Source: Saccharolobus islandicus REY15A (GTDB taxonomy: Archaea; Thermoproteota; Thermoprotei_A; Sulfolobales; Sulfolobaceae). From it: a stretch of 64,000 nucleotides of DNA. Positions 1-64,000 of the stretch are shown here, piece after piece. A program made the position numbers and the translations under genes. The stretch lies in assembly GCF_000189555.1 (NCBI RefSeq), contig NC_017276.1; one strand, given 5' to 3'. The notes under the pieces were generated by a model, which saw only the letters and a list, made by a program, of their open reading frames with translations, was not told where the DNA came from and ran no database searches. Within the stretch, counting starts at the first letter, position 1. Every line of letters starts with the position of its first letter.

Positions 1-62
1 TATTTGTTATCATTTATCATTCCTAGCCCTCTTCACGAAAGTTTATAAGCTTTTTCCGTTAA

Positions 63-1260
63 TAGCAGTTGTTCTACTTTTCCTTGGTAATACAAAGTTC
101 ACGGTACTATCGATAAAGTTTTTAGATTTACGTTTGGTTGATTGAAAACTGTGAAGTCCGAGAAAGAGCTGAACATTGCAAGGAGCGAGTTCATTAAGTC
201 CTTCAATTTCATAGTCGGGATACTGAGAATGAACGGGTTAAGCAGAAAGGTCGCAGTAGACTTAGCACTCATGACCTTGCTAGGAGAGAGGGCCAGCATT
301 AGAAACACATCAATCACGTTCAGGTTAAACTACGCCAACTTGTTAAAAACACTAGAGAACTTAGAGAACACATGGAGAGACTACCTTAAAGCGTTAAGCA
401 AAGTGATAATTGGACCGGTAGTAGTGATAATTGACGACACCTTCGACCACAAACTCTATTCCAGAGTAGAGCAAGCAAGTACGGGAACTACTTCGCGTGG
501 TGCTCCACGCACAAGAGATTCGAGCCTGGCATACAAGTCCTCACAATAGCCTTATACGACCTAGCTATGGGAAAGAGCTATTTGATAGGAGCTTTCCCCT
601 ACGCCACGAGAAAGATGTGGGAAAGCGGGATGGTAAGTGAGTTCAAGACCAAGATCGAGATGGCTGCGGAAATTATGGAGGTTCTCAAAGAGCGGTTCCA
701 TGTGGCGAGGGTAGTGTTTGACTCCTGGTATTGGTCGGAGAAGCTGGTGAAGGGTAGTGTAGTTTCGGAGTTGAAGTCTAATAGGAGGCTCCTAAGGTTT
801 AGGCCTTTGGAGGGGGAGAAGACGTTGGGGGTGGAGGGGCACCCCCATGTCGGAGATCTCCCTCCAAGGTCTTACTTGGCTGAGCTGACCCTAGGAGACC
901 AAGTTATTACTATAAGGTTGTTAATACTGGTATATAAAGATAACAGGCTGAACTTGTACGCCACTGACCTTAACTTGAGCGATGAGGAGATAGAGGCAAC
1001 TTGGAAGATTAGGTGGGAGATAGAGAAGTTACACAAGGACGTCAAGACCTTGGGTATGCAAGATTCCTCTTTCCTCAAGAGGAAGAGGCTTCAAGGTTAT
1101 CTGCTCCTCTTTGTGATGGTGGTCAACGCGGCCAGAGACTTGGTCACGTCCCTTAACTTGAAGAGCGTGGAGGAACTTCTCCGGTTCGTTGAAATATGTT
1201 TAGAGAGTGCTCTGGGTTTGATGAAAATCTTTAAGCTGCGTTAAAGTAGAACAACTGCTA
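63..1260 (+). mobile_element. ISH3-family (IS4-like DDE) insertion sequence, ISC1200-like, about 1.2 kb
   Basis: Perfect 18-bp terminal inverted repeats TAGCAGTTGTTCTACTTT (63-80) and AAAGTAGAACAACTGCTA (1243-1260) enclose a transposase. Length is 1198 bp. No clear target duplication. The ISC name is inferred from size and family. Confidence 0.85.
142..1244 (+). pseudogene. Frameshifted DDE transposase
   Basis: ORFs 142-549 and 567-1244 carry DDE motifs (IIDDT, VFDSWY, RWEIEKLH). A frameshift near 478 splits them; the shifted frame reads YGNYFAWCSTHKRFEPGIQVLTIALYDL into the second ORF. Confidence 0.85.
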
Positions 1261-1727
1261 TGATAATATTAATATTAATTATTCCATTTATATATTCATT
1301 CAGATAATTACATTCCGGACATTCTCACGTTTATGAGTAGTCGTCTAATAAAGAGACTTAGAAATTCATTTTTCAAAATTCTGTTATTTGTAGGAAATAA
1401 TTCTTCGCATTCTCATAAAAGTTTTCAGCTTTCAATCTATCTTTGCCTTCAATGAATTTAATCCTTTCTCATACCATACTGAAATCCTAGATTTAGATTA
1501 GAAATTATATTTTTATTAAGTACAATAAGTATTTTGTTTAAAATCCTAGGATTAGATAGTTTTTAAAAGAATTATATTCAAGATCATAATATTTTTATAT
1601 TAAGACTATTAAATCCCATTATTTATATTAAAGTAAGAGCAAATATTAAGGTAAGTACTCAATCGAAGAATTTAACAAAGCAAACAAATTGGGAAGAATT
1701 TATAAGTCTGTAATACATGTTTAACAC

Positions 1728-2216
1728 ATGAGTCAAGAAAACAATGAAAACAATAAGAAAACAATTACAATAAGAGGAGTTGATGAGAAAATATATAGAA
1801 AGCTAACAGAAATTGCTAGATCTTCTGGTAAGACTATTGGGGAAGTTACGAACCAAGCGTTTAGAACATTCTTAGATTTATCAGATGCTGCCAAAAGAAC
1901 TGCAAGTGGAGTAGTTGAAAGTGGTAAAACGTTCATTGAAGGATTTAAGGAAGGAATAGGCAATTTAATAATAATTTCCGATATAGACGAGTTATCAGTA
2001 AACAAGGAAGAGATGATGCAAACGAGTAAGCCTATTGCATTTAAAGGTATTAAGAAATTAAGCCTAGTTAATATTTCGGATGATGATGTGGAGAAATACA
2101 TCCAAGAAATAAGTGATGTTGATGAGCTTATAATACCACCAAATATTAATAAGTTAAAACTATTGCAGAAGTGTAGGAGAGTTAAAAAGATAATTGTGCA
2201 AAACAACCCCGTTTAA
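1728..2216 (+). CDS. Hypothetical protein with N-terminal ribbon-helix-helix-like DNA-binding motif
   Basis: ITIRGVDEKIYRKLTEIARSSGKTIGEV fits an RHH pattern. First gene of a co-oriented run with two radical SAM genes. Confidence 0.6.
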   Translation: MSQENNENNKKTITIRGVDEKIYRKLTEIARSSGKTIGEVTNQAFRTFLDLSDAAKRTASGVVESGKTFIEGFKEGIGNLIIISDIDELSVNKEEMMQTSKPIAFKGIKKLSLVNISDDDVEKYIQEISDVDELIIPPNINKLKLLQKCRRVKKIIVQNNPV

Positions 2217-2277
2217 GAAAATAATTGCTAAAAGATTAGAGATCACTTTTTTATGACTAAGATATCTTTTTATTATT

Positions 2278-3414
2278 ATGATTCCAATAAGCGTTCTAGT
2301 AACTAATGCTGGTACAGTTTCATTTCATATTAAGGGTGAGTATAATAAGGATAGACCTAGTAAATTCAGCGACGTATTTAGACCAGTGGTAACGTGGAAT
2401 CTCACGCTGAAATGCAACTTGAAATGTCTTCATTGTTATATTAACTCGTCACCAGAAGGTGAGGATGGGTCAACTACAGAAGAGGCGTTAAGGCTAATAG
2501 ACGAAATGGCTGAAATGAGAATTCCATTAGTTATAATGAGCGGCGGAGAGCCATTAATGAGAAGGGATTTCTTTGAATTGGCATCATATGCTAGGATAAA
2601 GGGAATAAAATTAGCCTTATCTACAAATGGCACATTGATTACCGAGAGTGTTGCGAAGAAATTAAAAGAACTGGATTTCTCTTACGTAGGTATAAGTTTA
2701 GATAGTTACGATCCAGAATTTCACGATAAATTTAGAGGTCTAAATGGAGCCTTTAACATGACAGTAAAGGGAATTAAAAATGCAATAAACGTTGGACTAA
2801 ACGTTGGACTTAGATTTACTATTACGGCTAGAAACATTCATCAGATAGACGAATACGTGAAATTGGCCCTTGAACTGGGAGTTAAGAGAATAACGTTTTA
2901 TCATTTATCAGCTAGTGGGAGGGGTAAGGAATTAAGGGAGTGGATGTATACTCCAGAAGAATATGTTGGTTTCATAAACAAAATGATTGACTATGCAATT
3001 AAGCTAAGTGGAAAGATAGAGATTGAGACTACCTTGGGACAATTCGATGGAGTTTACATAGCTAAAAAGTTGGCTAGAGATGAGGAAGAACTTGAAAAGT
3101 ACATGAAATTTGTTGAAAATAGTGGAGGATGTGGAAGGAAGATGATATCAATATATCCAAATGGTGACGTTTATCCTTGTCAATTCATTGACTTTTACAA
3201 ATTAGGTAACGTTAGGGAAAAACCGCTTAAGGAGATAATTAAGAATATTCCCGACCTATTCATAAATACGGACAAGTATTTGAGGGGGAAATATTGTGAT
3301 AAATGTAAATATAAATCGGCGTGTAAAGGAGGAGATAGAGCTAGAGCGTATTATTGGAATGGAGATGTTTATGGAGATGACCCATTATGCCCTTTGAAAA
3401 CGCTCCACATTTAG
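2278..3414 (+). CDS. Radical SAM/SPASM protein, NirJ/AhbC-like (candidate alternative heme biosynthesis)
   Basis: CNLKCLHC motif, SGGEP motif, C-terminal SPASM cysteines ([13 protein letters not shown]...DPLC). Confidence 0.75.
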
Positions 3415-4439
3415 TCTTCTGGGAAGTAACTAAAGCCTGCCCATTAACTTGTAAACACTGTAGAGCTAACGCTATAGATAAGCCGTTGCCAGGTGAGCTT
3501 AATACTGAGGAGAGTAGAAAATTATTAGAAGATATAGCGAGATTTGGAAAGGTTGTTATAGTTTTCACCGGTGGTGATCCGTTAAGTAGAAGTGATATTT
3601 TCGAACTAATGGAATACGCTAAGTCGCTAGGATTAGTAGTTTCAATAGCACCCTCTCCTTCTCACCGTTTAGACGATGAGACCATGAAGATGATAAGCAA
3701 TTATACTAGATACATGTCAATTAGCCTAGACGGAGCTACTTCGCAAACTCATGACTGGTTAAGGGGACTTGGTAGTTATAAATACGCTTTAAGAGGAATA
3801 GAGCTTGGATTAAAATACGGGATACAAGTTCAAGTCAATACCCTAGTTTGGAAGAAGAGTTATAGTGAATTACCTTTCGTAGTCAAATTGCTAAAAGAGA
3901 TGGGGGTAAAGATTTGGGAAGTGTTCTTTCTAATTCCAGTGGGTAGAGGAACTACTGAGATGGATATTCCTAGAGATAAATATAAAGATGTTATTGACTT
4001 TCTAGTTGAAGCCACTAGATATGATTTAATTGTGAGAACTGTTGAGGCACCTTTCTTTAGGAGAGCTAAACTTGAGTATACTCCAGCTACTGGTAATAAT
4101 AATGAGCTGGTTTCTAAATTACGCGAACTGTTAGGTGAACCAGTAAAGGAAGTTGATAAGAGCATTTTGCCTACTAGGGACGGGGCTGGCGTTATCTTTA
4201 TAGGTTATAATGGTGATGTCTATCCTAGTGGCTTCTTACCATTGTATTTAGGTAATGTTAAGAAGGAGAGTCTAGTCGATATTTATAGAAAGTCTGAGGT
4301 TTTGAAAAAATTAAAGGATAGTAGGTTCGAAGGGAAATGTGGCATATGCAAATACAATAATATTTGTGGGGGGAGTAGGGCTAGGGCTTTTGCAGTATAT
4401 AATAACCCATTTGCAGAAGACCCAATGTGTCCATACTAA
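3387..4439 (+). CDS. Radical SAM/SPASM protein, NirJ/AhbD-like
   Basis: CPLTCKHC motif, [22 protein letters not shown]...DPMC. Overlaps the preceding gene. Confidence 0.75.
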
Positions 4440-4561
4440 TACGCTTTTATTTTAAACTAAAGATGAATGTGCTTATAAAAATGTTATAAGTATTATAGGT
4501 TTAAAAATTGGATTATTAAGTATTTCATGATAACTTAAAAACTTCTAATACAAATACATAC

Positions 4562-5974
4562 TTGATGAGTCAAGAGGTTATTGAAGTTCGTTCGCCCTCC
4601 AATCTTAATGTAATTGGAACTGTGAAAAGAATGCATAAAGATGAGGTTAGAGGAGAAATAGAGGAGGCATATAAGGGATTTGAAATAATATCAAAGATGC
4701 CCCTCTATAAAAGGACAGCTATATTGAGAAAAGTATCGGAAATTTTGGAAAGAGAACAAGAGAGACTAGCTAAACTACTTGTAATGGAAGCCGGTAAGCC
4801 GATTAGGGATTCTAGGGTTGAAGTATTAAGGGCTTCCAGATTGTTTAGACAAGCTGCTGAAGAAGTCGGAATGGTTTTAGAAGGTAAAAATTATAGAGTG
4901 GACGCTTATGAGTATCCTCCTGGAAATGAGAATAGAATAGTTGTAAGTACTAGGGAACCGATAGGTGTTGTATCTGCAATTTTACCCTTCAACTTCCCCA
5001 TAAACTCCTTTGCCCATAAGGTTGCTCCAGCTTTAGCAGTAGGAAATTCAGTAGTGGTTAAGCCAAGTATAAATACACCCCTAGCTGCCATAGAAATGAA
5101 GAAAATATTGGTTGAGGCTGGATTACCCGATAGTGCAGTTAGAGTAGTCACTGGTTATAGTAGTGAAATCGGGGATGAGATAATTACTCACCCATTGGTC
5201 GGCTTAATTACGTTAACCGGTTCCACACAAACGGGTCTTAAAATAGCCTCTAAGGCTGTTTCCTTAGGGAAGAGAATAATAATGGAGTTGGGAGGTTCTG
5301 ATCCCATAATAATCTTAGAAGATGCCAATATAGAGAGAGCCTCTTCAATAGCTGTTAGAGCTAGGTTTGAGTACGCTGGACAGAACTGTAATGCTGGCAA
5401 GAGAATTATAGTTAGGGAGGAGATATACGATAAGTTCGTAAAGGCGTTTAACGATAAGGCTAGAGCGTTAAAGGTAGGTGACCCCTTGGATGAAACTACC
5501 GACGTTGGACCAGTAATCAACAAAGAGAGCGTTGAGAACTTAAACAGTGTATTAGCAGACGCTAAAGCTAAGGGTGGAAAGGTTGAAATCCTCAATAAGG
5601 GTCCAGAGAGTGGAAGTTTCTTCCCACTGACTATGGTAACTAATCCCTCACTGGATATGCTAGTCCTAAAGAGTGAAGTCTTCGGACCTATAGTACCAAT
5701 TGTGAGTGTTAAGAGTGATGAGGAGGCGATACGAATAGCTAATTCAACCGAGTATGGGTTACAGTCTGCAATCTTTACTAATGATGTAAATAGGGCTTTA
5801 AAGTTAAGTAGAGAGTTGAAGTTTGGTGCTGTTATCATAAATGATAGTACGAGATTGAGGTGGGACTCACTAGCATTCGGCGGATTTAAGAAAAGCGGTA
5901 TAGGGAGAGAAGGAGTTAGAGAGACAATGCTTGAAATGACTGAAAATAAGTTGATAGCAATAACGCTTCTTTAA
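4562..5974 (+). CDS. NAD(P)-dependent aldehyde dehydrogenase
   Basis: ALDH motifs PFNFP, TGST, MELGGSDP, GQNC (catalytic Cys), EVFGP, FGGFKKSGIGREG. Confidence 0.95.
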   Translation: MMSQEVIEVRSPSNLNVIGTVKRMHKDEVRGEIEEAYKGFEIISKMPLYKRTAILRKVSEILEREQERLAKLLVMEAGKPIRDSRVEVLRASRLFRQAAEEVGMVLEGKNYRVDAYEYPPGNENRIVVSTREPIGVVSAILPFNFPINSFAHKVAPALAVGNSVVVKPSINTPLAAIEMKKILVEAGLPDSAVRVVTGYSSEIGDEIITHPLVGLITLTGSTQTGLKIASKAVSLGKRIIMELGGSDPIIILEDANIERASSIAVRARFEYAGQNCNAGKRIIVREEIYDKFVKAFNDKARALKVGDPLDETTDVGPVINKESVENLNSVLADAKAKGGKVEILNKGPESGSFFPLTMVTNPSLDMLVLKSEVFGPIVPIVSVKSDEEAIRIANSTEYGLQSAIFTNDVNRALKLSRELKFGAVIINDSTRLRWDSLAFGGFKKSGIGREGVRETMLEMTENKLIAITLL

Positions 5975-6272
5975 TATTTTTGAGTTTTTTATCACAGTAG
6001 TAATTTTTTATTAATATCGTGAAATATATAAATAAGGTCTACGGAACGATTTTCCTATAAAGCACATTCTACATGATTATTTAAATTAATGAAATTTTAT
6101 GAAGCTTATGTGGTGTTATTATTAAGAGATAAGTAAAGGGCGAAATGAGATTTTTATATATTTTGTTTAGTAAAAAATAGTTAAACCATAACGTTACTTA
6201 TGCCCTTATAAGCTCACTTGTCCATTTATAGCTTAATAACGACACTCTTAATAATGGTACTATGTCATTTTG

Positions 6273-6540
6273 TTAACATGTTAGCCCTATCATTTCTGCA
6301 ATTCCGCATAATTTGCTGTGAACTCCAAACCTTTTAGCCTTCTCTTTTACCCTTTCATTTAAACCGTGATTTAACAATATCGCGATAATATCCTCTTCAT
6401 CTTGGCTACTACCATAGATAAGTTTAGCCAATACGATATCTTCTATGCTCTCAATCCAACAAGGGATCCCTAAAAGTTCTCCGTTTGTCCCCTAATCCTT
6501 CCGTTAAGGACTTCGTAATCAAGTTCATCCTTAACAAATT
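6273..6540 (-). pseudogene. C-terminal remnant of a nucleotidyltransferase-fold protein (not in ORF track)
   Basis: Manual translation gives ELLGIPCWIESIEDIVLAKLIYGSSQDEEDIIAILL...GLTC*. It is preceded in another frame by FVKDELDYEVLNGRIR. The EDIVLAKL...QD..DI pattern is typical of AbiEii/DUF6036-like NTases. Confidence 0.55.
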
Positions 6541-6645
6541 TTAAGTCAACATGAAAAAAGACTGTAACTCTTTTACGTAACCACTGGTTATTTTTAATTA
6601 CTTCTAAATATCGTTTTGATTAAATAATGTTTATATAGTATTACA

Positions 6646-6852
6646 ATGTATTTTCTATTGATGATCCCCCTAACTGATGACGGGTACTACTCACGAGGTT
6701 TGGGGAGTGATAAAAGTGTGGATGGGAGGATAGTGGTGTTTCCCTCGACCAGCCCCAATGACTTAAGGGTGACTGTGTATGATCCCTTAGGAGGGGTGCC
6801 CGTGGCGGAATTAGAAGTAATTAAAAGTAAGGAAAAGTTACGCCATGGGTAA
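6646..6852 (+). other. GC-rich short ORF, possibly the 3' remnant of an IS200/605 tnpB-related gene
   Basis: Locally raised GC. The C-terminus (GRIVVFPSTSPNDLRVTVYDPLGGVPVAELEVIKSKEKLRHG) resembles Sulfolobales TnpB-related tails from memory; unverified. Confidence 0.3.
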
Positions 6853-6876
6853 ACACTTGCACTAGCTAGGAAATAT

Positions 6877-7250
6877 ATGACCGAGGCCGAGGAGTACTTA
6901 AAGAAAGGCGAATCGGTACAAGCTTCTGAAAAAGCGTATAAGGTTGCTAAGGAAGCAGTTAAAGCTTTAGCGGAGAAGTTCAATTTGCCAGAGTATCAAC
7001 AAGCGGTTAAGGAAGGAAGATGGTATACTTACACTTTAGGTAGTGGATCGGCCTCTCTGTCAAAAATGTTGGGTGAATGGGTAGTTAATGGGTGGAGTAG
7101 TGTATATTTCCTTCACTAGTAAGTCCAATAACTTCGTAGCTTGCTAACATCTTGATTCTGCAAAAGAATCAGCTAAGAATTTCCAATAACTACTAACGTT
7201 TGGGGTTTTCACGAGTCTAAACTCAGTGTAACTGATATAATCCCTTTCTA
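6877..7250 (+). pseudogene. PaREP1-family (HEPN-like) gene interrupted by a MITE
   Basis: EAEEYLKKGESVQASEKAYK...GWSSVYFLH. The frame resumes after the insert as VWGFHESKL, restoring the LHVWGFHE motif, then ends early. Confidence 0.85.
7117..7195. mobile_element. 79-bp MITE, SM1-like (IS630/ISC1048-related ends)
   Basis: Ends TAGTA...TACTA flanked by a 2-bp AC duplication. Removing it restores the PaREP1 frame. The left end matches the ISC1048-like TIR at 13 of 19 positions. Size fits the known Sulfolobus SM1 class. Confidence 0.6.
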
Positions 7251-7619
7251 GAAGGGGTTAAAAAATTGCTAGAGAACGCTGAGAAGTTAATTTGGAGCTG
7301 AAATCGCAATTATCTACATTCTACTTCTCCCACATCTTTTCTAAACCGCTTACTGACCTCCTCATTACTCATATCCGCCGATGTTAAAGGTTTCCGATAA
7401 ACTACAAAATTTACATTATTTAACATTCCTAACACCTCGCCATTAACTTCTATAAGGAGGACACTCAATGAAACTCCCCGCGTACTAGAAGGGAATTAGT
7501 CCCTAGACGTCATGGGGAGGAGTGATGAGGCCAAGTGATTAATTAAAAGTGACTATTAGTCACGATGAAAGCAGAACTCTATCCCGACATCGCCAAGAAC
7601 TATTATACTGAAACCGGTA

Positions 7620-8711
7620 TTAGCATCTTACGTTAATTATTTCTCCTAATAACTTATCTGTAATCATATATTTTCTATCCTCTTTGACTAGGAAAGAGTA
7701 CTCTAATAAATTATTTATTATGTCGCTCACAGTTCCGTCGTTTATCTCTCTGCCTTCCAGAGCCTCTAGAGAGTTTTTAATATCCTTCCAACTGCATCCT
7801 TTCCTGCAAGTTTCTATTACCTTTAAATACCTCCTCTTGTCTCTACCTCCTTCCTTTGTGAAGTTACAGAATTCCCTAGAAAGTAACCTTTTTGCATATC
7901 TCTTCGTTTCTAAAATAGCCTTTTCTTCGTCTCTCCCGTGTTTTATGTAGATATAACCGAAATAAGTCAGCCAGCCTGGATTTCCTCCTAGAATATCAAA
8001 GATTTTCTCAGAATCTGGGAAACTTATTCCTTGTTCTTTAAATCCCTCTTCTAAGAACCTAACTGATGTCTCCTTGCTAAAGGGCAGTAAATTAATTTCT
8101 ACATGTGCCCTTCCGAAGAGCGGCGAATTTTCGTCTTCTAATTTTAAAAATTTATCTCTAACTCTGACTTCTGAACCAGTTACTATGAAACTTAAATTCT
8201 TTAAATTATCATAAGCATAAGCGATGGAAGGTAAAATATTATATCCTCTAAGCTTTATTAACTCTTGTGCCTCATCAATCACAATATGCATAGTTTTTCC
8301 CTTTTCACTTGCCCAATCGTTTAATTCTGAAAACACATCGGATATTTCAACTTTTTCTTCTCCCCAGCTAAAACTTACTGAAAACCCCATAACTTGAACT
8401 CCTTGTATGTGGCGAAGATACGATAAGAGATCCTTATTTTTTCTGGTAATTTCGTTTATTTCCCTTTCTAGAGATTTAATGAAATCTTTGTATACAATAT
8501 ATTCTTTATTTTCAAACCTTCTCATATCTAGAAAAATGTAGGTTGATTTAGTATAATTTAAAACTGATTTTATTAACGACGTCTTTCCTGTTCTTCTAAG
8601 TCCAATTATAATAATTAAAGGAGAGTCTAGTGAATTTTTAAGTAATGAGATCTCTGATTCTCTGTCAAATAAGTCTTTCAAATTATCCTTTGGTCTCGGG
8701 TCGAATAACAT
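7620..8711 (-). CDS. Archaeal AAA+ ATPase (ATPase_2 family) with C-terminal wHTH
   Basis: MLFDPRPK start, Walker A GLRRTGKT, Walker B IVIDEAQ, SPLFGR and GGNPGWL motifs. Confidence 0.9.
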   Translation of the reverse strand: MLFDPRPKDNLKDLFDRESEISLLKNSLDSPLIIIIGLRRTGKTSLIKSVLNYTKSTYIFLDMRRFENKEYIVYKDFIKSLEREINEITRKNKDLLSYLRHIQGVQVMGFSVSFSWGEEKVEISDVFSELNDWASEKGKTMHIVIDEAQELIKLRGYNILPSIAYAYDNLKNLSFIVTGSEVRVRDKFLKLEDENSPLFGRAHVEINLLPFSKETSVRFLEEGFKEQGISFPDSEKIFDILGGNPGWLTYFGYIYIKHGRDEEKAILETKRYAKRLLSREFCNFTKEGGRDKRRYLKVIETCRKGCSWKDIKNSLEALEGREINDGTVSDIINNLLEYSFLVKEDRKYMITDKLLGEIINVRC

Positions 8712-9099
8712 TTTACTTTCCTCCTAGTAAGTAACTTACCCCCTCCCAAGTTTTATAGTTATCTAACAAGTAGGGGAGTGTACAGTAATTTCATCAATAT
8801 AAAACTTAGTTTAAATTTGCCGAGTGTAGTGACAGTATCGTCATTAAGTTACAAATTTATTAAATAGAGGATTCTCCGATAGAGTATAACCTAGTTCAGA
8901 TTCTCAGAGACGCTTTTTTACGTTAAAGTATAAATTTATAGCTTAATAATAACACTACGAGAATAAAAGCTGAATTGATGATAGGGCGATAAGCTCTCTG
9001 GAGGAAATCTTAGCCCTTTTAAGACGTGAGGAAGCCGTAAAACCTATTAGTTAGTTTACGTTAACTTTTATATTTACGCCCTTTTTTAAATAATATGTA

Positions 9100-10164
9100 A
9101 TGTTTACTATCGCTTTAAGGGTTTTATGGAACGGAGGAGTTGCCAGAATTGCAGTGGAACAGGCTAGGAACGCTAAGGCTAAGTTATTAGTATATAGAGA
9201 ATCCTTTTACAATTACGATCTCAGTGGAATATACGTTGAGTTCTTGAGAAGGAAAGGAGAGAAAGGATTCCTCACACCTCTCTTTAGGAAGATAACGGAA
9301 ATTTACGCTAAAAATAGGGGTGATGAAGCAACTGTGGATTTAGATCTTATAGTTAAGGCATCTAGAATTATTAAGGAACCCGCGTTGTTTCACGATCAAT
9401 TTGCTGGGATTACTGGTTATTTACGTAAGGTATTTCATGGAGAAGATTACGCGATATATCTTCATGAGACTTCTTTAACTTTAAAGGGTATTAAATATCT
9501 AATACCTAAGGTAATGGAAAGAAAAGTATTAGAAGGTGCTAAAATCATACTTACAAATTCACAATGGAACAAAAGAGTTCTAGAGGATAAAGGTATGGGA
9601 GCTGAAGTGCTATATCCAGGTTGTTACACAATAGATGAGGTTGAAGAAGATAAGGAAAATTTCGTTTTAGCGGTATCAATGTGGGATGAGGGGAGGAGAC
9701 CAGAAATTTACGGTGAGATAGCTAAAAGAATAAAGGGAAGGTTAATAATGGCGGGATCTTGGGCAAGAAGGGATACTATGGAGGAGTTTAAAAGAAAATA
9801 CCCAGAAGTTATAGTAACTGATAGGATTAGTGAAGATAAACTGAGGGAACTTTATAAAAAAGCGTCCTTAACTATACGCTTTGGATTCGATGAAAGAGGA
9901 CCTGGTATGGCTGTTTTGGAGTCCCTATGTAATGGTACAGCTGTAATAGTAAATGATGGATTAGGAGGAAAGGAGTTCGTAATTGAAGGGGAAAACGGTT
10001 ATGTGATAAAAGACTGGAAGGAGGCTGTAGACAGAATAAACGAGGTTTTAGAGAATCATAAGCTTAGAAGAAGTCTTTCAATTAACGCTTTAGAAACAGG
10101 TAAGAAATACTCTTGGAGAAACCACGCAATTAAGCTAACGGAAATTATGGAAAAGATTGCTTAA
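9100..10164 (+). CDS. Glycosyltransferase family 4 (GT-B)
   Basis: NGGVAR N-terminal loop and ERGPGMAVLESLCNGTAVIV acceptor/nucleotide-binding motif. Confidence 0.85.
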   Translation: MFTIALRVLWNGGVARIAVEQARNAKAKLLVYRESFYNYDLSGIYVEFLRRKGEKGFLTPLFRKITEIYAKNRGDEATVDLDLIVKASRIIKEPALFHDQFAGITGYLRKVFHGEDYAIYLHETSLTLKGIKYLIPKVMERKVLEGAKIILTNSQWNKRVLEDKGMGAEVLYPGCYTIDEVEEDKENFVLAVSMWDEGRRPEIYGEIAKRIKGRLIMAGSWARRDTMEEFKRKYPEVIVTDRISEDKLRELYKKASLTIRFGFDERGPGMAVLESLCNGTAVIVNDGLGGKEFVIEGENGYVIKDWKEAVDRINEVLENHKLRRSLSINALETGKKYSWRNHAIKLTEIMEKIA

Positions 10165-10409
10165 CTCCACGGTCTCAAACTTTTCTCCAAAAAATTAATA
10201 TAAACCAGAATTTTTATGTATTTTATTCATCTCGTTTTTTACGTTAAAAAAGAGATTCACATACTGACGAGCAGTTTTAAGGTAATTTCAAATAAATTCA
10301 CGATTACCCGTTGGCTCTCGACGTTCTTCTTGATATATAACCTATTTACACTCCAGTATATTTACTAGACAAAGAAGTGATAATAGATGTAAATATTCCA
10401 ATTGAATGA

Positions 10410-10840
10410 AATTATTGTTCACACTCTTGTTGGTGATATTAAACGCTTTTCAAGGCCGAGTCCTTTGTAGCTTATTGTGGATTAGACCCTGTTGTGGAAA
10501 GAAGCGGTAGGGCTGTGATAAGTAAGGGAATTCCCAAGAGGAGTAATAGATACTTGCGTAGCTTGTTTTATTTTCTTGCAGAGATAAATTACCATAGGCC
10601 CCAACCTTGCTGAAGTTCTACGAGTCCCACAAGGTTAAGCTTCACAGTAGGAAATTGCACACTGCTTTGGCTAGAAAGTTGGCTAGGATTATATGGAGTG
10701 TTTGGTATAATAATAAGCCTTATGAGCCTAAATAGGTGAATCCCTTCCCCTTAATCGCCACGTGGGTTGAAAGGATCTACGTGGCAACCTTAATTGACAC
10801 TATACTTGAAGTTCAACCGAAATATTTATTACTGAACGCC
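10410..10840 (+). mobile_element. IS110-family remnant (3' transposase portion plus right noncoding end)
   Basis: Translates to GDIKRF..AESFVAYCGLDPVVERSGRAVISKG with frameshifts. Stop at 10733-10735, then a structured noncoding end. Confidence 0.85.
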
Positions 10841-10894
10841 ACAAGGCAATTACCATAATAAAACTTTAATAAGAATAAGGGAATAGGTAATTGT

Positions 10895-11098
10895 GTGATA
10901 GATCCAAAATTAATAATAAAGTTATTAGAGGATAGACAGAGACCTAGAGGTAGTAAGATAAAGGATGAAGACTTAAAGAGACTGGCCAAATTTGGAGAGG
11001 AGAATATGAAATTGCTGGAAGTGTTAGGCTGTTGGAAAATGGAAGGTGATATAATATATTACAAGACTGGTTGCTTAGGGAATTACTTTCAAGAATAA
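10895..11098 (+). CDS. Small hypothetical protein, partner of the downstream nucleotidyltransferase
   Basis: 67 aa, overlaps the next gene, preceded by a TATA-like CTTTAATA. Confidence 0.55.
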   Translation: MIDPKLIIKLLEDRQRPRGSKIKDEDLKRLAKFGEENMKLLEVLGCWKMEGDIIYYKTGCLGNYFQE

Positions 11099-11631
11099 GT
11101 GAGCTGAAAGGTAGTGAAACAGATCGCTTTCTAAAATTTCTAGCAATTTTAAATACTCTTCTAGAAGATAAGGGTCTTGGTAGGATTATTATCGTTGGAG
11201 GTTTTGCTGTAGAATTATATTCTGGTAGAAGCTATAGAACAGGCGATGTGGATGTGATAGTAGAAGGTATAGCGGAAAACTTAGTACGGCAAGTATTAAA
11301 GGAGATATCGGATTTTGGGCTAAGAATATACTTACCTAAGATAAGGGAAATATCGGAAAAGGGAATTGACATAGTCGATAACGTTTATAATAAACGTAAA
11401 TCTCCGCTTAAAGTACAAGTTGACTCTTATTACATCTATATTACTCCGCCGGAAGAGGTAGTATTAACTTACCTAGAAGCATGGAAATTCTGGAACAGTA
11501 TTGAGGATAGAAATAAGGCTGTTCTTGTTTATTGCGCCCAACGGAACAGAATTGACGTTAATTACATAAATCTCGAAAGTGAGAGAAGAGGAGTAAAAGA
11601 TTTCCTTGAGAGAGTGAAAGACTATTGTTAA
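11071..11631 (+). CDS. Nucleotidyltransferase-fold protein (AbiEii/DUF6036-like)
   Basis: IIIVGGFAVELYSGRSYRTGDVDVIV is a GG...TxDxD NTase motif. Confidence 0.75.
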   Translation: MLRELLSRISELKGSETDRFLKFLAILNTLLEDKGLGRIIIVGGFAVELYSGRSYRTGDVDVIVEGIAENLVRQVLKEISDFGLRIYLPKIREISEKGIDIVDNVYNKRKSPLKVQVDSYYIYITPPEEVVLTYLEAWKFWNSIEDRNKAVLVYCAQRNRIDVNYINLESERRGVKDFLERVKDYC

Positions 11632-11751
11632 ATGAGTTATTAAGAATTGCTCCCTAATCTGCTTTGCTGAATACTTCAATTTTCTAAGATGTCAATCTAG
11701 TCAATTTTTCTTAAATTCAAAATCGAACGTTGATTTAAAAGTAAGTTACAC

Positions 11752-12785
11752 TAGTATTTCCGGGAAGTTCTTAGCGTTCAGTTTTATCTAATTCTAAGTA
11801 TGTTATTACATTAAGATTAAACTTATACTTATTTTCCTCAAAGAACTGCTTAATACAGTTTTTAACGTCTTCTATCGTATAAAATATTTTATTGCTCATG
11901 TATTCCTTGAGGGACTTGAAGACTGCCTCGGCCATGTTAAGCTCGGGCGAATAAGGAGGAGTAAATATGGGATGAATGCCCTTCCTACGACAAACCTCAA
12001 GCCTAGTCTTATGAGGAGAATAATTAACCATGTAGACCCTTCCACTACCAAAACGTCTCTTAAAGTACCTCAAGAAGTACTTAACAGACTCAGAATTAGG
12101 CCTCCTAACAAGAGAAACAACTACTTCACCAGTCCAAGCGTTTACAGCAAGAATGACATAGATTGAAGAAAAACCTATATTGACGTGCATTACGGGCTTA
12201 CTACCAATCTTAAAACCTTCCGGATCGACGTGCTAATTACTGCCCTACTCTCGTCTGGAAAGAAGAGAGCCTCTTCTTCCAACTTCTTTATTTTTTTTTA
12301 AAGTCTTCCCACATGTCCTTTCTTGCTTGAACGTTAGTAGGCCTAGGTTTTACTAGATTGTATCCTAGTTCGTGAACTATCTCGTATAGCCTGGATTTCT
12401 TGTACTCTATTCCTTGTTGTAGTAGTGCTATTTTTAGTGTTCTCATTGTCCAGTACTCTTCTTGTATTCCGTATTTTTGAGGCTGGTCTTCTAGTATTTG
12501 TTTTATTTTTTCTTTCTCAGCTTTTCTCGGTCTTCCTGATCTAGGTTTATCTCTTAGTCCGTCAAGACCTTCTTTCTTGTACTTGCCAACCCACAATTTT
12601 ATTGTGGAATAACCCTTGTTCAGCATTTTCGAAACTTCTTTCTCCGATTTACCGTCAACCACATGCAGCTTCACCGCAAGAATCCTCTCCTTAATTCTCG
12701 CGTCCTTCTCTTCCTCGTAAGCTTTAACTAAATCTTGCATAATTCAATTTGGTAATACTAGGCTATAAACTTTTCGGAAATACTA
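11752..12785 (-). mobile_element. IS630-family element, ISC1048-like (1034 bp)
   Basis: TIRs TAGTATTTCCGGGAAGTT and AACTTTTCGGAAATACTA. HTH ORF at 12288-12740 and DDE ORF at 11771-12190 are joined by an A9 slippery run. The DDE ORF appears to lack the LD of the usual LDN motif, so it is probably inactive. Confidence 0.9.
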
Positions 12786-12893
12786 GTGTGGGGTTTTCAT
12801 GAAGCTAAGTTAACGACTTCTGATATCATCTCATATTTAAATAGAGTTAAGGAAATGTTGGAAGAGGCTAAGAAAGTTTTGAACGAGAAGTAA
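12786..12893 (+). pseudogene. 3' remnant of a second PaREP1-family gene
   Basis: Immediately after the IS630 end it reads VWGFHEAKLTTSDIISYLNRVKEMLEEAKKVLNEK*. Confidence 0.8.
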
Positions 12894-13063
12894 TGGGTTT
12901 CAAGTATCGAATTCAGAAAACTCCCGTAGATTAGAGGATTTCTCGCATGAATCTAACGCCGAGTTAAAAATAAATTTCATATAATTTATAAAAAAGGCAA
13001 AATTGCTATCCACAATACCTTAAATAGGAAATGATTTATAAGTCCTATACAGTTTTATAAATT

Positions 13064-13432
13064 ATGGAGTTCTTAAAAAATAATGCACTAGATTTCTTAA
13101 ATTATGCTAGGCTTCTACTACGTGATGGTAGATATAATTTGGCATTATTCTCATTAGAGCAAGCATTGCAGCTAGGTTTAAAATACTACATTTCTAAATT
13201 AACGGGTTCTTTCCCGAAAACGCATGACATAGTAGACTTATTAAAGAGAATTATAGAGCTTACGGGAAATAAAAAGCTTAAAGAAATTTTAAACGCAGAA
13301 ATCTCTACCTTAGATTTGTTAAAACAAGCTTATATTGCCTCAAGATATTTACCTACTAATTATGATAAAGAGGCTGTTGAAAAAGCGTTAAACGTCGTTG
13401 AGGCGATATTAAATGAACTGGGAATATCTTAA
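13064..13432 (+). CDS. HEPN domain protein (HEPN-MNT pair 1)
   Basis: ALFSLEQALQLGLK, PKTHDI and YIASRY motifs (COG2250-type). Confidence 0.9.
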   Translation: MEFLKNNALDFLNYARLLLRDGRYNLALFSLEQALQLGLKYYISKLTGSFPKTHDIVDLLKRIIELTGNKKLKEILNAEISTLDLLKQAYIASRYLPTNYDKEAVEKALNVVEAILNELGIS

Positions 13433-13757
13433 AAAGAAGTGGGATGAGAGGAAAGAATTCCTTAATAACGCTAGGCGTTATGTGAAGTTAATTAAAGAGA
13501 TCTGCGTTAAAAAGGTAGATTCCGAGTGTAGGGTAATACTTTTCGGCTCTGTTGCAAGGGGTAATTATAGAGATGACAGCGATGTAGATGTGCTAATAAT
13601 TACTGATAAGGCTGAAAGCATATGGGATAAAGTAAACATTGAGGTCATTATCGAGAGGGAATTAAACATAGGAGACCCATTTGAATTCCATATAGTAACA
13701 AATAGTGAATATGAGAACTGGTATAAGAAATTCATAGACGTTTACGAGGAATTTTAG
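13413..13757 (+). CDS. Minimal nucleotidyltransferase (MNT pair 1)
   Basis: LFGSVARG...SDVDVL motif. Overlaps the HEPN gene. Confidence 0.9.
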   Translation: MNWEYLKKKWDERKEFLNNARRYVKLIKEICVKKVDSECRVILFGSVARGNYRDDSDVDVLIITDKAESIWDKVNIEVIIERELNIGDPFEFHIVTNSEYENWYKKFIDVYEEF

Positions 13758-13880
13758 TAAGTTATTCCCCATTTCAGAGTGAGGAAAACCCTAAGTTTTA
13801 TTGTAAGAAATATTATAGTTAAGATAATTTTTCAATTTTGCTCAAGTTGGATAGCGTCACGAGAGGTTCTATAATCATTA

Positions 13881-15160
13881 TAGTCTTTTTCATAATATCT
13901 GCAACGGGGGGCTAAAAGGGAGTTAAATCTAGTGTTAGTAATGGGAAGCTGTTGGGCTGAGCGTGCTGAGGACCTTAATTCGCTTTGAACCCAACAGCCC
14001 CCCAAGATATATTAGACAAAATGCACTATTAAAACTAAATGAGCGTGTTGAGGACCTTAAAAAGGGAGATAAGGAAGCTAATCAGCAAGAAGCCCAAGGG
14101 TTTAAACGAGACAAAAGCTAGGGCAATACTACTACACTTGGAGGGAATGAAAATTAACGAAATAGCAAAAATACTACAAGTACACCCAAGCACGGTTTAT
14201 AGATGGGTAAAAGAATTCGAAAAGGAAGGAGAGAAATGCCTATTCTACAAGCAGAGAAAAGGAAGGAACAAGAAAATAAACGAGAGGGAAATAAAGGTAG
14301 AAGAACTACAAGGAAAAACCATATGGGAAGCAAAGGCCTACATAGAAGAAAAGTTTAACGTGAAGATAAGCTACGTAACAGCTTGGAGAATAGCGAGAAA
14401 GAGGTTGAAAATTCCCTACATAAAACCATACAAGATCGACAAGAAGAGGCCAATAGATGCCGACAATATACTTAGGGAGAGGTTGAGGGGTGTTATTAAG
14501 AAGGGTGTAAAAGTGTTTTTCATGGATGAGTGTGGTATTCGTCATGATCCCTCTAGGGTTAGGAGGTTGGGTTTATATATTGTTAAGGCTGATTATCCAA
14601 GTGTTAATGTTCTAGCTTGTATTCCCTTGTTTGATGGTAAGCCTTGTTTTATGCCCACTTATTCCAATGTTGATTCTAGGGTCTTTGTTGAGTTTCTTTA
14701 CTTGCTTAGGGTTGGGAATTCTGGCAACATCGTGTTGATCCTTGATAATGCTAAGTTTCACAAGAATGCTTACGTTTTCTCTGTTGCTTCTCGGCTCAGT
14801 ATCACCTTGCTTTTCTTGCCTCCCTATTCTCCGGATTTAAATCTCATTGAGTTGGTTTGGAAGGACTTGAAGCGTTGGGTTAATACTTATTATCACTCGT
14901 GTTATGCTCTAGAGTTTATTGAGGATGAGTTCTATTATTTGGTTTCTAAGGGTAATTATACTAGGTATTGGATTAAGAAGTTTCATGACGTGCTTGAGGA
15001 AGGTATAAGTATGGAAAAATTTTTCTCATCTCTGTTTTCGTATCTGTTAACAAGTTTTATCAAGTTTTATCTCACAATAGTGCAAGCTTTTCTCAATGTT
15101 TTTCTATATTTTGTATTGAGGGAAGTTATAAGCCCGTTGAAGCTATTATGAAAAAGACTA
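13881..15160 (+). mobile_element. IS630-family element (1280 bp) with single-ORF transposase 14039-15151
   Basis: Perfect 16-bp TIRs TAGTCTTTTTCATAAT and ATTATGAAAAAGACTA, with TA on both flanks. Transposase has an HTH plus FMDECG, LDNAKFH and LPPYSPDLNLIE motifs. Confidence 0.92.
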
Positions 15161-15510
15161 TATAAGGTTGTTAATACTGGTATATAAAGATAACAGGCTG
15201 AACTTGTACGCCACTGACCTTAACTTGAGCGATGAGGAGATAGATGCAACTTGGAAGATTAGGTGGGAGATAGAGAAGTTACACAGGGACGTCAAGACCT
15301 TGGGTATGCAAGATTCCTCTTTCCTCAAGAGGAAGAGGCTTCAAGGTTATCTGCTCCTCTTTGTGATGGTGGTCAACGCGGCCAGAGACTTGGTCACGTC
15401 CCTTAACTTGAAGAGCGTGGAGGAACTTCTCCGGTTCGTTGAAATACGTTTAGAGGGTGCTCTGGGTTTGATGAAAATCTTTAAGCTGCGTTAAAGTAGA
15501 ACAACTGCTA
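15161..15510 (+). mobile_element. 3' fragment of the ISC1200-like element
   Basis: Near-identical to 911-1260 (few substitutions), including the right TIR at 15493-15510. The 5' part is missing. Confidence 0.9.
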
Positions 15511-15768
15511 TCCAGAATTTATAACATAATGACTACGCTATCACACATTCAGATATTTTTTGTAAAATGAATTTAAGGTCTATCGTAAAGTACTACATGA
15601 TTTCTTAGAGAATTATGGGATTGAATAGAGTGAAAACATAGTTTCGTCTCAAGGAAATTAGGATGTGTACAATAATAGGTTTATTAAATTAATTTTTGCA
15701 ATTAACATGATTTATTAGATATATTCTTACGAAAAAATATATAATTATCCCCCTCACCTTTTTCACAT

Positions 15769-17316
15769 ATGAAAGCAACACTCTTAATACCACTTTTGCT
15801 AATTAGTTTCTTTGCTTCTCCTCAACTCTTTCCTTCAAATGTTAGTTATGTTTTTGTTACTAATAATCTAATAGGAGTAGTGTATCATATTCAAAACACA
15901 ACACAACTTTTCTTAATGAATTTAAGTGGTTATATGATTAAGTTACCTTTAGAGGGGATAGCACATCTTTACTCTTACTCCAACTACTTGCTGGTTTTCG
16001 TAGAACCTTATTTTAATGTAGTCTCAAATTTCATGACGTCTTTTCTTTTAAATGGTACAACAGTTTATGTGATAAATACATTAACCATGAAATACTATAA
16101 GCTAAATCTTAAGGAGTTAAGTGTAAATGGAAATAACGGTTATGGTAACACTGATGGAATTTATGCTTTTAATGTGTCAAGCAAAATCTTATCAACTACA
16201 AATGAAGAAGTTTACGGTTACACAGTAGTTATACCTAAAGTTGAAATAATCATAAATGCATATAACTTAATAACCAATTCTACTAGAACAATATCATTTG
16301 TTACAACTGGTCTACCACTGTCCTTTGAGAAGGATGGCGAAAATTTCACAGGCAAACCCTATGCTGTTCTCAATCCTAATAATAATTTCCTCTATATTAT
16401 AACGTCAAATAATAACCTCCAATACATTATTAACGTCATAAATCTAACTTCTGGTGGAGTAAGCGAGTTTAATGTTAGTTTTAATGGGGAGATAGCAGAT
16501 TTAACTCAAGACTACTTAACGTTCTATAATACCTCTGAAGTAATGCTCTATAATCCTATAAAGAATATTACTATTTCATATCCATTCTTCTCTCCCAGAT
16601 TAATAAGTATTTCTTGTGTTCCATCTACACCAAATCTTTATCCGCTAATAACTTATACCAATAAAAGCAATAATACCCTTGTCTCAACAATATTATCTTT
16701 TACCAATGGTGGAAAAAACATTTCCATAGCTAATATTCCCCTTATATTACTCTGTCCAGTAATTATAGTAAGCGAATCAAATGATACGAACAGTCTTAAA
16801 ATACCTTTTTCCACTACTCCCAATGAAATTAAATTAAATTCAGTTCCAGTAAGTATTAACGGAAATGTTGTGTCATCAGTATCTGAGATTTACGTCTTCG
16901 AATCTTCAGTACTTCTAAAAACCTCAAATGGCTATTTAGTTTATAATGGTGGAAAATTAATTAATGGTCAAGTAGTATCTGGCGTGGTTATTACCAACAG
17001 TAGCAACGTGAATTATGCCTACGAAAATGTTTTAGGAGTAAACCAGCCAATTATTTCAACGAATACCATCATAATTGGAGGCAAACCTTATTATATACCT
17101 GGGGGCAAATACATTGTCGGAAACATAGGCAATAATGTAGTTCTTTATGGAAATGGAGAGATAAGCGTTACGCAAGTTAATGAATCAGGAAGTGGAATTC
17201 ATGTTAATACACCAGAACTATGGCTTAATATTGGAATAACTGCATTCATAGCAATTGTATTATTAATAGTGGTAATCGCGCTTATTAAATTATTAAGAAA
17301 AAAAGGTGGTAAGTAA
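15769..17316 (+). CDS. Membrane-anchored cell-surface glycoprotein, function unknown
   Basis: N-terminal signal peptide, Asn/Ser/Thr-rich with many N-x-S/T sites, C-terminal TM helix followed by a basic tail. Confidence 0.8.
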   Translation: MKATLLIPLLLISFFASPQLFPSNVSYVFVTNNLIGVVYHIQNTTQLFLMNLSGYMIKLPLEGIAHLYSYSNYLLVFVEPYFNVVSNFMTSFLLNGTTVYVINTLTMKYYKLNLKELSVNGNNGYGNTDGIYAFNVSSKILSTTNEEVYGYTVVIPKVEIIINAYNLITNSTRTISFVTTGLPLSFEKDGENFTGKPYAVLNPNNNFLYIITSNNNLQYIINVINLTSGGVSEFNVSFNGEIADLTQDYLTFYNTSEVMLYNPIKNITISYPFFSPRLISISCVPSTPNLYPLITYTNKSNNTLVSTILSFTNGGKNISIANIPLILLCPVIIVSESNDTNSLKIPFSTTPNEIKLNSVPVSINGNVVSSVSEIYVFESSVLLKTSNGYLVYNGGKLINGQVVSGVVITNSSNVNYAYENVLGVNQPIISTNTIIIGGKPYYIPGGKYIVGNIGNNVVLYGNGEISVTQVNESGSGIHVNTPELWLNIGITAFIAIVLLIVVIALIKLLRKKGGK

Positions 17317-17499
17317 GGAAATGAGAAACTTTTATAATATATAGTGTTTTTTCTAGTAAACACGAAGGTAATTAGAAGAGAGATTCCAGATCAATTTTAG
17401 TGGAGAGATGTTAGAAATAATAAGGAAAAATTCTATCAATTCTAATTTCTTATTTGTTATTGAATTCTATAAAAATTAATCTGTTAGCTAAAGACTATA

Positions 17500-17844
17500 T
17501 CATTTATTCAGCCTAACTATATAATAAAATAGTAGAGCGCTTATTAATGATATTGTACCATAAATTAGTGGGTAAAGAAGTACAACTAGAAATGGGTTAA
17601 TTCCAATTAGTTGTCCAATTATTTCTGCTATTTTACTAACAGCGTTTATAGGGTAAATTAGATATAGGGAAAGTGAGGATAAGAATCCTATGAGAAAACC
17701 TCCTATCGCTGAATACTTTCTGCTTAATAATCCTAAGGGTATTCCTATAGCTACTGCTGTAAATGGATACAATACAAAAATTTGCATTATATATGCTAAT
17801 AGTATTGACGAAATGATAATGTAAATCGTATTTGTACCTTTCAT
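17500..17844 (-). CDS. Small integral membrane protein
   Basis: Three to four hydrophobic segments. Lies 5 bp downstream of the acylase gene. Confidence 0.7.
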   Translation of the reverse strand: MKGTNTIYIIISSILLAYIMQIFVLYPFTAVAIGIPLGLLSRKYSAIGGFLIGFLSSLSLYLIYPINAVSKIAEIIGQLIGINPFLVVLLYPLIYGTISLISALLFYYIVRLNK

Positions 17845-17849
17845 TACTA

Positions 17850-20339
17850 TTACGCCTCCAATGTTATTTTTGCTATTATGGTATAATTATATCCTGAATA
17901 GGAAATATATTTGAAGGATAACCATAGGGGTAATTGATTCTCTCTAAACGCGCTAACTAGACTCTCTGAAGGACCACCTGGGAATATTCCATAGAATTGT
18001 GAAGAGTAAGGTGAAGCTATAAACCTAAGCGATGAACCTACTGTTACATAAGGTAAAGGAACTGTGGGAATATAAGGAGTTGAACCAACTGCAAGCGTAT
18101 GAGGATCACCAAATATTGGAATAGGGCCAACGGAAAGCGCCTTTAATCCCAATGGGTTGTAAATTTCTAAGAAATGTACTCTTCCCCAATACCATTGGCT
18201 TATATTATCTCCTAAATTCTGTTCTAATAACGAGATCGCTTTAACAAACGATTGCCTAACTAAGTTAGTGAAGTTTCCATTAACCCAAATTGATGTAGGA
18301 TCGTATTGTGCAATATATATGAAGTCAGGTACAATATAAGGTATACTAGCTATATCTAATATGTCTAAACCCATTTTATTAAGTATTTTCGCAATGCTAT
18401 TATTCACCATTTCGGCAACAATATAAGTATATATTGTAGGCGCTACCTCGTTTTGGTAAAATGTGAAGTTCCAATTACGTAGATAGTTAAATGCAGTTCC
18501 TTGAATACTGCCATTCGTGTTATTGACCATAGCCTTTATTATAAGGGGAGTAAGTAATGATGCCCAATAATCGGTAACGTTGGATTGTAATTTCATCATA
18601 TCACTAATGTTAACACTTCGTTGATACTCTAAATAATGATAAATATCTTCAGCTCTACCACCGGAGCTCCAGAATCCACCAATAAATGGAAATGGATAAT
18701 TTATCCAAACAGTGGGTTGATTAGGTGCAAAGGCGAACCCCCTTACAGGGTCAAATGTCTGCGGCAAGTATTTGAAGGGTATATAACCAATTGGTTCGTA
18801 CTTCGTAACAGTACCGTTTAATGGCGTTCTTGCACCCACTACCAATACGCTTTTACCATTAGGTAAAGTCTCATTTATAAGTGGATACAGCCCAGCTACA
18901 ATTATTCCTGCATGATGCTTACTTACAATTGCCAAGTTCTGTGGGGGAATTACCCAATACTTTGCTGCATTTATTAAATCATTAAAGGACGTTGAATTAT
19001 CTAAAAGAAGTATGGAAATTACTGTAAGAATCGGCTCTTTCCACGCAGACCAATACAGACTTATTCCGTAGTTCTTATACCTAGCTACTAGTGGTCCATT
19101 ATTAGTATAGTAAACGGTATACGTTCTGCCCATTAATGTGTAATTATACTCATTCATTTGATACCATTTACCATTATAATAATACTGACTTCCATTCACT
19201 ATTTCCAGATAAGCGTCTGAAGAACTCCCTTCTGGTGTCGTTAATCCCCATGCAGTATAGGTTGTATGTCCTATTAGAACCCCTGGTATACCAACTAATG
19301 ACCAACCGGTTACGTTAAACGCAGGGGCTATAAGTTGTAATGGAATCCAGACTGATGGATCAAATAAAGGTAAATGCGGGTCGTTAGCCAGTATCGGACC
19401 TTGAGTGGAAAAATCAGAAGTTATAACCCATGAGTTGCTTGCAAATTTCGGAAACAAGATAAAAGGATCTGAAATGTTCAGTATGGCATACTTCATTAGT
19501 GGTACTAGATCTTTAAACTCATCTTTATTTATGCCAGTAGCCCATGATTGATACCAGTTTAGCGACCATAAATACTGAGGTGAAATCCCTTGATCGGTTA
19601 AATTATAACCGTTAACTGTACCATCCCCAGGGATGACAGTAAGATTTCCATCTATGAAATGAGGATAATATGGATTAATTTCGTTGATTTCTGAATAGTT
19701 GAAGTATGTGTAAAGTAGTGCCGATTTAAGTTCATCATTAAATCCTGAAGTTAAACTCCAACCCATATATTCCCCAAAAGCTAACGAATACTCTGGTGAC
19801 CAATAATAAGGTCTAACATTTAATAACTTGAACTCTAAGGGCAAATCCCTATAGTTTAAAGTATTTATATAATCATTAACACCTTGAGAGAAGGCTTCCA
19901 GATATGAGTAAATTGTTGGATAGTTGTGCTTTAAGTATTGAGCACTCATTATTGCATTCTGCGGTATTCCTATTAAATGCATCGCGATATCCGAGGATAA
20001 CGCTTTCGCACCAACCCAAGAGCTTAAATTTCCCATAGCTAAAAGGCCAAATAATTCTATTTCAAATAATCTTTGACTAGCTTCGTAATAACCTTCAGCG
20101 AGAAAGAGATCATGAAGATTGTTTGCGTAAATATGAGCTATTCCATTACTATCTATGTATATATTTACGTTACCACTTAAGCCAGGGATGGAAACGATTT
20201 CGTTTAGCATATTTACGTTACCAGAAGAGTACCAAATCCCAAGAAAGGGATTTAAAATAGATAAAGATGTCGTAAAAATAGAAAGAATTACTAATAAAGT
20301 CACTAATGCACCTATCATGAGGTAATTATATCCCTTCAA
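17850..20339 (-). CDS. Penicillin acylase family protein (Ntn hydrolase, peptidase S45), N-terminally anchored
   Basis: DSNGIAHIYA...GYYEASQRLFE motif, A-SNSWV nucleophile site, ILANDPHL. Confidence 0.92.
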   Translation of the reverse strand: MKGYNYLMIGALVTLLVILSIFTTSLSILNPFLGIWYSSGNVNMLNEIVSIPGLSGNVNIYIDSNGIAHIYANNLHDLFLAEGYYEASQRLFEIELFGLLAMGNLSSWVGAKALSSDIAMHLIGIPQNAIMSAQYLKHNYPTIYSYLEAFSQGVNDYINTLNYRDLPLEFKLLNVRPYYWSPEYSLAFGEYMGWSLTSGFNDELKSALLYTYFNYSEINEINPYYPHFIDGNLTVIPGDGTVNGYNLTDQGISPQYLWSLNWYQSWATGINKDEFKDLVPLMKYAILNISDPFILFPKFASNSWVITSDFSTQGPILANDPHLPLFDPSVWIPLQLIAPAFNVTGWSLVGIPGVLIGHTTYTAWGLTTPEGSSSDAYLEIVNGSQYYYNGKWYQMNEYNYTLMGRTYTVYYTNNGPLVARYKNYGISLYWSAWKEPILTVISILLLDNSTSFNDLINAAKYWVIPPQNLAIVSKHHAGIIVAGLYPLINETLPNGKSVLVVGARTPLNGTVTKYEPIGYIPFKYLPQTFDPVRGFAFAPNQPTVWINYPFPFIGGFWSSGGRAEDIYHYLEYQRSVNISDMMKLQSNVTDYWASLLTPLIIKAMVNNTNGSIQGTAFNYLRNWNFTFYQNEVAPTIYTYIVAEMVNNSIAKILNKMGLDILDIASIPYIVPDFIYIAQYDPTSIWVNGNFTNLVRQSFVKAISLLEQNLGDNISQWYWGRVHFLEIYNPLGLKALSVGPIPIFGDPHTLAVGSTPYIPTVPLPYVTVGSSLRFIASPYSSQFYGIFPGGPSESLVSAFRENQLPLWLSFKYISYSGYNYTIIAKITLEA

Positions 20340-20599
20340 CTACTACACCTCCTTCTTATCATACTTAAATTATGTAAATTCCATAAAAAAGTTTCCACAA
20401 TAGAGGTGAGTGTTTTTGCATTAACCTTGCATTTTGCAAGTTTTCAAATCTCTTTAAGAGGCTTCACAGCCAGCCTCTCAAATGGGTTTTTATCCCATTA
20501 GTGTCCTTGGGCTTATCTTGTTTTACTCCTTACTTGTTTATTTCATTTTCTCTTGTAATACTTAATTTTGTTTATAATCTAGTTTTGCGTGAATTCCCC

Positions 20600-21197
20600 G
20601 TAGGAGAGCTCTACCAACTTAAATACACCCCCTTGGTAATTGAAGAGATCAAAGTTCTAGCTAAAATACTGCTCGAAACGCAAGAGAGGTTAGGAAGATG
20701 ATTAAGGGGCAAGTACCAGATGACCACGTCTTATTAACAATTCCGGGTGTTGGGAGGCTTGCAGCTGGTATTATTATAGGTATTGTTGATGATATTAAGT
20801 GCTTTTCAAGGCCGAGTCCTTTGTAGCTTATTGTGGATTAGACCCTGTTGTGGAAAGAAGCGGTAGGGCTGTGATAAGTAAGGGAATTCCCAAGAGGAGT
20901 AATAGATACTTGCGTAACTTGTTTTATTTTCTTGCAGAGATAAATTACCATAGGCCCCAACCTTGCTGAAGTTCTACGAGTCCCACAAGGTTAAGCTTCA
21001 CAGTAGGAAATTGCACACTGCTTTGGCTAGAAAGTTGGCTAGGATTGTTTGGAGTGTTTGGTATAATAATAAGCCTTATGAGCCAAAGTGATTGAAGTTC
21101 CCTCCCCCGAATCGCCACGTGGGTTGAAAGGATCTACGTGGCAACCTTAGTTGACACTATGCTTGAAGTTTGACCGAAAGGTTTGTTACTGAACGCC
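20600..21197 (+). mobile_element. IS110-family remnant, second copy
   Basis: LLTIPGVGRLAAGII...FVAYCGLDPVVERSG with frameshifts. Stop at 21089-21091. The right end is homologous to 10736-10840. Confidence 0.85.
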
Positions 21198-21206
21198 CCC
21201 GTTAAG

Positions 21207-21566
21207 TTAAAAAGATAGTCCGATCTCTTTTGCTAAGTCCTTTAGCCTCTTAGCTTCTTTTTTCATTTGTTTAACGAAAAGAGATGCAGAGTCATTCCAT
21301 TCCTCGGGAGTAAAAGCAAAGAATTCTACGCGTGCTCTCAGGTACTTTCCGAGTTTTTCAAGTCTATCAATATACCTTAAGCCTTCAAAGTCTCGCGATA
21401 TTATGACTAAATCTATGTCACTTGTCTCTAAGTAATCTCCTCTGGCCCTAGAACCCACTACGTATATATCTTCAATTCTAATTTCATTACTTATATCATT
21501 AATAAATTCTATTGCGACTTTTACCAATTCAACTTGACTTTTTAATGCAGATTTCGCTTTACCCAT
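21207..21566 (-). CDS. Minimal nucleotidyltransferase (MNT pair 2)
   Basis: VVGSRARGDYLETSDIDLV motif. Confidence 0.9.
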   Translation of the reverse strand: MGKAKSALKSQVELVKVAIEFINDISNEIRIEDIYVVGSRARGDYLETSDIDLVIISRDFEGLRYIDRLEKLGKYLRARVEFFAFTPEEWNDSASLFVKQMKKEAKRLKDLAKEIGLSF

Positions 21567-21931
21567 TCTATCACCTTTTCCGCTTTTTTTACTAACTCCT
21601 CAGCATCTTCCTTACTATACAACGAATATGGTACAGTATTTGCAGCATCAGGATATCTAGAGATAGTATAGTGCAAAGTAAGTTTGATTACTTCACTTCT
21701 TATCTCCTCTACGGATAATCCTATCTCTTCCTTTATTATCTCTAACAACTCATTTAAGTCATGAGTCCTCTCGATCTTTCCTCCCGCTATTAAGAGTGCT
21801 TTTAGAGCTTTCTCAGCAGCTTGTTCGGCCCAAAAGGCTGAAGCATAATAGTGACCAGTTGTAATAGTATCTTTAGCAGTTGCTAAATCTTCTAAGGCTT
21901 GTCTGAACCATTTTTCTGCTTCTTCTCTCAT
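21542..21931 (-). CDS. HEPN domain protein (pair 2)
   Basis: AFWAEQAAEKALKA, THDL and YTISRYPD motifs. Confidence 0.92.
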   Translation of the reverse strand: MREEAEKWFRQALEDLATAKDTITTGHYYASAFWAEQAAEKALKALLIAGGKIERTHDLNELLEIIKEEIGLSVEEIRSEVIKLTLHYTISRYPDAANTVPYSLYSKEDAEELVKKAEKVIEWVKRNLH

Positions 21932-22297
21932 CAGTTTAGATTAGCATCTAGGCCTTTTAATCGTAACTATCCTAAAAAGGAGTGTAAAGGGGGATGGCAT
22001 CTCATGTGAAAATTGCGACCTTTTGTGTATAACGATTTAAATGAAATGTCCTTACGTACCTTATACCTCAAGAGAAGTTAAATTCTCTATAACACATATT
22101 CGGCGCGCATGTTTAAACAAGCTCTTGTAGAGACTTATCATAGATTTTTATGAAGGGCAGAAAGATTGAACACCATAAATTAAACATAAATTTAGGGTAA
22201 ATGCTATTTCTATGACTGCTATGAATTAATCCGTGATGCAAATCAGATGAACATTTATGACCCAACTATTGTTTTTAGTCTATTTTGATGAGCTTTT

Positions 22298-22969
22298 TCA
22301 CAGAGATACATGAACACTCTCGCACATCTTAATAGCATTTTCAGCATCAAATTTTGAGTATAATTCTTCTGGTGTAGCTCCAGTTTCCTCATCTTCATAC
22401 ATCGCTGATTCTCTTTCACTCTTTAAAACTCTGGAATAGTATGCAAATTCATCTATTTTCTCTTGGAACCATTGTGGGAACCTAACTTTTTCTTTCCTAA
22501 GGAAATATCCAACGTCAACATCACTGTCCTTTCTATTATCTCCTCGAGCTACACTTCCGTAGACCACCACAGAAATCAGCCTATCCCCAAATTCTTCTAA
22601 CAGTAATTTAACTTAATTAGGGGTTAAGGGGGCGAAAGTCCCCTTCCGTAAGGTAGGGGATGAATAGCCCCCTTATAGAAACCTTTTTATTGCAAAAAAT
22701 AGATAATTCTTAGGCCTCGGCTGTAAGAGCTGGGCCGTACCCTTGGGACTGGGGGAACTTACGCCTGTGGAGAGCAACCCTCCGTAACCCCTCTTCCACA
22801 CGGGGCATTACAGAACGGTTCCGTTCGATGGAACCTCCGCTGTGGGTGAAGGGGGATCGAGGTTGCTCTGAGAAGCAGGAAATCCCCATCGTGAGGTGGA
22901 GATGCCCTGTCCGTAAGGGCGGGGTAGTTCACTGAGCTTTTCCAATAAACTCTTATAAGGCTCTTTCAC
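22298..22969 (-). pseudogene. Broken MNT-HEPN pair: MNT interrupted by SMN1 and fused by deletion to a HEPN tail
   Basis: Removing 22612-22932 restores MKEPYKSLLEKLIKLLLEEFGDRLISVVVYGSVARGDNRKDSDVDV. Downstream it reads a HEPN tail (ERESAMYEDEETGATPEELYSKFDAENA). Confidence 0.85.
22612..22932 (+). mobile_element. SMN1-type non-autonomous IS200/IS605-family element (321 bp)
   Basis: Exactly 321 bp, inserted 3' of TTTAA with no target duplication. Subterminal hairpins; right end GTAGTTCAC. A second copy lies at 54019-55554. Confidence 0.9.
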
Positions 22970-23240
22970 GGGTTGAGTATTTGTTAATAATAATAAAAAC
23001 CTTATCTTATTTGGTGAGGAAAACTTGAAGTTATCACTGTTGGACTCATGTGTGGTAATACGGCTTTCTCACTTTAATTTTTCTAATTTGTTGAATTCTT
23101 ATTATTTCCTACAAATTTAATATTAGATAGTTAGAAGTATTTTTATAAAAATATTTTGGGGCCTACCGTCATAAAAAGGAGCTTTCGCCCTCTTACCCAT
23201 TAAAACTCTATGGTTTCAAAAAGGCGGATATATTTTTCTT

Positions 23241-24383
23241 CTAGCTTTTCAAGAAAAACGATAACAAAGCAGCTATGAGCTCGATTATAACCACTATTAT
23301 TACTCCCTCAGCAATAGTCGAATTATCGTTAAATAAGACTCCAACTGTCACTGGAATTATTGAGACTCCAACATTTGTTATCACACTATACATGGAAGTA
23401 GCGAAACCAGCCTTTGCTGGGTCATTAACGTATAGAGTTGTCGAAGCCATAGCCATTGACCAATAGGCATTCCCAAAGAAACCAAATAGGAAGTAACCTA
23501 ACGCTATTAATGGAAAATTAACAGTAAAGGAAATGGATATTACAGCTATAATTGCTGAGAAAAACGTTAATAACCCGGTCAATATTAAACCTAACCTTAA
23601 CCTACTTTCTAACAAAGATGGCAATATTATAGCACCGAGCCCAGAACCTAGAAAACTAAGACCAGTTAAGAAACCTCCCATAATGACTGCTTGCAAAGTA
23701 ACTATACCGTGAATTTGCAAAACTACTGAGGCAATACTACCAAACATTACTGAAATAGACGCAATAGCTAATCCAACATACCAGTTCTTAATCATTCCCG
23801 GATTGAAACTGCCTTTAAGAGATCTTTCATAATGACTAGGATATCTCCTCAAAAATGGGATAATTAAAACCATTGCGATTAAAGCTAAAATTGCCGTAAG
23901 CATTAAAGTTCCCCTTAAGCCTATAAAGGAAAGTATTGATGGACTGGAAAACGAGCCTAGTGCCATTCCAATAAACAGAATACCTACACTTATCCCTACA
24001 ACAGTGTTAGCCCTTCCCTTGAACATTGACTTGGCAATACTTCCAACTGGTGCAATTGCTAAGGGATAAGCTATTGACGCTATTATGGCAAAGAGGAAGA
24101 AGGTAGAAAAGTCATTAGATAACGCCCTACCTAAAAGTCCTATAAACGATAGGATAGATGAAATCAATAAAACGCTTCTGATAGTGAATTTAGCTGATAA
24201 GAAACCCGCCAATAAACCCAGAATTGCCATGCTGTATCCATAAGCAGATATGATAAAAAGGATTGAACTTAAGGGAACACCAAAGTAGTTTTCCAAGACC
24301 GGTACTAGGGGTGCTAATGAAAACCATCCAAAGCCTATGGTGAAGATGAGAAACCAATACGGTAAAATCCTCGTTTCCATCAA
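23241..24383 (-). CDS. MFS transporter (CynX-like)
   Basis: About 12 TM segments, MFS topology. Confidence 0.8.
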   Translation of the reverse strand: MMETRILPYWFLIFTIGFGWFSLAPLVPVLENYFGVPLSSILFIISAYGYSMAILGLLAGFLSAKFTIRSVLLISSILSFIGLLGRALSNDFSTFFLFAIIASIAYPLAIAPVGSIAKSMFKGRANTVVGISVGILFIGMALGSFSSPSILSFIGLRGTLMLTAILALIAMVLIIPFLRRYPSHYERSLKGSFNPGMIKNWYVGLAIASISVMFGSIASVVLQIHGIVTLQAVIMGGFLTGLSFLGSGLGAIILPSLLESRLRLGLILTGLLTFFSAIIAVISISFTVNFPLIALGYFLFGFFGNAYWSMAMASTTLYVNDPAKAGFATSMYSVITNVGVSIIPVTVGVLFNDNSTIAEGVIIVVIIELIAALLSFFLKS

Positions 24384-24576
24384 CCCAAATAATAGAACTA
24401 AGTAAAAAAGTCTTACTCTATGTTTCTATATAGTTTACGTAATTTTACTCTTTAAAAAGTCAGTTATCAAGATAAAGAGACGGAAAAGCGATGTAACTAT
24501 ATAGACTACATAGAAAACTCATCAATTTATAGATTCTATACGACATTCTTAATACCATTCATGGTAATTTTCACAC

Positions 24577-25953
24577 ATGGACATAAGGCATGTATTTAAA
24601 CCGTTAGATGAGGCAAAGTTCAGTTGGTTCCACGCAAAGTCAATGATAACGACGGGCATGGGAGTCTTCACCGATGGATACGACTTGTCATCAATTGGTA
24701 TAGTATTAGGCGCAGTACTAGCGTCCTTTGGAATAACTAAAAGTAGTCCAGATTTCGCAATAGTTTCATCTCTACTAACTGGTGCAGCGCTGATTGGTTC
24801 TGCAATAGGTGCAATAATTTTTGGCTTCCTAGCAAACATGGGTAGGAAGACATTTTACGGGGTTGACGTAGCGCTAATGACAATTGGAGCCTTATTACAA
24901 GCATTCGTACAAAATCCTATGCAATTAGTATTAGTGAGATTAATTTTAGGGTTAGGAATTGGTGCAGATTACGTTCTCTCCCCATTAATAATGGCTGAAC
25001 ATAGTAATGCTAAAGATAGGGGTAAGAAGTTAGCCTTAGGTTTTGGGCTATTCTGGGGTTTAGGTGCATCCACAGCTGCTGGATTATATCTTATTCTACA
25101 CGCAATGGGAATACCTTTAGATCTTATATGGAGAATTATACTAGCTACTGGAGCTATCCCGGCTGCAGCAGTAATATACCTTAGGAGAAAGATACCAGAA
25201 ACTACTAGGTATTTAGGAAGAATAAAGGGTGATATAGACGGTGTTAAGAAGGTGATTAAAGAAGTAACTAAAACTGAGGTTAGCATTATGACAAACGTTA
25301 AGGATAACGTTAAAGCGTTAGATTACTTCAAAACAAATTGGAGGCCAATATTAATTGCTGCTATACTATGGTTCTTGTACGATATTCCAGCATACGCTGG
25401 AATCTTATTTGGTCCAAGCTTAATAGCGAGTAAGTTGGGTTTAGATCCCGCTACTTATCAACTAGTAAACGAGGCATTTTTCATCATTCCCGGTGGGCTA
25501 GTAGCACTTTTACTTATAGATAGGGTTGGTAGAAAACCATTACAAATAATTGGCTTCATAGGAATGACTTTAGCCTTAACTTCCTTCGCATTTTATATAC
25601 AATCACCAAACTATATCCCCTTAATTGCCATCATCTTTTATGGACTTGAACAATTTTCGTCACAATCTGGGCCAGGTTCAGTATCTGCATCTGGAGTACT
25701 AGGAGTTGAGTTAGCTCCTACTAAGATAAGAAGTATAGCGCAAGGAATTACAGTAGTTGGAGGTAGATTAGGAGCAACCTTTGCTTCCTTCGTATTCCCC
25801 TCACTTTACGTTCAGTATGGACTATCCTTTGCAGTAATATTCGTTGCAATCGCTTCTGGAATAGCTGCATTATTAACATTCCTATTCATCCCAGAGACTA
25901 AAAGCAAATCTCTAGAAGAAGCTTCAAGAGAAATAGAGTTCGTAAAAGCTTAA
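24577..25953 (+). CDS. MFS transporter (phosphate/metabolite:H+ symporter-like)
   Basis: GVFTDGYDL, GIGADYVLS, IPET and DRVGRK motifs. Confidence 0.9.
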   Translation: MDIRHVFKPLDEAKFSWFHAKSMITTGMGVFTDGYDLSSIGIVLGAVLASFGITKSSPDFAIVSSLLTGAALIGSAIGAIIFGFLANMGRKTFYGVDVALMTIGALLQAFVQNPMQLVLVRLILGLGIGADYVLSPLIMAEHSNAKDRGKKLALGFGLFWGLGASTAAGLYLILHAMGIPLDLIWRIILATGAIPAAAVIYLRRKIPETTRYLGRIKGDIDGVKKVIKEVTKTEVSIMTNVKDNVKALDYFKTNWRPILIAAILWFLYDIPAYAGILFGPSLIASKLGLDPATYQLVNEAFFIIPGGLVALLLIDRVGRKPLQIIGFIGMTLALTSFAFYIQSPNYIPLIAIIFYGLEQFSSQSGPGSVSASGVLGVELAPTKIRSIAQGITVVGGRLGATFASFVFPSLYVQYGLSFAVIFVAIASGIAALLTFLFIPETKSKSLEEASREIEFVKA

Positions 25954-26034
25954 GTTAAACTTTTTTACCCTAATGGTTTTTTGGTCCTTACGTCACGATT
26001 AGACTTTTATAATTAAAATATAGGTATAATAAAT

Positions 26035-26568
26035 ATGCACCACCGTCATGGACATTATTACCCTCCTGAAGACTTTAGACGAACCTTCGAGAGACCAGAG
26101 GAATATTTACCAGAGGTATTCGAGGGAAAGAAAGGTGTTATAGTAGATTACGGCTGTGGAAATGGGTTCTACGCTAGATACTTACTTGAATACGCTACAA
26201 AACTATACTGCATAGATATAAACGTTATTGCGCTTGAGGAGGTTAAAAAGAAGTTCAACAGTGCGATAACCCTTACGAGCCCTAAGGAGATTCCAGATAG
26301 TACAGTTGACTTCGTTTTCTTCGCCAATTCATTCCACGATATGGACGATAAGCAATACGTTGTAAGTGAGGTTAAGAGAATCCTAAAGAGTGATGGTAGG
26401 GTTATCATTATAGACTGGAAGAAAGAGAACACTGGTTTCGGTCCACCATTAAGTGTTAGAATGGATGAGAAAGATTACATGAAATGGTTTAGCGATTTTA
26501 CAGTGGAGAAGAGATTTACACCAACACCCTATCACTTTGGATTAGTACTGAAGAGAAAGACTAGTTGA
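26035..26568 (+). CDS. Class I SAM-dependent methyltransferase
   Basis: IVDYGCGNG motif I, CIDIN, FANSFHD. Confidence 0.9.
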   Translation: MHHRHGHYYPPEDFRRTFERPEEYLPEVFEGKKGVIVDYGCGNGFYARYLLEYATKLYCIDINVIALEEVKKKFNSAITLTSPKEIPDSTVDFVFFANSFHDMDDKQYVVSEVKRILKSDGRVIIIDWKKENTGFGPPLSVRMDEKDYMKWFSDFTVEKRFTPTPYHFGLVLKRKTS

Positions 26569-26715
26569 TATACTAGTACACTTACTAGTATACTAGGTTT
26601 GTAGAAATAAAAATACTAAGGATTTCTAGCACTCTTGGGCTATACCTAATCACTAGAGTCCCTCGAGTATTATCGATTAACGTATTACTTGACAATTATT
26701 AAAAACCACCCCTTT

Positions 26716-27786
26716 TTATTTATACTCCCTTAAATACCTTACGAATAATGATAATGCTTCACTTAAAAACTCTGTGTTTTTGCTTCCCAAACCTATCCTG
26801 ACATAACCGGGCATCTCGAAGCACTCTCCAGGGTTCACCAACACGCTATACTTCTCAAATAACTTCTCACTGAAATCGTAAGTGTTCTTAACGTTCAATT
26901 TAAGATATGCTAGGACTGTGGCATTAGGCTTAACCCACTTTACGTCAAGGTCACTAATTAACCTTTCCATTAACCTCATATTATTTAACGCAATTCTCCT
27001 TGCCCTATCCATGAATTTCTCCCTCTCTAAGAGTACGTTATAGGTAATCTCTTGTCCTATAACTGAAGGGGAAATTGACGTGTAATCTCTGATGCTCCAC
27101 ATCCTATCAACTAATTCCTTACTTGCCACAACCCATCCTATTCTTATCCCTGGTAGTCCGTAAACTTTCGACATGCTGTTAGTACTTATGGCATTATCGT
27201 ATAAGTCGACAAAGCTAGGTCTAATTTTGCCGTCATGCTCTAGACCCCTATAAACCTCATCAGCTATTACGGTAACGTGATTATCCTCAGCTATCTCAAT
27301 TATTCCCTTAATTTCACTTTCTGAAAGTGCCATACCAGTAGGGTTATTAGGGTTTGTTATGACTATTGCCTTAGTGTTTTTACTGACTATTTCGTTAAGC
27401 TCGTTTAGGTCTAACTTAAAATCATCCTTAAGCCAAATGTACTTTAATCTGGCGTTTATTCCCCTTAATAATCCGGGGATTTGCATGTAGTTTGGCATTT
27501 CCACAATTACTTCGTCACCAGATTTTATGGTGGAAAGGATAGTTAGGTGGTTGGCTTCAGCACCTCCAGCTGTTATTATAACGTCATCTTCTTTCTTCCC
27601 GGGATAGAGAGATGCTATTAGCTGTCTAACTTTTATTAATCCTTTGGTATGACCATATTCTAGCTTAACGTTAGGTATTTTAATCTCACTTAGATCTAAT
27701 GGTTCTACTCCGCTCTCTGAAAGGACGTATTTGGCTCTCCAATCCCTTAAGGATTGCCATCTTTCTAGGCAAAATTCAGGGTACAT
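26716..27786 (-). CDS. PLP-dependent aminotransferase class I/II
   Basis: NPNNPTG, ADEVY and SMSKVYGLPGIRIGW motifs. Confidence 0.93.
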   Translation of the reverse strand: MYPEFCLERWQSLRDWRAKYVLSESGVEPLDLSEIKIPNVKLEYGHTKGLIKVRQLIASLYPGKKEDDVIITAGGAEANHLTILSTIKSGDEVIVEMPNYMQIPGLLRGINARLKYIWLKDDFKLDLNELNEIVSKNTKAIVITNPNNPTGMALSESEIKGIIEIAEDNHVTVIADEVYRGLEHDGKIRPSFVDLYDNAISTNSMSKVYGLPGIRIGWVVASKELVDRMWSIRDYTSISPSVIGQEITYNVLLEREKFMDRARRIALNNMRLMERLISDLDVKWVKPNATVLAYLKLNVKNTYDFSEKLFEKYSVLVNPGECFEMPGYVRIGLGSKNTEFLSEALSLFVRYLREYK

Positions 27787-27857
27787 TGTGATATTGTGTT
27801 GTTTTGCGTATTAAAAGGTTCCATGCTTTTTAACCCTATGAACTTTATGTAAATCTG

Positions 27858-28265
27858 ATGAATAGGGATATTGGTAAGAACGCTGAGAGGGAATTGGTGT
27901 CAATTTTGAGAGGGGAAGGATTTAACGCTGTTAGGATTCCCACTTCCAATTCTTCTCCAAATCCATTGCCGGACATTTTCGCAACTAAAGAGAATACTTT
28001 GTTATCAATTGAGTGTAAGAGTACTTGGGAAAATAAGGTAAAGGTTAAGGAAAATCAAGTCAGGAAGTTGTTCGAGTTCTTGTCAATGTTTACCATGAGT
28101 GGTATACCAATAATAGCTGTGAAGTTTAAACAAATTCATGAGTGGAGGGTTCTTATTCCGAAAAAGGCTGAGGATATAGTAGTGACTATTGATAATACGA
28201 TTTCTATAGAAGACCTTTTTAAAATATTGGAAAAGAGTGTTGAGGAAAAAATATTAACGCCTTAA
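27858..28265 (+). CDS. hje: Holliday junction endonuclease Hje
   Basis: 135 aa, GKNAERELV...PDIFA...IECKST. Closely resembles S. solfataricus Hje as recalled. Confidence 0.9.
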
Positions 28266-30104
28266 GAGGATTACAACTACTGCCATTACTATTATTATAA
28301 CAGCTGCTATTACTCCTAGAATTAGGTAGTTTGGTGATACTACTAACGTTTCAGTTATTGGTTGGTTCACTGTAATTGCACTACCTGGAGACACGTTATA
28401 TGTACCTTTAAACATTGCAGTTTCATAGAATGGTACACTTGCATTGAGGATTATCTTTGATCCCGAATTGTAGAATTTAGATACACCGTTAATTGTTACT
28501 AGGTATTGCGTAGTTGTAAGGAGCTTTAGGTTAACGGGAGATTTCACTGTAAATGATTGTGAGGGTGATATACCAACTATTATAATCCTTTCTTGTGGAC
28601 TAACGTTGTAAGTATAGTTTAGCACTTGTATTGTTGTCCCAGAATTTATCCATGAGGAATTGAGTGTTGCCTTGGAACCGTTAATTAGCACTTGTACTGG
28701 TATTGGGGAGGAAACGTTAACGAAGTATTGGGTTATTGTTGTTGCGGTTATTGTGTAAGAGGCATTTACAGTTAGTTGAGGAGCTGGAAGAACTTTACCT
28801 ATGATTAGCCTTTCACCACTTCCCATATAGTATGTAAGGTTCTCTATCTTGATTGTAGTGCCTTGATTGTACCAACCAGATGTGAGGCTTTCATTTTCAC
28901 CATTTATAAACGCTCCTAGTTGGACTGGAGAGTTGACGTTAATGAGGTATTGGATAATGGTATTTACTGTTATTGTAGTTGGTTGATTTACTGTTATCAA
29001 TGCTGAGGGCGAGAAATTAGCTATCATGTATCTCTCTGTACTGCTTACATAGTGAGTTATGTTTTCTAATTTGATTGTAGTGCCTTGAGTGAACCAGTTA
29101 GTGGAATTTAAGGTCTCGTTTACACCATTTACTATTGCATAAACTGAGACTTGTGACTGTAGGGTAACTAAATATTGGTTAATATAATATGCATTAATTT
29201 CGCCAGGAGCTTTAACGATCCCAGTGTAGTTCGTTGTTATCCACCTTTCTCCTTGAACACTGGATTGTAGTTGTGGTGAATAAGTATAGGCCGAATTGAC
29301 ATCCACCCAAACTGTTGCTGGTGCTTCTGCGGTCTCGTTTGTTCCAAGGCTGTGATAGTAAACTGTAGGTGGAGTGTAGCCATTACCGCCTTGGACTGTG
29401 TAGTTAAAGGTAACTAGGTACTGTTGATAATAGGTAGGCGTTATGGATGTTGTCGTGGGAGTTATGGTTCCAGTGCTTACGTAATTAGTTGCCCATCTAA
29501 TATTGCCTTCAGTAATTGCTGACTCAACTTGATATAATGTACCCGAAGGAACATTAATTGTACCTTGGAGAGGAACTGTAGTTGTTGAGCCATTGGGGAA
29601 AGTTAAGGTTATATTTGGTGTTTGTGGTATTGGTTGACCAATAACACTGTAACCTAAGTGTACTGTAACTAATGGAGTTCTTTGAATAACGTTAACGTTA
29701 ATTGAACCTACTGCTACACCTCCAGCTACTTCTATTGTAATTTGCCAAGTTCCTTGAACATTAGGGAAAGTATAGGCATTGCGCACGTAAATTCCGCCAC
29801 TTCCATTAATTTGAACGGGTATTGTTACTGCCAATGAGGAATTGGGGAAGAAGAAGTTTATGGTTGCGCCATCTGTTGCGAACTGTTGAGGGACTATGGC
29901 ATCAATTGTTATTGATTGCCCAACATAATATGTCTCACCGTTGTAGCTTGGACTGTAAAAAGTTATGCCACCCGAGGAATAGACTGCGCCTGTTATTAAA
30001 GCAACTAATGGGATTAATCCTATTAGGGAAAGTATGTGCTTTGCCTTCATTTCCATATCACTTAGTATTATCCACAGAGGAGTCCTTAAAAAAGCTTTTA
30101 GCAA
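28254..30104 (-). CDS. Membrane-anchored surface glycoprotein with about 75-aa beta-rich repeats
   Basis: Signal peptide, repeated QYL/FVxVxS...NG...W.N.GT.I units, C-terminal TM helix plus RR. Confidence 0.85.
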
Positions 30105-30201
30105 TATCCACGTTAATCAACTTAAAGTTATGTCAGATAACATAAAATGGCATTTTAAGTTACTTTCAATTAAGCTTATAAGGTAATTACTCTACTAGTT
30201 A

Positions 30202-31131
30202 ATGAAAATGTTATTATTTTGGTTGGAATTCTTTGTAATTTTTATAGCTATCTTCGTATCTGCAGAGCTTTTAGCTAAGGGCGCTGATGAGTTAGAGGAT
30301 TTCTTAGGTCAAGGTATAACTGGTGGTATAATACTCGGATTCCTCACCGCATTACCAGAGACCATTTTCGTTATCGTAGCGTCTTTAGAAGGGAGTTTTG
30401 ATGTGGCATTGGGTTCGGCCATTGGGGGTAATGTGTTGTTATTTACGCTAGGTATTGGATTGGTTGGACTGTTTTATGCATTAAAATGGAGGAGTACTCT
30501 TCAAATTTCTAGTGAATATAGTGTTGAAAATGTATTTCTAATAATAAGTAGTGTTGCGATGCTGCTGGTTTTAATTTACGGTAAATTAGATATCATTTCT
30601 GGGCTTCTACTTATCTTAATTTACATAATTTACGTTGTGTACAGAGTAATTAAATTCAGGGGAGAGGGAGGGAGTAGAAAAGAGGGTAATTTGGTAAAGC
30701 CCATTATATTTATAATCGCTGGAGGGATTCTACTAGTGGTTTTCTCTCATTACTTTGTAGATTACATAAATGAGATCTCAACGATGTTTAACGTTCCTGC
30801 AATATGGCTTTCGCTATTAATAGCGCCAATAGCGGGAGAGCTTGAAGAAAAGATTTCAGCATTTAGGTTAATTCAAATGTCCAAAGATGGAGGATCCCTT
30901 TCAATTCTAAGTTTTGTGGGAAGTAAGATTGAGAACGCTACTGTATTGTTAGGAATTATAGGTCTGTTTACGGATTACAAATTACAGGTAGCCTTGCCAG
31001 AATATATTTCAGCTTTAGTTGCGAATATAATAGCAATATACGTACTGTTCGATAAGAGGCTTAGGACGATTGAGTCTACAATTTTGATTGGAGTTTATAT
31101 AGTAATGGTAATATTATCCTTCTATCTGTAG
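30202..31131 (+). CDS. Sodium/calcium exchanger (CaCA) family protein
   Basis: GFLTALPE and GSAIGGN alpha-1 repeat plus a second degenerate repeat. Confidence 0.85.
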   Translation: MKMLLFWLEFFVIFIAIFVSAELLAKGADELEDFLGQGITGGIILGFLTALPETIFVIVASLEGSFDVALGSAIGGNVLLFTLGIGLVGLFYALKWRSTLQISSEYSVENVFLIISSVAMLLVLIYGKLDIISGLLLILIYIIYVVYRVIKFRGEGGSRKEGNLVKPIIFIIAGGILLVVFSHYFVDYINEISTMFNVPAIWLSLLIAPIAGELEEKISAFRLIQMSKDGGSLSILSFVGSKIENATVLLGIIGLFTDYKLQVALPEYISALVANIIAIYVLFDKRLRTIESTILIGVYIVMVILSFYL

Positions 31132-31167
31132 AGCGAATTTTTAAAGGTTTAGCATTAAACTGAGCGT

Positions 31168-32421
31168 GTGAGTAGGAAAAAACTTTCAGTTTTTGAAGCG
31201 TTTTCACTATCATTTGGAGGCCAAGCACCCTTTACGTCCATAATTACATTTGGCACAATAGGTTTACAACTTGGTGGATCATTCTTAACTATTGCCACAA
31301 TTATCGGGACAATCCTAGTGTTATTAAATGGTATAGTAATATATAGACTGTCGTTAAGGTATTCCCAGCATGGAGGATACTTTACTTATGCCTTCTATTC
31401 GCTTACCGAAAGGCTCGGATTAGTAACTGGATGGTTATTTTTACTTTACGCGTTTACTTACGGTGGTACATTATTAGCTGGTTCAATTTACATTATAACA
31501 ACTTATTTAAAGATAAATGCTGACCTAATCGCATTTTTAGTCCTATTATTTTCAGCATTTCTAGTTATAAGGGGTTTAGACGTTTCCGTTAAATACGCTG
31601 AGTTCATAAGTATTGCTGAAATCGTCGCAATAATTATCAGCTCAGTTGTGCTCTTGTTAGAGACAAAACCAAGTTTTAACCTAACAATTCCGGCTAATCC
31701 CTTTCTAGTTATACTTTACGCCATAGGAATGCCCATAGGTTATGGGAATTTGAATCCGATGAGTGAAGATATAAAGAATGCGAAGAAAATTGTGGGAATA
31801 ATTACTGTTATCGTGATACTTTTAGGTGGATTACTATCAGCTTTGCTTTTTTACGCTAGTGCGCTATATGGGACGGATTTGATAGAAATTCTTTTAGATA
31901 AGGCTGGATTTATATTTCCCTATTTGATCTTCTCAGCTTTAAATGGTGGGATCTTAGGTGGAATAGCTTATATTATAGCAATGTCTAGGATCGTTTATGC
32001 AATGTCATTAAAGAACTTTATGCCATCAATTATTTCATCGCTTAAGTATAATAGACCATATAACGCTGAGGTCATATCACTCATTATCTACACTGTTATT
32101 TTGTTTCTCTTAACTCACTTCGTTGGGTTATATACAACCTTTCTAGTACTAGGAGGACTTACGGTATTAAGCTATTTAATAATATCACTTTCAGCCAATC
32201 TTTCGCTATTTAGGATAGCGTTAAAGAAACTAAGGAAGAGGAAAATGGAAATAACCCTTGCAGTCTTCTCCACGATATTATCCTTAATAATATTAGTGTA
32301 TTCGATACAAGAAAACACTCCCATAATTAACTACATATTCTTCGCTTGGATAATAGCTGGATTTATCTATGCAGAAGTACTTGAAATAGCCGGAAATAAT
32401 GGAAAAAATGATGAGGATTAA
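31168..32421 (+). CDS. APC-family amino acid permease
   Basis: GGYFTYA motif, about 12 TM segments. Confidence 0.85.
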   Translation: MSRKKLSVFEAFSLSFGGQAPFTSIITFGTIGLQLGGSFLTIATIIGTILVLLNGIVIYRLSLRYSQHGGYFTYAFYSLTERLGLVTGWLFLLYAFTYGGTLLAGSIYIITTYLKINADLIAFLVLLFSAFLVIRGLDVSVKYAEFISIAEIVAIIISSVVLLLETKPSFNLTIPANPFLVILYAIGMPIGYGNLNPMSEDIKNAKKIVGIITVIVILLGGLLSALLFYASALYGTDLIEILLDKAGFIFPYLIFSALNGGILGGIAYIIAMSRIVYAMSLKNFMPSIISSLKYNRPYNAEVISLIIYTVILFLLTHFVGLYTTFLVLGGLTVLSYLIISLSANLSLFRIALKKLRKRKMEITLAVFSTILSLIILVYSIQENTPIINYIFFAWIIAGFIYAEVLEIAGNNGKNDED

Positions 32422-32422
32422 A

Positions 32423-36793
<4,371 letters not shown>

Positions 36794-36918
36794 AGGAGAA
36801 CATTTCTTCTTGATTATATTCGATAATCTATGAATATAATGTTGCTCACAATAGTAGAAGACCTTATCTGAGGAATCTCTTTTAGCATAATATATTATCG
36901 ACGTTGGAAATTAATAAA

Positions 36919-38340
36919 TTAACTACCTTTCGCAACTTGCGCCCTAACCTCTTTTCCTCTAATTGCAGATAGCACTAATGCTAATGCTAATATCACTAAG
37001 GAAACGTAAAATGCAGCCTTCAACCCGGTAAGAAATGCTGAAGCAACACCACCTATTAAATTTGAAGTCCCAAGGAAAACCTCAAAGGCCACATATCTAG
37101 GAACAACAATAGATGATATGCTAATAGCTATTGTATAACTGATTATACTCCCTAAGTTGGCTAATGTTCTTGCTAGTCCAGAGGCGCCACCATAAAATCC
37201 CTTAGGTGCATTAGCCATAATTGCACTATTATTAGCCGGGAAAAACAACGAAGATCCTAAGCCTCCGATTGTAGAAGCCAATATCACAATATAAAGAGGC
37301 GTATTCAAGGAGAGAGTGAGGTAAATTAAGACAGCAATTAGCATTAAACCAACTCCTATAGTAGCAGGGATTCTAGCACCAATCTTATCAGATACTCTGC
37401 CAGTAAATGGAGCTACTATACTGGCTAAGACATAACCGGGAACGAGAAGAAGAGACGCATTAAGAGGAGATAATCCCCTTATGCCTTGTAAATACATTAT
37501 TATAATAAACGCTGTAGCTAAATAACCAGTACTTTGTAAGAAAGACGCGAGCAACGAAAACGTAAAGACCCTATTTCCCTTAAAAGCCCTTAAGTCAATT
37601 ATTGGGAACTCATGCTTTCTCTCTAACCAGAAGAATGTTAGCAAAATTACTAGACCTAGAGAAATCAAGACAATATTCAAAGTTCTAATTCCATATCCAG
37701 CAATATCGACTGCACCATAAACCATGGATGACAATGCAACTAATAGAGTGATCATTCCAACAATGTCCAATTTAACTTTCCTAGTTTCTAAGGTTTTAAT
37801 GTACCTTAAACCTAAGATAAGTGCAATAATTCCTATCGGTACGTTAATGTAAAATATGTAACGCCATCCAATAAAGGTAGTAATAAATCCGCCTAGCACT
37901 ATACCCAATGTTGCCCCAGCATTCCAACCAATTGCAGTATATCCATAAGCCCTCCCTCTTCTATTTGGAGGGAAAATATCTGCTATTATTGCCCCAGCGT
38001 TGGCTTGCATCATCGCCGCACCAATACCTTGAATTCCCCTAAATGCGACCAATGAAACCGCATTGGGAGATGCTCCACATAACGCTGAGCCTAACGTGAA
38101 GATTGCGAAACCCAAATTGTAAAATTTCGCTCTTCCATATATGTCGCCCAACCTCCCCAACTGTGTAGTGAATACTGCTATAACTAGTAAATACAAAATT
38201 ATTACCCAGATCATAATGAATAGATCTGCGTGAAGTTCTTCAGTTATCGACGGGATCGCTAAAACTACTATCGTGGTATCGATTGCTGACATCAAAGTTC
38301 CGAAGACGAGAACTAGAAGTGCTAGATTGCGTGAGTTCAT
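36919..38340 (-). CDS. MFS DHA2 (EmrB/QacA-like) efflux transporter
   Basis: GRLGDIYGR motif A, 14-TM pattern, [12 protein letters not shown]. Confidence 0.92.
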
Positions 38341-38999
38341 AATTAATAGTTAAGACTCTAACTATTTATGTTTTTCATATTTACGTGAAACCAAATAAAA
38401 ATTATGATGAGATAATTTCATTCGTTAACGTGAGTCTAGACTCTACCTCCCTTAAGTTTTAGGGTAAAATTTAGGAAATAGAGAGTATAATAGAATATTT
38501 CTTGACTAATACTCTGTTTTAAGTATATAGAGAAATAATTTTTTGAAATTCACATTTTTACTCTCATATGTTACTATTTTTACTAGATACATAGGAAATA
38601 GCCAGAACGGGGTATTGAGCGTAGTTTCACGTTATATCGTTAATTTTAGGCACTCAAACACTTCTGGAAAAGAATTAGGTTAATTTGACGAGTTAACCTC
38701 CAGTTAACCGAACAAGTTAATACTAATACCTAAACTCCAGTGGAAATAGTGGTACTTTCGATCACACAATAAATTGAAAGTAATACCTTCCTTGCGTAAT
38801 ACACGTAAGGAAAACATAATAGACATAGCTCCTTTTCAGAAAGTCATTTTAGAGATAAAAAAGGATATTACAGAAAAATTTAAAATGAAATCTCTACTAA
38901 ATTTCTATAAATCATAAAAAGGAGATTAGCCCTAAGATCTGATATTGTCGATACGAAGGATTTCTCAAAAGATTTATTCTATCACTTTAGAAGTTACTT

Positions 39000-39428
39000 G
39001 TGATTCCACCTAAGTTTAGAGAATATGCTAAAGCCTTCTTAAATATAGCAAAAAAAGATAATATTAGGGCTAAAAGGGCCTTAGAACTAAAAGACTACCC
39101 TGAATGTTTCTTTTACTCTCAACAATCCGTCGAAAAAAGCGTGAAAGCTATGTTAGAAGTAAAATTAATATATAAGAAAGAACACGACATCATAGCGGAT
39201 GCTTCGAATAATTTACAAGATCTTGGAAACGAATTAGATGTAGTTTTGAATGCATTAGACTACCTTTCTGGTGCATGGAACATGTCTAGATATCCATTTT
39301 TTAATGGAAATAATATAACTACTCCAGAGGAATTTGTGACTGAGGAAATGTGTAGGCAAGGAATAAACTATTCTGATGAGGTGATCAGCATTGCAGAGAA
39401 TTATCTTAGAAAACATGGAGTTATTTAG
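39000..39428 (+). CDS. HEPN domain protein (pair 3)
   Basis: FFYSQQSVEKSVKA, EHD and SRYP motifs. Confidence 0.9.
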   Translation: MIPPKFREYAKAFLNIAKKDNIRAKRALELKDYPECFFYSQQSVEKSVKAMLEVKLIYKKEHDIIADASNNLQDLGNELDVVLNALDYLSGAWNMSRYPFFNGNNITTPEEFVTEEMCRQGINYSDEVISIAENYLRKHGVI

Positions 39429-39837
39429 AAAAGCCACCTTTTTGTTAAGAAGAAACGGAGTACTTGCAATAGTATTCTTTGGAAGTAGAGTTATAGGTAA
39501 ATATAAGAAGGACTCGGATTTGGATGTATTAATTATTGTAAAGGATGAAGCAAAGGAATTGAATTTTAGTGATGCTAGATTGAGATTCGTTAAAGATACA
39601 AATATTTATCTGGATACCGTTATAATGACAAAGAAGGAATTCAAAAATAATCTAACTCTAGGAACTGTTTTAATGGGAGTATCTATAGCATTTTGTGTTA
39701 CATACGATGAAATTAACGTTTACGAGGAATTAGAAAAGTGGAGCAATGAGATAAGCAAATACGGTGCAGTGCTTGAGTTACCCTATGGAAAGTTTATTGT
39801 CGGTAGAACTATTAGAAAGTGTAAAATAAGTTTCTAA
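39391..39837 (+). CDS. Minimal nucleotidyltransferase (pair 3)
   Basis: FFGSRVIG...SDLDVL motif. Confidence 0.88.
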   Translation: MQRIILENMELFRKATFLLRRNGVLAIVFFGSRVIGKYKKDSDLDVLIIVKDEAKELNFSDARLRFVKDTNIYLDTVIMTKKEFKNNLTLGTVLMGVSIAFCVTYDEINVYEELEKWSNEISKYGAVLELPYGKFIVGRTIRKCKISF

Positions 39838-40144
39838 TTAGCCGATTTTGGAGTTGCTTTCAAAGAGTCATCATCTTGTTTGATATTTAGTTATAAAATA
39901 ATATCAGATTATCTCTAATATCCTCTTTTAAATAGATCTCGTTTAAAGAAATTTTTATCCTTCGAATAGTCTATAGAATACATAACATTCAAAACAAATT
40001 ATAAGAAGTCCTCCAGAGCACGTAAAGATTCCCTTTTATTAAATCTAACACTAACGAGATTCCCGAAAGTTAGTACGACTTTATGGTGTAATAACGTATG
40101 GAATCTTTACAATTGCTTATATACATAAGAGCATTAAAAAATAT

Positions 40145-40741
40145 ATGGGAAAAGAAAAGAAAATTTTGGCATTTGACTTGTACGGTACAATTTTGGATCT
40201 ATCAGGGATTTCACAAGAAATGAGAAGGAAACAACTAGAGTATACTTGGCTATTAACCATAATGGGAAGATATGTGGATTTCGATGAGATAACCAAAATG
40301 GCAATAAGCTACATCCTAGGAGAGGATAAAATAGAGGAAGAATTGAATAAGTGGAGAAATCTAAGGGCACATCAAGATGCAATCTATTTAAAGGACATCT
40401 CCACAATATCTGATATTTACATTTTATCCAATGGTACGACTAAGGCTATAGAGGAACTTTTAAAACTTAATGGTTTGTCTAGCTATTTTAAAGGAATATT
40501 TAGCGCAGAAAGGGTAAAGGAATATAAACCCTCACCTAAGGTCTACAAATACTTCCTTGAGGCAGTTAATGGAGAGGCTTATCTGGTCTCATCAAATCCA
40601 TTTGATGTTATTGGTGCTAAGAATGGTGGAATGAAGAGCATATACGTTAATAGGAGAAATATGCCAGTTGACCCATTAGGTTATGAACCGGATATTGTGG
40701 TAAGGGATTTTAAGGAGTTATATGAATGGTTACAAAGGTGA
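40145..40741 (+). CDS. HAD-family hydrolase, haloacid dehalogenase type II-like
   Basis: FDLYGT, LSNG, YKP and SSNPFDVIGA motifs. Confidence 0.92.
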   Translation: MGKEKKILAFDLYGTILDLSGISQEMRRKQLEYTWLLTIMGRYVDFDEITKMAISYILGEDKIEEELNKWRNLRAHQDAIYLKDISTISDIYILSNGTTKAIEELLKLNGLSSYFKGIFSAERVKEYKPSPKVYKYFLEAVNGEAYLVSSNPFDVIGAKNGGMKSIYVNRRNMPVDPLGYEPDIVVRDFKELYEWLQR

Positions 40742-40752
40742 ACTACCACGCC

Positions 40753-41957
40753 CTAACGGACGTGGCTTCCTGCTTCACAGCCGAGGCTTGCCAAAGGTAG
40801 AGGTCTCAGCTCCACAGGCACTAAGGGTCGTTCCGACCCCGATCTACTCAGAATATTAAGAGAAGCATTATAATCACGATCTACAGTCCAACCGCAGGAA
40901 GGACAGACAAACACACGATCAGCCAAAGTCAAGTCCTTCTTAACGTAACCGCACCTAGCACAAATCATTGAAGTAAAAGCAGGATTAACAAAACGAATCT
41001 CCTTACCATACTTCCCAACTTGATACTCCATGATACTCCTAAACTCATGAAAAGCAACATCATGTAACCTCATCCTCAGCCTTCTGAGAGACTTACCAAC
41101 AATTTGCTTAACATGAATATCCTCCATTACGAGAACATCATAATGCTCAGCAAAATACTTCCCCAGTTTCATGTACATATCCATCCTCAGGTTCTTCAAG
41201 TACTCATAAGCCCTTGCAAGCTTAATCTTCGCCTTAAACCAGTTGTGTGACAAGAACTTCTTCCTTGAAAGAGCTTTATGAAGCCTCTTCATCTTGTTGA
41301 GTGCCTTCTCGTAAGGCCTCATGTTTGGCACGTATTCCCCGTCAGAGGTAGTGAGAAGTTTCTCTACACCAACGTCCACAGCAACAACTTTGTTTGTCTT
41401 GGGGAGTTGAGGATACTCTTGATCCACAACGAAAGTGATGTACAATCTGCCTGAAGGTGCCAGCTTGACTACTACCCTCTCCACTTTTTCCAGTTGGAAA
41501 TCCCTATGAACAACGACGTTGAAGATACCTAGGTTTGAAAGCTGAAGCGTCATTACCTTCTTCTTGTTCTTCTTGCTTTTCGTCCTTATTTCTCTCACCT
41601 TCATGACTTTCCAACCTGACTGAGGGTATACTAGTGAGTACCACTTGTGTGCTTTCTTTTCCTTGGGGAAGTGTGCTAACCCTTCGAAGAACCTCTGTCT
41701 AGCGTCGTAGAATCTGTCTGCGATCTGTTGTAGTGTTTGGGAATTAGATGTTGATATTGTTTATCCTGTTTTCTTAGATCGAGAGCTAGTTGTCTCAACT
41801 CCGTCTTAGTGAGTCCTTTTCCGTCTCTCTCATGAAAATAGATGTCTGCCCAACGTAGGGTGTTGTACACTTCACACGCTAACCTCAATTGGGCTTTTAA
41901 CGCCCTCAATGTTTGTTCGTCAGCGTAAGCTCTAAAGCGTAACCCTACGTCAGACAT
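40753..41957 (-). pseudogene. tnpB: Frameshifted TnpB RNA-guided nuclease
   Basis: N-terminal HTH ORF at 41676-41957 and RuvC/Zn-ribbon ORF at 40753-41604 (VAVDVG, VMEDI, CARCG, CPSCG, DRDYNA). Frameshift near 41750. Confidence 0.92.
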
Positions 41958-42018
41958 TAATAGAATATTTGAAAAAGAATTATTTAAATATAAGGGGGCT
42001 ATCCATCCCCTCCCTCAC

Positions 42019-43239
42019 CGGTAGACCCAAAATCATATTAGAAAAAATATTTCTGGTAGGATAATATCGAATTGATAAAAGATAAAGAAATTTATAAGAG
42101 TATAAAGAATTCAATTGAAGAAAGGGTTTAAGGTGAGGGAGATGGCGTATTACCACGTGACATAGGAAGATGGTAACACCAGGTCTCCCTCACCAAAATA
42201 ACATTCAACAAATAGGATATAAATTACTTTCCATGTTGAACTTCCAAGGGGAAAAGGTAGAGGAGGTAGCGAAAACTCTCATCTCCGCGTGTTTGTGGAA
42301 CGATTCAGTAGAGAACAAGTCCAGAGCGTATGACGTATCCCCACAGACCGTGAGGAATTACGTAGAGAAACAAGGGATGGAAGTGACTGAAAAGCTATTG
42401 GAAAGAGCTAGGAAAATATCCTTGGAGATATTAAAGGGAGTGAATGAGATAGATCTTTCAATAGACTGGACAACCAAGACATGGTACGGGAAACCAGTGA
42501 AAGGGCTCGGGAGCTCTGAAAAAGGAAACTCGTGGAACTACGCAACTGCAACAACCAAGTATAAGGGGAAAGTGCTTTTACTTGCCTTTATTCCGCAAGT
42601 GAACGGTATGACTAAGGACGAGATAGTGAAGGCTCTTGTTGAACAAGTAATGGCAATGGGATTCAAGATAAGGTTGATAACTCTTGACGCTGGTTTCTAT
42701 ACTGTTGACGTGCTCAACTTCATTTCACAGTTTAAGTACATAATTGCTGTTCCGGTTGGGGACGTGAAGGTGTACGAGGAGTTTGACGGGGATTACACAA
42801 CTAATAGTAAGAGGCATAGGAGGGATGAGCAGGTCAAGTTCAGGCTTCTCGTGTACAGCAAGGAAAAAGTGGGGAGAAAGAAGAAGAGCCTTGTTTACTT
42901 CGCTAGGGCTACTAACCTAGACCTATCCAAGAGGGAAGTGTTGGATTTGTACAATAAGGTAAGAGGTCCCATAGAGACCTCTTATAGGAACATTAAGGCT
43001 TTTCTTCCATTTACTAGTTCTACTAAGTTTGTTTTCCGCACGTTGATCTTCGTGCTGGCCCTTGTACTCTACTCCTTATATACCATATTCAAGGGGGAGG
43101 TGGGGAGAGAGGAGTTTAGATTATTATTAATTCTTTTATTTCCTGATTTATTCAATCCAGAGAATTTTACATTTAATGTAATTGAAACGCTTATTTATAC
43201 TATAGATTTATTTTTAAGGAGGTGATTTTGGGTCTACCG
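42019..43239 (+). mobile_element. ISH3-family IS, ISC1225-like (1221 bp), intact transposase 42170-43225
   Basis: TIRs CGGTAGACCCAAAATC and GATTTTGGGTCTACCG, 4-bp duplication TCAC. Transposase has SIDWT, TLDAGFY and RGPIETSYR motifs. Confidence 0.92.
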
Positions 43240-43281
43240 TCACGGAAGGGGTCTTTCACCCCCTTTGAACCCCTTGTTAAG

Positions 43282-44007
43282 ATAAAAACACTATTTTCAG
43301 ATTACTTAAACTATGGAGGATTTCCGCTAGTAGTATCTAACGATAATGAGAGAGACAAGGAGAAAATACTGTTACAATTACAATTGTATGAAGACATAAT
43401 GCTCAAAGACGTAATCAGTGAATGCAATATAAGGAATGAGGAAGAGGCTAAAAACTTAGCCTTATTTTACATCTCAAATGCAGGAAATAAGGTACGTTAT
43501 AGAAAAATCTCTTACTCTTTAAATATTCCCTTGACTAATGTTCTGAGATTCACTGAGTGCATGCAAAACGCTTATTTGATTTTCTTCGTGAAAGCCTTAA
43601 GCCCAAAGTTGAGCGAAATGGTAAGATATGATAGGAAGGTGTATAGTATCGATAATGGTATTTCTAATGTTTTAGGATATAGGCTAAATCAGAACGTTGG
43701 TAGCTTGTTTGAAAATCTAATATTCCTAGAGCTCTTGAGGAGATATGGGATTAACAATGTCTTTTATTATAAGGGGAGAAGAGGCGAAGTAGACTTAGTC
43801 GTGAAAGTAAAGGATGAAATAAGGGAAATATATCAAGTAACTTATGAGCTAAGTGATATAGAGAGGGAAATAAAAGGTATTGAGGAGTTTCTAAAGATTA
43901 GAAAGACAAAGGCTTACATTATAACTTTTGATAACGAGGGAGAGATAGAACTTAACGATAACGTGGTGAAAGTAGTTAAAGCTTGGAAATGGCTATTGAT
44001 GGAATAA
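43282..44007 (+). pseudogene. C-terminal half of an AAA_14/DUF4143-type ATPase
   Basis: YGGFP, RKVYSIDNG, LFENLIF and EVDLVV motifs; no Walker A or B. The predicted ORF start at 43222 lies inside IS sequence. Confidence 0.85.
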
Positions 44008-44793
44008 CTTCTCTAACAACACAACCCTCTTCAGATGAAGATGTAAGTCTAGGTCTGCAGTAAATCCTATTCCTCCGTGAGATTGAATTGAGTTAAGAAT
44101 CGTTTTGAAAGCTTTCTTATACGCGTGTTTAAATATTCTTATTGGATCTGTTGGATTAGCCAAATACCTAGACCTAACCAATTCTATTCCTAAAGCATCG
44201 TCAACAATCCTATGTTTTATTGCTTGGTAAGATCCAATTGGCTTACCAAATGCAATCCTATTTTTAGAATACTCAACAGTCTCCTTAAGCACGGCTGTTG
44301 CATGACCTATAATTTGAGCCGAGGCAAGTAAAATCACTTTATTAAAATCAACATCTGATTGTCTCCACTTGCCTTCATTTATCTTATAAGCTCTCACTGA
44401 AGGATCTGGTGACTCTATTTCTTCAACACTTACATCATTTTTATTTGAAATCCCCTTTGGTGTAACAATGACTTCAGCCTTATCAACTTCAGCAACATAA
44501 TTAACACCAACACTTACGGGATAATCAACCCCTAACATTGAGCTAAAAGCGATTATTCCCGGCAATAAGTTCTCACCTATAATCTCGTTTATCAACAAGG
44601 CATTTGTTAGGCTGGTTTCTTTAATAAATTGGAAGATACCTAAATCCTTAACCTTGCTGAACGTTTCCATAATTTTATCTCTACTAACCTCATGTTTCTT
44701 AGCTCCATACTTACTCCATTCTCTGACTAAGAACTCACCAAATGAGTTTTTAACCAGTTCTAAGTCCTCATTCGTCTCAACATCTAAAATCAA
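43993..44793 (-). CDS. Short acyl-CoA dehydrogenase (probable non-catalytic partner subunit)
   Basis: RIAFGKPIGSYQAIKH and QSHGGIGFT motifs with a shortened N-terminal domain. Confidence 0.85.
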   Translation of the reverse strand: MILDVETNEDLELVKNSFGEFLVREWSKYGAKKHEVSRDKIMETFSKVKDLGIFQFIKETSLTNALLINEIIGENLLPGIIAFSSMLGVDYPVSVGVNYVAEVDKAEVIVTPKGISNKNDVSVEEIESPDPSVRAYKINEGKWRQSDVDFNKVILLASAQIIGHATAVLKETVEYSKNRIAFGKPIGSYQAIKHRIVDDALGIELVRSRYLANPTDPIRIFKHAYKKAFKTILNSIQSHGGIGFTADLDLHLHLKRVVLLEKLFHQ

Positions 44794-44838
44794 TTAACCT
44801 TCACCACAATTTATGATTAAGAATAAAGGTTTAAATTA

Positions 44839-45480
44839 CTATACTAAAAAGTTAGGAGAACTAACACCGTGCGAAACGTAAACCATTGATGGATTAAATG
44901 ACTTTATCTTCTCAACGCTTTTCATTAGCTCATCAAAGTCTTCATAGATGTTAGGATATTTTAATCCTTTCTTATCACCTTGCAAAGTATCACCAACTAT
45001 TATAGCGTTCAATTCCGGCAAGTAAATTGAAACGGAATCATTAGTATGACCGGAAGTCTTAATTATTTCGACACCCTTTACGAATTCACCTTCCTCTAGA
45101 ACAAAGTCAACATTCACACCGTTGAATTTTCTAAAGAGGAAAGGTTTTCCAATTGAGAAAATAACCTTAAGCGCAGAAGAATGTAGAACTGGTTCCCTTA
45201 TTTTACCGTTCTTTAAATAATCAACACCGTTCTTATCAATTCCAAACTTAACGTCATTAACAAACCTTTTTACTTCGTAAGCCCCTCCAATATGATCTGT
45301 GTGGGAATGAGTAAATATTATGCTTTTTATCTTGTTAGGATTCTTCCCAAGACTAGTTATACCCTCGATGATCCTTCTCCCACTACCCGGAGTACCACTA
45401 TCAATTAGGATCAATCCATTCTCGTTAGTCTCTATTAAAAATACCTTAACGAAACTTAGAGGAATCTCAAAAACTTTCAT
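44839..45480 (-). CDS. Metallo-beta-lactamase-fold hydrolase
   Basis: [17 protein letters not shown] and SHG motifs. Confidence 0.92.
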
Positions 45481-45586
45481 AAGAGATAATTAGTTAGTTA
45501 ATAGCTAATATAAATAGCGTCAGATTTTTCAGCAAGGAAAGCATTTCGAACCCTACTAATTTAATTTTTCTCTTACGTCCATTTAA

Positions 45587-45946
45587 ATGATGGCAAAGTG
45601 GTTTGAGAAGAGTGAGAGAGAAAGGGTGGTAGCACTTCTTCTTTTCAATAAAGGCTACTATCCTGAGGCATGTTTTCACAGTCATATGGCTGTTGAACTT
45701 AAATTTAAGGGACTTTTAGTTCAACAAACTGGTGCTGTACTTTATACTCACTCGTTGAAGCGCCTTTTACAAGAGCTTGAAAAAATTAAAGACATAAAAG
45801 TGAGCAATGAGATATTAGATTGTGCAAATTATCTTACGATGCTATATACAAGCTCTAGATATCCAGAAGAAAGCCTTATTGACTTGGGCAAAGAAGAGGG
45901 TGAGAAGTGTGTCAAATGCATGGAAAAATTACTCTCTCTATTCTGA
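45587..45946 (+). CDS. HEPN domain protein (pair 4)
   Basis: ACFHSHMAVELKFKG, THSL and YTSSRYPE motifs. Confidence 0.9.
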   Translation: MMAKWFEKSERERVVALLLFNKGYYPEACFHSHMAVELKFKGLLVQQTGAVLYTHSLKRLLQELEKIKDIKVSNEILDCANYLTMLYTSSRYPEESLIDLGKEEGEKCVKCMEKLLSLF

Positions 45947-45950
45947 CCTA

Positions 45951-46322
45951 ATGGAGATTTACAAGGAAGAGGAAATGGAGGCTAAGGAATACATATCATC
46001 GATTTGTAAAAAAGAATACACTGTTATCCTCTTTGGCTCTAGGGCTAGGGGTGACAACAAAGTTTACAGTGATTGGGATATCTTAGTTATAGGGAAAGAG
46101 AAACCCCCATTACCACCCTCATCAGTGGATTTACATTATGTTAACGTTGATGAAATTGAGGAGAAGATTATGGAGTTCAATACGATTTTTATTGACGCCT
46201 TTTACGAGGGTAAGCTTCTGTGCGATAATCTTTCGACGTATCAAAAAATAAGAGGGAAAGTGTTAGAGAGAATCAAGGGATATAAAAAGACCAGAGAAGG
46301 ATGGTTTAGAGAAAACGATTAG
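45951..46322 (+). CDS. Minimal nucleotidyltransferase (pair 4)
   Basis: LFGSRARGD...SDWDIL motif. The ATG at 45951, just after the HEPN stop, is a likelier start than 45822. Confidence 0.88.
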   Translation: MEIYKEEEMEAKEYISSICKKEYTVILFGSRARGDNKVYSDWDILVIGKEKPPLPPSSVDLHYVNVDEIEEKIMEFNTIFIDAFYEGKLLCDNLSTYQKIRGKVLERIKGYKKTREGWFREND

Positions 46323-46949
46323 TGTTTTGTTAGGGGGATCTCGAAATATTTAAGAACTTCAGCTTTTACCTCATTTTCTTTGGCTATTATATCCAGTTCC
46401 GTTGAAAACTTGATGTTTTTGAACCTCAGGAATTCCTTGAAGGAGAAAAGGAAAAACTTCTAATACTAAATGCCTACCAGCTAATACTTCTCTAACATTC
46501 TTGTTATTTATCGATGCCGTCGAACCAGAAATAACTACATTAGCTTCTTTTCTATCTACTAATGATCTAACAAAACCCTCCCATCCCTTGACCTTCTGAA
46601 TTTCATCTAGAAAGATGTAAGGTCTACTATCTTTTTTCTTTCTTATCTCCTTGTACAATTGGTATAATGAAAACAGATCGTTAGCAGTCCTTATGTCGCC
46701 AAAGCGGGAGTCCTCAAAGTTGACTATTAAAGTATTGAATGGATCTTCTCCCTTGTCAATCAGTTTCTTAACAATCTGATTAATAATTGTTGACTTCCCA
46801 GATCTTTTTACACCAATAACTGATATCACAAAACCCTTACCTAATAAACTTAACAATTGATTAGAATAATCTCTTTCAATATCAATAAATTGGTTCTTAT
46901 ACCAGAAATTCCAGTCTATTAAGGCCTTTAACACTAATTCCCTATGCAC
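46320..46949 (-). pseudogene. N-terminal half of an AAA_14-type ATPase, frameshifted and truncated
   Basis: GVKRSGKS, FLDEIQ and LAGR motifs. Frameshift at FPF, then FKEFL...EVLKYFE, ending before YGGFP. Confidence 0.85.
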
Positions 46950-46979
46950 TAAGAAAATTTATGGTTAAATGTAAATAAG

Positions 46980-47036
46980 TTTGATCCATACTACGAATCA
47001 ATTTTATGTAATTTTGATCCTTCATATGGATCAAAA
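46980..47036. promoter_or_regulatory. Inverted-repeat operator-like site upstream of the ATPase
   Basis: TTTTGATCC-N7-GGATCAAAA (47012-47036) plus an extra half-site TTTGATCCATA at 46980-46990. Confidence 0.45.
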
Positions 47037-47176
47037 CAAACGAGAATAAGCCAGTTATAACATAGTACATTTAAGGATAATTTTCTCTATATGTAAATCT
47101 TATTAATTATAAATGATTCGAATGTGACGAGTTATAACAAAAGCTTAACTTGTTCTTTCGTCTTTTCATTCATTCT

Positions 47177-47611
47177 TTAACTTCTCTTACTGCACAATAT
47201 TTCCATTTTTAACGTCATTACTTCCTCTCCCAATTGATTTAGCGTCCTTATTGTCAAATACACCCTACCACCCTTCTCTCTCTCCTTCTTGTCGGTAACC
47301 TCAACCACTGTCCTTAATGTATCTCCTATTTTTACCGGTTTCTTAGCATCCATCTCTAATTTAGTTAGAGCTACAAAACCCTCACCAAAAGGATCTGAAG
47401 GTAGTTGATAAGTTAAGCCGACTGCAATTGAAGCCGTCAACAAACCTGGTATTATTCTACCCTTAAATCTGGTCTTTTTACCGTACTCCTCATCTAAAAA
47501 AAGTGGATTGAGTGCACCAGTTATTCCAGTAAAAATTACAACATCTGCATCAGTTATAGTCCTTCCCTTACTCTCCCACTTTTGGCCGACTTGAAAATCT
47601 TCGAAGAACAT
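47177..47611 (-). CDS. MaoC-family (R)-specific enoyl-CoA hydratase/dehydratase
   Basis: MFFEDFQVGQ...RTITDADV..F.G.TG..NP motif. Likely start at 47611. Confidence 0.88.
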   Translation of the reverse strand: MFFEDFQVGQKWESKGRTITDADVVIFTGITGALNPLFLDEEYGKKTRFKGRIIPGLLTASIAVGLTYQLPSDPFGEGFVALTKLEMDAKKPVKIGDTLRTVVEVTDKKEREKGGRVYLTIRTLNQLGEEVMTLKMEILCSKRS

Positions 47612-47639
47612 ATTATAAGAAAAGAGAAACGCAATATAA

Positions 47640-48731
47640 TTATTTCGGAAGTTTAAGAGCTCTCTCACCTATGACATTTCTAAGAATCTCTGAAGTACCA
47701 CCAGCTATTGTTCTACCCCTAGAAGCTAGCATACCTAAATACCACTTCTCTTTCATTACCGTCTCCAAATCATAATTTGCCACTGCAATTTCATATATCC
47801 TCTGCAATAATTCTGATGCCAAGAGCTTCAACATAGAACCCTCTACGTCTATATCCTCTCCTCTCCTTAGCTTTACTAAAATTCTCCTATAAAAGGCCTC
47901 TAGACCTTCAACCTCATCCTCCAACTCCTCTCTCTCCCTTACGCCTTTCAAACTCTCTAAGGATATCTTCGACGTAAATAACATTGTAACTCCCAACATG
48001 AACCTCTCATGATTTAAAACTGTCATTGCAACCTTCCAACCATCACCCACGTTACCTATAATGTTCTCCTTAGGAACCTTTACATTGTTGAAATACACCG
48101 TGTTAAAGTCACTCTTTCCCGTTAGTTGACTTATGGGGGATACTCTGATTCCATCTTGCTTCATGTTAAGTATGAACATTGTTAAGCCCTTATACTTATC
48201 CTCACCAGTTCTCGCTAATAGTATCATATAATCGGCAATGTGAGCATAACTACTCCAAATCTTCTGCCCATTTACTAAAAAGTAATCGCCCTTATCCTCA
48301 GCTCTAGTAGTCGCTGAAGCCAAATCTGAACCGGCTTGAGGTTCAGAAAAACCTTGGCACCATATATCCTCAGCTCTTAATATTCTAGGTAGATACTTTC
48401 TTTTCTGCTCTTCATTTCCATGCTTTAAAATTGCAGGAGCTACTACCATCAAACCAATTGAACCTAAGCTTCTGCCATATGGTAATCCTGCCCTTATGAA
48501 TTCCTCATAGGCAATCACTTCGTAAATTGGATCTAAACCTTGTCCACCATATTCCTTAGGCCAAGTTATTCCTAAATATCCGGCATCAGCCAATTTCCTT
48601 TGCCAAGACCTTAACTCATTATAATCATCAAATTCTACTGTCTCAAATAGAATTTTTCTTCCCTTTAACGACTCTGGAGCGTTATTTTTTATCCATTCCC
48701 TTAACTTTAACCTATACTCCTCTTCATTCAC
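47640..48731 (-). CDS. Acyl-CoA dehydrogenase
   Basis: WCQGFSEPQAGSDLAS, NGQKIWSS and TIAGGTSEILRN motifs. Confidence 0.95.
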   Translation of the reverse strand: MNEEEYRLKLREWIKNNAPESLKGRKILFETVEFDDYNELRSWQRKLADAGYLGITWPKEYGGQGLDPIYEVIAYEEFIRAGLPYGRSLGSIGLMVVAPAILKHGNEEQKRKYLPRILRAEDIWCQGFSEPQAGSDLASATTRAEDKGDYFLVNGQKIWSSYAHIADYMILLARTGEDKYKGLTMFILNMKQDGIRVSPISQLTGKSDFNTVYFNNVKVPKENIIGNVGDGWKVAMTVLNHERFMLGVTMLFTSKISLESLKGVREREELEDEVEGLEAFYRRILVKLRRGEDIDVEGSMLKLLASELLQRIYEIAVANYDLETVMKEKWYLGMLASRGRTIAGGTSEILRNVIGERALKLPK

Positions 48732-48764
48732 AGATAAAAAATTAGTAATTATAAAATAAAAAAT

Positions 48765-48817
48765 TGCTCAGCCGAAGGGCTATCGTCACAGATCGGCTGA
48801 AACACGGCTCATCACGC
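48765..48817 (-). ncRNA. Box C/D methylation-guide sRNA
   Basis: The minus strand reads GTGATGA-gccgtgtttcag-CCGA-tc-TGTGACGA-tagcccttcgg-CTGA: boxes C, D', C' and D with 11-12 nt guides, about 52 nt in total. Confidence 0.8.
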
Positions 48818-50041
48818 TACACTTAGTCTAACATCCTTGACCAAAGCATATGGGTAAATCCCTTGCATTGGGGCGTCCCACCATCTCACAGAGTACCTTT
48901 CTCTAGATAACTGTACTATATTCTTTAAAATCTTCTTCAAATTATCAGCTATCCTTACTCTGCCCACTACTCCAACAGGATTACCGTTCCTATAAACTAC
49001 AGTGGCATCTCTAGCAACTGTTGAGAAATCGCCCTCAGCATAGTTTTGGAATCTGGTATACCATACATTGTTTATGAAAACTACATTACCGGAAAGCAGT
49101 GATTCAAATCTAGTATCACCCTCCTTAACCTCTAAATTCCACGCTGTTGGGTATATCCATCCCGCATTACCGGTACTAGGCAATTTGAAGACGGTGGATA
49201 GTTCGTTATTTAGTAAAGGAGTTGTAAATACTCCATTTTCAATTATAGCCTTGTTATAGGTAAACGTACCTTCATCATCAAATCCCCACGAGTTAGGTCT
49301 ATCCTCCTTAGGAGTGTCTAATAAGGTAAACTTATCTGATCCCGCCTTTTCTCCAGGCTTCAACATCGACATCCCAGACATTATAGCGTAGCCGGAAGCC
49401 ATCCTTGCAACACTCTCCATTAAATTACCCATTACTAAAGGAGAGAGAATCACGTCATATTTACCTTCGGAAATCTCGTATTTGCCAGTAATTGATGCCA
49501 ACTCATTAGCTTTCTTTATACTATCCTTAACTTGAGATGGGGAGAAATTAGTAGAAGAAAAAGCCCATTGTCCGCTATGTTCCCTATTCTTAGCCCTAAA
49601 GTAACCGCTTATGCTTTGATTGTTTTCCGTTCCGTTGAATCCCTTAGATGTAACCAAGGATCTTTCCATATCATCTATTGATATTATACCGTAAAGGGGA
49701 TATTCCGACTCTATGAGAGATAAAAGAGGTGATAAATCGTCAAATAGTGATATAATGTTAGTGTTATTCCTAACCATTTTGTATTCTCTCTCATTTTTAC
49801 TCATAATAGGAAAGAAGTCTACTGGGGTTAGTTTAGGTTTCTCATTTAAATTACTTATCCTACCCAAGAACCCTTGGCTATCCTTCTTTAACGCTAGGAA
49901 ATAGTAACTGTTAGTCATTCTCTGTATTGTAGCTACCTTACTCTCAACTAGCTTAATGATTATCCTCCTTGTCTTCACTCTCAATAGTCCTACTTCTTCT
50001 CCCTTTACTTCTTGCACGTATTTTACCATTTCCTCATTCAT
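48812..50041 (-). CDS. tldE: TldE/PmbA-family protein
   Basis: FDDEG motif, no HExxH, overlaps tldD. Confidence 0.88.
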   Translation of the reverse strand: MNEEMVKYVQEVKGEEVGLLRVKTRRIIIKLVESKVATIQRMTNSYYFLALKKDSQGFLGRISNLNEKPKLTPVDFFPIMSKNEREYKMVRNNTNIISLFDDLSPLLSLIESEYPLYGIISIDDMERSLVTSKGFNGTENNQSISGYFRAKNREHSGQWAFSSTNFSPSQVKDSIKKANELASITGKYEISEGKYDVILSPLVMGNLMESVARMASGYAIMSGMSMLKPGEKAGSDKFTLLDTPKEDRPNSWGFDDEGTFTYNKAIIENGVFTTPLLNNELSTVFKLPSTGNAGWIYPTAWNLEVKEGDTRFESLLSGNVVFINNVWYTRFQNYAEGDFSTVARDATVVYRNGNPVGVVGRVRIADNLKKILKNIVQLSRERYSVRWWDAPMQGIYPYALVKDVRLSVA

Positions 50042-51410
50042 TTCCCATCACCTTAATTCTAACATTTCTCAATCTCATATTAGGCCCACCTAGCCAAACG
50101 GGTATACCTTGATCCGGATCACCCTTGCCACAAGTACCTGGATAAAATACTAAAGTATTATCAACTGCATCAACTGCCTTTAACAATTCAGTAGTCTTCC
50201 CTTGAAAAACCGGGAATAGTACTGGATCACCAATCTTTCCGTTCTTAATCTCATAAGCTTCCAACCCAACATATCGTTGACCTAGTCTCATATCATCAAT
50301 ATTCCATTCCATGTAACTCTTTATATAAACGCCTTCCTTGACGTCTTCCAAAAGCTCATCAAAGGTCATGTTACCAGGTTTAAAGAAAGTATTAGACATT
50401 CTAATTAAAGGTTCCCTATCGAAATTCGCAGCCCTGGCCGAGCCATTACTCTTAACGTTAAATTTACTACTACTAAACCTATTTTGTAAATATTCGTTAA
50501 CCTTACCATCCTTAATTAAGTATTTAGGTCTAGCTTCAACACCCTCATCGTCTATTATGTAATAACCGCCACTGTTCGGTATTGTAGGATCATCTATAAC
50601 AGTAACGACATCGCTACCTATCCTGTTATCCTTCAATTCAGCTAGATAACTCAAACCAGCTTGGGCGAATTCCCTACCCAAAACTCTATCGGCCTCAAAT
50701 GGATGCCCAACAGATTCATGAGCCATTATGCCTGTTAACATATTACTCAAAACTACATCAGTAGTCCGCTCACCAAAGCTCTTACCCTTAGCCAAGACCT
50801 CAGTAACAGATCTAACTTTATCCACTACGACCTCATTCAAATTCATCCTCTCTAATACTTCCAGCCCACCACTTCCTCCAAGTTCGTAAAATGCAGTAGC
50901 CGTCCTATTGTTCTCGTTAAGGACTAAATTCATTCCTACGTAAAGCCTAGGAACCCTTCCAACTATATGTGATCCATTAACTATGATCTCCTTTTCCTCA
51001 ATACTTTCGTCATAGAAAAATGAAACGCTCTTAAGTGAACGAAAGTCCTTTACAGCTTCATATAGGTTCTTAAAGAAGCTTATCTTCTCGTCAATTGACA
51101 TGAGATCAAAAGGTTTACCCTCTTTAACCTCATAACTACCCTCCTTAGGTTCAGTATTATCTAAACCGCTCTCCCACCCCTCTATTTTATACTCCTTGTT
51201 GCTGCTCAGTAGATCATTGGGATTATTTGATGAAGCAAAATATAACACGCCATCCTTGTAATACCTAACTGAATAGCCATCATCTGTAAACCTAAACGAT
51301 CCCATTAATCTGCCATTAAGAAAAGACATCCCAAACGTCGATACGATATGTCTTCTAACCTCCACGTAAGGGTATCTGAACTTATCGTAAAGAGATTGCA
51401 GATCTGTCAT
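50034..51410 (-). CDS. tldD: TldD-family metalloprotease
   Basis: HESVGHPFEADR, RMSNT and CGKG motifs. Confidence 0.93.
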   Translation of the reverse strand: MTDLQSLYDKFRYPYVEVRRHIVSTFGMSFLNGRLMGSFRFTDDGYSVRYYKDGVLYFASSNNPNDLLSSNKEYKIEGWESGLDNTEPKEGSYEVKEGKPFDLMSIDEKISFFKNLYEAVKDFRSLKSVSFFYDESIEEKEIIVNGSHIVGRVPRLYVGMNLVLNENNRTATAFYELGGSGGLEVLERMNLNEVVVDKVRSVTEVLAKGKSFGERTTDVVLSNMLTGIMAHESVGHPFEADRVLGREFAQAGLSYLAELKDNRIGSDVVTVIDDPTIPNSGGYYIIDDEGVEARPKYLIKDGKVNEYLQNRFSSSKFNVKSNGSARAANFDREPLIRMSNTFFKPGNMTFDELLEDVKEGVYIKSYMEWNIDDMRLGQRYVGLEAYEIKNGKIGDPVLFPVFQGKTTELLKAVDAVDNTLVFYPGTCGKGDPDQGIPVWLGGPNMRLRNVRIKVMGNE

Positions 51411-51548
51411 ATTATGATATGATTTTAGTCAAATAAAAAGATTGCTAACTCCAACTTCATCTTTATATTAATACTTTCTTCTATTCTGACTTTTTCCCCG
51501 CCTTTGATGCACGAAGCTTTCAGTAGTAAATATCTCACTACAGCATTT

Positions 51549-52613
51549 TTAGGCGTTTTTCCTTTCTTCCAATACTCTACTCAATTCCTTCTCAAAGTTC
51601 TCCTTTAGCTCTTTAAGTGTAATTGACCACTTATTGTCCTTTGTGAAGTGTTCGTAAGGTATTGAATACGTTCTAACTAAATCCCTTAAAGGTGTAATTG
51701 GGTGGACGTAAATTTCATATGAAACGTGATATGCTGAAGATAGTTTATTAATGAACTCCATGATATCAAGCAACATATGTTTTTGCCCAACAATAAATGC
51801 GTAAATCTTATCGTTATGCAAATAAGATATTCTTAAAAGCGTTGCAATCCTACTCAACTCCCTAACAATATCCTCACTAGTATCGTTTACGATCAACGAC
51901 ATTCTAAAGTCAGTCTTACCTAAATAAGTGTAAAACGCGTCAACTAAACCCTTACCAACAACGTGATTAAAATAATGATCTACCACTTCATCTGATGTTA
52001 CACCTATAGATTCTGCTATCTCATCCCACGACCTTAAAGGATTCTCTTGTTTCTTTCCAAGTGTATAAATGTCGATCCAGTCCGGCTTAAAACTATCAGT
52101 CAAATCAGGCAACTGAAACGGTTCTCTAGGCTTATCTAGTATAGCCCTTTCAAAAGTCAAAGTATCGAAATTAAAAGTTGAATAGTCAACTGGATAAACC
52201 TCCCTCCTATACTCCAGGTAAGTCTTATAATTACCAATTAATCCCCTCTCGCTCATCATTTCTAAAATTTGAACAAAATCCCACCTACCTTTAGGAAATA
52301 CAACATCCAGAATTATGGTATCGCTAGTCAAAACGTCCTTCAATGATGCAACCACCGTACCGTCAAGTAGATAATAAAAATCTAAAGGTTTAACCTTAAA
52401 ATTCCTTGTCAACTTAATAGTAGTATGAAAGAGCGATAATCCTAAAGAATCAAGTTTGGGAGACGAAATAACCAATACTTTAAGATTAGATAAGACATTC
52501 CTAACGTTTTCTATCCCAGTTAACTCACTCAGTAACTCGTGATTATGATCACCAAACCTCTGAACGTAATGCAATAATTTCGTAAGTTTTTGTATAACAG
52601 TAGAATCGATCAT
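51549..52613 (-). CDS. Putative transcription regulator with internal AsnC-like wHTH (tandem wHTH/effector-domain architecture inferred)
   Basis: DWIDIYTLGKKQENPLRSWDEIAESIGVTSDEVVDHY resembles an Lrp/AsnC HTH. The start at 52613 sits about 26 bp from a TATA-like TTTTATAT. Confidence 0.55.
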   Translation of the reverse strand: MIDSTVIQKLTKLLHYVQRFGDHNHELLSELTGIENVRNVLSNLKVLVISSPKLDSLGLSLFHTTIKLTRNFKVKPLDFYYLLDGTVVASLKDVLTSDTIILDVVFPKGRWDFVQILEMMSERGLIGNYKTYLEYRREVYPVDYSTFNFDTLTFERAILDKPREPFQLPDLTDSFKPDWIDIYTLGKKQENPLRSWDEIAESIGVTSDEVVDHYFNHVVGKGLVDAFYTYLGKTDFRMSLIVNDTSEDIVRELSRIATLLRISYLHNDKIYAFIVGQKHMLLDIMEFINKLSSAYHVSYEIYVHPITPLRDLVRTYSIPYEHFTKDNKWSITLKELKENFEKELSRVLEERKNA

Positions 52614-52683
52614 ACTCAACATAATAAGTAGTGAGAACATATAAAAATAGTATCTTCAAAATTCTAAAAAGAATTTAACGTAT

Positions 52684-52824
52684 CTAAACAGTACCTGGTG
52701 CTATTGATTCTCCAGCGTGTGTTACATGTAGTGCTGCAAGGATTAATGGTAGGGAAGCTGCTGCTATTATTATTGCATACCTTACTACTTGACTTGAGGC
52801 TAACGTGTACATGTTTACTCTCAT
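52684..52824 (-). CDS. 46-aa signal-peptide-like small ORF (not in ORF track)
   Basis: MRVNMYTLASSQVVRYAIIIAAASLPLILAALHVTHAGESIAPGTV*. Has basic, hydrophobic and T-H-A cleavage regions, an upstream TATA-like ATATTTAT and a downstream T-rich tract. Confidence 0.65.
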   Translation of the reverse strand: MRVNMYTLASSQVVRYAIIIAAASLPLILAALHVTHAGESIAPGTV

Positions 52825-53131
52825 TTTTGGTCAATAGTCACAAACGTGAGGGCTCCAATAAATATGAGTATTTGAATGAAATAGATTTATTGGAAATTGA
52901 GAGTTTACACTAAAATCAAAATAATAAAAAGTTTATAGCTTTAAGATCTCACATATAAGCAAATAGTTAACGAGAAACTGAACTATGAGGCCGGTATTAT
53001 GGAAAACAAGAATGGCTCACAGAAAAATTTTAAAAAATAATTTTTGTTGTAAAATCTCTATCTTAAATTATTAATTTCGCTTTTTGGAATTTAAATTTTT
53101 CCTTTTATACATAAGCTTCATCGTCTTATGA

Positions 53132-53929
53132 TTAAACCTTTATTACTCTTCTCGTCATTGGTATCTCTTTAACTAACTCTATAGGCTTTTGTTCTATTAT
53201 ATCGACCTCGTACACTGCAGTAGTGGAGTAAATTACCTTTCTCTCATCCTTTTTAGCTATTGCTGTTACACCAAATGTGGGTCTTGGCAACTTTACACTT
53301 ACCTTATCCCAACTAATCCCATTATCTCTAGAAATTATTAAGGGCTCTTGACTCATTATATGGGCTACAACTATTCTTCCTAGATCTTCCAATCCGTGAG
53401 CGTAACCACCTATCACTTTATTAAAACTTTTCATATCTATAGTTTTGTAAATTCCATTCGCTGTTGCTATTAATAGATTCTCACCACTAACTAAAAGGTT
53501 ATGCATGTCTGCGAAGAAGTCTATGGGCTTTAATTCACTTATGGACTTTCCCACTAATAAGTTCCCTTCTTCAACAGTGGCAACTATGTAATCTTTAAAT
53601 AGTGCGAAATCTGTTATGTGTGCTGGGCCATAGGGAAATTCCCAGCCTAATTTTTCTGCCTCTTTTGTTAAATTTAGTATTTCTTTTACTTTTCTGTCCC
53701 TGATTTCATATATTTTAGGTCCCTCAATTGAAGCGTAGATTGTATTGTCATACTCCCATAATCTCCAACATCCTTCGTTTATTATTGCCTCGTTGTTTTT
53801 CGAGATTACTCCTTTCTCAGATGAGCAAATATAGGGTAAGACCACATCGTTAACCTCATAGCCTTCTGTTAATTTCTCCAATTCCTTGTCTAACTTGTAT
53901 AATCCATTGTTAGTTGCAATGAGATACAT
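53132..53929 (-). CDS. Beta-propeller-like protein (BNR/Asp-box-like motif)
   Basis: Repeated LLIATANGIYK-type blades and an SRDNGISW Asp-box. Confidence 0.6.
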   Translation of the reverse strand: MYLIATNNGLYKLDKELEKLTEGYEVNDVVLPYICSSEKGVISKNNEAIINEGCWRLWEYDNTIYASIEGPKIYEIRDRKVKEILNLTKEAEKLGWEFPYGPAHITDFALFKDYIVATVEEGNLLVGKSISELKPIDFFADMHNLLVSGENLLIATANGIYKTIDMKSFNKVIGGYAHGLEDLGRIVVAHIMSQEPLIISRDNGISWDKVSVKLPRPTFGVTAIAKKDERKVIYSTTAVYEVDIIEQKPIELVKEIPMTRRVIKV

Positions 53930-54018
53930 AATATCTTTTATGATTAGAAGTTTAAAATCATTACTAATTATAATAACAAGGAATTCGGATAGAAGACAGA
54001 GAACAGGTAGTTTGATTA

Positions 54019-55554
54019 GTGAACTACCCCGCCCTTACCCGGTAGACCCAAAATCACCTCCTTAAAAATAAATCTATAGTATAAATAAGCGTTTCAATTA
54101 CATTAAATGTAAAATTCTCTGGATTGAATAAATCAGGAAATAAAAGAATTAATAATAATCTAAACTCCTCTCTCCCCACCTCCCCCTTGAATATGGTATA
54201 TAAGGAGTAGAGTACAAGGGCCAGCACGAAGATCAACGTGCGGAAAACAAACTTAGTAGAACTAGTAAATGGAAGAAAAGCCTTAATGTTCCTATAAGAG
54301 GTCTCTATGGGACCTCTTACCTTATTGTACAAATCCAACACTTCCCTCTTGGATAGGTCTAGGTTAGTAGCCCTAGCGAAGTAAACAAGACTCTTCTTCT
54401 TTCTCCCCACTTTTTCCTTGCTGTACACGAGAAGCCTGAACTTGACCTGCTCATCCCTCCTATGCCTCTTACTATTAGTTGTGTAATCCCCGTCAAACTC
54501 CTCGTACACCTTCACGTCCCCAACCGGAACAGCAATTATGTACTTAAACTGTGAAATGAAGTTGAGCACGTCAACAGTATAGAAACCAGCGTCAAGAGTT
54601 ATCAACCTTATCTTGAATCCCATTACTTGTTCAACAAGAGCCTTCACTATCTCGTCCTTAGTCATACCGTTCACTTGCGGAATAAAGGCAAGTAAAAGCA
54701 CTTTCCCCTTATACTTGGTTGTTGCAGTTGCGTAGTTCCACGAGTTTCCTTTTTCAGAGCTCCCGAGCCCTTTCACTGGTTTCCCATACCACGTCTTGGT
54801 TGTCCAGTCTATTGAGAGATCTATCTCATTCACTCCCTTTAATATCTCCAAGGATATTTTCCTAGCTCTTTCCAATAGCTTTTCAGTCACTTCCATCCCT
54901 TGTTTCTCTACGTAATTCCTCACGGTCTGTGGGGATACGTCATACGCTCTGGACTTGTTCTCTACTGAATCGTTCCACAAACACGCGGAGATGAGAGTTT
55001 TCGCTACCTCCTCTACCTTTTCCCCTTGGAAGTTTAGCATGGAAAGTAATTTATATCCTATTTGTTGAATTTTGGTGAGGGAGACTTGGTGTTACCATCT
55101 TCCTATGTCACGTGGTAATACTCCATCTCCCTCACCTTAAACCCTTTCTTCAATTGAATTCTTTATACTCTTATAAATTTCTTTATCTTTTATAAATTCG
55201 ATATTATCCTACCAGAAATATTTTTTCTAATATGATTTTGGGTCTACCGTTACGGACAGGGCATCTCCACCTCACGATGGGGATTTCCTGCTTCTCAGAG
55301 CAACCTCGATCCCCCTTCACCCACAGCGGAGGTTCCATCGAACGGAACCGTTCTGTAATGCCCCGTGTGGAAGAGGGGTTACGGAGGGTTGCTCTCCACA
55401 GGCGTAAGTTCCCCCAGTCCCAAGGGTACGGCCCAGCTCTTACAGCCGAGGCCTAAGAATTATCTATTTTTTGCAATAAAAAGGTTTCTATAAGGGGGCT
55501 ATTCATCCCCTACCTTACGGAAGGGGACTTTCGCCCCCTTAACCCCTAATTAAG
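54019..55554 (-). mobile_element. Second SMN1-type element, split by an ISC1225-type IS in its right-end hairpin
   Basis: 54019-54038 plus 55254-55554 are the reverse complement of 22612-22932. It follows TTTAA on the minus strand. Confidence 0.9.
54040..55249 (-). mobile_element. ISC1225-like IS, second copy (1210 bp), with lesions
   Basis: Same TIRs as the copy at 42019. TTAC duplication with one extra C on the left. A 5-bp deletion near the transposase start and a 6-bp in-frame deletion relative to that copy. Confidence 0.92.
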
Positions 55555-55591
55555 TTAAATGTTTTTATCCTTGAGCGAGATTATTATCATT

Positions 55592-56005
55592 ATGATAGAG
55601 TTCGTAATTGAGAAGAGTTTCAATATGCCAGAGGATATAGTATGGCGGATAGCCAGAGATGTAAATTCAATTCCAAACTATTGGAAGGGTGTTAGGGAAT
55701 TAAACGTTAAGGAAGTGGATAAGAATGTTTACGAGGGAAGAATCAGGTTTGCGTTTCCCTCTTCGGGTAAAGTTAGGATAATCATAAATGACGATGAGAG
55801 AACATTAACCTTTGAATATCTAGACGGACCAATAAGGGGATATAATAAGGTGAAACTCTCTAAAGGGAAAATCTCTTCTGAATGGAGGGTTACTATGATT
55901 GGTCTTTTAAAACTAGCAGAGGGTTGGAATAGAGATCACTTCATGGAAGGTACTGAGCACGCACTGGAAAGGATATTAAATGCTGCCCTTAGTTTATCTC
56001 CTTAA
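55592..56005 (+). CDS. SRPBCC/polyketide-cyclase-family protein
   Basis: P.DIVWRIARDVNSIPNYWKGV pattern typical of START-like folds. Confidence 0.8.
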   Translation: MIEFVIEKSFNMPEDIVWRIARDVNSIPNYWKGVRELNVKEVDKNVYEGRIRFAFPSSGKVRIIINDDERTLTFEYLDGPIRGYNKVKLSKGKISSEWRVTMIGLLKLAEGWNRDHFMEGTEHALERILNAALSLSP

Positions 56006-56036
56006 TTTTATTTAGATTCACGCCGATTTTATTCTA

Positions 56037-57062
56037 ATGATTGCTGAGTGGGGAAAGCTTAGAGCTGTAGGAATGCATAAGCCTGGCTTAGAGGTAATGC
56101 TGGGTCTTTTAGATCCCTCATCTTTCCTTTATGAAAGGCAATTCAATTGGAGTAAAGCTAGGAGAGAACATGATAATCTTAGAAGAGTGTTAAAAGAGGA
56201 AGGAGTTAAAATATATAGGCTAAGACAAACAATTGTGAACAAGATTAGAAGAGACGATAGATTTAGGGAGAAGGTGATAGAAAAAGTTGGAGTTAATAAT
56301 GATGATCCCGAATTCCTTGTCGAGTTGTTGATCTTAAGACCCATTCTTGGTTATGAGAAGAGGGATAAAGGTACACACTTAGAGGTTAAACTGACTGACC
56401 CTCTTTCCAATCTCTATTTCATGAGGGATCAACAGATTACTACGGAAAAAGGAATAATAATGGGAAGGATGGCTACACATCAGAGAGAAAAAGAAGTTGA
56501 AGTTATGAAGTTGTTTTGGGAAGCGTTAAATATAAAATATAAGGAAATAGGTAGAGGTAAATTTGAAGGTGGAGATTTCTTTCCAATGGGTGATTTCAAT
56601 CTGGTAGGTGTTGGAGTTAGAACTGATTTAGAGGGTGCAAGTGAGTTATTTAATATTTTGAATGGAGGAGAGATAGGTATAATTCATTGGAATAGGGAGG
56701 AGTTCATTCATTTGGATACTTTCTTCAATGTTGGATCTTCTAGTTCAGTAGTTAGTGTTAGGAGTTTCATGGAAGAGAGTAGGGTTGCTGTCTATTACGA
56801 TAGGAAGATCATAAGGGAGACTACGTTATACGATTACGTGGTTAAAGAAAAGGGATTTAATTTAATTGAAGTGAGTGTGGATGAGGCAAAAAAGTATGTA
56901 ACTAATTTTTTGACCATAGACGACGGTAAGATTGTCTCGCCTAAAAATTCCGCAAATAGGAAGCTTGAAAAAGAGTATGATGTAATAGAGGTTGAAGTTT
57001 CAAATTTGACTGGTGGTGCCGGTGGGATTCATTGTATGACAGCTGTGATAAGGAGGGATTGA
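56037..57062 (+). CDS. Arginine deiminase / amidinotransferase-family enzyme
   Basis: NLYFMRD, FEGGD, HLDT and GGAGGIHCMT (catalytic Cys) motifs. Confidence 0.88.
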   Translation: MIAEWGKLRAVGMHKPGLEVMLGLLDPSSFLYERQFNWSKARREHDNLRRVLKEEGVKIYRLRQTIVNKIRRDDRFREKVIEKVGVNNDDPEFLVELLILRPILGYEKRDKGTHLEVKLTDPLSNLYFMRDQQITTEKGIIMGRMATHQREKEVEVMKLFWEALNIKYKEIGRGKFEGGDFFPMGDFNLVGVGVRTDLEGASELFNILNGGEIGIIHWNREEFIHLDTFFNVGSSSSVVSVRSFMEESRVAVYYDRKIIRETTLYDYVVKEKGFNLIEVSVDEAKKYVTNFLTIDDGKIVSPKNSANRKLEKEYDVIEVEVSNLTGGAGGIHCMTAVIRRD

Positions 57063-58157
57063 TTAGATTTTCTTCCCCTTAGTTTCTGCAATCAGCAATA
57101 CACTTATAAACGTCGCCAGAACGTATGATAATGTGACTAGCACTAGTGAAGATTGATTAGCTCTTAGTATTACCGGTGCTAGTGAACCACCTAGTATACT
57201 TGCTGCTTGATAGGAAAAATTTGAGGCCGTGAATCTGTATTTTTTATCAAATATTTCAGTAAATATTGAGGATTGTGGGGCATATAAAGCTGAATCCGAA
57301 ATTGACATCAGTATTTCCCCTGGAAGGAAATTTCTTCTTGATAGCACAATACCGGCTAGGATCATTAGTATTAACCCAATAATTACGACCTTCCCCCTTC
57401 CAAATAGGTCACTTAGGTAGCCAAAGAATGGGATTAGGAAGAGCTGAAAGGAAATAGAGATTAGTACTATTAACGAGAGGAAGGAAATTGAGGATGAGTT
57501 TGTGAAAATATATGAGGTAAAAATATAGAAGTTTGCACTTTCACTCACTTTAATCCCTATTGATTTTAAAATATTCTTCCAATCATGTCTCATTGCTTCT
57601 AATAGTGGTTGTGTTTCACTCCTAGTCACCTTTTGCGTAGTTATATGCTTGACTAACAATAATGAGAGAAGCGATAGGAAGGTTATTGAGAGAAATGAGT
57701 AAGGCCAGTAAACATAGTAATTATAGATTACTAGGATAGTGAGTGAAGATAATATAATGCCAATTGGGACTGATAATTGCAATAGACTTGTAATAAACCC
57801 TCTAAATTTATGTTCAGAATACGCTTCTATGACGATAGTACTAGCTCCACCCCATTCCCCGCCTAAACTAAGACCTTGCAAAAGTCTTGAAATAATTAAA
57901 GGATAGATATTAGGTATCAACACTATTAGGGATGAAACTGCTAACGTAATGTCAGCTAAGATTAAGGCAACTCTCCTATTCACCCTATCCCCTATATAAC
58001 CAAATATTATGCTTCCTAACATTCTTGCTATAAAACCCAGAACGAAAATTATTGAGCCAATTATAACGTTAAATTCTATGAAAGAGAGCTGGGAAAATAA
58101 AAAGAAGGCGTACCATTGGGAAATTGTTAAGAGTACACTTCCTACTAAAGTCCTCAT
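57063..58157 (-). CDS. MFS transporter (MHS family-like)
   Basis: FGYIGDRVNRR and QGLSLGGEWGG motifs. Confidence 0.88.
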   Translation of the reverse strand: MRTLVGSVLLTISQWYAFFLFSQLSFIEFNVIIGSIIFVLGFIARMLGSIIFGYIGDRVNRRVALILADITLAVSSLIVLIPNIYPLIISRLLQGLSLGGEWGGASTIVIEAYSEHKFRGFITSLLQLSVPIGIILSSLTILVIYNYYVYWPYSFLSITFLSLLSLLLVKHITTQKVTRSETQPLLEAMRHDWKNILKSIGIKVSESANFYIFTSYIFTNSSSISFLSLIVLISISFQLFLIPFFGYLSDLFGRGKVVIIGLILMILAGIVLSRRNFLPGEILMSISDSALYAPQSSIFTEIFDKKYRFTASNFSYQAASILGGSLAPVILRANQSSLVLVTLSYVLATFISVLLIAETKGKKI

Positions 58158-58160
58158 TTT

Positions 58161-59489
<1,329 letters not shown>

Positions 59490-59539
59490 TTAACTATTAA
59501 CGAAAAATTTAAAAGGACTCAATCAGAAAAAGGATTGTA

Positions 59540-60367
59540 ATGTATGTCATTGAGGTAAATAACGTATGGAAGGCTTATGGTAAGATTATTGCCAATGAGG
59601 ACATTACGATGAGAGTTAAAGAGGGAGAAATAGTAGCGTTATTGGGACCCAATGGCGCTGGTAAGACGACCCTCGTTAAGCAAATTTACGGTGAGTTAAC
59701 CCCAACTAAGGGTGAAATAAGGGTTCTAGGTAAGAAACCAACGGATAGACACGTTAAGAAATTCTTAGGAGTAATCCCGCAAGAATGTGAGCCCTATGGT
59801 GATCTAACAGTATGGGATAATATATATTACATGGGGAGATTAAAGGGAGCTTCTAAGGATGAAATTAAGAAGAGAGGAGAGGAATTATTGGAAAGATTGG
59901 ATTTGAGAAGTAAAAGGAACACTCTGGCTAGGGATCTATCTGGAGGTTTAAAGAGGAGAACTCTAATCGCAATGGCTTTGATAAATAATCCTAAACTCCT
60001 AATACTTGATGAACCCACGACTGGTTTAGACCCTGAAGCTAGAAGGGAGGTGTGGGAAATATTGCTTAACATGAGAAAGGAGGGTCAGAGCATGTTACTT
60101 ACTACTCACTATTTGGATGAGGCAGAGAGACTAGCCGATAAGATATATTTTCTAAGCAGGAAGATTATAGTTGAGGGAACACCTACACAAATAAAGGAGA
60201 AATTTGCTGATTGGTACGAGGTAATTGATTATACTAACGGTAAGGTCTATAAGGTGAAGGGTGAGGAGGAGCTCAAGAAAATCATAATGACAATTAACGG
60301 CAAATTTGAAGTTAGAATGCCTAGTTTAGAGGAAATATATCTTCAAGTGATGAAAGATGTTGAGTGA
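59540..60367 (+). CDS. ABC-2 exporter ATP-binding protein
   Basis: GPNGAGKT, LSGG, LDEPTTGLD and THY motifs. Confidence 0.95.
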   Translation: MYVIEVNNVWKAYGKIIANEDITMRVKEGEIVALLGPNGAGKTTLVKQIYGELTPTKGEIRVLGKKPTDRHVKKFLGVIPQECEPYGDLTVWDNIYYMGRLKGASKDEIKKRGEELLERLDLRSKRNTLARDLSGGLKRRTLIAMALINNPKLLILDEPTTGLDPEARREVWEILLNMRKEGQSMLLTTHYLDEAERLADKIYFLSRKIIVEGTPTQIKEKFADWYEVIDYTNGKVYKVKGEEELKKIIMTINGKFEVRMPSLEEIYLQVMKDVE

Positions 60368-61070
60368 ATTTCTTAACTTAATTGTAATGCAACTAAAGAT
60401 GATAAGGGCGTACTTACCGGTGTTTCTCTTCTTCTCAATACTTTTCCCAATAGGATTTATGCTAGTATTTGGATATATCTCAATTAGATCATTGACGCCA
60501 TTCATAGTAGCTGGAACAATAACGTTTTACGTTTCAATTGGTGTTTTAACTTCTGTTGCTCAATCTCTTGCATTTGAGAGAAATGCTGGCAGATTCTCCT
60601 TGATGATAGCAACTGGTATACCGAGAGAGTTCTATGCAATAAGTATAGCTCTTAGTAATGGTATTGCCACACTAATTATGATACCAATAATCCTAGTCCT
60701 AGGTAGTTATTTACTTCATGTAGAAATAAAATCCATTCCATTTCTACTTATCGCACTGGTATCGTCTTTATTCATGGCTTCAATGTTAGGTATGGCATTA
60801 GGCTTAGGAATTAGGAACATATACGCCGTAAATCAATACTCAACAATTATAAGCTTCGTACTTTCCTTCTTCGCCCCAGTTTACTTCCCAGTAGCCTTTA
60901 TACCATTACCATTTCGCTATTTGACTTATATTGAACCTACTACTTACGTCTCTCAAGCCCTTTACTACGCTTTCATTGGTAATCCTTTATCCTTACTATG
61001 GAGTTTAGGGATAATAATTTTCGGTTTCATTTTCGTCATTTTAAGTAGATATGTTATAAGAAGGCAATAG
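60357..61070 (+). CDS. ABC-2 exporter permease
   Basis: Six TM segments, FAPVYFP motif, overlaps the ATPase gene. Confidence 0.9.
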   Translation: MLSEFLNLIVMQLKMIRAYLPVFLFFSILFPIGFMLVFGYISIRSLTPFIVAGTITFYVSIGVLTSVAQSLAFERNAGRFSLMIATGIPREFYAISIALSNGIATLIMIPIILVLGSYLLHVEIKSIPFLLIALVSSLFMASMLGMALGLGIRNIYAVNQYSTIISFVLSFFAPVYFPVAFIPLPFRYLTYIEPTTYVSQALYYAFIGNPLSLLWSLGIIIFGFIFVILSRYVIRRQ

Positions 61071-61217
61071 TTTCTGAATTCCTCCTTGAATTCAGAGCTT
61101 AATGTCCTATAGTGCTTTCAAGCGCTCAAAGGTGACTTACGTAATGGTTTAAAAATATACATACCTTCTTTCTAGTCCTTTAGTAAGTTTTTTAACTAAT
61201 TGTGAACATATCCTCTC

Positions 61218-62333
61218 ATGAAAAGGAACAAGTACATAATTATTGGCTTCGTAATAATGTGCTTTAATTCACTTTACCAATATTCTTGGAACGCTTTAGA
61301 GCCTCTCTTAAGAGAGGGATTTAATGTTAGTGTAGTTGAGATAGCCTTAGGCTTTACGTTGTTCAGCGTATTCTCCTCTGTTTTTCAACCAATTGGGGGT
61401 CACTTTGCTGATAAACAAGGTCCAAAAAGGATAGGGGTTATCTCAGCAATTTTATCAGCAATTGGTTTTCTGGGTACTTATCTTTCCCCTAATATTTACG
61501 TCTTTTTTGTAAGCTGGTCAATAGGTAGTATAGGAGAGGGAATACTTTACGGAATAGCTGCAAACCTAGCAATGAAGTGGTTTAGGGAAAGAATGGGATT
61601 TGCAACTGGGATTGTGTCAATGGGATTTGGAATAGGTTCGGCCATAGCTAATCCCTTTATATCCATGGCTGGTAATTACAGAATAGTAACACTCGCAATA
61701 GGATTAGTTGAGATAGTACTATTACCAATTCTCTTGTACATCTCAGATTATCCTCCTAAACTATCTGGTCAGACTCCAAGGCAAGCCGTTTTAAGTGTCA
61801 AATTCTGGCTAATCTACCTTTCTTTCGCAACTTCCATAGTTCCGCTAACAGTACTTTCTTCAGAATTATCAATACTAGGAAAAGGTTTACCTCAACAAGA
61901 ATTAGTAACTTTGATCTCAATCTTACCCTTATTAAGTGGAGGATTAAGGCCAATTTTCGGCTACATTGCTGATAGATTAGGTATATTGAGAACAACGTTC
62001 CTTCTTACCATTGTATTAACGTTAGGTAGTATTTCTTTACTTTTAGGGGAAATAGCACTTTCAACGATTTTAGTAGGCTTTGCAGGAGGCTCACTAATTA
62101 CACTCTATTTTAACGTTTCCACGGAGATATTCGGCTTTAAGTTTTCCACAGTGAATAGTGGTATATTATATACTGGTAAGGCTTTAGGCGGTGTGTTAGG
62201 TAGTATTATATTTGCATTGCTTTACACGATAAGTCTTAGAACCTCTGAAATATATACTTTGTCTTGTAGCCTAATAGGAGTTCTTACCTTATTGCCACTT
62301 TTATTTACTAAGCAGAGCAGAAAGGTTCAATGA
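61218..62333 (+). CDS. MFS transporter, oxalate/formate antiporter (OFA) family
   Basis: QYSWN, KWF..R.G.ATGIV.MGFG and RPIFGYIADRLG motifs. Confidence 0.88.
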   Translation: MKRNKYIIIGFVIMCFNSLYQYSWNALEPLLREGFNVSVVEIALGFTLFSVFSSVFQPIGGHFADKQGPKRIGVISAILSAIGFLGTYLSPNIYVFFVSWSIGSIGEGILYGIAANLAMKWFRERMGFATGIVSMGFGIGSAIANPFISMAGNYRIVTLAIGLVEIVLLPILLYISDYPPKLSGQTPRQAVLSVKFWLIYLSFATSIVPLTVLSSELSILGKGLPQQELVTLISILPLLSGGLRPIFGYIADRLGILRTTFLLTIVLTLGSISLLLGEIALSTILVGFAGGSLITLYFNVSTEIFGFKFSTVNSGILYTGKALGGVLGSIIFALLYTISLRTSEIYTLSCSLIGVLTLLPLLFTKQSRKVQ

Positions 62334-62503
62334 TTTTTTATCTTATAACCAACTAATTGTCAAGTATTACGTTAATTGATAATACCAAATTGAGATAGAA
62401 CAATAGATATGGCTCTATTTAGGAAGAATTAGAGGATACTAGTATACTGATCAGTACACTTATTGGTAGAAAAGTTTATAAATTAGTAACAGTATAAACA
62501 AAT

Positions 62504-64000
62504 ATGTATAGATATATATTTTTAATGTCGATGCTATTAATTTCCATTATACCATTAATTTTTGCATCAAATCCCAATATATACCAAAATCCAGTAACTT
62601 TGAAAGGATTTAGAGAAATAGGAACATTAAATGCCAATGAAGAGGTAATAGTTACAATCTTCGTACCACTTAAAAATCTAGATCTATTATACTATTACGC
62701 CAGTGGAGCTTCAAATCCAGCTTCACCATTATATCATAAATTCTTAAGTCCTCAAGAGGTTCAGCAGTTATTCTTACCTACTGAAGAGTATAACCAAATT
62801 CTAAACTACGTCAAAAGTAGCGGATTTCAAGTGATATTTACTGCATCGAACTCAGTAATAGTAATAAAAGGTACAGTGGGGCAAGTTGAGAAGTATTTAG
62901 GTACTAAGTATGCGGTTTACTCTAATGGTTCCGTAACCTATTACACTAATTACGGATATCCCAAGATAAACGCCTATGTATACTCCAGTAACATTTCTGC
63001 AATATTCTTCGCCCATCCATCTACATTAATTACAGAGAGTACAATAAAGAGTTTTCAGCAAGAGATAAATCAAACATTTCCACTTGAAGGCTATTGGCCA
63101 ACTGTGTTACAAAAAGTGTACAATGTTACTACAGAGGGAGAGAATACTACAATAGGAATACTAGACTTTTATGGCGATCCTTACATTGTACAGCAATTAG
63201 CGTATTTTGATAAAATAACTGGATTACCAAATTCTCCCAACTTTAGTGTAGTACCAATTGGACCCTATAATCCTAACTTAGGTATTGTAACTGGTTGGGC
63301 TGGAGAGATTAGCCTGGATGTTGAAGTAGCACACGCAATAGCCCCAAAGGCTAACATAACGCTATATATCGCTAATCCAAATATTCCTTTACCCGCTATT
63401 ATCGCATATATTACAAGTCAAAATAAAGTTGATACGTTATCCCAAAGCTTTAGCATACCAGAAAGTCTCTTTTCCTCACTTTTCAACGGGCCATCATTCT
63501 ATTCATGTATAATATTAAGTGATGAGTACTATGCACTAGGTTCAGCTGAGGGAATAACTTTCCTAGCAAGTTCTGGAGATGCTGGAGGCTCTGGGTATAG
63601 TAATGGACCAATAGGCACTGTAGGGTATCCCTCAACGTCACCTTTCGTAACTTCAGTGGGAGGTACGACTGTATATGTGCAATTCCCTAACGGTTCGTAT
63701 TATCAGACTGCTTGGTCCAACTATGGTTTCGTTCCAAATAATGTAAATTATGGTGGTTCAACTGGTGGTGTAAGTATAATTGAGCCTAAACCGTGGTATC
63801 AATGGGGACTACCTACACCATCTACTTATCCAAACGGTAAGTTAATACCAGAGATCTCCGCTAACGCCAATGTATATCCTGGAATATACATCGTTTTACC
63901 AAGTAACACAACCGGGATAACAGGTGGCACAAGTGAGGCTTCTCCTTTAACTGCTGGAGTGCTAGCCACAATTGAAAGCTATACTCATCATAGAATAGGT
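62504..64000 (+). CDS. Secreted S53 (sedolisin-like) protease, runs off the window end (not in ORF track)
   Basis: Signal peptide [21 protein letters not shown], pro-domain, EISLDVE, ASSGDAG, TSVGGT and GGTSEASPL motifs. Confidence 0.9.

Follow-up and report, generated by a model that had tools for sequence, protein, structure and literature searches.

SMN1 of Saccharolobus islandicus REY15A, a protein-less IS200/IS605-family element with a candidate omega-RNA gene behind a retained tnpA promoter

Within the window (the whole 64-kb stretch of DNA that was analysed), an MNT-type nucleotidyltransferase gene is split by an intact copy of SMN1, copy 1. The features of this locus are listed below; the element, the TTTAA motif, the left-end hairpins and the would-be guide are read directly from the sequence, and the extent of the interrupted gene from its joined flanks.

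22298-22969, minus strand: MNT-type nucleotidyltransferase gene interrupted by SMN1
22607-22611, plus strand: TTTAA, insertion-site motif and TAM, directly 5' of the SMN1 left end
22612-22932, plus strand: SMN1 copy 1, intact, 321 bp
22628-22659, plus strand: left-end hairpins, GGGGGC-GAAA-GTCCCC overlapping CCCCTTCC-GTAA-GGTAGGGG
22684-22691, plus strand: TATA box TTTTTATT; its homologue in the parent insertion sequence belongs to the tnpA promoter
22712-22715, plus strand: predicted transcription start, about 26-27 nt after the centre of the TATA box
22933-22952, plus strand: would-be guide TGAGCTTTTCCAATAAACTC; this is flanking DNA and, read on the opposite strand, the beginning of the disrupted MNT gene

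Copy 1 entered the MNT gene without a scar, as judged against the empty site of another S. islandicus genome (L172), where TTTAA and TGAGC are contiguous and the flanks are identical at 199 of 200 positions, the window reading TTTAA, element, TGAGC. The first 12 complete codons of the gene occupy 22933-22969, together with one base of codon 13, its first, and the remainder is at 22298-22611; the joined flanks give a 116-aa open reading frame matching Pfam NTP_transf_2 (E 9.4e-10), and P0208/L172 is the intact allele. The 3' terminus of copy 1 is GGTAGTTCAC, also given as GTAGTTCAC, and the flank TGAGCTTTTCC follows. An earlier note on this DNA had spoken of an empty MNT allele, and TTTAA joined to TGAGCTTTTCC is exactly that allele in the other strain. 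The same note had placed both SMN1 copies of the window after TTTAA, which we observe at copy 1 as well as at copy 2 (see below). Across the SMN1 family, TTTAA precedes at least 13 of about 16 distinct insertions, GTTAA and CTTAA preceding one each, and a single copy that has no such motif is apparently 5'-truncated; the 3' flanks all differ from one another. TTTAA is also the published TAM for an S. islandicus IS605-type TnpB (PMC10640517, PMC11043419).

SMN1 belongs to the non-autonomous elements of the IS200/IS605 family; it is a PATE, for which the usual name is MITE. It has subterminal hairpins at both ends (22628-22659 and 22904-22925) and no terminal inverted repeats, and no transposase gene was found in it, its open reading frames being at most 59 aa long and their frames not conserved. 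Homologues of its ends occur in L127, L130 and L103, elements in which Y1_Tnp and OrfB genes are present. Its left end shares 86-98% identity with those of elements with tnpA and tnpB, and left end and promoter together align with L127, L129 and L130 as far as the tnpA ATG; in these three elements the sequence aligned with the SMN1 TATA box, TTTT(T)ATAG, stands 22-23 nt upstream of that ATG. The TATA-like box reported by the earlier note is thus the TATA box of the parent's tnpA, and an A/T-rich box is kept at this position in nearly all members of the family. We infer that the SMN1 transcript starts near 22713, a point which corresponds to the tnpA start codon of the parent and would therefore imply a leaderless mRNA there. 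The left-end hairpins are presumably the TnpA recognition structure, and the second of them resembles the right-end hairpin (a partial match of 12 bits at 22640-22659 with covariance model R1, described below). At the other end, the last 62 nt are about 92% identical to right ends adjoining genes for TnpB proteins of 405-412 aa, and remnants of C-terminal TnpB codons can be recognised (GLGELTPVE vs GLPLEPVD). These alignments support an origin in which the left end and tnpA promoter of a parent were joined to the final ~220 nt of an IS200/IS605 element with tnpB.

On sequence grounds we lean, with some reserve, towards reading these 3' ~220 nt (the 3' part of tnpB and the right end) as an omega-RNA (reRNA) gene. 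They hold every helix of tnpB-linked omega-RNAs, the 5' hairpin S1 included, arranged as follows.

22713-22736, plus strand: S0, 5' hairpin GGCC-CGGCU-GUAAG-AGCUG-GGCC, with 3 pairs changed on both sides
22740-22755, plus strand: S1 hairpin with the conserved loop GGGAC, matching S1 of model R1
22763-22772, plus strand: 5' strand of P1 (CCUGU) and GGAG of a kink-turn-like motif; block 1 of the earlier note
22772-22868, plus strand: P2, a long variable hairpin with base GAGCAACC/GGUUGCUC
22869-22881, plus strand: UGAGAA, 3' strand of P1 (GCAGG) and AA; block 2 of the earlier note
22882-22903, plus strand: H3 hairpin AUCCCCAUC-GUGA-GGUGGAGAU, common only to Sulfolobales ISC1733-type omega-RNAs
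22904-22925, plus strand: H4, terminal right-end hairpin GCCCUGUCC-GUAA-GGGCGGGGU
22926-22932, plus strand: AGUUCAC tail

In helix P1, CCUGU (22764-22768) pairs with GCAGG (22875-22879) alongside the GGAG/UGAA kink-turn-like motif, and this helix both covaries in 20 tnpB-linked right ends and fits the consensus of Rfam RAGATH-18. The three blocks that the earlier note had seen shared between SMN1 and the tnpB element of the window are real, and they correspond to the two P1 strands with the kink-turn-like motif and to the terminal right-end hairpin. The two 10-mers among them lie where they had been placed and taken alone are at chance level (blastn E about 8.5), but they are not chance in context because they form P1. 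The terminal block TCCGTWAGGGCGKGGTAGTTCAC, for which 100 shuffles give a chance expectation of 0.00, occurs exactly at 22910-22932 (plus strand) and 40738-40760 (minus strand) and with 3 mismatches at 54019-54041 (minus strand). The long internal stem described earlier, GAGAGCAACC...GGTTGCTCT, is likewise present and is kept across 20 family variants. The apical ~50-60 nt of P2 are dispensable, apical parts being deleted in the variants L018, L148, L151 and L156, and the inner part of S0 resembles GCUCUAAGAGCU in the 3' end of the L005 tnpB. The minimal TnpB7 reRNA, defined experimentally (PMC11043419) and mapped here onto L130, starts at S1, and the scaffold it needs comprises 113 nt derived from the coding sequence and 38 nt of right end; the homologous region is present in SMN1 (22740-22932), with differences in the S1 stem, the linker and P2. 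The published guide begins directly after UUCAC (PMC11043419), and in SMN1 the conserved UAGUUCAC ends at 22932, that is, the scaffold adjoins the right-end boundary. H4 doubles as TnpA substrate and final omega-RNA helix.

Two covariance models bear on this assignment. Model R1 was built from 20 diverse tnpB-linked right ends, with SMN1 and ISC1733-type sequences left out; in these right ends 97.1% of cells are paired, compared with 40-50% in slid registers, and 15 pairs are changed on both sides. R1 gives the two SMN1 copies 40.7 (E 1.6e-9) and 40.0 bits and the next unrelated match in the 64 kb 7.8 bits, about 27 bits of any R1 score coming from the near-identical terminal hairpin that is present at every right end (L086); without H4, the core of SMN1 still scores 23.5 bits. 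Model R2 represents S. islandicus-type ISC1733 omega-RNAs, the loci being drawn from a phage collection and protein look-ups, and is the kind of Sulfolobales omega-RNA model whose use the earlier note had suggested. It scores SMN1 at 73.9 bits (E 5.9e-19, model positions 12-159/160), in an alignment that does not place S1 properly. The omega-RNA helices are 91.5% paired in 22 sequences outside the training set, in an alignment that was itself fitted to the model.

The SMN1 family is also found on a virus (ATSV) and on conjugative plasmids, the copy of pHVE14 being 100% and that of pARN4 99.4% identical to copy 1. Across 20 variants from metagenomes, the virus and plasmids, 95.5% of positions in the helices are paired vs 42-53% in slid registers, and 9 pairs are changed on both sides, where 2.5 are expected; these compensatory changes maintain the pairing of S0, P2, H3 and H4. 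In the segment 22859-22884, which holds block 2, 22 of the 26 columns are invariant among 24 family sequences. Elsewhere in the core, part of the invariance is forced by the conserved 21-mer with which the family was collected. No tnpB-linked parent with the P2 of SMN1 was found among 33 metagenome loci, which argues that the lineage has long been evolving on its own. An unrelated TnpB-less family in Marsarchaeota has the same full architecture.

ISC1733 mobilises SMN1, according to a passage of PMC3718332 that cites Berkner and Lipps (2007), and the literature gives 8 copies of ISC1733 and 7 of SMN1 in REY15A. The ISC1733 TnpB reRNA of REY15A (SisTnpB1, TnpB7; PMC10640517, PMC11043419) shares with SMN1 the genome, the TAM TTTAA, P1, the kink-turn-like motif, the S1 loop GGGAC, an H3/H4 that is ~90% identical, and the tail ...UAGUUCAC with the guide directly after it. 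In contrast, SMN1 has no overlapping tnpB open reading frame and carries the extra 5' hairpin S0; its S1 stem is CCCU/GGGG where ISC1733-type RNAs have GGGU/GCCC, with the base pairs inverted; its linker, GAACUUAC, is 3 nt longer than UUAGA; its P2 has 97 nt vs ~56 nt, and in place of the conserved internal loop CCUCUR...YAAG of ISC1733 it has CCUCCGUAA...GAUCGAGG. With S1 flipped, the linker lengthened, S0 extra, and P2 larger and with another internal loop, SMN1 does not derive by deletion alone from ISC1733 as it is today. Its core is closer to other tnpB lineages (L149, L005) than to ISC1733. The earlier proposal that SMN1 lost its proteins and kept promoter and omega-RNA scaffold thus agrees with the promoter homology and the helices, but not in the sense of a simple deletion of today's ISC1733.

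The comparison element of the earlier note and the second SMN1 copy lie further along the window, on the minus strand.

40738-43281, minus strand: IS1341-type solo tnpB element, the comparison sequence of the earlier note
54019-54038, minus strand: last 20 nt of SMN1 copy 2 (GTAAGGGCGGGGTAGTTCAC)
54039-55249, minus strand: DDE insertion sequence of ~1.2 kb in the H4 loop of copy 2
55250-55554, minus strand: 5' part of SMN1 copy 2, reaching from the left end into H4, of which it holds the first half; TTTAA stands before it

Copy 2 therefore spans 55554 down to 54019, and it is incapable of the self-guiding proposed below because the insertion sequence parts its scaffold from the flank that would serve as guide. 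The idea that each copy may be a guide RNA does not hold for this one. The same insertion sequence, at 42019-43239, interrupts the left end of the solo tnpB element, whose gene is frameshifted and split into open reading frames of 93 and 283 aa and whose TAM is TTTAT; the element scores 113 bits with R1, of which it is a training member. We rejected this tnpB as a partner of SMN1, as it is of IS1341 type, has the TAM TTTAT, is frameshifted and is without H3; the ~37% identity between IS1341-type and ISC1733-type TnpB groups also counts against it. The tnpB with which the earlier note had compared SMN1 is consequently not of the cognate type, and no reRNA of IS1341-type TnpB was seen in REY15A (PMC11043419).

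Other explanations can be given for the conserved interior of SMN1. The element could be an inert leftover of internal deletion, in which the region resembling an omega-RNA survives as a relic, unexpressed and unused, and looks conserved only through recent spread. IS605-type deletion derivatives do arise readily (PMC3119063), the copies within S. islandicus are 99-100% identical, and collection by a 21-mer inflates the conservation of the core. Against this, the 3'-strand segment of P1/P2, which was not used for collection, is 94.7% identical vs 66-75% for the left end and promoter, in a family whose overall identity reaches down to ~79%; S0, P2, H3 and H4 are maintained by compensatory changes, no tnpB-linked parent shares the P2 of SMN1, and the complete fold recurs in a second TnpB-less family, unrelated to this one. 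We therefore consider an inert leftover unlikely, although it deserves to be kept in mind. A requirement at the DNA level, in which the hairpins serve TnpA in excision and integration as single strands and have no role as RNA, is distinctly improbable in our view. Recognition of subterminal palindromes by Y1 TnpA is established for IS608 and ISDra2, the left-end hairpins and H4 are palindromes of this type and resemble each other, and DNA hairpins tolerate G-T pairs. However, the TnpA substrates known to us are subterminal hairpins only, whereas S1, P1 and P2 lie 50-190 nt inside SMN1 and have their counterparts among those helices of tnpB-linked omega-RNAs for which covariation extends across phyla. 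The same superfamily also has PATEs of 60 bp and of 130 bp with the end hairpins alone (L030, L086, L098), and the existence of the 60-bp elements argues that the internal 190 nt are probably unneeded for mobility.

If an RNA is made, it could act otherwise than in self-protection, by competing for TnpB, by modulating ISC1733 or, through read-through, by regulating neighbouring genes. The scaffold of SMN1 is similar to that of ISC1733 without being identical, and outward transcription from copy 1 would run antisense to the interrupted MNT gene at its promoter and 5' end; yet the scaffold extends precisely to the boundary of the element and closes with the conserved UAGUUCAC tail, by which a guide is positioned. 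This arrangement is in keeping with guiding rather than with binding alone, and we give a role as decoy or regulator very little weight. Hardly credible is a coding function. A 57-aa minus-strand open reading frame does exist at 22759-22932 and appears under the name ATSV_D57 in the annotation of Acidianus tailed spindle virus (KU645528), but among 24 family sequences the frame ranges from 13 to 109 aa, with frameshifts by indels of 1, 6 and 7 nt, and what the substitutions keep is base pairing and not codons. Because the frame is not conserved, we discarded the reading as a small protein.

Returning to the omega-RNA reading, since the parent promoter and an omega-RNA-like fold are kept, each intact SMN1 copy could make a guide RNA against its own empty site, to be used by a TnpB acting in trans, a proposal that, as far as the sequence allows a judgement, we find slightly more plausible than not. 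RNA polymerase would use what was once the promoter of tnpA, starting near 22713 and continuing past the right end into the flank, and the RNA would be loaded by a TnpB of ISC1733 type, of which REY15A has eight. The complex would recognise TTTAA followed by TGAGCTTTTCC..., a target present only where SMN1 is absent, either at the donor joint after excision by TnpA or in an empty allele on incoming DNA. The empty site would then be cut, and either repair from the sister chromosome would restore SMN1 or the cell would die, the copy being retained both ways. TnpB7, with the TAM TTTAA, does function with a guide RNA from another replicon (PMC11043419), and activity was lower with the guide RNA on a separate replicon (Feng et al.). 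A TTTT run at guide positions 6-9 could terminate transcription early in Sulfolobus, and the features in which SMN1 departs from the omega-RNA of the resident ISC1733, namely the S1 stem, the linker, S0 and P2, might be those that determine specificity. More tentatively, and as a possibility that we would not yet favour, the SMN1 lineage may consist of long-lived, guide-only selfish elements that have given up both proteins, parasitise other parasitic elements, and borrow TnpA to move and TnpB to punish their own loss, through a promoter-driven omega-RNA under purifying selection and partly re-engineered; on a virus or plasmids, they could also cut SMN1-free versions of the replicon or of the host locus. 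If so, a 321-bp element would be a portable, self-targeting addiction and homing module.

The notion of a guide library is already published for bacterial PATEs, and SMN1 is not the first such proposal. PATEs were first defined in Haloquadratum (PMC3119063), and they often encode omega-RNAs that need the TnpB of other elements in trans (Meers et al. 2023, PMC10055086). The omega-RNA-carrying PATEs of Geobacillus stearothermophilus described in that study are, like SMN1, protein-less IS200/IS605 derivatives with the ends of their parent, inserted without a scar beside a TAM and with an omega-RNA close to the right end that is usable only with a TnpB encoded elsewhere. Unlike them, SMN1 comes from a hyperthermophilic archaeon, retains in the tnpA promoter a plausible promoter of its own, has a scaffold diverged from that of the resident autonomous element (S1 flipped, S0 added, P2 enlarged) and belongs to a family found also on a virus and conjugative plasmids. 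We found no experimental demonstration in the literature for omega-RNA-carrying PATEs or for SMN1. If TnpB does take up SMN1 RNAs, a transposon without proteins that guards itself with a borrowed RNA-guided nuclease would have its first tested example; if it does not, SMN1 would be an ordinary deletion derivative. REY15A is well suited to the question, as SMN1 transposition rates are measurable, TnpB7 and SisTnpB1 are characterised, and genetic tools and natural empty alleles are at hand. If true, the proposal would explain why some MITE-like elements retain about 200 nt of "useless" interior and would place seven more natural guides on the map of TnpB-surveyed sites in the REY15A genome, and the natural variants (flipped S1, trimmed or enlarged P2) would reveal tolerant parts of the scaffold, which is useful for thermostable TnpB editors.

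Among described RNA families, Rfam at its gathering threshold gives no match in SMN1 or in the window, and on larger inputs it filters out even tnpB-linked right ends. With lax thresholds, SMN1 has only sub-threshold matches, to RAGATH-18, sot0042 and HgcC. The best of these weak matches is RAGATH-18 (RF03064), the scaffold core of IS607 TnpB reRNA (PMC11061315): over its entire length the model, with the consensus CCUGUGGAG...hairpin...UGAAGCAGGAA, aligns with 22764-22881 at 23.7 bits (E 0.038 in a 441-nt search), which is below the gathering score of 44.9 and places SMN1 outside the family by Rfam's rule. The hairpin has 86 nt in SMN1 vs 39 nt in the model, and the context is IS200/IS605 vs IS607. 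The sotRNAs (Rfam sot0042) and HgcC RNAs, from the 3' ends of archaeal IS1341-type tnpB genes, are also structured RNAs of the tnpB 3' part and right end, but match SMN1 with 11.2 bits each, far below threshold, and overlap an intact tnpB.

Several foldings and alignments were set aside in the course of this work. A single-sequence minimum-free-energy fold that pairs S1 with H3 conflicts with the family and with tnpB-linked RNAs. A UUCUUC/GAAGAA pairing in place of P1, proposed by RNAalifold from six near-identical ISC1733-type sequences, was overruled by the covariation in the diverse set, and alignment A2, which mixed ISC1733-type with other right ends, was dropped as it misplaced H3. Applied to the SMN1 family, RNAalifold also proposes a long-range pairing of GAGCU with AGUUC, in which the bases are invariant; an alternative, in which GGRAC of the S1 loop pairs with GUUC of the tail and the bases are invariant as well, seems more general.

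The protein-less element SMN1 (non-autonomous, IS200/IS605 type) very probably bears a genuine module derived from a TnpB guide RNA (omega-RNA), together with its own inherited promoter. Two copies lie in the window, both after TTTAA as the earlier note had it, and a 90-aa remnant ORF adjoins SMN1.

22612-22932, + strand: SMN1 copy 1, 321 bp; TTTAA directly 5'; 3' terminus GGTAGTTCAC, then flank TGAGCTTTTCCAATAAACTC
55554 down to 54019, - strand: SMN1 copy 2; TTTAA directly 5'

To describe the RNA independently of SMN1 and of the ISC1733 type (the resident tnpA+tnpB elements), both of which were excluded, we aligned 20 diverse right ends, each preceded by sequence recognisable as coding for a TnpB C-terminus. 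The ordered parts are a hairpin S1 (loop GGAAC), a linker and a helix P1 in which CCUGU pairs with GCAGG, then the motif GGAG/UGAA, a hairpin P2 that varies, the terminal hairpin H4 and the tail UAGUUCAC; 97.1% of cells are paired, against 40-50% with slid partners, and 15 pairs have changed on both sides. The three blocks that the earlier note saw as common to SMN1 and a tnpB 3' end prove to be parts of this RNA, namely the P1 5' strand with GGAG, a UGAA-like motif with the P1 3' strand, and H4 with the tail. The last of them, a 23-mer, has three occurrences in the window where chance would give 0.00, whereas the other two, 10-mers present where they had been reported, are each a chance-level match that takes its sense from the structure only. 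The nearest Rfam family to SMN1 is RAGATH-18, known as the core of the scaffold in IS607 TnpB guide RNAs (PMC11061315); its P1/GGAG/hairpin/UGAA consensus is the same, and SMN1 scores below its threshold (23.7 against 44.9 bits).

A covariance model of the 20 right ends (R1), applied unfiltered to the entire window, carried out the search that had been proposed and recovered SMN1 copy 1 at 40.7 bits (E 1.6e-9) and copy 2 at 40.0 bits. The right end of a solo tnpB element, itself a training member, scored 113 bits, the left-end hairpin within each SMN1 copy gave short 12-bit matches, and no other match in the window exceeded 8 bits. A 60-bp minimal element made of end hairpins only reaches 27.5 bits with R1, and therefore about that share of the scores reflects the common terminal hairpin. 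The SMN1 core without H4 (22737-22886) nevertheless scores 23.5 bits alone, and the model places S1, linker, P1, GGAG, the P2 base and UGAGAA-GCAGG correctly. ISC1733-type right ends, outside the training set, score 64-66 bits with R1. A second model (R2), built from six of these and including an extra hairpin, H3, which was found in ISC1733-type right ends and SMN1 only, gives SMN1 73.9 bits (E 5.9e-19; model positions 12-159 of 160). The S1 loop (GGAAC / GGGAC; 22743-22747) is complementary to GUUC in the 3' tail (22927-22930), beside the guide, and the same complementarity appears in the columns of alignment A3; these bases are invariant in all sets, so that no covariation signal is possible, and the pairing could be a pseudoknot.

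The SMN1 family itself carries the marks of RNA-like constraint. Pairing in the proposed helices is 95.5% across 20 distinct variants (42-53% when slid); both partners have changed in 9 pairs, where 2.5 would be expected, and several variants have lost apical parts of P2 and retained its base. Mean pairwise identity is 94.7% in the P2/P1 3' strand segment and 94.6% in S1-linker-P1, a value that may be inflated by 21 columns fixed by the family-collecting search pattern, as compared to 75% in the left end, 66% in the promoter/spacer and 75% in H3. SMN1 is present on S. islandicus plasmids pHVE14 (100% identity, L170 1501-1821) and pARN4 (99.4%, L171 886-1206), and such conjugative-type plasmids are a likely route of spread among strains. 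It also occurs in Acidianus tailed spindle virus (93%), and variants at about 90% and 79% identity lie on viral and hot-spring metagenome contigs and in one Marsarchaeota genome bin; no tnpB gene was found beside any SMN1-like copy. A minus-strand 57-aa ORF wholly inside the virus copy (ATSV_D57, L169 1641-1814) was considered as a protein and rejected; its annotation as a hypothetical protein is probably spurious because the length of this frame in relatives ranges between 13 and 109 aa. Another family lacking TnpB, 250-270 bp long and with many copies per genome bin, was seen on Marsarchaeota and Nitrososphaeria MAG contigs (L050, L058, L064, L084, L088, L114); its left end resembles that of SMN1, and it also has a promoter-like A/T box and the full S1/P1/P2/H4 fold (66-78 bits with R1). 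Minimal palindrome-associated transposable elements (PATEs) of about 60 bp (fused left-end and right-end hairpins) and about 130 bp (left end, H3 and H4) were found without the omega-RNA core (L030 about 4158-4217; L086 about 174-234; L098 about 507-636). As such hairpin-only elements exist, the SMN1 interior seems dispensable for mobility.

In full elements the left end runs on as ...CCCCCTTATAGAAACCTTTT(T)ATAGTTATYAAAAAATAGATATAACT-ATG(tnpA), and SMN1 can be aligned with it up to about ATAGATAA. This alignment identifies the TATA-like TTTTTATT (22684-22691), already noticed from the sequence, as the tnpA TATA box, which nearly every family member retains as an A/T-rich box. Its centre lies about 27 nt upstream of the tnpA start codon in the parent element, and this is the usual spacing for leaderless Sulfolobus mRNAs. 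By homology to this spacing rather than from a measured start site, SMN1 transcription is predicted to begin at about 22712-22715.

The partner of this module is better sought in ISC1733 than in the tnpB element of the window with which SMN1 had been compared.

40738-43281, - strand: solo tnpB element; TTTAT, not TTTAA, directly 5'
40753-41957, - strand: its tnpB, split into 93-aa and 283-aa ORFs

The ends of that element do resemble SMN1, but sharing is limited to 83-90% identity over the left end and 84% over the last 32 nt, and its TTTAT context agrees with the published split of REY15A elements into solo IS1341-type tnpB genes (TTTAT) and IS605-type tnpA+tnpB elements such as ISC1733 (TTTAA) (PMC10640517, PMC11043419). 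Judged by these alignments it is a cousin of SMN1, neither parent nor partner. The 22-nt right-end motif CCGTNAGGGCGNGGTAGTTCAC is conserved in tnpB elements of many archaeal and some bacterial phyla (more than 120 loci among the matches listed, L007-L126), in many of which it encodes the last tnpB codons (...QEAPSVRAG), with the stop inside GGTAGTTCAC. Over its last 62 nt SMN1 shares about 92% identity with right ends from Metallosphaera, Thermocladium and others, in elements whose TnpB genes encode 405-412 aa. Full tnpA+tnpB elements were retrieved from virus SMV3 (L127), S. islandicus LAL14/1 (L130) and L.D.8.5 (L129), and M. yellowstonensis (L103), and where SisTnpB1 was mutated, their TnpB has D187, E271 and D335. 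REY15A holds eight copies of ISC1733 and seven of SMN1, and mobilisation of SMN1 by ISC1733 is stated in PMC3718332.

Feng et al. showed that TnpB7 requires 113 nt derived from the CDS in addition to the 38/39-nt right end, shorter RNAs failing (PMC11043419). In LAL14/1 the tnpB stop codon is 37 nt upstream of the right-end boundary, and the required RNA, counted back, starts at GCGGGGTCGGGACTGCCC, that is, at S1; SMN1 carries S1 (22740-22755) and all parts 3' of it. Unlike ISC1733-type RNAs, SMN1 has an S1 stem of CCCU/GGGG instead of GGGU/GCCC (three G-C to C-G flips around the same GGGAC loop), the linker GAACUUAC instead of UUAGA, an extra 5' hairpin S0, and a P2 of 97 rather than about 56 nt with a different internal loop. 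Its S0-S1-linker stretch is closer to tnpB 3' ends of other lineages (L149, L005) than to ISC1733. For these reasons the claim of a complete scaffold holds for the architecture, and the RNA may or may not fit the resident TnpB.

The insertion site offers a match for the would-be guide.

22298-22611 plus 22933-22969, - strand: gene split by SMN1; first ~45 residues match MNT proteins (P0139)
21207-21931: intact HEPN/MNT pair, just downstream of the split gene

Joining the SMN1 flanks gives an uninterrupted 116-aa nucleotidyltransferase (MNT) ORF (Pfam NTP_transf_2, E 9.4e-10), and S. islandicus HVE10/4 and CP046616 both have an annotated intact protein identical to it. The C-terminal ~70 residues of the split gene match HEPN proteins (92%, P0122), and the gene is, by these matches, an MNT/HEPN chimera. 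In CP046616, AGTAATTTAA is directly followed by TGAGCTTTTCCAATAAACTC, 199 of 200 flanking bases are identical, and comparison with this empty site reveals no target-site duplication. The would-be guide and its TAM (the motif 5' of a TnpB target) therefore match the empty allele exactly, as had been proposed.

SMN1 anatomy, family relationships, RNA-like constraint and the empty site are what we observed; for the full trans-guide mechanism, as read from sequence, we see roughly an even chance or slightly better. RNA would be made from the former tnpA promoter and loaded by TnpB, the complex would cut the donor joint after excision or the empty allele on incoming DNA, and the sister chromosome would restore the SMN1 copy, or the cell would be lost. 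According to the literature, SMN1 is moved by the TnpA of ISC1733, and TnpB of the ISC1733 type cleaves targets flanked by TTTAA, kills when no repair template is present, and takes guide RNA produced from another replicon (PMC11043419 for TnpB). The principle of an omega-RNA on a protein-less element, for use in trans by a TnpB encoded elsewhere, was already published by Meers et al. (PMC10055086); we found no experimental test of it in the literature, and no paper that connects TnpB guides with SMN1 or with a Sulfolobus MITE of any kind. SMN1 adds a further case, in a host that permits direct testing.

A DDE-type insertion sequence (IS) of about 1.2 kb, ISC1234-like by size and family, was seen three times inside IS200/IS605 end hairpins (CCGT-N-AGG), each time in the GTNA tetraloop.

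42019-43239: IS in the solo tnpB element, interrupting its left end; GTGA duplicated
42170-43225: its ORF, 351 aa
54039-55249: same IS, in the loop of the terminal right-end hairpin of SMN1 copy 2; GTAA
L129, about 3728-4920: same IS, right-end hairpin of an ISC1733-type element, strain L.D.8.5; GTTA
23133-23200: degenerate end of an IS, next to a left-end hairpin that is also degenerate

Such hairpins look like a preferred target of this IS, reminiscent of SMR-A repeats inserting in PATE palindromes of Haloquadratum, and insertion into the loop would knock out mobility and guide RNA alike. As a result of it, just the last 20 nt of SMN1 copy 2 (54038-54019) still adjoin the flank, the remainder being split off. 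Further long direct repeats (911-1210 / 15161-15460 and 10427-10840 / 20783-21197; 98-99% identical over 300 nt) are probably other IS copies in a variable genome region. The window also holds a C/D box small RNA.

48766-48819, - strand: sR9 (Rfam RF01312, 43.1 bits, above threshold)

Follow-up and report, generated by a model that had tools for sequence, protein, structure and literature searches.

The IS4-family element IS231A enters the terminal inverted repeats of Tn4430 at a target with the consensus GGG(N)5CCC, generating duplications of 9-12 bp, and IS10/Tn10 also has a symmetric target consensus. Target duplications of 4-5 bp are a trait of the ISH3 family (ISfinder). SMN1, reportedly described by Berkner and Lipps in 2007, is said to be an ORF-less S. 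islandicus element of approximately 320 bp with IS200/IS605-like ends. This element of ~320 bp is mobilised by the transposase of ISC1733 (PMC3718332). Among bacterial insertion sequences, those that target REPs include IS1397/ISKpn1 together with ISPa11, ISPpu9, ISPpu10, ISPsy8 and ISRm19/22 (Tobes & Pareja 2006, PMC1525189), and the REPs resemble the subterminal hairpins of IS200/IS605 elements and are processed by related Y1 transposases (PMC3333891). REP-recognising IS elements are a class defined by function rather than by phylogeny. In Saccharolobus, it is ISH3 elements that drive the expansion of ISs (PMC13343696); in the searchable literature, no description of a target preference was found for ISC1225 or its relative ISSto14, nor for ISH3 elements at large.

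Two ISC1225-group insertions

The window (the whole stretch of Saccharolobus islandicus REY15A DNA that was analysed, 64,000 nucleotides) contains two copies of one IS:

42019-43239, + strand: IS copy A (ISH3 family, ISC1225 group), 1221 bp, with perfect 17-bp terminal inverted repeats
42170-43225: intact transposase of copy A, 351 aa
54040-55249, - strand: IS copy B (ISH3 family, ISC1225 group), 1210 bp
54054-55040: remaining transposase ORF of copy B

Four perfect 17-bp IS ends (CGGTAGACCCAAAATCA) are present, all from copies A and B, and a search of the whole window found no further ends of this sequence. Relative to copy A, copy B has lost 5 nt near codon 10, which shifts the reading frame, and a further 6 nt in frame, and it carries nine substitutions. 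The transposase of copy A matches NCBIfam NF033541 transpos_ISH3 (304.9 bits, cut-off 225), Pfam DDE_Tnp_1 (28.9 bits, cut-off 23) and, in its N-terminal part, DUF4322 (137.8 bits); a DDE-type catalytic domain is predicted in the window IS transposase from the Pfam match. The protein is 76% identical to 'Transposase ISC1225' of S. solfataricus, and near-identical proteins carry the names 'ISH3 family transposase' or 'Transposase ISC1225'. The 17-bp perfect inverted repeats and the target duplications of 4-5 bp are those expected of the ISH3 family.

Copy A is located upstream of a frameshifted tnpB gene, the sole tnpB of the window, within the left end of its host element:

40738-43275, - strand: IS200/IS605-family tnpB-only element, host of copy A, its boundaries inferred from SMN1 and from the left ends of other loci
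41957-41676 and 41604-40753, - strand: frameshifted tnpB (Pfam OrfB_IS605 and Cas12f1-like_TNB)
40746-40765: right-end hairpin of the tnpB element, unoccupied
42007-42014 and 43244-43251: arms of the left-end hairpin, CCCCTCCC and its partner GGAAGGGG
42015-42018 (left) and 43240-43243 (right), + strand: target duplication TCAC of copy A, equal to the loop of the left-end hairpin

The host of copy A encodes the TnpB expected of the IS200/IS605 family, though its gene is frameshifted (NCBIfam guided_TnpB, 203 bits, cut-off 100), and no tnpA was found anywhere in the window. The left end of the element spans copy A and continues to approximately 43275, where it adjoins TTAAC, and the right end reads ...CCACGTCC GTTA GGGCGTGG TAGTTCAC. 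The junctions of copy A (CCCCTCCC TCAC/IS/TCAC GGAAGGGG) agree with the preliminary description, which had placed this copy in the left-end hairpin with a TCAC duplication. The rejoined site is predicted to fold, on the tnpB-sense strand, into an 8-bp stem with a 4-nt loop (-6.7 kcal/mol, equalled by 0 of 200 shuffles).

Copy B splits one of two SMN1 copies, the other of which is intact:

54019-55560, - strand: SMN1 copy 2, a non-autonomous IS200/IS605 derivative split by copy B
54027-34 and 55254-61: arms of the right-end hairpin of SMN1 copy 2, occupied by copy B
54035-54038, + strand: left TTAC duplication of copy B, followed by an extra C at 54039
55250-55253: right TTAC duplication of copy B
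55507-55526: left-end hairpin of SMN1 copy 2, unoccupied
22606-22933, + strand: intact SMN1 copy 1, the empty site
22640-22659: left-end hairpin of SMN1 copy 1, CCCCTTCC GTAA GGTAGGGG, unoccupied
22905-22924: right-end hairpin of SMN1 copy 1, CCCTGTCC GTAA GGGCGGGG, unoccupied

The junctions of copy B read CCCCGCCC TTAC C/IS/TTAC GGACAGGG; its earlier assignment to the right-end hairpin of SMN1, with a TTAC duplication, was correct but overlooked the extra C at 54039. After removal of the IS, one TTAC and the extra C, SMN1 copy 2 is 100% identical to SMN1 copy 1 over 328 bp. The junctions, and for copy B this empty site, confirm that both IS copies lie inside end hairpins of the IS200/IS605 type. 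The two were also rightly said to be inserted in opposite orientations, because both hosts are on the - strand and the IS copies are on opposite strands.

Both SMN1 copies, matched to SMN1 by its description, are 328 bp long and have no ORF (and no tnpB); their left ends are IS605-like and their right ends omega-RNA-like, and their flanks are unrelated and show no duplication. An Rfam search of the SMN1 and tnpB right ends found no match to an omega-RNA family. The host elements resemble IS200/IS605 elements at their ends, with no terminal inverted repeats, a right-end (RE) hairpin similar to that of the left end (LE) and a TTAC-like 5' target; in many loci, TTAC, TCAC or TTAAC directly precedes an IS605-type left end. 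The hairpins of the hosts are similar to one another (CCCCTTCC-GTRA-GGKAGGGG in left ends, CCMYGTCC-GTWA-GGGCGKGG in right ends), and this likeness of LE and RE, with the analogy to IS608 and ISDra2, suggests that the subterminal hairpins are putative TnpA binding sites.

A conserved target site

Extraction of flanks and construction of a target logo, as proposed in the preliminary description, extended the comparison to approximately 100 further copies and revealed a real, conserved site preference as opposed to a coincidence. A metagenome scan with the 17-mer IS end gave 142 matches, 112 of which were kept as genuine IS ends, sharing 70% or more identity with the window IS ends over the inner 60 nt. 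The 30 matches set aside are a mixture, some of them due to chance and others being divergent relatives or indel-bearing copies. A scan of genome contigs gave 11 loci, none of them in Saccharolobus, and was complemented by the metagenome scan and by exact-protein look-ups; the 112 metagenome ends and the 11 genome loci together yielded 88 and finally 104 unique flanks.

The target defined by these 104 unique IS ends consists of two inverted C-rich 8-mers (CCYCSCCY) 4-5 bp apart, between which the IS sits with the spacer duplicated. On either side of the IS, the flank logo shows CCYCSCCY at positions -12 to -5 (0.3-0.8 bits per position), a T at -4 and an A at -1. The 8-mer has at least five C in 69 of 104 flanks and at least five G in 0 of 104. 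The spacers, which form the hairpin loops, vary (TCAC, TTAC, TTCA, TAAA, TAGA, TTTA, CTCTG), and the loop sequence is ruled out as a determinant, being the least conserved part of the logo. The C-rich flanks cannot be part of the IS, as intact hairpins occur as empty sites; free versions of the targeted hairpins are present. The target CCTYAC^GGA proposed earlier does recur at three more positions of the window, all of them SMN1 hairpins (22645, 22910 and 55513), but the conserved determinant is the C-rich stem.

A half-site matrix derived from 84 flanks of other genomes, none from the window, was used for blind ranking of the emptied window, in which the occupied sites rank first and third among ~123,000 (position, spacer) candidates, and every one of ranks 1-6 is an LE or RE hairpin of SMN1 or of the tnpB element.

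Distribution of insertions

Recognisable LE or RE hairpins hold 43 of the 104 unique ends (~41%, a conservative count obtained by motif matching with some manual correction), compared with about six such sites per 62.5 kb (binomial p ~1e-143), and approximately 10 of the 15 complete-genome copies with two ends, some of them relatives at 56-69% identity. With the half-site matrix, 24 of 52 unclassified flanks score above the 99th percentile of background. The earlier suggestion that ISC1225 targets the ends of IS605-family elements is thus upheld as a strong site preference, yet one that is not exclusive to these ends: insertions also recur at a second target, a hairpin within the gene for the ISC1217 transposase; the IS has entered an AMP-binding gene at L142 and a CRISPR spacer at L149; and the motif is found also outside transposons. 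One good half-site or none is present at L139, L142, L149, L019, L063 and L086.

The duplication equals the hairpin loop in left ends (GTGA at L136; TTCA at L144, which is ISSto14 of S. tokodaii), in right ends (TTAC at L138; TTTA at L150), at a 5-nt loop (CTCTG, L137), and for TAAA and TTAA (L147 and L148, from a relative in S. tengchongensis at 56% identity). The flank class '...GGGCGGGGAGGAAGTCAG' is the right end of tnpB elements, with tnpB adjoining in L139 and L147. L136 occupies the LE site of copy A and L138 the RE site of copy B; two different IS subgroups have thus independently taken one and the same LE site, and likewise one and the same RE site. The IS is oriented either way relative to the host element (16:22, p = 0.42). 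This is the behaviour of the REP-recognising type, with most copies at a fixed position in a repeated palindrome of which free copies are present.

Duplications are of 4 bp in copies A and B, L136, L138, L140, L142, L144, L147, L148 and L150, and of 5 bp in L134 and L137. Among 15 copies with both ends in draft genomes or metagenomes, nine show no duplication, and the flanks come from two different targets in at least L007 and L141; the missing duplications likely reflect recombination between copies or misassembly, and re-pairing the flanks of such copies gave no resolution. An extra junction base at the end with the right-hand inverted repeat (IRR) of the IS occurs in copy B and in L020.

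Basis of the preference

The explanation we favour, and hold to be probable, is that the ISC1225 group (ISH3, with DDE and DUF4322 domains) has an intrinsic preference for a C-rich imperfect palindrome, for which IS605 ends are the main sink; copies A (left end) and B (right end) are ordinary examples of it. The target would be a short imperfect palindrome, an inverted pair of CCYCSCCY reading 5'->3' towards the centre around a 4-5 bp spacer, often T..A. Strand transfer would take place, on both strands, right at the 3' edge of the C-rich 8-mer, so that the spacer (the hairpin loop) becomes the 4- or 5-bp duplication, and either IS orientation would be possible because the site is symmetric. 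In Sulfolobales, this motif appears to be essentially the subterminal stem-loop of the LE and RE of TnpB/IS200-IS605 elements and their ORF-less derivatives, so IS605 ends would gather most insertions; the ORF-less derivatives with such ends are SMN1 and mini elements of ~58 nt. By comparison with the symmetric target consensus in the IS4 superfamily, the transposase itself may read the two half-sites rather than an extruded hairpin. The copies that lack a duplication, the extra base in copy B and L020 and the sites with one good half-site or none speak against the favoured explanation.

The alternative that the transposase sees structure, namely an extruded cruciform or a single-stranded hairpin (e.g. 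on the lagging strand), with IS605 ends simply being the stable hairpins of the genome, would account for targets folding into 8-9-bp stems that only 0-9 of 200 shuffles match and that fold better on the tnpB-sense strand, and for a duplication equal to the loop at 4 or 5 nt, a length match that fits the reading of duplex DNA as well. It is nonetheless quite unlikely: the left ends also carry a hairpin of opposite polarity (GGGGGCGAAAGTCCCC, -5.8 kcal/mol), which is never used (G-rich flanks, 0 of 104), single half-sites are used without a partner arm (L142, L149), and several of the 'hairpins' that are used have mismatched arms. Near-random insertion, with persistence only of those copies that land in DNA the cell can spare (dead transposon ends, for instance), is consistent with many targets being mobile elements themselves, namely IS605 ends and the ISC1217 gene, and with the host of copy A being already a pseudogene, but is very improbable given the use of one and the same nucleotide position in 4-5-nt loops across elements, species and IS subgroups, the presence of the motif at non-transposon sites as well, and the power of the blind matrix to find the occupied sites in 62 kb of mostly non-essential variable region. 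It is equally improbable that a single entry of the IS into an IS605-derived element gave a composite that TnpA then spread, the association being co-mobilisation, for although the junction 'GCCTCGCCTCTCTG/IS' adjoins at least six different outer flanks, each after TTAC or TCAC, it occurs with both IS orientations and with differing left-end sequences, insertions into left ends, into right ends and into mini elements, across several subfamilies, have duplications of their own, and a split hairpin, from what is established for IS608, should not serve as a TnpA substrate.

With an intrinsic palindrome preference, insertion would split the hairpin needed by the Y1 transposase TnpA and so disable the host element, and insertion at a right end would also leave the omega-RNA scaffold cut off from guide and element end. 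An insertion into other mobile DNA would do the cell no harm, which would favour retention of the IS. As the preliminary description proposed, the IS may in this way gain a safe harbour and immobilise its host, and copy B may destroy a guide RNA; SMN1 has no tnpB, however, and that of the host of copy A is already frameshifted. A bolder proposal, which we regard as doubtful, is that the ISC1225 group are dedicated 'hyperparasites' of TnpB/IS200-IS605 transposons that read the very stem-loop bound by TnpA, maybe in folded form and perhaps via the uncharacterised DUF4322, blocking excision by TnpA and, at right ends, uncoupling the omega-RNA scaffold from its guide. If so, ISH3 expansion in Saccharolobus would actively limit the activity of TnpB elements, a case of transposon-against-transposon warfare, and the enzyme would be a naturally evolved hairpin-targeting DDE transposase.

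Significance and comparison with known systems

An abundant archaeal IS group is hereby provided with a compact target rule (CCYCSCCY, 4-5 bp, RGGSGRGG), and the ends of TnpB/IS200-IS605 elements and their miniature derivatives emerge as sinks for another transposon. This role helps to explain nested or chimeric IS structures, and deletions such as that at L141, in the variable regions of Sulfolobales, and bears on the number of TnpB/omega-RNA loci that are still functional. Use as a tool for targeted insertion is also possible, since the DDE transposase prefers a 20-bp palindrome and comes from a thermophile that is genetically tractable.

The window element is an S. islandicus variant of ISC1225 (S. 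solfataricus) and ISSto14 (S. tokodaii), having a transposase 76-82% identical to theirs, the same first 16 bp of the terminal inverted repeat and a matching size of 1.2 kb; the same kind of target is used by ISC1225/ISSto14 in a right end (L150) and a left end (L144). IS231A is similar to the ISC1225 group in its DDE_Tnp_1-type transposase and its symmetric target of G/C triplets, the best natural instance of which is the end of another transposon. The ISC1225 group, however, differs from it in family and domain of life, in the polarity of the target (CCC...GGG, not GGG...CCC), in the length of the duplication (4-5 bp, not 9-12 bp) and in targeting a single-strand (HUH) transposon. The closest precedent is that of the REP-targeting bacterial IS elements, which are likewise autonomous and highly selective for a short GC-rich palindromic repeat, within which they insert. 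In contrast to these, the ISC1225 group is archaeal and of the ISH3 family with a DDE transposase, neither IS3 nor IS110 with its RNA-guided recombinase; its duplication equals the loop; and its targets are not domesticated REPs but the end hairpins of bona fide TnpB/IS200-IS605 elements and their miniatures.

Two copies of an ISC1225-group insertion sequence

A single 1.2-kb sequence is present twice in the window, in inverted orientation, alongside the other features discussed here:

42019-43239: insertion sequence (IS), copy A
54040-55249: the same IS, inverted, copy B
22606-22933: uninterrupted copy of the element that holds copy B (SMN1 copy 1)
43222-44007 (+): DUF4143-only ORF
911-1210 and 15161-15460: 3' fragments of an ISC1217-type transposase gene (PF04693)
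14039-15151: IS630-like DDE_3 transposase gene
10427-10840 and 20783-21197: direct repeat of ~400 nt, 90-98% identical, 10.36 kb apart
48766-48819 (-): C/D box small RNA sR9 (Rfam RF01312; 43.1 bits, gathering score 36)

The IS end includes a 17-mer (TGATTTTGGGTCTACCG) with exactly four matches in the window (0.12 expected), all at the ends of copies A and B. Copy A encodes an intact protein of 351 amino acids with DUF4322 and DDE_Tnp_1 domains; because it matches the NCBI ISH3-family model (304.9 bits, cut-off 225) and shares 76% identity with 'Transposase ISC1225' of S. solfataricus, the label 'ISC1225-type' in the preliminary description is fair. This transposase is encoded once, in CP002425.1:908670-912725 (GCA_000189555.1), with the same neighbouring genes as in the window. 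Relative to copy A, copy B carries nine substitutions and two deletions, one of 6 nt that stays in frame and one of 5 nt that disrupts the reading frame near codon 10; it is probably non-autonomous.

Host elements and predicted consequences of insertion

Copy A (junctions ...TATAAGGGGGCTATCCATCCCCTCCC TCAC / IS / TCAC GGAAGGGGTCTTTCACCCCC...) lies directly upstream of the only tnpB gene in the window, which is on the - strand and frameshifted into two ORFs of 93 and 283 amino acids (OrfB_IS605, Cas12f1-like_TNB, guided_TnpB). The right end of this IS200/IS605-type element, downstream of tnpB, reads CCACGTCC GTTA GGGCGTGG TAGTTCAC. The DUF4143-only ORF starts at its left-end boundary and looks like an ATPase gene truncated at the 5' end through insertion of the tnpB element.

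Copy B has the junctions ...GTGAACTACCCCGCCC TTAC C / IS / TTAC GGACAGGGCATC..., and its host, after removal of the IS, one TTAC and an extra C (54039), is 100% identical over 328 bp to the uninterrupted copy. With this direct empty site, the duplicated bases can be identified as the 4-nt loop in CCCTGTCC GTAA GGGCGGGG; the duplication TTAC read initially is thereby fixed, but the extra C had been overlooked. It lies between the duplicated loop and the IS end with the right-hand inverted repeat (IRR); L020, a metagenome locus with no relation to this one, likewise has an extra C at a junction on the IRR end. The host element has no ORF, an IS605-type left end, an omega-RNA-like interior, and the size stated for SMN1 of S. 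islandicus (~320 bp, with the ISC1733 transposase as the mobilising enzyme; PMC3718332), the published element being compared by description only.

A 1.2-kb insert in the loop should, by analogy with studied elements, block both TnpA binding and the omega-RNA function of the hairpin. TnpA binds the subterminal hairpins of IS608 and ISDra2, and in these elements the omega-RNA includes the hairpin of the right end. PMC12558985 also lists the right-end hairpin as an omega-RNA feature. Loss of the host guide RNA would be only potential, because the tnpB gene beside copy A is already broken and SMN1 has none.

Target motif

The genome scan contributed 11 loci, belonging to Stygiolobus, Metallosphaera, Acidianus and a Sulfolobaceae, and a metagenome scan using the IS end gave 120 further loci. 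Keeping only matches whose inner 60 nt look like the IS left 112 ends (88 unique flanks, including those of the window), and complete-genome copies brought the total to 104 unique ends. Extraction of flanks and construction of a target logo, as the preliminary description had proposed, yielded the same C-rich logo on both flanks: read towards the IS, C C Y C S C C Y at -12 to -5, with T at -4 and A at -1. This likeness of the two sides makes the target an inverted repeat: each strand carries a C-rich 5' arm, and the IS sits at the centre. An 8-mer with at least five C is found in 69 of the 104 unique ends, and one with at least five G in none of them.

The window minus both IS copies was scanned with a half-site matrix derived from the 84 flanks lying outside it. 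The occupied sites ranked first and third of ~123,000 candidates, first place being shared with SMN1 copy 1 at its intact right end. The top six ranks consist of precisely the six end hairpins, left and right, of the tnpB element and both SMN1 copies. A real site preference is well supported.

Identity of the targets

The recurrent flank classes comprise the outer side of the left end (TTAC / AAAGAAAGGGGTTAAGGGGGCGGAAAGCCTCGCC.. followed by the loop), two types of right-end outer side (reverse complements of ..GGGCGGGGTAGTTCAC and ..GGGCGGGGAGGAAGTCAG, the second being the right end of tnpB elements and their ORF-less derivatives, with tnpB adjoining in L139 and L147), and inner sides matching the inner halves of these end hairpins. 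The same hairpins are also found unoccupied, as in locus L022 (TTAC / AGAGAGGGGTTTAAGGGGGCGTAAAGCCTCGCCC TTCA GGGCGAGGAGGAAGTCAG; perfect 8-bp stem, -9.8 kcal/mol). Recognisable IS605-family end hairpins, of which there are about six per 62.5 kb of the window, hold 43 of the 104 unique ends (41%, by conservative motif matching). The initial proposal of targeting to IS605-family ends holds for these, but nine further ends lie in a hairpin (TTCCTCTTTCC TCAA GAGGAAGAGG and variants) of the 3' part of an ISC1217-type transposase gene. Among unclassified flanks, 24 of 52 score above the 99th background percentile (0.5 expected; Mann-Whitney p = 6e-25) with a matrix trained on the IS605 class.

Both ISC1217-type fragments in the window hold this predicted target hairpin unoccupied, and the second abuts the IS630-like gene, forming a nested IS. 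Frequent targets also include mini elements of ~58 nt, which look like minimal IS200/IS605 derivatives: TTAC precedes each, and they combine the outer part of a left end with a single perfect 8-bp hairpin and the tail of a right end (..AGGAAGTCAG). They are free at L022:3587-3645 and L091:5627-5685 and occupied in L148, L077, L084 and L001.

Complete-genome copies give the cleanest picture of the targets.

IS copies with both ends available (locus; source; target; duplication)
L136; S. islandicus CP001400.1; left-end hairpin CCCCTTCC / GGGAGGGG, site as copy A; GTGA
L137; S. islandicus; left-end hairpin with 5-nt loop; CTCTG
L138; S. islandicus; SMN1-type right end, site as copy B, without the extra base; TTAC
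L150; S. solfataricus LT549890.1:2681279-2688373, 1656-4109; one right-end loop with two ISC1225 copies head-to-tail; TTTA
L144; S. tokodaii (ISSto14); left end; TTCA
L147; S. tengchongensis, 56%-identity relative; left end of tnpB element; TAAA
L148; S. tengchongensis, 56%-identity relative; ~58-nt mini element; TTAA
L140; S. islandicus; ISC1217 gene hairpin; TCAA
L142; S. islandicus; AMP-binding gene; CGTA
L139; S. islandicus; AT-rich site; possibly TTAA, one-base offset
L149; Sulfolobus sp. S-194 CP035730.1:217174-220602, IS ~1076-2244; CRISPR spacer; GTTT
L141; S. islandicus AHJR01000001.1, 1053-2264; left-end and right-end outer halves; none (GTGA / GTAA)

IS605-family end hairpins hold roughly 10 of 15 independent two-ended copies, including those of the window. 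At L136 and L138 the IS is a relative with just 69% identity, whose inverted repeat differs (CGGTACTCCC), and that at L149 is a 48%-identity relative inside a spacer of a CRISPR with repeat CTTTTAGTTTCTTTTTGTTTTTAC, without a hairpin target. At L150, TTTA occurs three times (..GCTCCCTCC TTTA / IS / TTTA / IS / TTTA GGAGGGGGTAGCTCAC), which points to either insertion of a second copy into the already duplicated loop or a dimer of the IS. At L141 (..CCCCTTCC GTGA on one side, GTAA GGGCGGGGTAGTTCAC on the other), the interior of an SMN1-like element appears, from its flanks, to have been deleted between two IS copies, the structure expected from recombination of copies in both ends of one element. 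The duplication is missing in nine of 15 two-ended copies from draft assemblies; one (L007) has a left end on one side and ISC1217 coding sequence on the other, and such mixed flanks indicate that at least some of these copies are recombinants or misassemblies.

Insertion mechanism and parallels

Both strand transfers occur directly 3' of the C-rich 8-mer, one per strand, so that the spacer is duplicated. Duplication length tracks the loop, 4-nt loops giving 4 bp and 5-nt loops 5 bp (L137; TTCCA/TGGAA flanks). Orientation of the IS relative to the host element is unbiased (16:22), as expected for a symmetric site. Pure structure recognition of the hairpin by the transposase seems less likely; a reading of the two half-sites by sequence, which the transpososome would perform, is favoured because the opposite-polarity hairpin of the same left ends (GGGGGCGAAAGTCCCC) is never occupied among the 104 unique ends and because single half-sites can suffice (L142, L149). 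Hairpin extrusion may contribute, compatibly with the sequence data. Folding of the hairpins is more favourable on the tnpB-sense strand, where G.T pairs stand in place of the A.C of the complement, and this fits their role as IS200/IS605 single-strand signals.

A symmetric target consensus is also known in IS4-superfamily elements, a parallel for half-site reading, and IS231A, which targets the ends of Tn4430, is a further parallel to ISC1225-group targeting. No description of an ISH3/ISC1225 target preference was found in the searchable literature; a 2026 survey of S. solfataricus ISH3 neighbourhoods covers adjacent gene functions only (PMC13343696). The closest parallel is provided by bacterial IS that insert specifically into REP palindromes (PMC1525189), which themselves resemble IS200/IS605 hairpins (PMC3333891).

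Follow-up and report, generated by a model that had tools for sequence, protein, structure and literature searches.

Within the window (the whole 64,000-nucleotide stretch of Saccharolobus islandicus REY15A, contig NC_017276.1, that was analysed), a small open reading frame (sORF) is followed, 70 nt downstream and in the same orientation, by a gene for a 354-aa protein, which we call its partner, and then by the genes of TldD and TldE. The features of the locus are:

52854-52894, minus strand: sORF promoter region, with a TATA-like box inside a perfect 10-nt inverted repeat
52854-52863 and 52885-52894: arms of the inverted repeat, TCCAATAAAT and ATTTATTGGA, 10 nt each
52865-52858, minus strand: TATA-like box ATATTTAT, approximately 37 nt 5' of the sORF ATG
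52684-52824, minus strand: sORF of 46 codons, gene for a pre-peptide or micro-membrane protein, product MRVNMYTLASSQVVRYAIIIAAASLPLILAALHVTHAGESIAPGTV
52659-52676, minus strand: AAATTCT-TTTT-AGAATTT palindrome, 8-25 nt past the sORF stop
52670-52666, minus strand: T5 tract within this palindrome, 14 nt past the sORF stop
52639-52647, minus strand: TATA box of the large gene, TTTTTATAT, approximately 30 nt 5' of its ATG
51549-52613, minus strand: gene for the 354-aa partner, predicted from AlphaFold, Foldseek and the Pfam matches of relatives to be a cytoplasmic fused-dimer protein of Lrp/AsnC fold
50034-51410, minus strand: TldD (Pfam PmbA_TldD, E 2e-52)
48812-50041, minus strand: TldE (Pfam PmbA_TldD, E 5e-45)

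This agrees with the preliminary description of the locus, which had reported a 46-codon frame with its own TATA-like box and a downstream T-tract, followed by the three co-oriented genes. The sORF had also been taken as unannotated. This is incorrect: public records carry it as a hypothetical protein of 46 or 52 aa (for example, YG5714_1072 and WP_016730778). In the window, an in-frame TGA (52833-52831) closes the 52-aa upstream extension and the 46-aa form is therefore the conserved one. An alternative overlapping frame of 56 aa (52664-52834) was rejected, its conservation being limited to the closest strains.

The 46-aa product has the n-h-c layout of a pre-peptide, as had been proposed: a basic n-region (M1-R15), a hydrophobic segment (Y16-V34) with a core of 16-19 residues, a small-x-small junction of the type T/V-H-A followed by G/E (here H33-V-T-H36-A37) and a tail (G38-V46). 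A cut after T-H-A would leave the nonapeptide GESIAPGTV. Neither this product nor the 354-aa protein has a significant match in Pfam or NCBIfam.

The sORF and the large gene have one TATA box each. A GTTTAT or ATTTAT element lies approximately 35 nt 5' of the sORF ATG in all orthologous loci compared (8/8), and the T-run between the two genes is kept in position in the same proportion (8/8). The intergenic stretch with the large-gene TATA box is better conserved than the adjoining coding DNA, and the position of this box implies that the large gene would be transcribed separately, as a near-leaderless message. The palindrome past the sORF stop, a type of site present as a single copy in the window, is likely to terminate the sORF transcript, to act as a regulatory site, or to do both. 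The inverted repeat at the sORF promoter is a candidate operator. A sigma-70 and hairpin-terminator scan was also run; its models are uninformative for archaea. An RNA explanation of the locus was rejected, since an Rfam search of 51300-53200 gave zero matches.

Among the 18 Sulfolobaceae loci examined, 16 have an sORF orthologue of 45-49 aa preceding the large gene. It lies approximately 70 nt 5' of that gene in S. islandicus, S. solfataricus, S. tengchongensis, S. caldissimus, Sulfolobus sp. E5-1-F and B1, and also in Saccharolobus metagenome-assembled genomes (MAGs), metagenomes and Metallosphaera. Two large-gene paralogues (locus L010 and the second copy in L013) are without any sORF. Codons 1-37 (the head) have a pN/pS of 0.24 versus 1.17 for the last nine (the tail; Fisher p=0.003, 5 independent pairs), and the head is under purifying selection. 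The sORF, found again and again ahead of the large gene and under purifying selection in its frame, is thus far beyond a chance frame and a real gene; both recurrence and constraint had been named beforehand as points to check.

Conservation is unevenly distributed along the peptide. The hydrophobic core, Q12, H33 and H36 are strongly conserved. Both histidines are invariant in Sulfolobaceae, with a spacing that depends on the genus (HxxH or HxxxxH), and the core is only 14-16 residues long in Metallosphaera and in three further loci (L022, L027 and L028). A small-x-small site closes the core in every lineage, and the junction, H-[AG] followed by [GE], is conserved ahead of the variable tail. 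More than 20 tail variants occur on identical or near-identical heads. Their length is nearly always 9 and S40, P43 and T45 are fixed, giving a consensus [GE]-x-S-x-x-P-x-T-x. One distant homologue (L030) carries the tail motif in two copies (GDPIEDDPNPVPD x2). This duplication points to the tail, which would be extracytoplasmic, as the functional part of the peptide.

The large-protein family, with 87 representatives, is restricted to Thermoproteota lineages (Sulfolobales, Nitrososphaeria and other Thermoproteota MAGs). Four distant relatives were examined, among them Nitrososphaeria and Thermoproteota MAGs, and all four have a convergent gene for a signal-peptide-like product of 38-79 aa directly downstream, right after the large-gene stop. 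These small ORFs encode a basic N-terminus that keeps the n-region pattern MxKMxKxxK[IL]R, a hydrophobic core, an AxA-like site and a GDP/Pro-rich tail, with zero histidines. The background frequency of such ORFs is 0.18 per kb, the four distant cases included. Since the small gene adjoins the large one in 4/4 cases, the pairing is old, and a tight and ancient coupling of the sORF to the downstream protein is supported by these comparisons.

Locus contexts, gathered protein by protein for Sulfolobaceae and distant relatives, vary: toxin-antitoxin (TA), HEPN/NTase and Csa3 genes adjoin the module in some genomes. The tldDE genes adjoin it only in the synteny block of S. islandicus, S. solfataricus and Sulfolobus sp. 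E5-1-F. No TldD/E was found within 2.5-4 kb of the module in the other lineages (L001, L002, L007, L008, L011, L013, L016-18, L022 and L027-30). TldD and TldE are incidental neighbours, and the connection drawn to them in the preliminary description is not upheld.

Within S. islandicus, the pair forms a polymorphic island. Between the window and a second S. islandicus locus (L003), protein identity is 98-99.5% for the flanking genes, 91% for the sORF and 88% for the partner, and dS reaches 0.36 in the partner compared with 0.02-0.07 in the flanks. Partner variation includes a hypervariable segment (residues 31-90): between two loci with different tails (L017 and L018), 4/4 partner substitutions fall inside it. 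The tails had been predicted to co-vary with the regulator. A partial Mantel analysis of the tail against residues 31-90 gave no covariation beyond phylogeny (r 0.04, p 0.38), and very different partners can carry near-identical tails. The value for residues 233-354 (r 0.20, p 0.03) is uncorrected for five tests and we do not take it as evidence. Of the pattern anticipated for a peptide-receptor pair, the recurring sORF, the conserved junction and the variable C-termini were found but the co-variation was not.

We modelled the partner with AlphaFold from a 39-sequence alignment (pLDDT 92.6, pTM 0.90), which was used instead of an earlier model from 17 close homologues (pLDDT 66). The model includes a first winged helix-turn-helix (wHTH1, residues ~1-52), RAM-like domain 1 (~59-139; E59-68/H76-82/E87-92/E99-107/H112-122/E126-139), wHTH2 (~179-230), RAM-like domain 2 (~236-305; E236-242/H247-253/E259-276/H278-295/E299-305) and a C-terminal helix (333-353). 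In Foldseek, Lrp/AsnC regulators superpose on one half of the protein (TMt 0.56-0.60), and the RAM-like parts also match Lrp, ACT-like and ferredoxin-like folds. The top matches are to siroheme decarboxylase NirDL (4czc and 4ch7, E 3e-10 and 7e-10, TM 0.47-0.58); chlorite-dismutase-like barrels match too. A PDB sequence-profile search returned nothing significant. Distant relatives match Pfam HTH_24 and HTH_AsnC-type (PF13404, PF13412) at the second HTH, and public sources label relatives as Lrp/AsnC regulators. With high confidence, the partner is predicted to be a tandem Lrp/AsnC fold (wHTH plus RAM, twice). The AsnC-like HTH originally ascribed to this protein of roughly 355 aa is therefore upheld by the fold and by the relatives, but not by a Pfam match of the window protein itself.

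Compared with known Lrp/AsnC regulators (S. tokodaii ST1022/Grp, Lrp and AsnC of E. coli, and P. horikoshii PH0061), each half of the partner superposes on a wHTH followed by a beta-alpha-beta-beta-alpha-beta RAM domain, and the family has the D-x-x-D...Q signature of the HTH (D178, D181, Q189). These residues are invariant, as are G21, N24, H213, H217, P319 and W329; several further histidines are invariant within clades. There are clear differences. The classical regulators are single units of about 150 aa that form dimers or octamers, whereas the partner carries two units in one chain, and pairing with a mini-peptide gene is no known Lrp feature. Their recognition helices are Arg-rich; those of the window partner are ENVRNVLSNLK and DEVVDHYFNHV, and H213 and H217 lie in a recognition helix at positions where Lrp has arginines. 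Sulfolobaceae partners are acidic (pI 5.3-6.2), with basic residues lost from both recognition helices (net charge 0 to -3); partners in the distant branch are basic (pI ~9).

The sORF and the 354-aa gene form an autonomous, chromosomal, uncharacterised two-gene module, and it is very probable that they are functionally coupled. The best explanation, put forward tentatively, is that the peptide is exported, as a signal or a marker, and that the Lrp-like partner senses it or controls its production. The peptide would cross the membrane N-in/C-out, placing a tail of fixed length and variable sequence (9 residues) outside the cell. Cleavage by signal peptidase between H-A and G may free the tail; alternatively, the tail would stay as a stub. 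The partner, in which two Lrp/AsnC units are fused into a cytoplasmic pseudo-dimer, would be the intracellular part of the module; any control of peptide production would go through the inverted repeats near the promoters.

Such a cassette would work like an RRNPP pair built from unrelated parts. In the RRNPP systems of Firmicutes and phages (PlcR/PapR, Rap/Phr, Rgg/SHP and AimR/AimP), a gene for a 40-50-aa pre-peptide with a signal layout likewise adjoins one for a cytoplasmic protein with a helix-turn-helix, the C-terminal end sets the functional register, and the peptide end varies within species in a locally polymorphic cassette. Membership, which the preliminary description had brought into play, is another matter. 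The partner has no TPR domain (by Pfam and in the model) or XRE-type HTH but a fused double Lrp/AsnC fold, and because there is no TPR receptor the analogy is functional only. In addition, the host is an archaeon, an Opp-type importer is not linked, tails and partners showed no covariation, and in the present pair secretion, re-import and binding are putative.

That the coupling takes the form of extracellular peptide signalling is possible but open to real doubt. We infer topology, cleavage, export, binding between the products and DNA binding, and that secretion and cleavage have this status counts against the reading. So do several of the results above: the lack of covariation, with similar tails on very different partners; a tail pN/pS near 1, which is also the outcome of relaxed constraint; the acidic Sulfolobaceae partners, whose recognition helices have lost their basic residues; a best structural match that is an enzyme and not a regulator; and the paralogues without an sORF. 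No consistently linked exporter, importer or protease was seen among the loci examined. Furthermore, the conservation of the hydrophobic segment AASLPLILAALH and of Q12 exceeds what a mere export signal needs and fits a membrane-resident protein.

Small membrane proteins are known to modulate bacterial sensors and regulators. The peptide may similarly remain uncleaved as a single-pass N-in/C-out protein whose conserved cytoplasmic N-terminus (MKVNMYTLASSQVVR) or membrane-spanning helix acts on the acidic Lrp-fold partner by binding, tethering or modulating it, the tail being a weakly constrained stub. Taken alone this is somewhat unlikely, and we regard it and peptide signalling as about equally likely. 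The constraint on head and core is consistent with it, as are the 19 residues of Y16-V34, which suffice for a transmembrane helix, the n-region pattern kept in the distant branch, the opposite charges of the basic n-region and the acidic partner, and both the pN/pS of the tail and its lack of covariation with the partner. Like small membrane modulators (MgrB-PhoQ type) and type I toxins (Hok, TisB), the product is a 38-49-aa protein with one hydrophobic helix, short polar ends and its own promoter. Unlike them, it comes with no antisense RNA or sensor kinase that we could see, its conserved partner is a soluble Lrp-fold protein, and its AxA-like junction and fixed-length tail suggest processing. 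The shorter cores (14-16 residues) are also short for a stable transmembrane helix, and every lineage ends the core with a small-x-small site. Since its length and S/P/T positions are fixed, the tail is not unconstrained, and in L030 its motif is duplicated.

It is improbable that the Lrp-like protein does no more than govern transcription of a small effector, membrane-active or secreted (bacteriocin-, holin- or toxin-like), without feedback from the hydrophobic peptide, diversification then reflecting strain antagonism. The separate promoters and the inverted repeats at that of the sORF would suit this arrangement, the size and layout resemble those of small hydrophobic toxins, the island is polymorphic within the species, and TA, HEPN/NTase and Csa3 genes are occasional neighbours. 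Yet no immunity gene, exporter or antisense RNA was seen, the electrostatics of Sulfolobaceae partners are poor for DNA binding, PADLOC gives generic HTH matches only, and the module was not found on plasmids, phages or viral contigs. A mobile-element or defence origin was rejected on the last two grounds, PHROGs matches being equally generic.

An enzyme or cofactor pair is quite improbable. The partner would here be a NirDL/AhbAB-like non-DNA-binding enzyme or a tetrapyrrole or metal binder, with the peptide and its two outer-boundary histidines as membrane partner or substrate. NirDL and AhbA-AhbB (PDB 4ch7, 4czc, 4czd) are fused or heterodimeric Lrp/AsnC-like pseudo-dimers and the best full-length structural match. 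The barrel matches, the invariant histidines of both products and the acidity of the partner point the same way. However, identity is only 12-13%, Pfam and NCBIfam give no NirD/AhbA-type family match, the neighbouring genes are unrelated and differ from genome to genome, with haem d1 or ahb genes absent nearby in the Sulfolobaceae loci inspected, and the partner family is confined to Thermoproteota lineages and paired with a peptide gene. H213 and H217 lie within the recognition helix, His-His spacing in the peptide varies by genus, and, because distant-branch peptides have no histidine, metal or haem binding by HxxH is unlikely as a general function.

Trimming or clearance of the peptide by TldDE, as with the microcin B17 leader, is barely credible and, since the linkage is not conserved, already mostly refuted. 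The genes do adjoin in one synteny block and the S. solfataricus TldD (Sso0660) has zinc protease activity (PMC3497727), but 138 nt separate the large-gene stop from tldD, TldDE resides in the cytoplasm, across the membrane from the predicted position of the tail, the polymorphic module contrasts with flanking tldDE genes that are 95-99% conserved, and, unlike in TldD/E-matured peptides, no modification genes are linked (McbBCD-like genes are absent from all Sulfolobaceae loci inspected).

This analysis turns a guess made from a single window into a defined conserved pair and removes a misleading link to TldD/E. Small archaeal proteins are mostly uncharacterised, and to our knowledge no peptide-based signalling is known in Archaea. 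A literature search for such signalling found no description, and the pair itself is not described in the literature searched (SSO0659, Msed_1224-1227, archaeal RRNPP/peptide signalling, Sulfolobus small proteins). The module offers testable features, including a processing-site candidate, a natural allele series of tails, candidate operators and a high-confidence partner model, in S. islandicus, a genetically tractable host. In its widest form, which we consider unlikely, the preferred reading would make the module an ancient Thermoproteota system of communication or self-marking: Sec-exported pre-peptides of 38-79 aa would yield C-terminal peptides of 9-15 residues, sensed by fused-dimer RAM-like domains, with 'pherotype'-like alleles in S. 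islandicus. If true, Archaea would have a first peptide pheromone-receptor system, with a receptor fold unrelated to that of RRNPP. Whichever reading is right, an orphan family of fused Lrp/AsnC proteins gains a biological context.

The small open reading frame (sORF), its flanking signals, the large gene behind it (here called the partner, the two forming the module) and the genes further downstream were all found in the sequence, as the preliminary description reported.

52854-52894: these positions contain a perfect 10-nt inverted repeat, TCCAATAAAT / ATTTATTGGA, with a 21-nt spacer, overlapping the sORF TATA box
52865-52858: TATA-like element ATATTTAT, approximately 37 nt ahead of the sORF ATG
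52684-52824, minus strand: sORF; product MRVNMYTLASSQVVRYAIIIAAASLPLILAALHVTHAGESIAPGTV, 46 aa
52670-52666: T5 tract, close behind the sORF stop
52659-52676: 7-nt inverted repeat AAATTCT-TTTT-AGAATTT around the T5 tract, between sORF and partner
51549-52613, minus strand: partner gene, 354 aa, starting 70 nt downstream of the sORF, with its own box TTTTTATAT approximately 30 nt ahead of its ATG
50034-51410: TldD, after the partner gene
48812-50041: TldE, after TldD
48766-48819, minus strand: C/D-box sRNA sR9 (Rfam RF01312, 43 bits), lying between tldE and an acyl-CoA dehydrogenase gene

The sole correction to these observations is that the sORF is not unannotated: public genomes already list it as a hypothetical protein (for example, YG5714_1072 and WP_016730778). 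An in-frame TGA (52833-52831) closes the 52-aa longer form annotated in some genomes. Both inverted repeats are candidate regulatory sites (operator or terminator elements); AAATTCT-N4-AGAATTT is unique within the 64-kb window.

Close homologues of the partner form only 17 clusters, all from Sulfolobaceae. Their genomic contexts were collected and the upstream DNA scanned for the sORF, which, as anticipated, recurs: a co-oriented orthologue of 45-49 aa lies approximately 70 nt upstream of the partner in 16 of the 18 loci that include a full-length partner gene plus upstream DNA. These are from Saccharolobus (S. islandicus, S. solfataricus, S. tengchongensis and S. caldissimus), Sulfolobus spp. 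E5-1-F and B1, several MAGs and metagenomes, and Metallosphaera javensis; locus L022 represents a second lineage with an orthologue (approximately 31% identity). The peptide consensus is MKVNMYTLASSQVVRxAIIItAASLPLILAALH[IV]xHA[GE]xSxxPxTx, and the TATA-like element and T-run keep their position in all eight aligned loci. Coding constraint is also present: across five phylogenetically independent pairs, pN/pS is 0.24 for codons 1-37 (the head) versus 1.17 for the last nine codons (the tail), and the N:S ratios differ (Fisher p=0.003). The sORF, which has no match in Rfam, is a real gene.

Its product opens with an n-region of 15 residues, two of them basic, followed by a hydrophobic core that is 16 residues long (19 if Y16-V34 is counted). 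The junction H-V-T-H-A has a small residue at both -3 and -1, and the tail of nine residues is acidic or neutral. The positive-inside rule is an established principle of membrane topology and, because of it, an N-in/C-out orientation is predicted; we infer this topology, as well as processing, export and contact between the peptide and partner products. More than 20 tail variants occur on identical or nearly identical heads (for example, GESIAPGTV, EESIAPGTV, GESILPGTG, EESILPVTE, GESGLPITD, GISKAPGTY, GESKLPGTG and GLSTDPATG). S40, P43 and T45 are invariant among them and the nine-residue length is nearly constant. Between genera the best-kept element is the junction, H-[AG]-[GE]-x-S, so that the suspected xHA-type site with varying C-termini is borne out. 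The head is constrained and the tail evolves fast at a fixed length.

The partner has no match in Pfam, NCBIfam or PDB sequence profiles. Profile searching across 1.84 billion representatives yielded 87 relatives, 330-400 aa long, from Acidianus, Metallosphaera, Sulfolobales HS-7, and MAGs of Nitrososphaeria and Thermoproteota. Source annotations call several of them Lrp/AsnC regulators, and in Pfam several match HTH_24 and HTH_AsnC-type at their second HTH and an ArsR/MarR/TrmB-type HTH at the first. The AlphaFold model (39-sequence alignment; pLDDT 92.6, pTM 0.90) has the order wHTH, ferredoxin-like RAM, wHTH, RAM and C-terminal helix. In Foldseek against PDB, the top match is NirDL, a siroheme decarboxylase with a similarly fused Lrp-like architecture (E 3e-10, TM 0.47-0.58), and single Lrp/AsnC regulators fit one half (TMt 0.56-0.60); an earlier, weaker model gave the same outcome. 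The model and these matches, with the Pfam matches of relatives, therefore support the AsnC-like HTH originally proposed. In the alignment of homologues the Sulfolobaceae branch is uniformly acidic (pI 5.3-6.2) and has lost Arg/Lys from both recognition helices; the distant branch, including Nitrososphaeria and Thermoproteota MAGs, is mostly basic (pI approximately 9) and retains them (ETVRYKIRRQL and KTVRYHYMEHILRRG). DNA binding by the window's partner therefore cannot be assumed. The acid switch coincides with the helix losses and with a shifted position of the peptide gene. In two loci (L020:1585-2613 and L021:2069-3106) the partner C-terminal half, from approximately residue 157, continues in frame from an N-terminal segment unrelated to the partner, which suggests a pseudogene or deletion remnant of the module.

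Contexts were fetched for four distant relatives (P0086, P0174, P0184 and P0190). All four have a small convergent ORF directly past the partner-homologue stop, with a basic N-terminus, hydrophobic core, AxA-like site and Pro/Gly-rich tail. Three encode MFSMPKNEKLRLLMLVALLLLAAAGIVPQGDPVGPWPL, MVKMSKAAKIRMLIIAVTLLASALGVLPLGDPIGPLPI and MNKMDAKWKIRLIFAAIVVGAFVLAYFGVIPAIFAGPINSPAPL; the fourth (L030:4083-4322, minus strand; also in L031 and L032) overlaps that stop and encodes a 79-aa protein whose N-terminus resembles a signal peptide (…APSFA|ADP…) and in whose tail GDPIEDDPNPVPD occurs twice. It looks like a multi-copy pro-peptide, and the duplicated motif points to the tail, extracytoplasmic in the predicted topology, as the working part. 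The density of such ORFs across these loci is 0.18 per kb with the four included, so 4/4 is not chance. Gene order differs from that in Sulfolobaceae and the association is kept, which argues for functional coupling of peptide and partner. The pairing with a fused Lrp/AsnC-fold protein is conserved and ancient. Partner paralogues with no sORF upstream or downstream also occur (L010:4001-5053 and L013:4001-5059), each followed by a convergent Csa3_N-domain gene; the L013 copy lies directly behind a complete module.

Compared with another S. islandicus (L003), flanking genes show 98-99.5% protein identity (dS 0.02-0.07), the sORF 91% and the partner 88% (dS 0.36). The module is thus an intraspecific polymorphic island. 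Partner divergence is maximal at residues 31-90 (HTH1 recognition helix, wing and first RAM strand), and its omega of approximately 0.18 indicates old alleles exchanged or maintained rather than an adaptive burst. The pattern resembles that of pherotype loci, which does not in itself prove signalling. The suggested covariation of tail and regulator was not found for residues 31-90 (partial Mantel r 0.04, p 0.38, 18 pairs); residues 233-354 gave one borderline, uncorrected value (18 pairs). Against this null result stands one anecdote: the L017 and L018 tails differ, and all four partner differences fall in residues 31-90. The comparison with L003 also shows a 1,536-bp insertion in the window (54019-55554), in a locus otherwise 98.6-98.8% identical. 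Part of the insertion is an IS, with a DDE transposase (54054-55040, minus strand; Pfam DDE_Tnp_1 plus DUF4322) and imperfect 36-nt terminal inverted repeats (54040-54075 and 55214-55249); approximately 300 nt more are GC-rich (58-60% at 55250-55450, without an Rfam match).

Processing or clearing of the peptide by TldDE is unsupported. When all loci were searched by tblastn with the TldD and TldE proteins, tldDE adjoined the module in the S. islandicus/solfataricus/E5-1-F synteny block alone, with neither found within 2.5-4 kb in any other lineage; the module has no link to tldDE. Sso0660, the S. solfataricus TldD, has been characterised as a zinc protease of the cytoplasm (PMC3497727), and nothing connects it to the sORF peptide. 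Viral contigs, plasmids and phages contained no homologues, defence systems gave only generic HTH matches, and no literature on the pair was found.

Tentatively, the single most likely mechanism is a cassette in which the sORF product would be exported as a peptide and the Lrp-like partner would act as sensor or regulator. A non-cleaved membrane micro-protein acting with the partner is a possibility that we rank second, by a narrow margin. A regulator-plus-effector pair is doubtful, and an enzyme or cofactor pair more improbable still. The module is not a member of the Firmicute RRNPP peptide-receptor systems, of which an archaeal counterpart had been proposed; the parts are unrelated. If the exported-peptide cassette does signal, it would work as those systems do, using unrelated parts.
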